Below are positions 1-64,000 of a stretch of DNA of 64,000 bases, in pieces. The notes beneath the pieces are model-generated. The model had not been told where the DNA came from. It saw nothing but the letters and a program-made list of their open reading frames with translations, and ran no database searches. Source of the stretch: Prorocentrum cordatum (lineage: Eukaryota); contig CAUYUJ010000001.1 in assembly GCA_963575745.1 (NCBI GenBank), positions 1,736,001 to 1,800,000 on the forward strand. The letters are read 5' to 3'. The translations under genes and the position numbers were made by a program. Numbering within the stretch: position 1 is the stretch's first letter; each line of letters opens with the position of its first letter.

Positions 1-119
1 GTGAATGTTTCGACGGGCTGTGAGAGGGTTGGCGGCCGGTGCGCGGATCGCCCTTGCTGCCCTTTCAGCTGACCGCCCGCCCTCGTGTTTGGCATTATCT
101 GCTGGAACGATCTCCCCAT

Positions 120-700
120 GTCGAAAGCGGGCGCTGGAACCCGCTCCGCGGGCTGCCGGAACCACTGCCCCCCCGTGGAGATCGGGCGCTGGAGCCCGCA
201 TTTCTTGGCGGCATAGTTTGCTGGGGTTATTTTCTCTCGCGGAACCTCGGCGACGGAGCCCGCGCCGCGGGCTGCTGCTGGAACAACTGCCCCTTGTGAA
301 CTCCGGGCGCTAGAATCCGCCCGTCTCGACGGCAGAACATGCTTAAACCCGCCTCCCTCGCAAGAATTTGGCGCGGGAGCCGCGCCCTGACTGCCCAGTT
401 ATGTGAATATGTTGCCGGTGAGTGTTTTGACGGGCTGCAGGAGGATTCGCGGCTGGTCAGCTGACGGCCCGCCCTTCTAGTCGGCGCCAGCTGCTAAGGC
501 GATGTTCGCGCGTCGAGAGTTGTCTCTTGAACCCGCTCCGCGGGCTGCTGGAACCATTGCCCCCCGCGAAGACGCTGGGCGCTGGAGCCCGCCCTTCTGC
601 CCCCTGTGAACTCTGGATGCTGGAGTTCGCCCCTTTTGGTGGAATAACCTGCTGGGGTCGCTTTCCCCTGCGAGAATTGGGCGCTGGAGCCGCGCCCCCG
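120..700. repeat. Degenerate GC-rich repeat
   Basis: GAACCCGCTCCGCGGGCTG...GGAACCA.TGCCCCCCG...GGGCGCTGGAGCCCGC occurs at ~135-200 and ~528-590, with partial copies at ~255-320 and ~675-700. Confidence 0.6.
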
Positions 701-1094
701 CGCGGGGCTTCAAAGTGCGCGTCAGGTCGCGGGGGGGGGGATGGGGCCAAGGGCGGGCGCCCTGCGCGGGAGTCGCGCCTCGCGCGCGCGCGCGCGCCAG
801 CACGGGCGCGAGCGCGAGCCCGAACCCGAGCTCGACCCCAACCGCAACCCCGAGCGCGAATTGGAGTCCTGGCCCGAGCCCGAACCTCATCCCGAGCGCG
901 CGCGCGCGCGCGTTCGCGCGCCCTTCCTGCGTGCTCACGCGCGGTCAAGAAAAATAGCACCAACAATATTCACCTGGCTGTAGCAAGGGTCCTCGCAGGG
1001 AGTCTTGCCGACCCAATGCAGATTTCAACTTGCATGCGCTCGTCTGGAACGCGCGGGCACCTGCGTCCCGAGGAAGTCGCGGGCTGCTTGGAAC

Positions 1095-1865
1095 AGGGTC
1101 GAACGGCGCGCTCGCCCCGTGCGCTTCCGGCGAAAAGCTTCCAGGGATCGATCGTTGAGCCCGCGGAGTGTCCCAGCAGCTTCCAAGGGCCTGAGTGGCG
1201 CGCTCGCCCCGTGCGTTCCCGGCGAAAAGCTCCCAGGGATCAATCGTTGAGCCCGCGGAGTGTCCCGGCAGCTTCCAAGGGGGTCGAGTGGCGCGCTCGG
1301 CCCGTGCGTTTCGGGCGAAAAGCTTCCAGGGATCGATCGTTGAGCCCGCGGAGTGTCCTGGCAGCTTCCAAGGGGGTCGAGTGGCGCGCTCGCCCCGTGC
1401 GTTCCCGGCGAAAGGCTCCCAGGGATCAATCGTTGAGCCCGCGGAGTGTCCCAGCAGCTTCCAAGGGGGTCGAGTGGCGCGCTCGGCCCGTGCGTTTCCG
1501 GCGAAAAGCTTCCAGGGATCGATCGTTGAGCCCGCGGAGTGTCCTGGCAGCTTCCAAGGGGGTCGAGTGGCGCGCTCGGCCCGTGCGTTCCCGGCGAAAA
1601 GCTCCCAGGGATCAATCGTTGAGCCCGCGGAGTGCCCCGGCAGCAAGGGGGTCGAGTGGCGCGCTCGGCCCGTGCGTTTCCGGCGAAAAGCTTCCAGGGA
1701 TCGATCGTTGAGCCCGCGGAGTGTCCTGGCAGCTTCCAAGGGGGTCGAGTGGCGCGCTCGCCCCATGCGTTCCCGGCGAAAAGCTCCCAGGGATCGATCG
1801 TTGAGCCCGCGGAGTGTCCCGGCAGCTTCCAAGGGGGTCGAGTGGCGCGCTCGCCCCGTGCAATT
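1095..1865. repeat. Tandem satellite, 93-bp unit, ~8 copies, alternating A/B variants (186-bp higher-order unit); degenerate copies continue to ~2500
   Basis: GAGTGGCGCGCTCG recurs at 1193, 1286, 1379 (93-bp period). Units alternate between AGCTTCCAGGGATCGATCG and AGCTCCCAGGGATCAATCG. Confidence 0.92.
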
Positions 1866-4800
1866 CCCCGGCGATGAGTTCCAAGGGCGCGAGACATCCC
1901 CCCGTTTCATTTTCTGCGCATTTCCCAGGGGGTCGAATGGCGCGCTCGCTCGGCGCTTCCCCCAGCCATAAAAAAAGTCCAAGGGCGCGAAAAGCGAGCC
2001 CGCGGAAGCGTCGGTCAGTTTCCGGAATGGTGGAAGGGCGCGCTCGTTCGGTGCTCTTCCAACGATGAAGTCCAGGGGCTCGCAAATTGAGCCAGCGGGA
2101 TTTCCATGCAATTTCCAGAAGGGTGCAGCAGCGATGACGCGAAAATCCAGCCCGCGGAATTCCCTGGCAGCTTCCAGAGCGCGCTCGCTCGGCGCTTACC
2201 CAGCGATGAATTCTAAGGGGTAAGGAATCGAGCCCGTGGAATTTACGAGCTCACGGCGCCCGCGCTGCTCCCGCGCGGCTCCGACGCGGTTGCCCCCGCA
2301 CGGGCGGCCTTCAAACGATTGAATGGCGCGCGCGTCCGGCGCTTCCCCAGCGTGTTTGAAAATGGAGCCCGCGGAACTTACAGGGTGCATCCAATGAGGC
2401 GAATGGCGCGCTCGCTCTGCGCTTCCCCAGCGGTAGATTCCGAGGGATCGTGAGTCGAGTCTGTTCGATTTACGAGCTCGCGGCTCTTCCAGGGGCACAT
2501 AATGCCCCTGCGCGGCCGCCACCAGCCTTCATGTGGGCAGACTTTTGCATGTGGGTTCCAACCCTCAGCTTCTTGGGCGCTCGCCCCAACCACTAACTAA
2601 GCTATAGAGGTCCTGGAATATCAAAGAAAGCATTCAAGTTACAAACATGTTTCAGCACTTCATGTCTTCACGTGCACGAGAGGCCCATGCAGGCGAGTCT
2701 TGAGGCGAAACCTCGTTCCAAACCCTCGCGTGTCAGGCTGCGCTTTTAGGCTTCAAGGGGTATGCCACCACGCCGCCGCTGCACACCGCCACGAAGACCA
2801 CACGCTCACGAGCCACACCTCAGGAAACCATCGCCCCCCCGGGGGATCTCAAGATAACAGCACTGCCCTCCAGGAGAGGAAGGATACCAATACCGCTGTT
2901 CTTCCTAGAAGATCTTCGTCGCCACGGGTGGATTCTCTTCCAGAGGATGGCCCTAACGCGCCCTAAGACTGCTCATTGGAGTACAGTCGGGACGCTGAAG
3001 AAGGAACCCTTTTGATTCGGGAGGGGTTCCGTGTTCTTTAGCTGTTTCACAGTTTGCCTTAGGTTGTCCTTGGGTTTTCGATGGGCAATCGAAGTTTCAC
3101 TTGTGGACAAAAGGGGCCTCGTTCTTGATTTGGGGTTTCAGAGTCAACGCCCAAACTGTAGCGGTAGCGGTATTCTTTGTCCCCCCAAGGCCGATGCGGA
3201 GACACGTCGGCTGTCGAGGGCCCGAGTGCGTCGTGATGCGCGGCCTCCCCGGGGACATGCAGCCACCGCTGGCCGCCGTCCCTGGGGACAAGCCAGGCAG
3301 TCATTCGGCGCAATGCTGGGGCCATCTTTGTGTTGCAGGGGTGCACGTTGGGCAGTCTAGGGGATTTCTGGGTGCATGTCGGAGACGAGAGGTGAGACAT
3401 GACAATGCGCACGGGAACCAACGATGTTGTTGACGATTGGTTCCCGGGCAGATCCGTGTGGCCATCGTGGAGTCTCTGGTTGCCCATCGGGGACATCGAG
3501 GCGCCATGCTAGAGCTCCTGGGGCACTGCCGGGGCCAGCTTTGCCTGTCTTGGGCTCTCTTCGGGAGGACCAGCTTGGGCCATCTTGAGTAAGTATTGGG
3601 GGCCGTGAGGGCCATGTGGCCTGGCTTGGAGGGTTCCACTCGCAGAGGTAGACCCAGGCAGCAATGGGCTCATTCCGTGTACAAGCTGGATCATGTGAGT
3701 GCATGAAGCTTTTTGTGTCCACCCTCTCCCCATCCTCCCTCTCGCCCCCTTCTCTCCCCCTTCCCCCCACTTGGCGCTCCCGACGCGGTCCTGGCAACTT
3801 CTTGACCGCGCTCGCTGCCCACGCGTCCTTCATGGATGCACGGCTTTCGCATCGTAACTGAAGGGCCCAAAGATTCGTCGATGAATTTGTCGGGTGACAC
3901 CCCCTCCGGTCTTCACCCCACAACCATTATTTCGAGCTTGGTGGTGGATCGTGGGAGAGAGGGACAGCCAATTTCTGACGCTGGGCGTATCTTGGACGCT
4001 CCAACGCCTCGCGAACCCCCCCCCCCTTCAGGTCCAGGGTAATTAGGGGGTAGGGAGATGGGCAAACCCTTCCCGGAAGGGGTTGGAAGAGAATCCGCTC
4101 TAGACCACCTACACCCAGAGGGCTGGTGTGATCATCTAACTCGCGATCTTACCCCGGGCAAGCGGTGGTCGGCCGAGTCGAAAACTTGGGCATCTTGAAG
4201 TTGAAGTTTGCTCGAGGCTACCTGCATACGGCAGGAGGACTTTGGGTATCCAAGGACATCGGGCTTGAGACTTCCAAGGGGCAGTTTCGTGCAACGGCCG
4301 CCCCTGCGGTTGCCAGTGCTGGCTGTTAACGCGTTTGCTGGGGAGCGCGTCAAGGAGGTTCAAAGGAAATGCGGCACTGAGCATCGCAAATTTATCCTCC
4401 TCCTTCCCTTCCCCACGCCCTCCCATCCTGTCCCTCGCCCCGCTGACATCCTCACCTTCCGCTCCCCACCCACCCCCTTGCTCTCCCTCATTTCTGCTAC
4501 TCCCCTGGTGGTCCCTTGCAATTGTTCTACAAACCGCGCTTGCAATCAGAAGTTAACTTGTTGGTTGATCTGTACGGGAGTGGCCCTCTGTGGCGCAGTC
4601 GGCCGTTCCCGGACGGTGCGCCAATTGTGTGTTCGTGCCTTGTGCTTGCTCCTCTGCGTCGCAGTATGACATTCCCGATCGATGCCCAATGGCTCGTGCC
4701 TTCTACGCTGCTGCCCTGTGCTTGGCCCTCCACGTCGCAGTCGGCCGCTCCCGGTCGGTGCCCTTTGGTTGGTGCCTTTCTGCGTTGGTGCCATGTGGTT

Positions 4801-5279
4801 TGCCTACCCTCGCTGTCCGCCTTTCCTCGCCGGTGCCCTGTCGCCTGTTGCTCGTGCCCCATGACTCCTTGCCTGCCCGTGTAGCTCCCAAAGGGGCCGC
4901 GGTCGACCGTTCCCGTCGGTGGCCTGTGCCCCACGGCTCCCCGCCCATGCGCTCCCACCCCGCGGCTTGTTCTGCGCGGATGCCGTGCTCCGCACATCGC
5001 GTTCAGCATCTTCCCTCCCCCGCAAATTGAGCCTCGCGCCCACCACAGGCTGCATCCCGCACGCTGCACCCCGTCTGATCTCTGCTCTCAAGAATGTGAG
5101 ACACTGCCCCGAGGTGCTGGAGCTGGGGCTCCTGTGGATCTCCGCCGACAGACTCTACGCATGCTGCAGTCTGCTGAACGTCGCAGGCCTGTCGCTCAAG
5201 CAGCGGTGCGCGGCACTGGTATTCGCAGGCCCGTGGGGATCCAGCGATCGTTGCTTGTTTGCCCTCTATATCTATTTGT

Positions 5280-5547
5280 TTTCCTCTGTCTCTCTCTCTC
5301 TCTCTGTATCTCTCTCTCTCTTGTTCTCTCTCTCTCTCTACATATATCCCTCCCCTCTCTCTCTTTCTCCCTTACCTCGTTATTCCTCTTGTTGTTTGTT
5401 ATTTTCTTTTTGTTGTTTCTCTCTCTCCTTCTCTCTCTCTGTTTGTTTCTCTCTCTCTTTCTCCCTCTCTCTCACTCTCTCTCGTTCCTTACATAGATAT
5501 CTGTAAATATAGATGGCTCACTTTTCCAATGCCTCCCTCTCTCTGTC

Positions 5548-5579
<32 letters not shown>

Positions 5580-5680
5580 TCCGCACTCACACGCACACAC
5601 ACACACACACACGCGCACTCTATAAGTTTCCTCCTTGTTCATTTTGTTGTTTCTCTCTCTCTCTCTCTCTATTGCTCTCT
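5280..5680. repeat. (CT)n/(CA)n microsatellite complex, 5' flank of LINE A
   Basis: Read directly from the sequence. Confidence 0.95.
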
Positions 5681-5685
5681 TTTGG

Positions 5686-5751
5686 CTTGAGCCAAAATGG
5701 CTCAAGCCATTTTGACTCAAACCATTTTGGCTCAAGCAATTTTGGCTCAAG
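5686..5751 (+). other. Stacked relict dinoflagellate spliced leaders: one inverted copy plus three tandem 15-nt relics
   Basis: 5686-5702 is the reverse complement of AGCCATTTTGGCTCAAG. It is followed by CCATTTTGACTCAAA (5707), CCATTTTGGCTCAAG (5722) and CAATTTTGGCTCAAG (5737), matching the DinoSL 3' 15-mer CCATTTTGGCTCAAG. Confidence 0.93.
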
Positions 5752-5847
5752 CAATTGAATTGCCCTCTTTAGCTACATTCACTTCGCACCCTGATTCATA
5801 ACCCATCTGTTCTGTTTGCCGGGAGTGTGCACAGGATAGTTGGGAGC

Positions 5848-6860
5848 ATGGCAAAACGCGGGGGATCAGCGACAGGATCGACACCAGACAACAAGGAAGG
5901 ACGACAGAGTAAAGACAGTATGGCGGCTATGATCGAAGATGAGGAAGTGGGAGATAAGTATCTGAGCACAGCCCCTGATTATTTCAAAGAGTTCGCCAAA
6001 ATCCAAGCGAAGCAATTCGAAACTCTAAAAACAGAAATGGCTGGCATCAAGGACCTCATAGACCAGGCGAGGATCGAGGCAGAGGACGCCAGGAGGGCAG
6101 CGGAGGAGGCTCAGGAGAAGATGGAGGATGTGGAAATGGAGGTGGAGGCGATTCGGAATGACCTTGAGGAGATGTACCTAACCAAATCCGAGATCGAGAA
6201 GATGCTTGAAGACAAACTCCAGGAAGTGAAAGACACCATGAAGCACAGCAGTAGATCTTCCAGGAGTGGCGCATGGCAACGAAAGGGAGAGGAGGGTGGC
6301 GGACATGCAGACCAGGAGAAGGAACGACGTATTAAGCAGGTGGTTGCTCTAGGCTTCGATGGTGTAGCTAGTGCAGAGCAGGTAGTGGAAGAGATGCAGA
6401 AATACTACAACAACTTCTAGGCAATGGGTCCGATGCGAACGTGCTCACGACGACTGGCTCCAAGAAGTACGGCGTCATCGAGTTTCCCTCCGTACAGTCC
6501 AAGGCCAATTTCTGGAAGAATGTACAAGGTGCTTTGACTTTAAACGAACAAGCTTTTGGTAAAGTATTTTCCAAGAGCAATCTCACGATGGAGGAACAGA
6601 GTGAAGAAAAGCGATTGGGATATACGAAACATCTTCTCCAACAACACCCGGAACATTCAAAGCGGGATATAATAATAATTTGGGCGAAAAGTATGATAGT
6701 GATAAAGGACGAGGCAGGGAAGGAAAAGAAGATAGCATGGTACGACAGAAGGAGAGTGGCACGCCACAGCTACAGGGAGGGCAGTGGAGAAGACGGTGGA
6801 GGAGGCCATGCAGAAGTGGCACAACACGGTCAAGCTGGAGCCGGACACCGAGAGCGAGTG
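5848..6860 (+). pseudogene. LINE A ORF1 (coiled coil plus probable RRM-like domain), broken near 6420
   Basis: MAKRGGS... with an E/K-rich heptad stretch, then QVVALGF...KYGVIEFPS in the next frame (6441-6896). It lies just downstream of the SL relics. Confidence 0.65.
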
Positions 6861-6999
6861 ACGCCGCGGCAGTGCCTACGGAAGGGCACTAACTGATAAC
6901 AGTACCAGTACAAACATTACGTATACAATTTAAAGGTCAAGCAAATCAATACCATCAGCCTCCCAAGCAGTTTCTGCGACAGGGGGCGGCAGGGGCAAA

Positions 7000-9708
7000 T
7001 ATTTACATGTTCCTGGGGATGTGCCATGTTGTTTCCGACGTGTTGCTGACGATTCTCTGGGCATCTGCGCAGGAGCATCGACCGCGACACATTCGAGGTC
7101 TTGCAAAACAATGGCTTCGACACCACAGCACTCCGACTCCAGAGCTGTCCAGGCTGGGCCGCCAGAGCACGGTGCAATGCGACATGCTCTCCAAGACCCT
7201 CCGGAATGCCAGGAAGCGTAAGCTACATGCCGTCACCGGGGCAGGCTGCAACGCAGATATTGGTCCAGCTTCTGATTGCGACAACAGGCGGGCATGCGGA
7301 AAGCACGCGTATGGGAAGGAGAAACCCCGGGGACGGTGGTTGAAGCAATGGGCGAACGGCGAAAGCCTTGTGATTACGAATGCAATGTTTCAAAACAAGT
7401 GAGTGCTATTTATATACCTACCACCACGCACGGCATGGACTCAAACAGCTGGACTACATCATCGCATTAAGGGCCTTGTGGCGTACGACGACCGACTGCT
7501 GCACAACAGCGGTATTGGATTTGGGATCCGACCATGTGGCTGTGAAGTTGAGCAGCTTTATACTGAAACGACCTTCCGGATCCATCAACAAGAAGATGGA
7601 ATCGTCAACACGTACCGCTGCAAAGGTACGACCTTGGCCGCCACAGTCGATTTCTTCTTATGTGGATGTTTTAGAGCAGTCCGCCATCGCGTCTGATTTT
7701 GAGGCCGGCGACGTGGACGACAAAGCCTCCAAGATCGAAGCCTCCATCCGGGAAGCCATGGAGGCGGTTGGCCACGAACCACAGAGACGTTCCAATGATG
7801 CTCCAGCTGAGGATGCAGTTCTTGCCAGACTTCTGGGACGCCGCGGGGCAATACCAAAAAGCAATGCCCGGGAACGAAAAGACGTTAGCAACATTATCAA
7901 GAATCACATATCCAGCACAGAGCAAGCTAAGTGTTCAGCTCAGATGTCGCGCATTCTCGAAGATTTCACTGGGCTACAGAAGATAACCAACATCAGAAGT
8001 TGCAACAAACGGGTGCAGCTTACATCGATGCAGAACCGAAGCGGCAAAGTGACCTACGATAGGCGCGAGATGGCGGATGTATTTGCAGATTGTTTGAGGC
8101 GTTGTCCGCATGCAACGGCGATGTTTCACCACTGGACACACGGCGACAAGCCGAGACGAGCGAGCATGACGACATAGCGATCCGACAAATGGTGATGGAA
8201 GAGCTGGGCACACGGTTGCAGCAGCTCAAGACTGGCAAGGCCGCGGGCACCGCAGGAATTTCAGCGGAGATACTAAAGAAAGGCGGCCTCGCCTTGAATA
8301 TTGCACTCCTGAGTCTTTACGAAGATGCCATCAAGCCCAGAGCTACCGCGCCATCAGCTTGGAAGAAGACGAACTTGAAGGTTATGCTCAAGTCTGGGGA
8401 CTCGCAGTTGCCAGGGAGCTACCGGCCTATCTCCATCATCCCGCTGATGTACAAGCTTTTCTCCCGCATGCTTTATGATCGGCTCGAACCTTTTTCTGGA
8501 ACGTCACCAACCACCAGAACAGGCTGGCTTCTGGAGGCATTACAGTGCGGATGATATTCTGCTCTTGCTGGTTATGCTACAGGAGAAAGCATCGGGATGG
8601 CAAGTCCTTGCGTGGACCAAAAAGGTTTCGATCCAGTATCTCACAAATCCACGTGGGCAGCCATGTCATCGCATGGCGCCCCTGCACCTTACATCGCTCT
8701 TATGTCCAACTTGTACAGCGGACAGACAGCCTTTGTGGTTACATATGTAGAAGGCGAAGTTTTCGATATAGATTGCGGGGCCAAACAGGGGGACCCGGTC
8801 AGCTCTCTTTCCTTCAGCTGCTTGTCCGAGGAGATATTCAAAGAGAGCCAGACAAACATGGGAAAACGTCCATACGGTATGCGATGGTGTTTATTCGACA
8901 AAGCACGCTTGACGAACTTGAGGTTCGCTGATGATGTGATATTGGTTGGGGCGTCTTTGACACAAGTACGCAGGATGCTGGGAGACGTTACGGATGCATC
9001 CAGACGGACAGGCCTTGAATTACACCGAAGAAGACGAACATGTTGCACAGCATGAAAGCCCGGCGGCCGAAGAAAAACCCAGAGCACACCAGGGTTGGGA
9101 ATTGCGACGTTGAAATGTTGGCGTGCGCAACAAACACAAGTATTTCGGTCGACCGTTTACGTCTGGCAACCAGATAAAGGTGGAAAACCGACGCACGTAT
9201 TCAAGCCGCCTGGAAGAAGTTTGGGTTGTTCAAGCAGGAAGTGCTGTCGGTCATATCCACTGCGCGACAGATTCCGACTTTTTTACCGGCGTCGTGACAC
9301 ATACAATCTTGTACGGATGTGCATCATGGACAATGACAGCTGCTCTGGAACAGCTTGTGGTGGCAACTCAACGCCGGATGCTACGGATGATCCTAGGTTC
9401 ACCACGGAGACGAATGACCAATACCAGCGACAGCAGCACGAACGGCAACGGATTCGGCTTGGAATCTTGGGTGGGCTTGGATCCGACGCACCACGCACAG
9501 TTCAGAGCAGGCGTTCGCAACTTTGGGTTTTGAGCAGTGGTTTGACATCCAGAAACGCAGGAAATTGGAATGGGTTCAGAAGATCTCCAATTGCAGCCTG
9601 GACCGAAGGAGTTACAACGCGTATCGCTGGGACGCGCAAGTTTGCCAACTCGCAACACGGCGTCCGCGTCCACACGGGCCTCGAAAACGATGGGTTGATG
9701 CAATATGA
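7000..9708 (+). pseudogene. LINE A ORF2 (APE endonuclease plus reverse transcriptase), multiply frameshifted
   Basis: EN motifs: GCNADIG, RGRWLKQW, LVITNAMF, QLDYII, GSDHVAV. RT motifs: GKAAGTAGISAEILK, YRPISIIPLMYKLFSRML, EQAGF, GAKQGDPVSS, LRFADDVIL, KYFG. C-terminus GPRKRWVD. Confidence 0.9.
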
Positions 9709-9774
9709 AGGGCTACGGCCCCGCCGCCGACCTCTGTAGGAGGCGCTCCGGGCGCGCGCGCGGAGCGGCATCGG

Positions 9775-9880
9775 CGCTCGCCTCGCCTCGCCTCGCCTCG
9801 CCTCTGTCTCTCTCTCTCTCTCTCTTTCTCTTTTCGCTCTGTCTCTGTCTCTTTGTCTCTCCTCTCGCTTTCTCTCTCTC

Positions 9881-9911
<31 letters not shown>

Positions 9912-10212
9912 CCTCTCGCTATATTTATCTTTCTCTCTCTCTCTCTCTCCCTTTCTTTGTTTATTTCTCTCTCTCTCTCTCTTTCTCTCCCTCTCTCCAC
10001 ACATATATTCATATGTAATATATACATGTATATATCATACACTATCTCTTTCTATATTTATTTATTTCTCTCTCTCTCTCTCTGTGTCTCTCGCTCTCTC
10101 TCCTTCTCTCTTTTACTTGCTCCTCCTCATCATCATCACCGTCCTCCTTCTCCTCCTCCCCCTCCTCCTCCTCCTCCTCCTCCTCCTCCTCCTCCTCCTC
10201 CTCCTCCTCCCC
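9775..10212. repeat. (CCTCG)n, (CT)n and (CCT)n microsatellites, 3' flank of LINE A
   Basis: Read directly from the sequence. Confidence 0.95.
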
Positions 10213-12576
10213 CCGCATCCAATTCTCACGGCGCCGCTCCCCATCGGGTCGGCTAGCCACCCCTACGGCACATGGGGACATGCCGTCGTCGATTCCGCGA
10301 GATGAACTGCATCGTTTTTCTCGCACACGCGTGTGCATGTATACACGCAGTCTCTGGGCGGCCGCGATGCCGCCCCGCGCCCAGTGCCAAGGTGATGCAG
10401 CTCTGGCTGGCCGCCCCGGCCGCTCCAAGGCGATGCACCTCGCTTTGTGAGTGCCCTCCGCTCCCCCCCTTTTCCCTCCACCGCGGCCGCCCGCCCGTGC
10501 CCTTCGCCCCCCTTTAGCTGCCGGACAAGTAGCGCCTGCCGTTTCCCAGCCCGCTGGAGCGCGCGTGCGGGTTGCCTCTGCCGCATTGCGACGTGAAGAA
10601 CAGTGTGCGCACGCAGAACACACCTCACCCAGCGCTCGATGAACGCAGTCTTCTCTTGCGGCGTCTGGTCAATGCCAGCCTTCACTGGTCAGCCAGGTCA
10701 CCTTGGCGGGTCCGATCGATTCTTGGCCCGAGTTGGTTGTGATTTGTTGTGTTCGGTTTGTGTGCTGACCCACCACGCCAGAAGCCACAGGGGAAATATT
10801 CACGGCTAGTTTGTGTAGTCTGCTGCCCAGGAAGGCTACAAGGCCGAAGTCTTGATCACCCTTTTCTGTCATGCTTTCTTTGGTGGCGTTGCTTGGGCAC
10901 CGCGCCGACCCCATGCGCAGGCGGCGCAGTCATGGCAGTCTACGCTGTTACGTGGTGAAACATCATAACAGATTGGGGCGCGCTGCGTGATGAATCCATT
11001 GAGCATATATTTGTGTATGCGTGGTTCGTGACGTTTTGTATACCCTTATGTATACAGCTTTGTCGGAAAGTGCACGCGCGCCTTGTGTGACACCGTAGTT
11101 GATCTCACGAATGCGGCGGGATCGCCCTTGCCCGCAGTGCGGGTATGCCTGTCTGATGGATGCCAGGCTTTTCTATTCTGCATCATCTGATTCTTCCTCA
11201 AATGTGCACGCCCTGTTATGTTGCATTTGGGTGTTCCGGGGCGTGGCAGCGTCTGCCTCATTTCGTTTTTTGGGCCCAGTGTACGACCAAACGCTTACTG
11301 TTCCGTGCCAGCGATGGGTCACCAACCTCAGCGCAGCAGTTTGCCTGTGCAGAGGTGATGGCTCAGCAGCTCAGCGACATGCTACCAGGGCATCTGAAGT
11401 TCATCAGTTAGGGACCTGGCAGTTTTCATCGAGTCACCGCCCGGGGTACCTACCAGGTGGCTCATCCAACCAGCGAGCGAGGAGGAAAGACATAAAACGA
11501 ACATGGCTGTTCAACCCCTGCACGCCCCCCCGTCATCTGAAGAAGGCAACTGGGATCGGCCGCGACTGCTCCATAGTTTCCCCATGCCCAGACTCACTCT
11601 CATATCATTTGTCGTATTTCGTTTGCAATCACAGGAGAACATGATTCAAGGGCAAGCATGTGCACCCTCAAGAGGCCAGCCCCACTCGTCACCGTGGTTC
11701 CTTTTTAGCTTTATTTCCGAAGTCTGCCGGGGCAGCGCAGGACTTCTCGTGTGCTGTGCTTATTGCCCTCCCGCCGCGCTCTCTGGATGACCGCCGCTGC
11801 CAGGGGACCACCTGCCGCCACTGCCCTCCGCACCGAGCTCCACGTCCAACTCCGAGGAGGCAGCCGCCGTGAGGGCGATCCGGCACGTGGACGAGTCCAA
11901 AAGGTGCCGCCAATCTCTCGTCGTTGTCGTCGATGTCGTCGCCCCCCTGCTGCTGCCAGCGCATCGAACACCAGTTTGGCATCGTCTTTGAGTCGCTCCT
12001 GGAGGGTTTCGAGGTCATTTGAAAGAACCCCCAAAGGCCACCGAATGACAGTCAACCAGCATAGTAAGGCTGGGCAACCGTCCCAAGGGTACCCTTCCAT
12101 CCTTGCGTCCTCGGCCCATCCTTGGTCACTTTCGCTGGCCGTGCCCCGCTCGAAAAGTTCCGAAGTGTCTTTCCAAGCCCTTTGCATCCGCATCGCGCAT
12201 TCTTAGGATACGGCCCGACTGTAACCCAAAGAGCATCCCAAAAGGGCCCCTAAGAGGCTCCCAAGAGCGCCACAGGAGGCGGGGAGGGAGGGCCGAGCAG
12301 AGGCTCTGGCCTGCACGATCCGTTCCCGCATGCCCGGCCATCGCCGGCTCTTGCCGTGAGGCCTTGGCACGGCGGCCGAGCAGCCGTTGGATTTCAAAGC
12401 ATACGCGCCATGGCAGTTTCGAGCGGCGCAAACAAAAAAAAACAAAAAATCGCCCCAGGAGGCCCCAAGGCGGCTCAGGAGCGCCGCAGGACGGCCCCAG
12501 GCGCGCCAGGACGGCCCAAAGAGAGCCCCCCGACGAGCCCCCAAGCACGCCCAGGAAGTCCAGAAAGGGTCCAGAT

Positions 12577-12672
12577 CCTCCTCCTCCTCCTCTTCTTCCT
12601 CCCCCTCCTCCTCCTCTTCCTCCCCCTCCTCCTCCTCCCCCTCCTCCTCCTCCTCCTCCTCCTCCTCCTCCT
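12577..12672. repeat. (CCT)n tract, i.e. (GGA)n tail or target at the 3' end of LINE B
   Basis: Begins ~60 nt after the ORF2 stop codon on the minus strand. Confidence 0.95.
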
Positions 12673-12734
12673 GGCGCACACTCCAAGTCCCCAGGTCCGC
12701 ACATGACGCGGAGGGACGGCGCGCGCGCGTGAAA

Positions 12735-39847: not shown

Positions 39848-40860
39848 ATGGTGCGCAGTGGGAAAGGCGCATTGGTCGTGCGGCGCGGTGTGGGGACGAT
39901 CACAGCGCCCACGATCGAGGCGGCGGCCGCCTTGCTGCTGCTGCTGCTGCTGCTGCAGGCGGGGGCGCCGAGCAGCCCGCAGCCGGCGGCGAGGGCCGAG
40001 CGCGCGCTGGCGGGCGAGGACTCGGGGAGGCTTGGGCTGAGCAGCCGAGCGCAACGGCTGCTGGGCATAGCCGCGGAGTTGGTCGCCCTCTTTGGCGAGA
40101 CCACCCTCGCCAAGGGCTTGGCCAGGCTCCGCGACGCCGGGCGGCGGCCCCCGGCCCACCTTGAGCGCGCCTGGCGGGAGCTGGATGCGGTCAGCAGGCT
40201 CCTGAGGCACCCTGGGGAGGGTGAGCGTGCGCTGCAGGAGGCGCTCTGCTGGTTCGACTGCGGGGGCGACGCAGGGTCCAGCGAGCCCACGTGCACCACG
40301 GCGGGCCTCGACGTAGACTCACCCGCGGAGGGCTCGCAGGCGGCGCGCGACATCGAGGAGAGCAGCATGACGGAAAAGCAGAACGGCTTCGAGGGCATCG
40401 CGGGGTCTTGCGACCTCGGCTCCACCGACCTCGAGGAGGCGGCGGAGCTGGAGGGCGTGCACGACCTCGGCAGCGCCACCGAGGCCGTGATCTTCGACTG
40501 CGCTGACGCGGAGGGCCAGGAAGGCTTCGACCTGACGGAGTTCCAGGGCCTCGGCGAGAAGGAGACCGATGCCAGCAGGGCGGCCGTGGGGACGCTGGCT
40601 GGGGCATCGGCGGCGGGGGGTCTGTCGGCGGCTACGGCGGCTGGGGCATCGGCGACAGTGGTGGTGGCGGCGATTCCAGCTGTGGCTGTTGACGTGCTGG
40701 CGGCCCACATGGAGGCCGAGTGCGACGCGACGGAGGCGGACGACGACGACGTGTTCCACGACGCGGGGGAGGTCGTGCAGGACCCCCACGGCGTCGTCGA
40801 CGCCGAGGCGGACGCGAAGGCCACGCTTGGAGCGTGCTTGGCGGACCTCGCGGTTGATGC
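39848..40860 (+). pseudogene. LINE C ORF1, 5' part; continues in frame at 43486-43135 (-) if the inversion is undone
   Basis: MVRSGKG...WRELDAVSRLLRHPG...acidic region...LADLAVDA, joining VLVEYARSERWW...QGRKR* on re-inversion. Confidence 0.7.
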
Positions 40861-41700
40861 GCGCGACTTCCCGATGCCGCCGCAGAGTCGTCGGCGCACC
40901 AGAAAGCTTTGCCCCGCTTGCGTGGTACCAGGTGCGCGTGCATGTCCGTCACGAAGGGGTCCGCCGCCATCGCGAACGCCGAGCCGCTGGCAGGGTCTCC
41001 CTGCAGCACGCCACATCGGCACGCGAAGAGTACGCAGCCCGCAGCCGCCACCACGTAGGTGGCGACGTACTGCATCTGCAGCACACTCAGCAGCCCGAGC
41101 GGCACCCCCCACTTCCGCATGACGGCCCAGAGCCAGGTGTGCATCGCTGAAGGGAAGGCCTGCTTGAAGCCAAAGCTAAACGCCCACGGACGGAGGGGCC
41201 GCAGGGCGCCGCGATCAGCCGCGGCGGCAGCCCTCAGCAGGGCACCGGCGGCCAGTGACCTTGGGGCCCCTTCGGCGGCGTTGCGAAGGTCACCGACCCC
41301 CCGGGTCGGCTCGGGGCAGGCACGCTCAGGAAGCAGGGGATGGCAAGGTCTGAGAGCGTTCACACGGTCACTGGTGACGTCATCGTCAACCTCGTCCTGG
41401 TCAATCAGCGCGATCAGGGAGAGGTCCCGGATCAGCGAGTCGAACTCGACGAGGTTGCGCGCGGGGACCCGGCCAGGTACGAATCCCTGTTGCGGCGGTG
41501 CCGCCTCCGCCGCCACCGTGCGCCGCAGTGCGCAGTTCACCACCGCGGTGATGGCCTTCATGGATGGATGTGTTGCGCAGCGCCAGCGGCCGAGTATCCG
41601 CAGGTGCGCGGATGACCCTTTCGTCGCCGTCGGCGTCCTTGCCCCCCTTCGGCGGGAACACGCCGATGGCCCTGCTCGAGTCGGCGTACGAGTCGGCGTA
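40856..41700 (-). pseudogene. LINE C reverse transcriptase core (inside the inversion)
   Basis: FPPKG...TRPLALRNT, QQGFVPGR...NLVEFD, FKQAFPS..H.WLW.V, GVLQGDPASGSAF, CADD. Confidence 0.9.
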
Positions 41701-43491
41701 GGAGGAGGAGGAGGAGGAGGAGGAGGAGGAGGAGGAGGAGGAGGAGGAGGAGGAGGAGGAGGAGGAGGAGGAGGAGGAGGAGGAGGAGGAGGAGGAGGAT
41801 GAGGAGGAGGAGGAGGAGGAGGAGGGAGAGAGGTGACAGGAGAAGCGTGAACAGCGGATACAGCACCTCCCTCGTATGAAGAGCGGATGCGCATGCCATC
41901 CAAACCGCGTGCCCAAGCCCCCTCGCCCCTGCTTCCTCGTTCTCGTCCACCTTTTTCTCCTCCCTGTCCTCCCTCCCTCCCTAACACTCCCTCTCCCCCT
42001 CGCCTCCTCCTCCTCCTTCTCCTCCTGCTCCTGCTCCTGTTCCTTCTCCTCCTCCTGCTTATGTGGTGCGTACTTGTCCTTATCCTGTCCCATGTATCCC
42101 TCTCCCTCCGACTCTCTCTCTCTCTCTCTTTCTCTCTTTCTCTTCTTACTCTGCCCCCCTCAGAACGCCCGGGACTCTGCTCGCTGGCGTCATGGCCGCA
42201 AGTTGAATTCTGATATGTGGAGATTTCGACGACCCTGGCGCATTGGGCGAGGCGCAACAATACCCGACGGAGGACCGACCCAACCCTACAGCAGGTACAT
42301 ACGATAAGCAGTTTTCCTCTGGGGCCCATGTGGGGACGGTCGCTGAGTTTCCTGACATGCGCTAAGGCTTCTTTTGCGGGCCCCCGTGGCCACCGAAGGA
42401 TGAGAACAATCCGATTGGCGCCTGCTGGAAGGTTTGTCTCTTAATTGATGCAACTACTGTACGCAGCTTCGCGCAGCGCACGGCGTGACCCTGACGTTGT
42501 AGACTGCGCGCCGTAGGGCGGTGTGGACAGGAGGCTGCGGAGCCAGTGCCAGGTGGGGCGTGTGTTCTCCCCGATCCCAGCGAGCATGGTTTTATGATGC
42601 GACCGGTCTAGGAAGCGTTCTGGAGCACGTGTCGGCCCTCCGATCTCACTCCCTCGCACAACCCTCGGCGCGGCAGCGGCAAGGTCGAGGCCCAGCCGCT
42701 GGCGCGCAGCGCCGTCCCGGGGAGGCACGGGCGCCTCTCGCACCCAGCCCGCCCATCAGGGCGGCCAGCTCGCAAGCCACGCCGCCACGGCACTCATCGC
42801 CTCGGACGAGTAGCCCGACGGAGCCTGCCAGGACCACGCGGCGACGAGGACCCAAGACAGGGCACCGACAGGAGCGAGCGCCTTCCGAGACCCGCATGGG
42901 TCTCGGAAGCCACACGCCCCACCCCCGCGGGGAGGGCCCGACCCACCCAAGAGCCCAGACAAGAGACCCCAAACAACACCCTGGAAACCAAGGAGAGGTT
43001 TCCAGAGTGCGCCCCGGGACGGCCCCGAACCCGACCAAGAAACACGAGCCGAGTCCAGCAGGAGCGCACGTCTCCGAGCGCAGCTCACAGGCCGCCAGAC
43101 GCCTCGCGGCGCCGCACCAAAATGGGCGAGCAGGTCAGCGCTTCCGCCCCTGCCGCGGCGAGGCCTTCAGCTTCCGCCGCTCCCTTGAAGCCAGCTCCTT
43201 GCTCATGGCGTCCTCCGCCGCGCGCAAGTCGCCGTCGGCCTCGGGGACCTCGAAGCCAAAGTCCGCCAAGGAGCCCCTGGCGTTGGCGAACCACTCGTCC
43301 GCGGTGCCGACCGTCTTCAGGAAGGAGGGCGGCACGGTGGCCACAGCCCTCCGTCGTGCCGCAGCGCGGACCCGCTCCTCCTTCTGGATCGACGATCCAC
43401 CCGCCGTCCCTACTGTCATCCGCCTCTGGAGGCGCCTCCCCCGCAGCTCCCACCATCGCTCCGAGCGGGCGTACTCGACCAGGACGGCATC

Positions 43492-44600
43492 TTAGTACTG
43501 CGCCGCGTCTTCAAAGCCGCCGAGACGCTAGCGGGCCTGGTGCTCAACTTGGCGAAGTGCCAGGCGGTCCCGCTGCGGAAGGCGCCGCCCGACGACTCCT
43601 TCGAGGAGGCGAGGCTCTGCCTGGCCACGGTCGTCGAGGCCTGGGGCGTCTTCAAGGTGAGCGGCGCAATGGAGGTCCTCGGAGTCTGGCTCGGCCCGTC
43701 CGCCACCTCGGACCTCCAGTGGCGCACGCCGGTGGCCAAATGGCAGAGTCGGACGTCTGCGCTGGCGGCCTCCCCGCTCGACACCGCCACAATGCTCCAG
43801 CAGTGCGCTAGCCGAGCGACGCCGGTGCTGGATTGCAAGATGCAGCTCTTCGAGGTGCCGGTGGCGGTCGCCACGTCCGAGCGATTCCGGATCGCATCCC
43901 TGATGGAGACGAGCGCGAGCCTTCTCCCGAACGCGGGCTGGCTCGCCATGCGGGAGCGGGGAGGCGCGCCGCCCGTCCCCATCGCAGTGAGAGGGCGAGC
44001 CACCCTCGTGGGGACAGCCGTGCGCACGGTCCCGGGGTGGTCTCCGCAGGTGGCCCGCTTGCGTGAGCTGCCTCGGTGGGCGCTCCCGCCGCCGGAGCTG
44101 TCCCGCGGCCAGCTCGCGCCGGCCTGGTGGCCTGAACCGCCGATCGCCGCCTCGCTGGAGCTCGCTGCGAGAGGCTGGACAGAAGGGGGGGGAACCTTGG
44201 CCGCCGCAGCGGCCTCGGCGTTGGCGCGCGCGCTAGACGGCCCACATTCCCAGGCGAATCTCACCTCTGAGCCTCTGCCCTCCACCACCTCCTCCCCTTC
44301 GAGCCTGAACCTGTTCGCAAGACGAGGCTTTTAAAGTGGTTTCCCATCCCCCAGGGAGCCCTGGATGGGCTCTGCTTCGAGTTCGCGCGTGCGGGGCTGT
44401 TGCGCTGCCCTCTCAGGTGGCGGTACGCTGTGATCCGGTCGTGGTTGGGGGTATGGGTGACTACCACTAGGCTGGCCAACCCCGATGGAGACTGTCTGCT
44501 GGGATACGGCGATGGCAGTCGGGATTCTTTGAAGCACTACTTGACGTGTAGGCGCTTCAGCTAGTGCCTTGCCCGCGCCCAGGGTTTCGATCCCCCGTCG
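43492..44600 (+). pseudogene. LINE C RT thumb and C-terminal domain
   Basis: LVLRRVFKAAETLAGLVLNLAKC...VLGVWLGP...W..PVAKW; later SWLGVWVTTTRL...CLLG...DSLKHYLTC. Confidence 0.8.
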
Positions 44601-47600
44601 GACCCTCTCAAGCGGTAATTATGGTCTCGACGGAACGACGGATGAGCTCCGGGCTGGGTTTAAACATTTGACATGATGCTACCATTTCCATCGCATCCAG
44701 CATGCTGACCGGCAGCTTGTCCAGGTCGGTGTCCCAGAAATGGACTTGGAGAGGACTCGAGCCGCCCTGCTGGCCACCGAGCTGGCGTCCATTGAGTAGT
44801 GGAGTCTCGGGATCTCTCCCCAATTCGACGCTGCGCCTCCTCCTCCTCGTCCCCCTCCTCCTCCTCCTCCTCCTCCTCCTCCTCCTCCTCCTCCTCCTCC
44901 TCCTCCCCTTTGCCCCTCCTCCCCCCCGTTTTTCCCCCCGCTCGCTTCCCTCCCTCTCCCCGTCTCCCTCCTCCCCATCCCCTCATTACCCCCTCCCCCC
45001 TCTGCCCAACCAAGTCCACAGGGGCGTACCGAAGGTAGCGCCGCTCTGGTACTTCTCCGGGTGTGGAGCGCGACGTCTGGCGATGGCGTTATTGCATCAC
45101 TTCGTTCATTCCGCGGGCCGATCTTGCATCACTGCTGCTATCTGTGGGTTTGCTCGTGGTGGGCGAGGAGGAGGAGGAGGAGGAGGAGGAGGAGGAGGAG
45201 GAGGAGGAGGAGGAGGAGGAAGAGGAGGCGAGGAGGAGGAAGAGGCGGAGGAGGAAGCCAGGAGGAGGAGGAGGCGGAGGAGGAGGAGGAGCAGGAGGAG
45301 GTATCTCGATTGCTTCTTGGGACACTCTTGGGGCCAGACGGGGTCGTGGGCAAGATGCCTCCTCAAGAGGCTCATTGTTGTCTTTCGGGTGGCGTTGGAG
45401 CCCTCTTGGCGGTAGTTTGGAGACCTCTTGAGGCCTCTCCAGGCAGTCTTTTGGGTCGAAGCGATTCTCCCGTGGAGGCAGCTGTGCGACAGCGTTATTT
45501 CATTGAAGGGCTCCGAGGGGTGGGGTCAGACCCCGCCGCCCCACGTGGAACGCGGTCGCTTTGGTGACAAAGTGACGAGGTGCGAAGGCCGCGAGCAGAC
45601 TGCGGGAAGCTTGGCGGAGGAGGAAGGGGGCAGCGAAAACGAGGGCGCCCAGACGGCCCGAGTTGGCTCCAATACACTTCTAGGACAGCCCAAGATGCCT
45701 CCAAGATGTCCCGAGGTGGCCAGAGAGGCCCCAAGAGGCTCACGAAAGTCTTCAAGAGATGCTCCAAGAGGCGCGAAGGGAGCCAGAGATGTGTGAATTT
45801 GATGGGCCCCATTCGGCTTTGAATGCTCTTACCGGAGGGTGACATTTACTTGTACAAATTCGCTATCGAAGCCCAAAAACACATGCAGTCAATTTGTTAC
45901 CCCCCCCTTGCGAGCTGTCGAAGCATCCTGGGGGCCCGCCAGGGCGAGAAAGGTAACACAGCAAATCACACCTGTGCTTGCTCGGTGAGGTGGGCCCGCC
46001 CCCCCTGCGGGCCTTCCAGGGGCGCATGTTCGGCAATCGTGAGGTGTCATTGCAGCCCATTGGGCGCCATCTTGAAGCGTAGCGCCGATCGACCCGCGCT
46101 CTAGGACCGCTCTAGGGCTCTCTCTTGTGCCCTCGTAAGGCCCTCTCGAGGAGTATTATGGTCATGGTAGAGCTCTTCTGTGGCCCTCTTGGGGCCACCT
46201 CGGGGCCCGAGAATGCCGCTGGAGCCCGCTGAGGCGAGAAGGTACGTGTTTGTTCGATGATTCTGGAATTCCTGATAGCTTCCGAGGGGTCTTAAGCCGT
46301 CTGGGGTCATCTGGAAGTTTTTAAGGTACGCAGCTTGGCCGATCGTGGGCTATCTTGGGGCCATGTTGGCATCATGTTGGGGACATTTCGGGGTCATCTT
46401 GGGGCCACTATAAGGCCTGGCACGCCTTGGTCATTGCTCTTGGGGGACTTTGGCCCGTTCTTCGCCCGCTTTGGGGGCGACTTGGGGCCCAGTGAGGTCC
46501 GCAGACCCCAATGGGGCGCCCTCGCCCGGAAGGACTAGAAACATTATCGCTCAACCACAAGCGCATGATCTGGCCCACACCAGTATCTTAAACTCTCTTG
46601 GCCCGATGGGCTGGTGAATCTTCTCCTCCCTTCTACCCCCCTCCCTCCTCCCTCCCTCCCTCCTATGGCACGCGTGCAACGCAGCGTGTCGGATGCTGCC
46701 TACGCTTTGAGAGTCGTGCCCGCTGTGCTAGTCGTCGTGTCGGAGTGCCACCGTGCAGGCAGGGTCTTTCAGAACAGTCTGATTGAAGTATGTTGGCCAT
46801 AAATGGCCACTCGCAATCGTCGGCGAGCGAAGGAATTAGGACCACCCGAGTTCCACCCATGATCTTGGTGTTCCCGCCGAGGAGGTGCTGGACTCTTCTT
46901 CCCCCGGCGGCGCAGACTGCGTGGCCCTGCGCGTCAGAGTCCGCGACGCGATGGGGACGAACTTCATCCGTTGGCCGGGGGGCCGCCGGCTGGACTTCTG
47001 CGAGACAGGCCCCCGGCGGTGCTCGTCTCCAGAGAGCTGCCAGCAGGGAGGGGACGCTTCGCGCGGGGCGAGAATCGGCACTGGCGGATCGTTGGACCGA
47101 CTCGGTTCGGAGGCAGGGCTCCAGGCCTCCCAGATGAGGTCGGAGCAGATGGGTTCGGAGGATCGCGCCGCATCGCCAATGCATCGCCGATCTGGCGCGA
47201 CGTCGAGCCTGATTTTCTCCACCCCTGCGTCGCCGATGCATCGCCGATGTCGCCAATCCAACGCCGATGCATCGCCAATGCATCGGCGATGCATGATGCG
47301 GTTCGATCCTTCGACGCCCTTCATGCGATACATGATGTACTCGGACCCCATCTGGGAGGCCTCTAAAGGCCGCCACCTCTGAAAGCGATCCGCGCGCCAT
47401 GTGCGAGCGAGCGTGCCCCGTTCGCGGCACGCGTCGAACGATACTCCCAGAGTTTCTTTTCGCCCAGGCTCGTTAGCGCAGCTGGATGCCAGCAGGAGCT
47501 CGATGCCACGAGTGGGCTGGGGAGGTCGGCGTCTCCAGAAAGGCCCCATACCTCCGACGTCGGGAGTTCGTCACCGCGTGGGCCCCTGGATCTGGCGACC

Positions 47601-47829
47601 TCGTCTCTCGAATTGGCTCTTCGCCCTGATCTGCTTCTGACGGCCCTGGGCCCGATAAAGGCCCCCAGAGGCCCAACACTGCCAACAACTTCCCGCCGTG
47701 TTTTTCTTATGGTGCGAGGGGGCCTGGGGCTTCCAAGCAGCGGCTTTTTTGGTGCTCACGTAATAACGGGGGCCATCGCTAATGGGAATCAACCGAATCT
47801 CCTCCGACCCCCCCTGGCTGATCATGCTG

Positions 47830-48065
47830 GGAGGAGGAGGAGGAGGAGGAGGAGGAGGAGGAGGAGGAGGAGGAGGAGGAGGAGGAGGAGGAGGAGGAGC
47901 GGGAGGAGGAGGAGGAGGAGGAGGAGGAGGAGGAGGAGAGGAGGAGGAGGAGGAGGAGGAGGAGGAGGAGGGTAGGGGAGGAGCAGGTGGAGGAGGAGAA
48001 AGAGGAGGAGGAGGAAAAGGAAGAGGAGGAAGAGGAACATAGAGAGGAGGAGGAAGAGAGGGAGG
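47830..48065. repeat. (GGA)n microsatellite; similar tracts at 36695-36770, 41701-41823, 44835-44905, 45165-45300
   Basis: Read directly from the sequence. Confidence 0.95.
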
Positions 48066-48699
48066 AAACCGCGTGCCCGAAGGTTTTGGGCGGCAGCCAG
48101 CGCGGTGCCCCGCCCTCAGGGGAGCGCTCGCGCACCTGTACCATAACATATGCTACTACCACATTCCATTTCATTTCATACATCCCAGGTGTCAGGGTAC
48201 AATTTCTACATTGGTACGCACCACCACCACCACGACCACCACGACTTCCACTTGGAAGCCATCGTGGCACACACGCGGACGCAGACAACGAGCTGCAGCA
48301 CGCACCCTACTCAGGGCCGCAGCAGCACCCAACATGTTCGATTCGCGGCACAGCACCCATCAACCACTTCGACACCCACCTCAAGTTCCGACCATGGCGA
48401 CGTCATGGAATGCAACTGCAAGCGGATCGTGAACTGCACCGCCACCATGGAGGTCAGCATCGAGCCGACCACGAAGCAGACCAACGACACCCAGACCCAC
48501 CACGCCGGCAATCGGATCGGGCCTGGCGCGTTGTTGGAGGAACCACAAGCGGACGGACCAGAGGGCCAAGGACCACCCCGACAAGCTTCGGAGCCAGAAC
48601 CATAACGGGAAGGGCATCATGGGAAGACCGTAAGGGACTACCACGGGCCCGACAACTGGATTCGGAAAGGCAGAGAGAATCTCAACAAGGCTTAAGGCA

Positions 48700-50000
48700 A
48701 GACAAGACACCTACCTGATGGTGAGAGGCCGAACACGGAGAAAGAGGACACCCATCATTACAACAACAACATCGCCAACATCATCAACAACGTCATGCCC
48801 ATGAGGAAGATCTACGCTACTAGGAGGCACGACTGGGAGCCAGCACCCATCGACCCCAAATTGAGGGGCGTCTGGAATAATACCGAATACATCGTGACAA
48901 GCGACCCGCGGCCGCCATCGCCAAAAGTAGCGCGGCAGGACTGCCTACTACACATGCAGTGGCGCAGACTGCCTTCACAGAAGCCATGATCCTCAACGGC
49001 ATGCCCCTGGCCCAACAGGCTAGGGAGATCGGCTTCGCGGAGCAGACCATGGAGGATTATTACGAGCACGCCCAAAACCACCTGCATCAGATAAAGGTCT
49101 ACAGGAATGAACTCGAAAACGAGATAGAGGAGCTCAACATCGTCCAGCGGGACATCAGCAACGATGGGGGCGACCGGCACAGCGAGCAAATAACGCTGCC
49201 GACGACGAGGCTGAGAAGCCAGGGCGAGACCTACCACGAAGAGGGATACCCACCCCAGCACCAAGGAGACAAACATGGACCGGGGAAACTGCAGAAGGAC
49301 CAGATGTCGGCACCCTACCCAGGAAGCTGAAGGAGGACAACCAACGCATTAACGAGGTACAGGACCTCAAGAACCACCTCCGACAGGCTGACGAGACTGC
49401 GCATAAACATGAACGCAGTCGACACATAGAGGCAACCAGGGCACTGGGCTACCACAACGAGCTCGCGGACGAATTCCACAGCGCCAAGCAGACGACCGAG
49501 AAGATGGCAGCGTGCCGTGAGTTCTTACAGATGCGGAAGGAGGCGGTTCTCGAGAGGATCGAGGGGGAGTTGGAGGCGGCCATGCGGAACGCAAAGGCCA
49601 CAAGTGGCCAACGAAGTACACCATTGACTGGACAGCTGAAAAGGAGTTCCAGGACACAGAAGAAATTCATCGACAGCAACAACGGCCGCGCCAACATGGA
49701 CCAGCAGCTCAGAGAGCCATCATAGGTTGCAGGTGGAAGACCTGAGTCTTGCAACGTGACCATGGAGGCCGAGCAGCAGATCGCCAACGTCGAAGCGAAT
49801 GCGGCCGAGGTGCGGACGAGTACATAGTCAACATGATCACATCACGCTGGGCAGCGAGTAGAGCGACGCGGAGACCAGGAGCCTACAAGCTCAAGAACGA
49901 AAACAGCAAAAGGATATGCACATGGGAGCCATCATTCAACAAGCAGACGGGGAGTACCAGGGACGGGCCACCGACGCCGAACGGTTTACCACGACAAGAG
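48700..50000 (+). pseudogene. Decayed coiled-coil coding relic, possibly retroelement Gag-like
   Basis: A/C-rich plus strand with successive short ORFs of heptad character (YRNELENEIEELNIVQ, VLERIEGELEAAMRN); no catalytic motifs. Confidence 0.35.
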
Positions 50001-51134
50001 ACGCCGAGCTCGCGCAACAACAAGCGGGTTAACTGCGCAGAGCGCTTATTGACAGGAGAAGTGCGAGCAGCAGGCGCACTTCGGCGCGGTCCAGGCCGAC
50101 GGGGGAGGAATGTGTGCAGGAGCCTGCTATTGTGGAGCACCCAGCAACGGTCCGCGAAAGCAGACAAGTGCCCAGCAACTGGCTACAACCTAAGGTACAA
50201 CGCCTACGACGCCGACCCAACGTATGCCGTGTAACATGTGGCCCGCAAACCCACGCGCCTAGCGGGGCTCGGTGGGCCAGAACTATCAGCGCGCATCGTC
50301 GCCAAGCCCAACATAAGCAGATGTACGCATGAGCCTGGAGCCCACCCACCATTGCTCCGGGCGCAACGATGGCGGCGCATGGCGAAGCATCGCAAATCGC
50401 AGCAGCCAAGAACTGCGAGGTCAACAATATATTGGCGGCGCCATTGTCTGAAGTTATCAGGATGAGATGGGCGGCAGCACCATCGACGGAAGCGCGGCAA
50501 ATAGAGGGGGCATTCTCCGCGTTCTACGCGCCACTCGACGCGCGTGAACTTCGGGCGCAGCGCGGGCCGCATGGCCCACCACCATATCGGTCAGGCTGAC
50601 CACGGGGCCAGATCAAGCCAGCGCTCACAGCGCCACGACCTCCTGTCGGTGCACCATAACGACTAACGGGGGCGAGTCAGCCAATCGCGCGGCCCACATA
50701 ACTCGGCGCATGCCCCCTGATGGGCTCTACCTCAAGTCGATGTTGAGCTACTTCTGCCAGGGGTTCCCGCGCGCTCGACCTGAGAGGGGGGGGGGGGGGG
50801 GGGCTGCCCCCTTCCAGCCGACCGCGCAAGCGAACGGAGCGACCATCGCCGAGCAAATTAGGCTACCGAGGAAACCCACATACTTACCAGGGGTCTTGCG
50901 TGGTGATAGGTGACGCGAAACTTGCGAATATGTTGACGGTGGCCATCGCTTCGCCAATACCGAAGGCGGCGCGGTTCAAGCTTAGGCTGCCTGCCGCGCC
51001 GCGCCAACAGGAACGATTACAACGCCAGAGGGAAGCTGAGGTTGCCAAGCGTCGCATAGGAAACGGCTCGCACGCCGCTGCTTCGACAGAACGGGATGGG
51101 GCAGGGGGGGCAGGAGGGATGCAGGAGGCGTTCT

Positions 51135-51387
51135 CGCCACGCCTGCTAGGCCCTCAGAAATTGGCGCGTATAGAGACCGCGGTGAGAGACCACCCTTGCG
51201 CACCCCGTGTGACGTCGACAAGGTGCCACGCCTGCTAGGCCCTGCGGCATCTGGCGCGTATAGAGGCCGCGGTGGGAGACCACCCCCTGCGCACCCCCTC
51301 TGGCGTCGAGCATGTGCCACGCCTGCTCGGCCTTGCGACATTGGCGCGTATAGAGACCGCGGTGAGAGACTACCCCCCTGCGCACCC
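51135..51387. repeat. ~90-bp tandem repeat interrupted by the LTR element; resumes at 59961
   Basis: GCGTATAGAGACCGCGGTGAGAGACCACCC...GCGCACCC x3; the unit continues as CACCCTCCCTGGTGTCGAGAAAATGTCACGCCTGCTCGGCCTTG after the 3' LTR. Confidence 0.85.
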
Positions 51388-51583
51388 TGTGAATGGAACC
51401 CGTGTAATACCCTCATATATACTCCTTATCCTTACCTCTCCCGCACCTGGCCGTTTGGGCTCAGGTACTGAGTTGGAGCGATCGTACCTTGATCGCTTGG
51501 GAGGGAAAGATATCCATCTATCCCTCCATCTCTCTACCAACGGATCAGGGGTTCTGTACCCTTGTACTTCAACCCCATACACA
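51388..51583 (+). repeat. 5' LTR
   Basis: TGTGAATGG...CCATACACA; TATATA at 51416. Confidence 0.96.
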
Positions 51584-51595
51584 GGCTATCAGCCC
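51584..51595 (+). promoter_or_regulatory. Putative primer-binding site GGCTATCAGCCC, resembling the half-tRNA-iMet type GGTTATG(A/G)GCCC
   Basis: Directly after the LTR CA; no TGG start; 10/12 match to the copia/Hemivirus-type internal tRNA PBS. Confidence 0.55.
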
Positions 51596-52039
51596 TTTAA
51601 AGCTCACCTTCGCCGACTCGACCGCGGTGACCTTGCATGCGAGCCTGATGGAGCCACTTCGGCGCATGCGCCGTAAGGGTTCCATTGGGGCTTCGCGTCC
51701 AAGCTCTCCCGCGGCCCGACGGCTCGGTGACGAGTTGGAGAGCATTAGTGCGGACTGTGTTGGTGTTCCAGATACCCCCCCCCCAGCTCCCAAGGACCCG
51801 AGGCGCGACTAGCTGCTGAACTTCGCCGCAGCGCCGCCCGCGGGGGGACAGGAGAAGGAGTAGGAACAGGAAGGAAGGAGTTTCACACGCCGACCTTCGA
51901 TCCTCCCTCCCCTTCCCCGTCGGGAGCAATCCCAACCGCGTCAGGCGAAAGCCTTACTGGTCTCGATACTCCAGGGCGCTTTCGCGCTAACCGCCGATGG
52001 ACCTCAGGTGCTGGGACCCCCAGCCCTGCGACCGCCCCT

Positions 52040-55000
52040 GTGGCGGAGCACGTAGCTACCTTCGAGGAACTCAGTAGACCAGTGTCGGCACAGCCACAGA
52101 CGCGGCACCCCAAGGTATCATCGGATGAGACACCACACACACATGGTCCGAGTCGCAGCTCGTCCGCGCGCAACCGCCGTGGAGCCCCAGGCCCATGCGG
52201 CGAAAGCAGGTCGAGCCCGCGCACTGCCTCTCAGAGGCCATGCACTCCCCGCGACAGGGGACACAGGGAAGCTGACGCTCCCCACCTCTCCATCTCAGAC
52301 GACCAGCTGGCGGAAACGTCCGCCGCAGGTGACATAGCTGAGCTCAGAGACCAGGTTGAAACCTTCGTGTCCAGCCAATACTCTGGACTACTACAGAGCG
52401 TTCAGACGAACGCCACCGACACTGCAGCCATACGCCGCGATCTTGACGGCGCCTTAGGGATCATCGATTCCAGGATCGCCGAAGATCGACGCATCATAGG
52501 AGAACTGCAGTACCAGGTTGATCGTGAGGTGTCACACTCAGGTGAACGAACGGCGATGGTCGAGAACCTGCGCAACTATCTCGCGCAGATGGAGCAACAA
52601 CTTGTGATCGTACGCGACACAGGCATTTCTGCGGTCAGGATTTTACATGATGAGATCCACGACCAGCTCCGCAACCGACCAACTCCAACCGAGGCCACAG
52701 ACCTTGGCGACGTTCAGTCTCAGATCAATGATCTTCGATCTTACCTAGACCACACTACGGCGACGCTTCGTACCGAAGCACACACAAACTCGTCGAACCT
52801 GATCGACATGTTGCAGCGTACTGAGAGAGTCATCACTCAAAGGCTTGATGCGACCAACGCTGTCGTGCAGCCACTCGCTAACCGGATCTCTGACATAGAG
52901 CAGCGTTTTCCTGGTGTACAGGACGCCCTGGCAGAGTTGCGTGTCGGACGAGCCCAGACTGATCAGCTGGATTCTCCTCCCACGGTTTACGATTTCGCCC
53001 GCCTCACTGACAGGTTGCAGGAGGTTGAGAAGGCGGCGGACCACACGCAGTTAGAGCTCTCCCAGGTTATTCATGAAAGAGATACTGAGAAGGTACGTGT
53101 AGAGAGTTACCTCGCACGTCTGGAAAGCGAGGTGGAGGCACAAAGCGCCCGTCTCCGAGCATACGAGCATCGACTTGATCGGTATTCACAACGGTCTCGG
53201 GATACTGACGAGTATACACGCCAAAAGGTGGGTCAAAAACAAGAAGACATGACGAGCTGGACGAATCAGCTGATCGACCACACTAACGACACCAACATTC
53301 ACCTTCGACCTGCAGCCGACCTGCTCAGGCCGACGGCAGCGTCCGCCGAAGCACCACAAGCTTCAGCAGGACAACAACGACGTACGTCCCCAGGAGCAGC
53401 CTCCGCGGCAGCTTCTGCACAGACACGTCATGTGTCTCCTGTGCGCACAGAACCAACCACCGACGGTGCACCGATACCCTCGCAGCCAGTGTCTGCGGTG
53501 TCGGTCCATACTACGACGCCTATCAAGGAGTCAGACACCGTCCGTGTACCTGTCTTGCCTAAGATCACGCAGCTGCTGGAGTGGCAGCAAAGAGTGCGAA
53601 AGAATTTCGGGGCCGCCTCAGGGCGACCATCCAAAGCATACGCCTTCCTATGCGTGGCAGAACAGCCCGAATGTACATTCGAGGATTTACAAGACAGTGC
53701 AGACTTTGAGAGCATCGATTGCAAACTCGCAACCGCTCTGAGCGACATCTTATCCTCAGACTTACGCTACCAAATCAGGCTCATCGAGACCAGAGAGCAC
53801 AAAGCAGGACACATGCTCAAAGGACGCCAGATATACTGGCATATCCTACAGTCCTACAAAGTGACAGACGTTGACGACGATCTGCACGATTTCGAGCGCC
53901 TTAAAGAACTGAGGATGAGAGATGAAGATTTGCAACGATTCGCTACCGATTGGGACGCCTTACTCTTGGAATGCCGAGAAGTACCCGATCCAAAGATATT
54001 GGAATCGCTATTTCGCACACAGATTCGTAGACATGCATGGATGAAACAAGACATGTACGAGTATCAGCGCATGAAGATGAGCGGCCCGAATCGTACCTAC
54101 GGTTGGCTTCGGCAGCGTGTCCTGGACATACTGGAGATTAAACAATTGGAGAAGAATCAAAACAAGCTACGGTACGAACATGAGACACGATCTCAGGTCA
54201 ACGTGTGCGCTGCATGGAAGAAAGGCAATTGTCGCAACGGTGAACGGTGCAAGGCTTTACATACATATTCCAGGGATTGGAAGACCAACAAATCTTCCAG
54301 AACATCAGCGGCTGGTGGCAACCCCCGCCGTAGCATGTCCACTCCTGCGAATCACAAGAAGCCGGCATCAAAGCCATTATGCTTCGATTTTGCCAAGCGC
54401 AACACATGTACCAGAGGTGATAAGTGTAACTTCCCACACGTCGCACAGTGCAAGGATTTCGCACAGAACAAGTGCACAAAAGGCGACAAATGCAAATGCG
54501 CTCATCTCGCACCTGGTGCAAAGACTCCTGAACGAAGCCCGAGTCGGCCACGGACTTCCAGCCGGGACAGCCGTGGCCGATCACCATCCCGCGGATCAGG
54601 AAGCCAACGGTCTTCACAACGCGGGGGGTTTCGCTACGCAAGCGATTCACGACAGGGACGTGACAACCGACGCCAATACGACCGATCCCGTTCGACATCC
54701 AGGAGGTCCCAAGACTCTCGCAGCCAATCGAGAAGTCGTTACGACAGATCTTCGAGATCTACCTCCCGAGGACGAGACAATCGTGGCGGCGGACGCGGCA
54801 GTCCACGCGGCCGTGATAGATCATATGGTAGTGACAAAGGACGTGGCAAGCGGTATCCGAGCCGCGGATCGTCCCGTGGTTCTCCCAACACTAGAGCACG
54901 TTCTCCTGCCAACTTTAGACGTTCACGCCGTTCAGACCGCAGTTGCGTCATCCGTGACAAGACCCTCATGGCCAACACTAAGGCCACAGCGACATCTACC

Positions 55001-57103
55001 AAGACACGTCGTCGGATACGCTTCGACGTACGCAACGTGGACTACTACTTCCATACCATATCTGGCAGAGCCAGACTGGACAGATGGAAAGAGCTGCCGA
55101 ATGAGGGTGACATCGTCAAAGTACCAGATCCATTACCACAAAAATGGTGGGATGATAGTGCAGAGGCCTTACGAGAATGTCAAAAAGAGGCACAACTATG
55201 GTACGACGAACTATACGACTACCGACACAACAAAGAGTCGGTGGCCACACCAACTGCGATCCGAAAGCATGACGACACTGTCAAGCAGTCATCAAAGACT
55301 GACCAGACGACGACAACGACAAAGCAAGTCGACCCTCCACGTTCGACTGCAGCATTCACAAGGTCTTGGGTTCTTGACAGTGGTTCTGCCAATCATATTC
55401 AGGGAACCCATGAACTTACGCAGACCGAGTCGGATCGCATATCTATTCGCGAAGAGCATATTCTGGAAACTGCAAATGGTGATCGCACCGTCAACGAGCA
55501 CTACGACATACGGCTACCCGAGGTTGGACTGCATAGTTCAGCCCTTGCTTTACCAGACTGTCCATCATTACTATCAGTTGGAAAATTGATTGAGGTTGAT
55601 GGCTTTCGACAGCTTTGGGATCCTGGGCTGGGCTACATACTTCAGGATCCGGGGGGCCAATGGTATAAGATTCCAGTCAACAATCGAGTGCCAGAGTTAC
55701 GACTCGACGACTTAACACGGATACCACCACCACGTTTATGCACTTCGTCAGCACCCCGCCGTCGTCAGCGAAAGCGTTCATCCGCCCGCTGTAACGACGC
55801 TTGTTGGTGCTGCAAAACTACAGAGCAACCAACCACTGCAGACGAGCTACGGCCCCACATAGGGACCTGCCCCAAGAGACCACATGTCGGAGAGGGAGGA
55901 GGAGCACGGACCATCACGGTCGAAGAACCTCCCGACACAAGCACAGACGAGCCCAACGTGGACACAACCACCGACTCGCCTACGTCTCAGACGCAGTGTT
56001 CTCCTCCACAATGCGGGGGGTTAGATATAGCTCAAGCAGACAACGACATACCGACAGAGACACCCACACGAACGCATCCAGACAACGATCGAGTTCTACC
56101 CAACAGACAAAAGAAACCGATCGACCCGATGCATTACATGACTCACAGCCCAAAACATCCTGACTGTGAGATCTGTTCTCGTACGATGGCACAGAATGCA
56201 CCGTGTAGACGACAGCGCAAACCACATCCACCGGCAGACCCCACCGAAGAGGATAACGCCTACGAGGCTTTTGTCCCGAAGAAGTTCGGCGAGGCTCTAA
56301 CTGCCGACCATATCGTACTTGCCAAAGACGATGCCGCGGACAAACATGGCGACAAATATGCACTTGTTGCCCTTGGCAAATATACTGGCATCTTCATGGC
56401 CTACCCAGCGCTACACAAAGACGCAGCTACTACAAAGGCATCCTTTCAACAGTTCATCGCCGCGAACGATGAGGTGAAGCATATCTACACAGACAACTCT
56501 GGAGAGCTTCAGAAAGCTTGCCGCCAACTGGGATGGAGACGCGACACGAGTAGGCCACATCGTCCACAGACAAATGGATCGATTGAGCGCGTTGTCAAAA
56601 TTGTCATTCTCGGTACCAGAGCTGTGTTACATATGTCTGGTCTGGGACACGAATGGTGGAAAGAGGCCATGCAAGCCTTTTGCTGTGGACACAACTTTGT
56701 GCAGACATCCAGGGGCGTCGCTGCCCTCAACGAGGAGCACGCAGAAAAGACAGCTCATGCAATAAGATTTGGCGAAAGCTTTCCTGGGCACTGCATACCA
56801 TTCGGTGCTCGGATATTTTGGAAATGCCTCAACCCCGAGATTAACAACGAGACTGCAAAGTTTAAAGAAAATACTCGGGAAGGGTTATTCATGGGATACC
56901 ACTTACACTCTGGTGGACGATGGTCAGGTGACTACCTTGTTTTGGACACGGCTACGTACGCCAAGAATCCTGATGGTGAACTGTGTCATGTGCACAGAGT
57001 CAAAGACATCATCATCCCTGATGGCAAGTTCACCTACCCCGTGAAAGATGGTACCCTCCGACATCACAACCCGGAGGCACACGACGAGAGTCATACCAAT
57101 TGA
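52040..57103 (+). CDS. Gag-protease-integrase polyprotein (coiled coil, capsid-like region, 3x CCCH, RS-rich region, aspartic protease, HHCC-DDE integrase)
   Basis: Uninterrupted 1687-codon frame; the start is uncertain, first in-frame ATG at 52556. CCCH fingers at ~54205-54505; WVLDSGSANH, LETANG, LLSVGKL; HYMTHSPKHPDCEIC; TADH, YTDNSGEL, PQTNGSIER; IPFGA...GLFMGY. Confidence 0.93.
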   Translation: MAEHVATFEELSRPVSAQPQTRHPKVSSDETPHTHGPSRSSSARNRRGAPGPCGESRSSPRTASQRPCTPRDRGHREADAPHLSISDDQLAETSAAGDIAELRDQVETFVSSQYSGLLQSVQTNATDTAAIRRDLDGALGIIDSRIAEDRRIIGELQYQVDREVSHSGERTAMVENLRNYLAQMEQQLVIVRDTGISAVRILHDEIHDQLRNRPTPTEATDLGDVQSQINDLRSYLDHTTATLRTEAHTNSSNLIDMLQRTERVITQRLDATNAVVQPLANRISDIEQRFPGVQDALAELRVGRAQTDQLDSPPTVYDFARLTDRLQEVEKAADHTQLELSQVIHERDTEKVRVESYLARLESEVEAQSARLRAYEHRLDRYSQRSRDTDEYTRQKVGQKQEDMTSWTNQLIDHTNDTNIHLRPAADLLRPTAASAEAPQASAGQQRRTSPGAASAAASAQTRHVSPVRTEPTTDGAPIPSQPVSAVSVHTTTPIKESDTVRVPVLPKITQLLEWQQRVRKNFGAASGRPSKAYAFLCVAEQPECTFEDLQDSADFESIDCKLATALSDILSSDLRYQIRLIETREHKAGHMLKGRQIYWHILQSYKVTDVDDDLHDFERLKELRMRDEDLQRFATDWDALLLECREVPDPKILESLFRTQIRRHAWMKQDMYEYQRMKMSGPNRTYGWLRQRVLDILEIKQLEKNQNKLRYEHETRSQVNVCAAWKKGNCRNGERCKALHTYSRDWKTNKSSRTSAAGGNPRRSMSTPANHKKPASKPLCFDFAKRNTCTRGDKCNFPHVAQCKDFAQNKCTKGDKCKCAHLAPGAKTPERSPSRPRTSSRDSRGRSPSRGSGSQRSSQRGGFRYASDSRQGRDNRRQYDRSRSTSRRSQDSRSQSRSRYDRSSRSTSRGRDNRGGGRGSPRGRDRSYGSDKGRGKRYPSRGSSRGSPNTRARSPANFRRSRRSDRSCVIRDKTLMANTKATATSTKTRRRIRFDVRNVDYYFHTISGRARLDRWKELPNEGDIVKVPDPLPQKWWDDSAEALRECQKEAQLWYDELYDYRHNKESVATPTAIRKHDDTVKQSSKTDQTTTTTKQVDPPRSTAAFTRSWVLDSGSANHIQGTHELTQTESDRISIREEHILETANGDRTVNEHYDIRLPEVGLHSSALALPDCPSLLSVGKLIEVDGFRQLWDPGLGYILQDPGGQWYKIPVNNRVPELRLDDLTRIPPPRLCTSSAPRRRQRKRSSARCNDACWCCKTTEQPTTADELRPHIGTCPKRPHVGEGGGARTITVEEPPDTSTDEPNVDTTTDSPTSQTQCSPPQCGGLDIAQADNDIPTETPTRTHPDNDRVLPNRQKKPIDPMHYMTHSPKHPDCEICSRTMAQNAPCRRQRKPHPPADPTEEDNAYEAFVPKKFGEALTADHIVLAKDDAADKHGDKYALVALGKYTGIFMAYPALHKDAATTKASFQQFIAANDEVKHIYTDNSGELQKACRQLGWRRDTSRPHRPQTNGSIERVVKIVILGTRAVLHMSGLGHEWWKEAMQAFCCGHNFVQTSRGVAALNEEHAEKTAHAIRFGESFPGHCIPFGARIFWKCLNPEINNETAKFKENTREGLFMGYHLHSGGRWSGDYLVLDTATYAKNPDGELCHVHRVKDIIIPDGKFTYPVKDGTLRHHNPEAHDESHTN

Positions 57104-59010
57104 ATTACAATCATACCCACAAGTGGGCACGTGACTTACCTAATTGTGGTGCAGATCATTTCTTCAAAAAGTTGGTGCACTACCTCGACCCAGAAACTAT
57201 CGAGGAGTCGACCACAGGCATCTTTCAATGGATTTCCAAAGTATACCAGCACATCTTGAAAGATAGTATTGCGGAGCTTCCAGATTTCGCCAAAGAGGCC
57301 ATCCATGAGAACCATCCTGCACTTCAGGCATTGCGTGACCTATTCAAAAATTGTACTGTGACATACGCTAATCCAGATTTTTCTGCATGGGAAGAGCTGG
57401 TGGAAACACCTGCTGCGCCTCGAGAGCAAGGCGCTGAGCAGGATATTCCCCAGGACCCAGGCAGCGTTGCGTCTGCAGCTCCCGATCAGGAAACTATGGT
57501 ACGTATCATAGCCGAGCAGACGGGACTCAAGCGCGAGGAGGGCGACAACGAGGCTACCTTGCAGGAGCAGGCTCGCCGTCTTCGTGAGGAGAACGTATGC
57601 CATGGCGGTACTGAGGATACCGACAACATCAAGATAGAGTACAAAGAACTGCCAGGGGAAAGGTTGTCTCGGATCGAGATCGAGGGTTTAAGCAGATCGA
57701 TCGCTTCCAGACCGAACGCCGAGATCAATCGTGAGGCGATCAATCAGATCGGTCAGAACCTCGCTCGCGGTCAGGACACCCGCTGGGGATCCCGCGATCA
57801 CCTGACTTCGGCTGGGGCCCCCGAGACGATCTTGCATCCCATACCGCTCTGTCAGAATTGCGGTCGAGATCTGCCCCTCGGGATTGTCACAGGTGACGGC
57901 GCACTTTGCGATATCTGTTGGCAATACACTGTGGCCGTAGGCGCCACAGGCAAGAGCACCGCCACACAGAGCGACTTCGCGTACCTGCAGAAATTGACGA
58001 ACTGGATCAAGACGACGTTGTCTGAGGATCAAATCGCGAGATACATGAAGGATGGTGCGCACGTCATTATGACGGGTGCGCGATCGCACATAGGCAGCGA
58101 GAAAGATCAGTTGCGGAGATTGGCCAATGCGTCCAAAAAGAGGTATCAGAAGTGGGTCGAAGCCGGTAGCCCGCCTGCACACGAGTGCAGATTAATGGGC
58201 GGATCCGAGGACGACCGGCCTCTGTATTACCCATTCGCCAATCTCATACAACGCTTTCTCAACGACCTCAAGTTTCATCATCAGATGACAGGTGCCCGCG
58301 TGAATGTCGGCAAGAAGCCCTGGACCGTCGAGGACATGCGCGACGCGTGGGACATCCTTGACGTCAGCATTAGGACAGGACAGGCTGGTCGGAGAAAGTG
58401 GTGGCTGAACGAGGGGCGCATTGACAGGCAGACGCGGCAGGCGCGCGGACTGGTTACGGTTTCTCTCCCTCGAAGGGACGGAACCCGTGAACAGTTCACC
58501 CAGCGCAAGCTTGCCGCGATCGCCAACGAACTGATGGGCTCCCTCGATCCGTCACACACCGACCAGAGGGGGGTTAGTACAGGGATGAGAACCGATCCCG
58601 ATACACAATCCCAACAGTCCGATGACGCCATGGAGCCGCGGCCGCCGCCGCGCCCGCCGCCGCGCCCTGCTCCTGGCGACGCTGCTGCGTCCAGCGCCTC
58701 AGGCGCGGAGGACTACACGCCCGCGATGCCGCGCGCCAAGAGAGCACGTACATCTGATTACGCTGCTTATTGGCGCCACGACCTCGAGGACAGCTACTGG
58801 GGTCTTCGATACTGGAGTTACTACATCAAATGTTGGATCTACATCGCGATCAACAACGACGAGTATGTGTACATCCAGGATATCACGTACAACGACTGGT
58901 TCCGCAACTGGATCCCGAGGACAACTTGGGAAACGTTTACGACAAGCTACGCGACGTACAACGGCCAGAGGGTGTGGGACCGCAGGTTCTACAAGGACGG
59001 CGACGCGTAG
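57100..59010 (+). CDS. Unknown 636-aa ORF inside the LTR element (CxxC...CxxC, W/Y-rich C-terminus)
   Basis: Long open frame in non-repetitive sequence, in the -1 frame overlapping the Gag-IN stop. Contains CQNC-x15-CDIC. No YVDD or RNase H motifs. Confidence 0.75.
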   Translation: MNYNHTHKWARDLPNCGADHFFKKLVHYLDPETIEESTTGIFQWISKVYQHILKDSIAELPDFAKEAIHENHPALQALRDLFKNCTVTYANPDFSAWEELVETPAAPREQGAEQDIPQDPGSVASAAPDQETMVRIIAEQTGLKREEGDNEATLQEQARRLREENVCHGGTEDTDNIKIEYKELPGERLSRIEIEGLSRSIASRPNAEINREAINQIGQNLARGQDTRWGSRDHLTSAGAPETILHPIPLCQNCGRDLPLGIVTGDGALCDICWQYTVAVGATGKSTATQSDFAYLQKLTNWIKTTLSEDQIARYMKDGAHVIMTGARSHIGSEKDQLRRLANASKKRYQKWVEAGSPPAHECRLMGGSEDDRPLYYPFANLIQRFLNDLKFHHQMTGARVNVGKKPWTVEDMRDAWDILDVSIRTGQAGRRKWWLNEGRIDRQTRQARGLVTVSLPRRDGTREQFTQRKLAAIANELMGSLDPSHTDQRGVSTGMRTDPDTQSQQSDDAMEPRPPPRPPPRPAPGDAAASSASGAEDYTPAMPRAKRARTSDYAAYWRHDLEDSYWGLRYWSYYIKCWIYIAINNDEYVYIQDITYNDWFRNWIPRTTWETFTTSYATYNGQRVWDRRFYKDGDA

Positions 59011-59754
59011 TGAGTCGGCCGCAAGGCCCACTGCTCAAGAGCGAAACTTCCTTTCATCAAAGTTCGCCTTGAGCGGTGGCTAATATATTCTTTTAGGCCA
59101 CTTCAATCATTCACACAAGTGGCCATACACAAACATATATATCTTTTGCGATCACCGAGGCAGCCTCCTAAGGAGCAACGCCAACGGGAGTCGCCAAACA
59201 GACTTTTTATACATCCCTTTCCGTGTTCATGAACACGACATTTTGTCTGGCCAGACACTTGCTTTACGCAGATTTGCGTTTCTTTTCAGGATCGCGTTCG
59301 TCAACACGATCTTAGCATACATTTGTTTCTTAGGCAGACTTGTGTTTCACTTCAAGATTGTGTTCGTCAACGCGATGTTAGCATGCATATTTTAACAATT
59401 TGAACAATATTGCGTCGAGAATAATCTGCAAGTTGGTGGCAACACCTGCCTCGCAAATCTTGCGAGGCAGATTGCATGTTGCCTTAATGCTCAGATCTTC
59501 TTTCTCCGCCTACCCTTGTCTCATTCTTCTCCTCCCTCGAGTGCCGAAGCGTTTTTGGGGGGCGCACCGAGGGGGCGCCAAAATGCGCCTGGAGAAGAAA
59601 GGGGGACTTAGGGCATCTCTTCTTACCTCACTTTGCAGCTGTGGCTTCGCTGATTTTAAGCCCCAGCTGCCTTTCTGACTTAAGGACTAAAGGAGTTCAG
59701 AGGTTACGGATTCCTTTCCTCTGTTCCCGAGTCCTGCCTTAACGGGCGGGATTC

Positions 59755-59765
59755 GGGACGGGGGG
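59755..59765 (+). promoter_or_regulatory. Polypurine tract GGGACGGGGGG
   Basis: Immediately precedes the TG of the 3' LTR. Confidence 0.8.
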
Positions 59766-59960
59766 TGTGAATGGAACCCGTGTAATACCCTCATATATAC
59801 TCCTTATCCTTACCTCTCCCGCACCTGGCCGTTTGGGCTCAGGTACTGAGTTGGAGCGATCGTACTTTGATCGCTTGGGAGGGAAGATATCCATCTATCC
59901 CTCCATCTCTCTACCAACGGATCAGGGTTTCTGTACCCTTGTACTTCAACCCCATACACA
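59766..59960 (+). repeat. 3' LTR
   Basis: Near-identical to 51388-51583. Confidence 0.96.
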
Positions 59961-60339
59961 CACCCTCCCTGGTGTCGAGAAAATGTCACGCCTGCTCGGC
60001 CTTGGAACATGCGTCGTTTATGTATCGTGCTGCATGTGTATGTGTTGGATGCGCGTGGGGCCGTCTTGGGACGCGTGACCATATGGATGCTCAGTGTGTT
60101 GTGCATACCTCTTGGGTGTACGACGCAGTGAACACGCCAGGCGTGCACTAGCGTTGTTGTGCATACCTCTTGGGTGTAGGATGCAGTGAACGCGCCAGGC
60201 GTGCACTAGCGTTGTTGGTGTGTGTGTGCGTGTGTGTGTATGTGTGTGAGTGTGTGTGAGTGTGTATGTATGTGTGTGCGTGCGCGTGCGCACGCACGCC
60301 AGACGTGCGTGTTGCGCGTGGGTGCAGGAGGACGGAGCG

Positions 60340-61435
60340 TGAGGGACCACCTATCTGCGCACCCCCTGTGGCATGGAAAGGACCAAGGAGCGCGTGGGTG
60401 CAGGACCAAGGAGCGTGGAAAAGTGTCGCGCCTACCACGCCCCGCGGCCCTGAGACGGATAGAGACCGCTGTGGGGGACCACCCGCTGCGCACCCCGTAT
60501 GTCGTGGAGAAAGTGTCACTGCCACGCCAGCCACGCCCCGCGACCCTGAGACGGATAGAGACCACGGTGAAGGACCACCGGATGTGCACCCATTGTGGCG
60601 GGGAGAAAGTGCCGCCCCTGGCACGCCCCGCGAACCTGAGACGGATAGAGACCGTGGTGAAGGACCCCACCCCCCTGGTCACCCTTGTGGCGTGGAGAAA
60701 GTGCCGCGCCTGCCACGCCCCACGACCCTGAGACGGATAGAGACCGCGGTGACCCCCTTATGGTGTCGAGAAGATGCCGCGCCTGCCACGCCTCGCGACC
60801 CTGAGACGGATAGGGACCCAGGTGAGGGACCACCCCTTGCGCACCCTCTATGGTGTCGAGAAAGTGCCGCCCCTGGTATGCCCCGCGACCCTGAGACGGA
60901 TAGGGACCACGGTGAGGGACCCCATCCCCTTGTTCACCCCTTTGGCGTGGAGAAAGTGCCGCGCCTGCCACGGCCCGCGACCCTGAGACGGATAGGGACC
61001 ACGGTGAGGGACCCCATCCCTTTGTTCACCCCTTTGGTGTGGAGAAAGTGCCGCGCCTGCCACGCCCCGCGACCCTGAGACGGATAGGGACCACGGTGAG
61101 GGACCCCCCCCCTGCGCACCCCGTTTGGTGTCGAGAAGGTGCCGCGCTTGGCACGCCTGGCGACCCTGAGACGGATAGGGACCACGGTGAGGGACCACCC
61201 CTTGCGCACCCTCTACGGTGTCGAGAAAATGCCACGCTTGCCACGCCTTGCGACCTTGAGACGGATAGAGACCACGGTGAGGGACCACCGCCTGCGCACC
61301 CCCTATGGTGTCGAGAAAGTGCCACGCCAGCCACGCCTTGCGACCCTGAGACGGATAGAGAACACGGTAAAGGACCTTCCTCTGCGCACCCCCCGTGGTG
61401 TTGAGAAGGTGCCACGCCTGCCACGCCTTGCGAAT
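60340..61435. repeat. Tandem satellite, 90-92-bp unit, ~11-12 diverged copies, same family as 51135-51387
   Basis: CTGAGACGGATAG recurs at ~60801, 60891, 60983, 61075, 61166, 61346. Confidence 0.92.
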
Positions 61436-63807
61436 ATTTGCGCACGTGTTGTGTGGTATGTGCGTCATGTGTATGATGCGTGTGCGGCTGTTTCTGAACG
61501 TGTGTCTCATGTGGGTGCTCAGTGCGTTGACGCGTGTCTCATGGATGTGCCATGCATATGTTGCGCGCGGGTGAAGAGAGGAAGGAAAAAGAGGAGGACT
61601 AGCGTTGTTGGAGTGTGTGTGTGTGTGTGCGTGTGTGCGTGCGCGTGCGCACGCCAGACGTGTGTGTCGCCCGTGGGTGCAGGATCAAGGAGGAGGAGGT
61701 GAAGGGAAGGGAGGCGGAGGTGTGAGTGAGACGCGGGTGCGACGCGGATGGTCAGAAAACCGGAACCCCACTAAACATGTGGGGGGAAAAATTGTTTCGA
61801 ATCCACCCGACCCGCAATGCGGTATTTTGTCGCCCACCCCACACCTCTTGACATGCCATCTGCAGACGTGGTTCAAGGCGCCGGACACTGCTTCGCTTCG
61901 TCCGAATGCTGAGCAACGCAGTTCGCCGTGGACCCGTCCGCCACCTGGGCCGGCTGTCGACCTGCGCTGGGACAGGCAGCGAGGCGGCGGAACCGACCCG
62001 TGCGTCGCAACCATCGACTACAAGACCTTCCAACCTCCTACCCGAGATCACTTTCGGCAGATACGCCGAGATCAGGACCGCGGAGGACTGCAAAGACTTG
62101 ACCGCAAAGAACTCATATCGAGCACAGCGCCTCCAACTGAACTGCATGGAAGACGCGACATCGCCCCGAGCTCGGCCGCCGAATTCCAGCCGGAGGACCA
62201 GTCGAGGGCATTGCATGGACAAAACATCCGACCCGGCATAGAAATCTTCGACTACGGACCGCTCGACGAGACGACAAACGATTCGACCCACACTTTGCAA
62301 CAGCGGCCGCGCGAACGCCAGACCGAGCACAAGAGGAACTACAGTCGAATACATTCTCCAAGGAGCACACCTACGCGGCTCTGGAGGCCGCGCAGGTTAT
62401 CATCCAGACCAACGCGCCCAGAGGATGGATGAAGTCGTCGTTGTGCCCGCACCGCTACACACTTGCCTGCTTGGCCTGCTTGGCCGCTACCCACCAAGCC
62501 CGGCAGTGGGTTGCCGCCGAGAAGGCCAACGACGCAAGGCTTCCTCGACGGGCACTTCGCAACCACCAGCATCGGCGCCACGGGACGTCACAGCGCAGTA
62601 AGACCGACCCGAGCACCCCACTATAGGACGCCGCTTTGGGTCATACCCAATGGCGACGGCTCCACGAAGGACGCCGGCCGCCGAGCACTCATCGGCGCAC
62701 TGCCTTGGAAACGGGTCGAGGAGATGGCGGAGAAGAACCGATGTGCCTAGTGCCTCCACAAACGGGCCCACGTGGAACGGAGATGTCCAACGTCGACCAG
62801 ATCCACGAGGTCATGACTTGACTACGCAGGAGCACACATAAGCAGGCCTACAAGACGCAGAACGCAAGGCCCCCCACTCGAATACCCACAACGTACAGGA
62901 CCCGAGCGAGGCCATGCCCCTCCCCCTCTACCTGACCAGCACTTCGGCAAAGAGGGGCGCCAAGGCCCCGCAAACTCGAGCAGGGCTCCACGCCGAAGAG
63001 GGAGACCCCGACGGGGACGTGGTGCCATTGGTAGAAGTCACCGACGACGAGCATTGACTCCTCAGCGACTTAGAGACCGAGCATAGAGCCACCAGGAACC
63101 ATTTCAACGGGGTGGACCAGAAGCGCGGGCTCCAGCTCGGGCCGCCGTCCAACGGCAACCCACAATGGCCGACGATCTCATGGTCCCACTTCCATCTGCC
63201 AGCCAGCGTCATCTACGGGGCGCGCACTGATGACCGCCGCGTCAACGCCGACATGCCCCCCATCATTCGAGGCTGTCACGATAGCGCGACCACCTCGTCC
63301 TGACCCGCCACCATGGAGTCCGCCAGACTCCATCTTGGCACGAGGCATCGCGCAGACCTTGGTCGCCAACGCAATCGACCATCGACCGCGCGTCGCACAT
63401 TTCGCCTGACAGACGAGCAGGAGCCGAGAAGCAGCTGACCAGCATGGAGACCTCCCACGACGGTGGCATCGAAGACGAGTACCAAGCGGAGCTCGAGCTA
63501 AAGGGTTTCGCCACACGAAGACCGACTAGCGACAGAATCCTGGCCGCGCACAACGCGCAGGCCGGCAATATTTTGAACGACCGAGACCACGGCAAGCAAA
63601 GACTACCCACGCTAAACCGACTCACTGGGGCATCGCAGTCAACTTTACCCAGACGACACCCAACCAAGGCGACGCACCACCACCAATTTGCCCAGCACCA
63701 CCACCAACTTGCCCTGACTACGCGACAGGGGACGCGCGCGCTATAGCGAGCCCTTCAGCGAGCGGACTGCCCGAGCGGGCTGCCAATGTCGCCGAACCAC
63801 CAGTTGC

Positions 63808-63920
63808 GTTTGCCACGTGTATGGATTGCCTGCGCGCACCAAACCACACGGGACGCATGGGCGGCCCAGGTGTATTACTTTAATTGGGACGCCAGAGAAT
63901 CTACATGGGACGACCCAGGC
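63808..63920 (+). pseudogene. WW-domain-like fragment in a decayed coding region (~61850-64000)
   Basis: LPRVW...QVYYFNWDARESTWDDP fits the WW consensus LPxxW...YYxN..T.ES.W..P. Confidence 0.55.
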
Positions 63921-64000
63921 AACGCGCTAGTATGTCCAGGATCGAAGAGAGCGTTATTAGCCGACAACGTCGAATAAGTCTGCGACCGCGACGGGAACAT

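What the first reader, a model, noticed from the sequence alone, without database searches (positions are those of the whole stretch)
5686..44610. All three LINEs in the window start at a dinoflagellate spliced leader: a possible SL-trans-splicing-dependent retrotransposon life cycle
Seen: three LINEs with clearly different RTs (FADD, WVDD, CADD) each have DinoSL sequence at the 5' boundary, ~100-110 nt before the ORF1 ATG (5686-5751 +, 19133-19154 -, 39715-39736 +). None is followed by a GT donor. I found no other close SL match in the window. Established: dinoflagellate mRNAs receive this SL by trans-splicing, and relict SLs mark retroposed genes. Inference: these LINEs may need no promoter of their own. 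They could be cut from read-through transcripts by trans-splicing at the SL's internal AG, capped, and copied back full length, so each new copy carries its own acceptor. This differs from SLACS/CRE/NeSL elements, which insert into SL RNA genes.
Basis: partly seen in the sequence, partly recalled or inferred. Interest (0 to 1): 0.88.

Follow-up and report, generated by a model that had tools for sequence, protein, structure and literature searches.

The report
Dinoflagellate LINEs that begin with spliced leader
Three unrelated LINE retrotransposons in this dinoflagellate DNA each begin with a copy of the spliced leader that caps dinoflagellate mRNAs, and the same layout recurs in environmental dinoflagellate DNA, so these elements appear to copy themselves from leader-capped RNA.

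Summary
The window has three spliced-leader (DinoSL) sites (6 motif matches against 0.14 expected). Each lies 96-112 nt before the ORF1 ATG of a different non-LTR retrotransposon. E1 (+, 5686 to about 9776) has a Pfam RT. E2 (-, 19154 to 12673) has ORF1, an APE endonuclease, an RT and RNase H. E3 (+, from 39715) is also a LINE, but a 2.6-kb internal block is inverted, so its "CADD" RT half reads on the minus strand. None is an SL RNA gene.

New points:
- A microsatellite abuts every 5' junction, and E1 and E2 carry the same repeat at the 3' end.
- E1 and E2 lie in two blocks that RNA contigs of an expressed gene skip.
- An independent metagenome scan found at least 8 more SL-headed LINE loci in 3 families. 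In one family the flanks beyond a (GT)n tract are unrelated.

Most likely, LINE mRNAs carry the leader as host mRNAs do, and full-length target-primed reverse transcription writes it into DNA. Repeated acquisition is shown directly only for E1, L190 and L164. Promoter-less dependence on read-through transcripts is untested, and splicing at the internal AG does not fit the single-leader copies. I rate this a new variant of a known kind, of moderate to high interest.

The parts
5284..5685 (+). E1 5' flank: (CT)n-rich microsatellite blocks with a short (CA)n, ending 6 nt before the SL array
   Evidence: TRF rows 5284-5339, 5418-5483, 5533-5579 and 5584-5612; sequence
5686..5751 (+). E1 SL array: inverted unit 5686-5700 (minus strand), GGCTCAAG, then truncated relicts at 5707-5721, 5722-5736 and 5737-5751
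   Evidence: TRF period 15, 5.1 copies
5848..6420 (+). E1 ORF1, coiled-coil type; the 5'UTR is 5752-5847 (96 nt)
   Evidence: the open frame 5773-6420 gives only weak coiled-coil Pfam hits, all below their cut-offs; ATG read
8063..9055 (+). E1 reverse transcriptase, split by frameshifts; FADD at 8924
   Evidence: RVT_1 at E 2.9e-9 (8555-9055) and E 0.0026 (8063-8554); motif
9777..10210 (+). E1 3' tail and flank: (CTCGC)5, (CT)n about 200 bp, (TC)n, (CTC)n
19155..19234 (-). E2 5' flank: (GGA)27, running directly into the SL
19133..19154 (-). E2 spliced leader, perfect 22 nt
17809..19020 (-). E2 ORF1 (403 aa): an N-terminal Cys-rich motif followed by a coiled coil; the 5'UTR is 19132-19021 (112 nt)
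   Evidence: The zinc-finger reading is mine; Pfam did not confirm it
17085..17663 (-). E2 APE-type endonuclease
   Evidence: Exo_endo_phos at E 1.8e-6, 28.3 bits, above the 24.5 cut-off
14815..16878 (-). E2 RT ORF (WVDD at 15057), in a different frame from the ORFs on either side
   Evidence: 9 relatives, 4 with PF00078 and 1 with PF00075; motif; Pfam itself gave no hit
12735..14723 (-). E2 C-terminal ORF with RNase H (13290-13676) and a Cys/His-rich end
   Evidence: RNase_H at E 7.8e-5, 23.3 bits, below the 25.8 cut-off; sequence
12576..12672 (-). E2 3' tail: (GGA)32, following a 62-nt 3'UTR (12734-12673)
39571..39705 (+). E3 5' flank: (GA)68, ending 9 nt before the SL
39715..39736 (+). E3 spliced leader, 22 nt with 1 mismatch
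39848..40873 (+). E3 ORF1, N-terminal 342 aa; the 5'UTR is 39737-39847 (111 nt)
   Evidence: homolog P0002 at E 1.1e-117; the alignment ends at about 40874; strong codon-position GC pattern on the plus strand
40874..43485 (-). E3 inverted block. It holds the ORF1 C-terminus (43474-43138) and the RT N-terminal half (about 41650-40881, WCADD at 40898). Each breakpoint is known only to within about 13-17 nt
   Evidence: tblastn of P0002 at E 2.5e-30 on the minus strand; match to the E1 RT at E 6.8e-7; junction sequences
43486..44563 (+). E3 RT C-terminal half and a Cys/His end (with frameshifts). The 3' end of the element was not determined and lies between 44563 and about 45164
   Evidence: plus-strand coding pattern at 43400-44300. 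The motif reading is mine; Pfam and PDB gave no hit
11801..11907 (.). Exon-like piece of an expressed host gene. RNA contigs join 5225 to 11801 and 11907 to 21338, skipping the blocks that hold E1 and E2
   Evidence: pieces with 0 other letters in X10, X14 and X19, with loose ends; each loose end was found once in the window, at 5196-5225 and 21338-21367

Best explanation
These are three families of autonomous non-LTR (LINE) retrotransposons in a dinoflagellate. The closest database protein is from Prorocentrum cordatum. The RNA intermediate carries the 22-nt spliced leader at its 5' end.

Step 1 (inferred from established dinoflagellate biology): the LINE transcript receives the DinoSL by trans-splicing, as nuclear mRNAs do.

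Step 2 (shown by anatomy): target-primed reverse transcription runs to the very 5' end, so every full-length DNA copy starts with the SL and directly abuts target DNA.

Step 3 (shown for E1, L190 and L164; inferred for the others): the SL is acquired again in later cycles. Splicing at the internal AG (CCGTAG|CC) leaves truncated tandem relicts, as in E1. Splicing at or upstream of the old SL leaves one or two full copies. Splicing at the SL's own terminal AG would replace it exactly and keep a single SL, as in E2 and E3.

Step 4 (shown as a pattern; the mechanism is inferred): the elements end in a microsatellite tail and insert into microsatellites. For E1 and E2 the repeat is the same on both sides. 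This fits priming by annealing of the tail to the nicked repeat.

Step 5 (not shown): the retroposed SL supplies what the new copy needs for expression, either a splice acceptor for read-through transcripts or the TTTT promoter motif.

All three window copies are now defective.
For: - SL sites are real and non-random.
- Each site lies 96-112 nt before the ORF1 ATG of a LINE with RT or endonuclease evidence.
- The three RTs are unrelated or only distantly related. E2 proteins hit nothing else in the window, and E1 against E3 is 30% identical.
- No GT follows the SL and Rfam finds nothing.
- In a DNA run, summed contig word depth over E2 is 2-21. It falls to 0.18 just beyond the SL bin and to 2.4 beyond the 3' tail, and it rises from 5' to 3'.
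- E1 carries three truncated relicts plus an inverted unit.
- Independent data come from 119 metagenome loci with GGD plus the SL. L125 has SL, then a 578-aa ORF1, then an ORF2 with Exo_endo_phos_2 (1.1e-9) and RVT_1 (4.2e-10). L164 has SL, then ORF1, then OTU and Exo_endo_phos (3.8e-8). L190 has tandem SLs, then ORF1, then an endonuclease (phmmer to the E2 endonuclease 1.1e-5; Pfam 3.8e-4, below the cut-off).
- The L164 ORF1 matches L158, L149, L186, L225 and L206 (E 1.5e-37 to 6e-6), always downstream of the SL and in sense.
- In that family, read by eye, the flanks beyond (GT)n differ between loci, while the SL and 5'UTR are shared.
- Microsatellites abut the SL at all 3 window sites and at 10 of 99 metagenome loci.
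- E1 and E2 lie in blocks that RNA contigs of three runs skip.
Against: - No call shows trans-splicing of a LINE transcript. The SL could be inherited DNA.
- E2, E3 and most (GT)n-family members have one full SL and no truncated relict, which repeated internal-AG splicing does not predict.
- The sense-strand flank upstream of the SL is purine-rich for E2 (GGA)n and E3 (GA)n. That is a poor polypyrimidine tract for a 3' splice site.
- All three copies are broken. E1 has many frameshifts, the E2 ORF2 is in three frames, and E3 is inverted.
- An even-handed Pfam scan found endonuclease or RT in 1 locus among 82 downstream-sense ORFs, against 0 among 107 control ORFs. The size cut-offs differed (150 and 170 aa). 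This is no significant enrichment.
- One RT (L180) lies upstream of its SL and antisense to it.
- The E3 3' flank does not repeat its 5' (GA)n.
Confidence: 0.65

Rival explanations
1. Each family ancestor captured the SL once, and it is now a fixed part of the 5'UTR. An internal or SL-borne promoter (the TTT(T/G) motif proposed for retrogenes) starts transcription at or near the first SL base. The SL is then simply copied each cycle, and selection on active copies keeps it intact. No trans-splicing of LINE RNA is needed.
For: E2, E3 and 5 of 6 (GT)n-family loci have a single full-length SL with no truncated relict. Song et al. 2017 and the 2018 review argue that DinoSL relicts 50-100 nt before the start codon act as promoters (passages read). 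The window SLs lie 96-112 nt before the ATG. Many LINEs in other organisms use internal promoters that start at base 1 (recalled).
Against: Three unrelated families in one 64-kb window, and further families in metagenomes, would each need a separate capture. E1, L190 and L164 show repeated additions. (GT)n-family members whose 5'UTRs have diverged strongly by eye all keep a perfect terminal SL, while an older SL-like piece inside the 5'UTR has decayed. The search required a perfect SL, so this point is biased.
Confidence: 0.22
2. During integration the LINE reverse transcriptase switched template from the 5' end of the LINE RNA to SL RNA or another SL-capped RNA. This would give chimeric copies like the U6-L1 chimeras of mammals.
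For: The inverted SL unit at 5686-5700 and the odd unit order in L190 (full SL, CCATTTTGG, T, full SL) look like template jumps or fold-back priming at the 5' end. E3 and L180 show rearranged LINE pieces.
Against: Only the 22-nt exon is present, never SL RNA intron sequence, and no GT follows. The SL sits at a constant position, a full 5'UTR before ORF1, rather than at random truncation points.
Confidence: 0.06
3. Coincidence of neighbours: the SL relicts belong to older retrogenes or host 5' ends, and the LINEs happened to insert just downstream. Alternatively these are SL-gene-targeting elements.
For: Relict SLs are common upstream of dinoflagellate genes (more than 20% of genes, per passages read in PMC5585692 and PMC11453091).
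Against: All 3 SL sites in the window lie 96-112 nt before a LINE ORF1, in sense, and there is no other SL match in 64 kb. The same layout recurs in independent contigs. No SL RNA gene features are present and the flanks are microsatellites.
Confidence: 0.03

Closest known systems
Relict-DinoSL retrogenes ('recycled processed cDNAs', Slamovits & Keeling 2008; Song et al. 2017)
   Same: A genome-encoded SL lies at the 5' end of a retro-copied unit. Tandem truncated relicts starting at CCATTTT mark repeated rounds, as in E1. The consensus and the model were read in PMC7245778, PMC12014239 and PMC5585692.
   Different: Here the tagged unit is the autonomous retrotransposon itself, not a host gene, and its tail is a microsatellite rather than poly(A). 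Song et al. noted that the GO term 'RNA-dependent DNA replication' is enriched among SL-tagged genes, but read it as activation of the machinery. The 2018 review favoured Ty1/copia as the agent. I saw no text describing LINEs whose copies begin with the SL. The Slamovits & Keeling paper was not read, and the Song supplements could not be read.
SL-gene-specific LINEs: SLACS, CZAR, CRE1/2 (trypanosomatids) and NeSL-1 (nematodes); recalled, not read here
   Same: These are LINEs physically associated with spliced-leader sequence in organisms that trans-splice.
   Different: Those elements insert at a fixed site inside SL RNA genes and use a restriction-like endonuclease. Here the SL is the first 22 nt of the element, no SL gene sequence flanks it, the flanks are microsatellites, and the endonuclease is APE-type.
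L1Tc/ingi with the Pr77 internal promoter (Trypanosoma)
   Same: A LINE in an organism with polycistronic transcription and SL trans-splicing, where a conserved 5' terminal sequence settles how the element is expressed.
   Different: According to the title and abstract seen in the listing (PMC1874656, PMC8190864), Pr77 drives unspliced transcripts, so it bypasses the SL. The dinoflagellate elements carry the SL itself.
Microsatellite-specific LINEs (Dong, Kibi, Koshi, Waldo, Mino); recalled, not read here
   Same: A repeat-type 3' tail and insertion into the matching microsatellite. E1 has (CT)n and E2 has (GGA)n on both sides.
   Different: No membership was tested. The E3 flanks do not match each other, and the metagenome families use (GT)n, (AT)n and other repeats.

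Membership tests
Non-LTR (LINE) retrotransposon, APE type | Reverse transcriptase domain | tested here: met
   E1 has RVT_1 at E 2.9e-9. The E2 RT ORF has 9 relatives, 4 with PF00078, though Pfam did not hit it directly. E3 minus-strand 41165-40881 matches the E1 RT at E 6.8e-7.
Non-LTR (LINE) retrotransposon, APE type | Apurinic-like endonuclease N-terminal to the RT | tested here: inconclusive
   Met for E2 (Exo_endo_phos at E 1.8e-6, above the cut-off). Not detected in E1 or E3.
Non-LTR (LINE) retrotransposon, APE type | No LTRs; ORF1 upstream of ORF2; a 3' tail of simple repeat; many diverged and 5'-truncated copies | tested here: met
   ORF order; tails. In DNA run X1, 480 contigs were laid on the 10-kb stretch, 426 of them under 95% alike, and depth over E2 rises toward the 3' end. 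The tool warns that depth is not a copy number.
Non-LTR (LINE) retrotransposon, APE type | Target-site duplication | tested here: inconclusive
   Both ends lie in microsatellites, so no discrete duplication can be read.
DinoSL-tagged retrocopy (Slamovits-Keeling type) | SL or relict SL encoded in DNA directly 5' of the copied transcript | tested here: met
DinoSL-tagged retrocopy (Slamovits-Keeling type) | Tandem relicts truncated at the internal AG | tested here: inconclusive
   Met in E1 (5707-5751). Not met in E2 or E3, which have a single full SL.
SL-RNA-gene-targeting LINE (SLACS/CRE/NeSL) | Insertion inside an SL RNA gene, with SL gene exon and intron sequence on the flanks | tested here: not met
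   The flanks are (CT)n, (GGA)n and (GA)n. The bases after the SL are CA, CC and GG, followed by the LINE 5'UTR. Rfam gives 0 hits, but whether Rfam holds a dinoflagellate SL RNA model was not checked.
SL-RNA-gene-targeting LINE (SLACS/CRE/NeSL) | Restriction-enzyme-like endonuclease C-terminal to the RT (recalled feature) | tested here: not met
   E2, L125 and L164 have an APE-type endonuclease N-terminal to the RT.
SL RNA gene | SL exon followed by a GT donor and an intron | tested here: not met

The most novel reading that the evidence does not exclude
Dinoflagellate LINEs are obligate riders on the host spliced-leader system. They carry no promoter and are transcribed as passengers of host pre-mRNAs or gene arrays; here E1 and E2 lie in blocks spliced out of an expressed gene. 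SL trans-splicing at the AGs of the retroposed SL releases and caps them. Use of the terminal AG renews the leader exactly, and use of the internal AG stacks relicts. Full-length reverse transcription then rebuilds the acceptor in each daughter copy. The same microsatellite-targeting, APE-type LINEs, rather than Ty1/copia, would be the machinery that produced the thousands of DinoSL-tagged retrogenes.
Probability: 0.3. Interest if true: 0.8.

Novelty: new variant of a known kind. Interest (0 to 1): 0.62.

Why it matters
Dinoflagellate genomes hold thousands of retrogenes tagged with the spliced leader. The papers I read say the reverse-transcribing agent is unknown and lean toward LTR elements.

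LINEs whose own full-length copies start with the leader show that non-LTR elements in these cells copy leader-capped RNA to its very 5' end. That makes them a concrete candidate for the retrogene machinery.

If the leader also serves as a portable acceptor or promoter, it would explain how a LINE can stay expressible in a genome with few conventional promoters. It would also give a simple marker for finding full-length, recently active elements: a microsatellite, then the SL, then about 100 nt, then ORF1.

Tried and rejected
- The scan's earlier findings returned nothing.
- The search for related loci with E2 ORF1 in metagenome contigs matched 455 pattern stretches, but none was confirmed.
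- Read laying: RNA-run contigs lay only on 12717-13699 of E2, apart from short 35-nt low-complexity pieces. Nothing lay on the 5' end or the SL, so there is no information either way on SL-bearing E2 transcripts. Contigs are cut at the microsatellites, so the family boundary at the SL could not be read from loose ends.
- Pfam on E3 ORFs gave no hit. phmmer against PDB for E2 and E3 pieces gave only weak or low-complexity hits, the best an R2 protein at E 0.33.
- The IMG/VR scan for the SL returned mostly giant-virus contigs and one RNA-virus-like contig, and no LINE.
- tblastn of the window's LINE proteins against the 119 metagenome loci hit only L180.
- A custom endonuclease HMM found only its own four seed loci.
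- Pfam did not recognise the Cys-rich ORF1 motifs as zf-RanBP in any of 7 segments, so the zinc-finger label is my reading.
- Splice signals of the host-gene blocks are not GT-AG on either strand, and the gene's strand was left open.
- The supplements of PMC5585692 could not be read. They may list RT genes with SL relicts.
- I considered and dropped the idea that the upstream microsatellite is part of the element RNA, because it lies 5' of the capped leader.

Full report
**What is in the sequence**

The dinoflagellate spliced leader (DinoSL) has the consensus DCCGTAGCCATTTTGGCTCAAG, read in PMC7245778. It occurs at three places in the window and nowhere else.
- The 15-mer with up to 2 mismatches gives 6 matches, against 0.14 expected, and 0 of 100 shuffles reach 6.
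- The 12-mer with up to 1 mismatch gives 5 matches, against 0.33 expected.
- Site 2 (19154-19133, minus strand) is a perfect 22-mer.
- Site 3 (39715-39736) has one mismatch.
- Site 1 (5686-5751) is an array. It has an inverted unit, then GGCTCAAG, then three units truncated at CCATTTT or CAATTTT.
- None is followed by GT, and Rfam finds no RNA gene in the window.

**The three elements**

*E1 (plus strand).*
- It has a 96-nt 5'UTR and a coiled-coil-type ORF1 from 5848.
- Its RT is split by frameshifts. RVT_1 scores E 2.9e-9, and FADD lies at 8924.

*E2 (minus strand).*
- It has a 112-nt 5'UTR and a 403-aa ORF1 with a Cys-rich N-terminus and a coiled coil.
- Its APE endonuclease is supported by Exo_endo_phos at E 1.8e-6.
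- Pfam misses its RT ORF, but 4 of that ORF's 9 database relatives carry PF00078.
- RNase H scores E 7.8e-5, below the cut-off.
- ORF2 lies in three different frames, so this copy is not intact.

*E3.* This element first looked doubtful, because none of its 8 plus-strand ORFs hit Pfam.
- The ORF behind the SL has a strong plus-strand coding pattern.
- It has a 380-aa relative in Prorocentrum cordatum at E 1.1e-117.
- That relative aligns to 39848 through about 40873 on the plus strand. Its last 105 residues align to 43468-43138 on the minus strand at E 2.5e-30.
- The stretch 41165-40881 on the minus strand matches the E1 RT at E 6.8e-7 and ends in WCADD.
- Plus-strand coding resumes at about 43400-43486.
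- So E3 is a plus-strand LINE that starts at the SL, and the block from about 40874 to 43485 has been inverted.
- Its 3' end was not fixed.

**Boundaries**

- Every SL abuts a microsatellite: (CT)n before E1, (GGA)27 before E2 and (GA)68 before E3.
- E1 ends in (CTCGC)5(CT)n, and E2 ends in a 62-nt 3'UTR plus (GGA)32. For these two the same repeat lies on both sides.
- The E3 downstream repeats do not match its 5' flank.
- In a DNA run, summed contig word depth is 2-21 over E2. It is 0.18 in the bin beyond the SL and 2.4 beyond the tail, and it rises toward the 3' end. Most laid contigs are under 95% alike. The tool warns that depth is not a copy number.
- I read this as a diverged, mostly 5'-truncated family whose boundaries coincide with the SL and the tail.

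**Context**

- RNA contigs of three runs hold 11801-11907 without a difference, and both their ends run off the stretch.
- Each of those loose ends occurs once in the window, at 5196-5225 and at 21338-21367.
- The RNA therefore joins 5225 to 11801 and 11907 to 21338. It skips one block that holds E1 and one that holds E2.
- These are probably introns of an expressed gene, but the boundaries are not GT-AG on either strand and I could not fix the gene's strand.

**Does it generalise?**

No genome is held, and a protein-guided metagenome scan with E2 ORF1 found nothing.

These reduce to 108 distinct contexts, of which 55 have at least 600 nt downstream.

Many of them are ordinary genes or transcripts, such as arginine kinase, GST, ribosomal protein S3Ae and eIF3I. 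Several are LINEs led by the SL:
- L125 has a 578-aa ORF1, then an ORF2 with Exo_endo_phos_2 (1.1e-9) and RVT_1 (4.2e-10).
- L164 has ORF1, then a long ORF with OTU and Exo_endo_phos (3.8e-8).
- L190 has tandem SL units, then ORF1, then an endonuclease. phmmer to the E2 endonuclease gives 1.1e-5, and Pfam gives 3.8e-4, below the cut-off.
- The L164 ORF1 matches L158, L149, L186, L225 and L206 at E 1.5e-37 to 6e-6, always downstream of the SL and in sense.
- L178, L167 and L147 are candidates by my reading only.

In the L164 family each locus reads: unrelated flank, (GT)n, GGG, SL, shared 5'UTR, then an ATG GGA TGG start codon context (read by eye).

Counter-results:
- An even-handed Pfam scan gives endonuclease or RT in 1 locus among 82 sense ORFs of at least 150 aa, against 0 among 107 control ORFs of at least 170 aa. 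That is not a significant enrichment.
- L180 has an RT upstream of its SL and antisense to it.
- The scan cannot see copies without a perfect SL.

A perfect microsatellite lies within 8 nt of the SL in 10 of 99 loci with enough upstream sequence. Of the 10 LINE-like loci, 4 meet this rule, and 2 more have an interrupted tract 12-14 nt away.

**Mechanism**

The simplest reading is that LINE RNA bears the leader as all mRNAs do, and that reverse transcription reaches the RNA 5' end.

Repeated acquisition is visible in three places:
- E1 has truncated relicts.
- L190 has three units.
- L164 has two full units.

Single-SL copies need either exact replacement at the SL's terminal AG or plain inheritance with initiation at the SL. 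The second is the rival model, in line with the SL-as-promoter idea of Song et al.. Template switching to SL RNA is unlikely, because only the exon is present and always at the same position.

**Prior knowledge**

- Relict SLs as marks of retroposed genes are well known.
- Song et al. saw 'RNA-dependent DNA replication' enriched among SL-tagged genes, but did not describe SL-headed LINEs.
- The 2018 review calls the agent unknown and favours Ty1/copia.
- Full-text searches and the passages read showed no description of LINE copies that begin with the SL.
- The Song supplements were unreadable.

**Verdict**

I class it as a new variant of a known kind, with interest 0.62.

Noticed in passing
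L001-L119 (IMG/VR contigs, mostly GVMAG bins), e.g. L011-L013, L024, L061: The exact 21-nt DinoSL occurs in 119 stretches of 'viral' contigs (134 distinct contexts). In 123 of the 132 contexts with enough upstream sequence, the upstream is AT-rich and the base before CCGTAG is always A. A TGA[TA]A motif lies 43-45 nt upstream in 102 of those 123. The first ATG is a median 46 nt downstream, and an ORF of at least 100 aa follows in 92 of 109. This looks like giant viruses of dinoflagellates that encode the host leader behind a fixed-distance promoter at the start of each gene. In some cases the gene is GC-rich inside AT-rich surroundings. A literature search listed no title on this. It may deserve its own study.
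   Followed up: partly
L049 1-3764: A 3.8-kb GC-rich contig encodes one 1091-aa ORF with a GDGDD motif, which I read as a likely RNA-dependent RNA polymerase. A full DinoSL lies at 177-197, with 176 nt of sequence in front of it.
   Followed up: no
window 40874-43485: The 2.6-kb internal inversion of LINE E3 has both breakpoints inside coding sequence, one in ORF1 and one at the RT YxDD box. A short GAC/GACGAC similarity occurs at the junctions.
   Followed up: partly
window 5196-5225, 11801-11907, 21338-21367: Pieces of an expressed host gene are joined in RNA contigs of three runs. The skipped blocks (6.6 and 9.4 kb) lack GT-AG ends on either strand, and the second block is bounded by a 5-nt direct repeat GGTGC.
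   Followed up: partly
window 11960-12301 and 19826-20167: A short repeat built on GGCCCCAAGA-like 11- and 21-mers lies on both sides of E2. Summed contig depth in DNA run X1 is 2049 and 83 in these bins, and contigs join 12271-12280 to 19953-19978 with filler letters.
   Followed up: no
window 24019-26803: A 152-bp unit repeated 13.7 times at 99% identity is followed directly by about 700 bp of (GA)n.
   Followed up: no
window 52040-59010: Two long plus-strand ORFs (1687 and 636 aa) carry a CCCH zinc finger and a weak integrase-core hit (rve at E 1.8e-4, below the cut-off). This may be another kind of retroelement. No SL lies near it.
   Followed up: no
L149, L158, L186, L206, L225 (first 80 nt after the SL); L164: The 5'UTR of the (GT)n LINE family holds an older SL-like piece: TCCGTAGCC, then 20-25 variable nt, then (C)TCAAG. 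It lies 26-42 nt behind the perfect terminal SL. In L164 a near-complete second SL follows the first directly. The L164 ORF2 also carries an OTU protease domain at E 2e-5.
   Followed up: no

What the first reader, a model, noticed from the sequence alone, without database searches (positions are those of the whole stretch)
51388..59960. Young Copia-type element with intact Gag-PR-IN but no RT/RNase H, carrying an unknown 636-aa ORF instead
Seen: LTRs differ at only 3 of ~196 positions; perfect TSD, PBS-like site and PPT; two long uninterrupted ORFs. Where RT-RH should follow integrase, a different protein begins in the -1 frame (CxxC-x15-CxxC, Pro-rich linker, W/Y-rich tail). Established: the Copia order is Gag-PR-IN-RT-RH, and dinoflagellate retrotransposons can carry extra domains. 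Inference: this is either an RT-less family that borrows RT in trans while carrying cargo, or an internal deletion that fused IN to a normally downstream accessory region.
Basis: partly seen in the sequence, partly recalled or inferred. Interest (0 to 1): 0.72.

Follow-up and report, generated by a model that had tools for sequence, protein, structure and literature searches.

The report
RT-less Copia element with orphan ORF
A young jumping gene in a dinoflagellate genome keeps its capsid-like, protease and integrase genes but has no reverse transcriptase, carrying instead a conserved protein of unknown fold, so it probably copies itself with an enzyme borrowed from a related element.

Summary
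Window 51388-59960 is an LTR element with 196/195-nt LTRs (2 substitutions, 1 indel), TG..CA ends, a 5-bp target duplication (CACCC) and a polypurine tract, inserted into a ~90-nt satellite. ORF1 (1687 codons) carries three CCCH fingers, a D-S-G protease and an integrase. Its one database relative is a Copia-order polyprotein with RVT_2. No reverse transcriptase or RNase H appears in any of 87 frames of 50 codons or more.

ORF2 (636 codons, -1 frame) is a real protein family: 50 database relatives at 20-78% identity tile its whole length, and five end at the same C-terminus. It matches no Pfam family, no solved-structure sequence and no known fold, and is not a recognisable divergent RT.

The element is not a one-off. 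Contigs of four public runs cover it 248 to 15,726 times at 85-100% identity, and the best-supported indels all lie outside both ORFs.

Best reading (0.6): a multi-copy, semi-autonomous Copia-type family, probably born by deletion or recombination near 57088, that supplies its own Gag-like protein, protease and integrase and borrows RT/RNase H in trans. Not shown: the partner element, how ORF2 is translated (no ATG, no slippery site) and what ORF2 does. New variant of a known kind; interest moderate.

The parts
51383..51387 (.). left copy of the 5-bp target-site duplication (CACCC)
   Evidence: identical to 59961-59965
51388..51583 (+). 5' LTR, 196 nt, TGTG...CACA
   Evidence: 98.5% identical to the 3' LTR
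51450..51465 (+). worn spliced-leader-like block inside the LTR (13 of 16 bases), followed by GT; repeated at 59828-59843
   Evidence: motif recalled from memory, not from a tool
51584..51595 (+). PBS-like site directly after the 5' LTR
   Evidence: position only, no tRNA available to test complementarity
52040..57103 (+). ORF1, 1687 codons: Gag-like region, protease, integrase. Frame open from 51749; first in-frame ATG at 52556
54185..54514 (+). three CCCH zinc fingers (nucleocapsid-like position), followed by an Arg/Ser-rich stretch
   Evidence: zf-CCCH E 2.3e-08, above the curated cut-off; P0003 has the same finger
55367..55648 (+). aspartic protease region with the D-S-G motif (aa 1113-1115)
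   Evidence: aligns with the protease region of P0003 (E 1e-04, single comparison); motif read
56132..57046 (+). integrase: HHCC-type finger, D/D/E residues in place (D-x30-E, as in P0003), C-terminal part
   Evidence: rve E 1.8e-04, below the curated cut-off; E 1.9e-16 to P0003; 25% identity over 314 columns, E 2e-21
57022..57103 (+). overlap of ORF1 with the open -1 frame of ORF2. ORF1 stop TGA at 57101-57103 overlaps the TTG at 57100. A related element diverges at 57088 in run X10
57100..59010 (+). ORF2, 636 codons, conserved orphan protein
57850..57918 (+). CxxC-x15-CxxC zinc-ribbon-like motif of ORF2 (aa 251-273)
   Evidence: both CxxC pairs kept in P0007 (P0009 and P0019 each changed one Cys), the second pair in P0014, a single CxxC in P0022, P0031, P0032 and P0045
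57955..58539 (+). central, mostly helical domain of ORF2 (aa 286-480)
   Evidence: conserved in 21 relatives; AF2 mean pLDDT 77; no known fold
58762..59007 (+). C-terminal W/Y-rich beta domain of ORF2 (aa 555-636), preceded by a Pro-rich linker and a basic PRAKRAR stretch
   Evidence: pLDDT about 90, beta strands; W558, R559, R570, Y571, W572 nearly invariant
59011..59765 (+). 3' untranslated region with a 2 x ~65-nt tandem (59264-59393), ending in the polypurine tract 59744-59765
   Evidence: 7 of the 12 listed indel polymorphisms fall here
59766..59960 (+). 3' LTR, 195 nt
59961..59965 (.). right copy of the target-site duplication (CACCC)

Best explanation
This is a recently inserted copy of a multi-copy, semi-autonomous Ty1/Copia-type LTR retrotransposon family of a dinoflagellate. 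It encodes its own Gag-like protein, protease and integrase but no reverse transcriptase or RNase H.

Proposed cycle:
- The RNA is transcribed from the 5' LTR and packaged by its own Gag-like protein (inferred).
- It is reverse-transcribed by RT/RNase H supplied in trans by a related autonomous Copia element whose polyprotein co-assembles (inferred, partner not seen).
- It is integrated by its own integrase. The 5-bp duplication and intact catalytic residues are shown; activity is inferred.

The family probably arose when a deletion or recombination near 57088 joined the 3' end of the integrase gene, out of frame, to a 5'-truncated copy of a conserved accessory gene (ORF2).

ORF2 is a real, old protein family with a zinc ribbon, a helical domain, a basic stretch and an aromatic beta domain. 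It has no known fold.

If ORF2 is made, it most likely arises as a C-terminal extension of integrase, by a non-canonical -1 shift or by re-initiation at the stop/TTG overlap. In that case I would guess a role in nuclear import or target choice.
For: Element anatomy and insertion:
- LTRs, TSD and PPT are confirmed.
- The insertion lies in a satellite unit, and contigs join the two flanks without the element (joints 512xx->5996x).

No RT or RNase H:
- None in ORF1, ORF2 or 87 frames.

Copia affinity:
- The only relative of the PR-IN part among 6261 scored candidates is a 2010-aa polyprotein with CCCH finger, protease, integrase and then RVT_2.

Multi-copy family:
- 15,726, 6,581, 1,087 and 248 contigs of runs X1, X2, X5 and X10 lie on 51000-60400 at 85% identity or more, spread over all identity classes.
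- All 30 bins are covered in three runs and 29 in the fourth.
- Summed depth falls about 30-fold beyond the right LTR bin in X1.
- 20 runs of 15 studies hold parts of 56000-59800.

Junction:
- No loose end at the junction is listed for X1, X2 or X5, although rows with only 1-5 contigs are listed for X1 and X2.

Constraint on the ORFs:
- Of the 12 listed indel places (of 49), 0 lie in 51388-59401.
- 7 lie in the 755-nt 3' UTR, 4 in the left flank and 1 in the right flank.
- If the 7 were spread evenly over ORF2 plus UTR, the chance that all fall in the UTR is about 1.5e-4 (my arithmetic).

ORF2 is a real family:
- 50 relatives, 26 at E<=1e-10, tile aa 1-636.
- Motifs are conserved and linkers variable.
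- P0010, P0029, P0035, P0041 and P0042 all end within 18 residues after the W..FY motif.

Chimera or deletion origin:
- Five relatives (P0026, P0027, P0038, P0039, P0051) extend 22-60 residues further N-terminal in ORF2's frame, with a shared motif absent from all three frames here.
- ORF2 has no ATG before aa 133.
- GC3 is 0.654 in ORF2 against 0.535 in ORF1 (p 3e-7) and 0.52 in the integrase part (p 8e-5).
- Three X10 contigs follow the integrase up to 57088 and then run into unlike sequence that stays open in ORF1's frame.

This copy decays neutrally, as a TE copy should:
- Of the 32 best-supported differences from the other contigs within the ORFs, 23 are non-synonymous and 9 synonymous.
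Against: - No RT-bearing partner with the same LTR was seen. The only hints are the X10 loose end and the roughly 3-fold higher summed depth over ORF1 than over ORF2. The tool warns that depth cannot rank parts of a gene.
- No contig was shown to bridge 57000-57200. Tables were truncated: 892 loose ends, 37 indels and 976 substitutions were not shown.
- ORF2 has no start codon and no canonical X XXY YYZ slippery site in 57022-57103 (read). The local RNA fold is ordinary (z -0.93). ORF2 may therefore be an untranslated passenger.
- ORF1 itself lacks an ATG for its first 172 codons.
- Whether the ORF2 relatives sit in LTR elements at all is unknown. They are short contigs without context.
- The indel depletion could partly reflect homopolymer runs in the UTR.
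Confidence: 0.6

Rival explanations
1. Same RT-less, trans-mobilised family, but ORF2 is an untranslated passenger. It would be the 5'-truncated remnant of an accessory gene of the parent element, still open only because the deletion derivative is young and expanded fast.
For: - There is no ATG before aa 133 of ORF2.
- ORF2 is out of frame with ORF1, without a canonical slippery site or a stable downstream structure.
- Relatives have an extra N-terminal segment missing here.
- This copy's own differences look neutral, 23 non-synonymous to 9 synonymous.
Against: - Contigs down to 85% identity cover ORF2, yet none of the 12 best-supported indels falls in its 1.9 kb while 7 fall in the adjacent 755-nt UTR.
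- Four relatives (P0005, P0015, P0021, P0030) start at aa 25-26 of ORF2, three of them at the same residue, and two more (P0004, P0053) start at aa 2-3. This suggests the same truncated arrangement is kept at 41-72% protein identity.
Confidence: 0.22
2. A private, post-insertion internal deletion of an ordinary autonomous Copia copy. The junction would be unique and the sister copies complete.
For: No contig was shown to bridge the junction, and in run X10 three contigs leave the element at 57088.
Against: - The ORF2 region is covered by many contigs in four runs at 85-100% identity.
- No loose end at 57088 is listed for X1, X2 or X5.
- A deletion after insertion would not explain an ORF2 family with a conserved own C-terminus and no RT after it in five relatives.
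- LTR identity of 98.5% leaves little time.
Confidence: 0.05
3. ORF2 is itself a very divergent polymerase (RT or other), so the element is autonomous.
For: One hhalign row put ORF2 aa 556-597 on the YVDD-box region of P0003's RVT_2 (VYIQDIT against VYVDDLT), with E 0.18 and probability 0.3%.
Against: - The match was not reproduced with the C-terminal sub-alignment: score 12.9, and 30% of 200 shuffles score as high.
- AF2 predicts beta strands where an RT has a helix.
- None of the 51 family members matches any RT family in Pfam.
- Foldseek found nothing at E<=0.001 and VIA-align gave best Z 4.7 and 4.4, with no polymerase among the 49-50 rows shown for each search.
- No motif A or B equivalents are present, and the domain order would be wrong.
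Confidence: 0.04
4. Assembly chimera: the integrase-ORF2 join is an artefact of assembling a repeat-rich genome.
For: The region is highly repeated and lies in satellite DNA, and bridging reads were not seen.
Against: - The element has a coherent structure: matching LTRs, a perfect TSD and a PPT.
- The integrase stop lies 12 nt after the proposed breakpoint.
- ORF2-frame similarity to relatives starts right at the junction.
- No loose end is listed there in the three best runs.
Confidence: 0.04

Closest known systems
Semi-autonomous / non-autonomous LTR retrotransposons with partial coding capacity: BARE-2 and Tos17 (lack Gag), TR-GAG (Gag only), LARDs
   Same: - They keep LTRs and priming sites, lack at least one essential protein, are multi-copy and depend on a partner.
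- Tos17 is described as a non-autonomous yet active Copia (PMC3977881, abstract read).
- Families keeping GAG/PROT or single POL domains are reported in sugar beet, and BARE-1/BARE-2 is cited as a pair (PMC13570524, passages read).
   Different: - Here the missing part is RT/RNase H alone, while the Gag-like region, protease and integrase look intact.
- The lost region is replaced by a long conserved ORF of unknown family, and the host is a dinoflagellate.
- The title and abstract listings of my two searches showed no such case. I did not open those papers beyond the three cited.
Ty1/Copia elements of dinoflagellates (SmTCL1-4 of Symbiodinium microadriaticum)
   Same: Copia order with integrase upstream of RT, LTRs and recent expansion (PMC5776459, passages read).
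   Different: All four SmTCLs have RT and RNase H. This element has neither.
Dinoflagellate retrotransposons with captured extra domains (SymbioLINE-Dnmt, SymbioDIRS-Dnmt3)
   Same: An additional conserved protein module is carried inside a retroelement and kept under selection (PMC5890265, passages read).
   Different: Those elements keep their RT, are LINE or DIRS type, and their module is a known enzyme (DNMT). Here RT is absent and the module has no known family.
P0003, a 2010-aa Copia-order polyprotein from a public assembly
   Same: CCCH finger, protease and integrase with the same D-x30-E spacing. It is 25% identical over the integrase.
   Different: P0003 has about 490 residues of spacer and then RVT_2. 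Neither BLASTP nor hhalign finds similarity to ORF2.

Membership tests
Ty1/Copia LTR retrotransposon | Direct LTRs with TG...CA ends | tested here: met
   196/195 nt, 3 differences, TGTG...CACA
Ty1/Copia LTR retrotransposon | 5-bp target-site duplication | tested here: met
   CACCC on both sides
Ty1/Copia LTR retrotransposon | PBS complementary to a tRNA next to the 5' LTR; PPT next to the 3' LTR | tested here: inconclusive
   The PPT is present. A PBS-like 12-mer is present, but no tRNA sequence was available to test it (0 tRNA genes in the window).
Ty1/Copia LTR retrotransposon | Domain order protease, then integrase, then RT/RNase H | tested here: not met
   Protease lies before integrase, but no RT or RNase H follows.
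Ty1/Copia LTR retrotransposon | RVT_2-type reverse transcriptase and RNase H | tested here: not met
   none in ORF1, ORF2 or 87 frames at E<=0.1
Ty1/Copia LTR retrotransposon | Integrase related to integrases of RVT_2-bearing elements | tested here: met
   single database hit P0003, E 1.9e-16, which carries RVT_2 after its integrase
Non-autonomous (semi-autonomous) LTR retrotransposon | Keeps cis signals but lacks an essential protein | tested here: met
Non-autonomous (semi-autonomous) LTR retrotransposon | Many copies sharing the defective structure | tested here: inconclusive
   hundreds to thousands of contigs cover all parts, and no loose end at the junction is listed in X1, X2 or X5. However, no bridging contig was shown and the tables were truncated.
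Non-autonomous (semi-autonomous) LTR retrotransposon | An autonomous partner with related LTR ends, PBS or Gag | not testable with these tools
   No whole genome is held. No related loci were found in the three collections. The only hint is the X10 loose end at 57088.
Reverse transcriptase (for ORF2) | RT family match or motifs A-C | tested here: not met
   0 of 51 members match an RT family; YVDD-like match not significant
Reverse transcriptase (for ORF2) | Palm/fingers fold | tested here: inconclusive
   no polymerase among the rows shown. The C-terminal domain was not folded and searched on its own.
Programmed -1 ribosomal frameshift | X XXY YYZ slippery heptamer in the overlap plus a downstream structure | tested here: not met
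   Reading of 57022-57103 finds no such heptamer. The fold of 57020-57200 has z -0.93.

The most novel reading that the evidence does not exclude
ORF2 defines a new, old retroelement accessory module: a zinc ribbon, a helical domain of unknown fold and an aromatic beta domain. It would be expressed as an extension of integrase. It would let an RT-less Copia lineage persist as a long-lived hyperparasite of autonomous Copia elements, for instance by steering nuclear import or target choice (this copy sits in a satellite) or by recruiting the partner's polymerase. In that case the family's divergence down to about 30% identity, with a conserved C-terminus, would be the record of an ancient RT-less clade rather than of a recent accident.
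Probability: 0.25. Interest if true: 0.75.

Novelty: new variant of a known kind. Interest (0 to 1): 0.5.

Why it matters
Non-autonomous LTR elements are usually seen as decaying shells. This one would show a division of labour: the element keeps everything except the polymerase and carries a conserved protein that no database can name.

If the family really amplifies without its own RT, it gives a natural system for asking which retrotransposon functions must act in cis. It would also show how dinoflagellate genomes, already known for retroelements with captured enzymes, build new element architectures.

The ORF2 family is a sizeable protein family of marine protists with no known fold or function.

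Tried and rejected
ORF2 as a relic RT:
- One hhalign row on the YVDD box (E 0.18) was not reproduced. 30% of 200 shuffles score as high.

Canonical -1 frameshift:
- There is no slippery heptamer and no unusual RNA structure.

Intron joining ORF1 to ORF2:
- It would need a length of 3n+2 within about 50 nt, which is too short (inference).

Relatives' N-terminal extension as the integrase C-terminus:
- By eye there is a V-x-D-I-like resemblance, but hhalign gives E 0.53 against ORF1's last 147 residues and 0.55 against P0003. Left open.

Function of ORF2, nothing found:
- Pfam for ORF2 and all 51 family members.
- PDB sequences with one protein and three profiles (best E 0.79).
- Foldseek on PDB and BFVD (none at E<=0.001).
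- VIA-align wide (best Z 4.7 and 4.4, on generic helices).
- ESM Atlas (no usable hit, best 0.85).

Word-based protein search for ORF2:
- None at near or longer lengths. This is weak evidence only.

Related DNA loci:
- Viral contigs, metagenome contigs and prokaryote genome contigs returned no confirmed locus.
- The context of the relatives is therefore unknown.

Other blanks:
- The whole genome is not held.
- No RNA holder was listed among the sequencing runs.
- Rfam found no family in 50500-61000.
- Earlier findings by place, by sequence and by relatives showed nothing for this element.
Full report
**Observation**

Window 51388-59960 is a complete LTR element.
- The two LTRs (51388-51583 and 59766-59960) are 196 and 195 nt. 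They differ by two substitutions and one single-base indel, and they begin TGTG and end CACA.
- The five bases CACCC flank the element on both sides.
- A purine-rich tract ends at the 3' LTR, and a PBS-like 12-mer follows the 5' LTR. I could not test the 12-mer against a tRNA because the window has none.
- This is the only copy in the window.
- It sits inside a ~90-nt satellite whose units continue on both sides. Contigs of public runs join the two flanks without the element (joints from about 51200-51301 to 59961-59972).
- The window is dinoflagellate DNA. The 21-nt spliced-leader motif, recalled from memory, occurs exactly at 19133-19153 and with one mismatch at 39716-39736, against 0 matches expected by chance.

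**Coding content**

ORF1 (52040-57103, 1687 codons) contains:
- three CCCH zinc fingers (Pfam zf-CCCH, E 2.3e-08);
- a D-S-G protease motif;
- an integrase core (rve, E 1.8e-04, below Pfam's cut-off).

A search of the PR-IN part scored 6261 candidates and found one relative, P0003 (E 1.9e-16). P0003 is a 2010-residue polyprotein with the same CCCH finger, protease and integrase, then about 490 residues of spacer and an RVT_2 reverse transcriptase. That is the Copia order.

Neither ORF1, ORF2 nor any of the 87 stop-to-stop frames of 50 codons or more on either strand matches an RT or RNase H family.

'Gag' is inferred from position only. ORF1's frame is open from 51749, but its first ATG is codon 173.

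**ORF2**

ORF2 (57100-59010, 636 codons) lies in the -1 frame and is open from 57022.

It is a genuine protein family.
- An exhaustive HMMER search found 50 relatives, 26 at E<=1e-10, at 20-78% identity to ORF2 in the alignment. Together they tile the whole length.
- Most are short fragments. Of the 20 I looked up, 12 carry the label of one EukProt data set, 7 come from ENA contigs of 800-1756 nt, and 1 comes from NCBI.
- I could not tell whether the EukProt set is a transcriptome, so I make no claim about expression.
- The alignments show conserved blocks separated by variable linkers. The blocks are an N-terminal domain, CxxC-x15-CxxC, a central helical domain and a W/Y-rich C-terminal domain.
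- Five relatives that reach the C-terminal domain all end within 18 residues of the same W..FY motif. The protein therefore ends there, and no RT follows in frame.
- One close relative (P0017) reads through the two stop codons for at least 12 more codons.

ORF2 has no recognisable family or fold.
- Pfam finds nothing for it or for any of the 51 family members.
- PDB sequence searches with the protein and with three profiles give nothing better than E 0.79.
- The AlphaFold model of the whole protein has mean pLDDT 62.7, with confident central and C-terminal parts. The central domain alone reaches 77.
- Foldseek finds no match at E<=0.001 in PDB or BFVD.
- VIA-align gives best Z of 4.7 and 4.4 on generic helices.
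- The ESM Atlas gave no usable hit.

**Is ORF2 a hidden RT?**

One hhalign row placed ORF2 aa 556-597 on the YVDD-box region of P0003 (E 0.18). With the C-terminal sub-alignment this match did not recur, and 30% of 200 shuffled targets scored as well. AlphaFold predicts strands where an RT has a helix. I reject this reading, with about 4% left.

**Is it a family or a one-off?**

No whole genome is held, so I used public runs.
- Twenty runs from 15 studies hold parts of 56000-59800.
- Laying the contigs of four runs on 51000-60400 at 85% identity or more placed 15,726, 6,581, 1,087 and 248 contigs. For X1 the identity classes were 4694 at 99% or more, 5587 at 95-99%, 4279 at 90-95% and 1166 under 90%.
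- Every one of the 30 bins was covered in three runs and 29 in the fourth.
- In X1, summed depth is 1661 in the bin holding the 3' LTR and 55 in the next flank bin.
- Summed depth over ORF1 is roughly three times that over ORF2. The tool warns that such depths cannot rank parts of a gene, so I treat this only as a hint that integrase-bearing relatives without ORF2 exist.
- Of the 49 indel places, 12 are listed. None lies between 51388 and 59401. Seven lie in the 755-nt 3' UTR, four in the left flank and one in the right flank. If the seven were spread evenly over ORF2 plus UTR, all seven falling in the UTR has a chance of about 1.5e-4 (my arithmetic). Homopolymer runs in the UTR may contribute.
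- The 32 best-supported substitutions inside the ORFs are mostly places where all other contigs disagree with this copy. They split 23 non-synonymous to 9 synonymous, which is what neutral decay of one inserted copy predicts.
- No loose end at the integrase/ORF2 junction is listed for X1, X2 or X5, although rows with as few as 1-5 contigs are listed for X1 and X2.
- In X10, three contigs follow the integrase to 57088 and then continue with unlike sequence that stays open in ORF1's frame.
- The tables were truncated (892 loose ends, 976 substitutions and 37 indels not shown) and only one such call was allowed. I therefore did not see a contig bridging 57000-57200.

**The junction**

- Similarity of ORF2's frame to its relatives runs without gaps from about 57073-57094 onward.
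- Five relatives (P0026, P0027, P0038, P0039, P0051) continue 22-60 residues further upstream in the same frame. They share a motif (S-Y-x-x-x-F-R-F-G) that is absent from all three frames here.
- Whether that upstream piece is an integrase C-terminus is unresolved (hhalign E 0.53 and 0.55).
- ORF2 has no ATG before residue 133. Its nominal TTG overlaps ORF1's TGA.
- The overlap has no X XXY YYZ heptamer (read), and the local RNA fold is ordinary (z -0.93).
- Codon usage differs between the ORFs. GC3 is 0.654 in ORF2, 0.535 in ORF1 (p 3e-7) and 0.52 in the integrase part (p 8e-5). It rises gradually along ORF2 rather than jumping at the junction.

Together with the X10 breakpoint, this points to an origin by deletion or recombination. 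That event would have joined the integrase 3' end, out of frame, to a 5'-truncated ORF2 module.

**Explanation**

I commit to a multi-copy, semi-autonomous Copia-type family that makes its own Gag-like protein, protease and integrase and depends on a related element for RT/RNase H (0.6).
- Shown: the anatomy, the absence of RT/RNase H, the Copia affinity of the integrase, the reality and conservation of the ORF2 family, and the multi-copy state.
- Inferred: trans-complementation, the deletion origin, and any expression or role of ORF2.

The main rival (0.22) differs only in taking ORF2 for an untranslated passenger. A private deletion, a hidden polymerase and an assembly join are each at or below 0.05.

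**Comparison with known elements**

- Partly coding non-autonomous LTR elements are known. Tos17 lacks gag yet transposes (PMC3977881, abstract read). [quoted passage not shown]
- Dinoflagellate Copia elements described so far have RT and RNase H (PMC5776459, passages read).
- Dinoflagellate LINE and DIRS elements with captured DNMTs keep their RT (PMC5890265, passages read).
- My two literature searches (listings only) showed no element that keeps Gag, protease and integrase, lacks only RT/RNase H, and carries a conserved orphan ORF. This is not proof that none is in print.

I rate it a new variant of a known kind, with interest 0.5.

Earlier notes of this scan on the same genome report other Copia families with extra domains and a spliced-leader-like block in Copia LTRs. 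I found such a block, 13 of 16 bases, in both LTRs here.

Noticed in passing
window 54081-55589 (+), inside ORF1: A 502-codon stop-free run lies in the +1 frame over the zinc-finger, Arg/Ser-rich and protease part of ORF1. In 1000 synonymous-codon shuffles of ORF1 the longest +1 run averaged 218 (sd 56, max 462), and none reached 502. There is no Pfam match. It may be an overprinted gene or a by-product of the Arg/Ser-rich codons.
   Followed up: partly
window 51450-51465 and 59828-59843: Both LTRs hold a 13-of-16 match to the 3' part of the dinoflagellate spliced leader, directly followed by GT. Earlier notes on this genome report the same in other Copia LTRs.
   Followed up: partly
window 12735-19153 (-): A LINE-like element lies on the minus strand: three long frames with an endonuclease/exonuclease/phosphatase domain (E 1.9e-06) and an RNase H domain (E 7.8e-05). 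An exact 21-nt spliced-leader copy sits about 80 nt upstream of the first frame, at 19133-19153. This suggests retroposition of a trans-spliced transcript.
   Followed up: no
window 5686-5751: A head-to-tail array of five to six spliced-leader-like 15-16-mers with 0-3 mismatches, on both strands at the first unit. It looks like a relic of repeated trans-splicing and retroposition.
   Followed up: no
window 39716-39736 (+) and 40635-42440 (-): A spliced-leader copy with one mismatch lies next to a 602-codon frame on the other strand with a weak RVT_1 match (E 0.0016, below cut-off).
   Followed up: no
window 51136-51392 and 60424-61000: A ~90-nt satellite flanks the element on both sides. It is extremely abundant in the runs laid: summed depth is about 26,000-37,000 in the first bin for X1 and X2. 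The element's target duplication lies within one unit.
   Followed up: partly
window 51749-52555: ORF1's frame is open for 269 codons upstream of its first ATG at 52556. Either translation starts at a non-ATG codon, or an upstream exon or spliced leader supplies the start, or this copy or family lost its start.
   Followed up: no
relatives P0005-P0009, P0011-P0015, P0017, P0027: Twelve of the 20 ORF2 relatives looked up carry the label of a single EukProt data set named for a green alga (Pyramimonas sp. CCMP1952), with peptide numbers in the millions. The window itself is dinoflagellate DNA. Contamination, mislabelling or shared elements cannot be told apart here.
   Followed up: no
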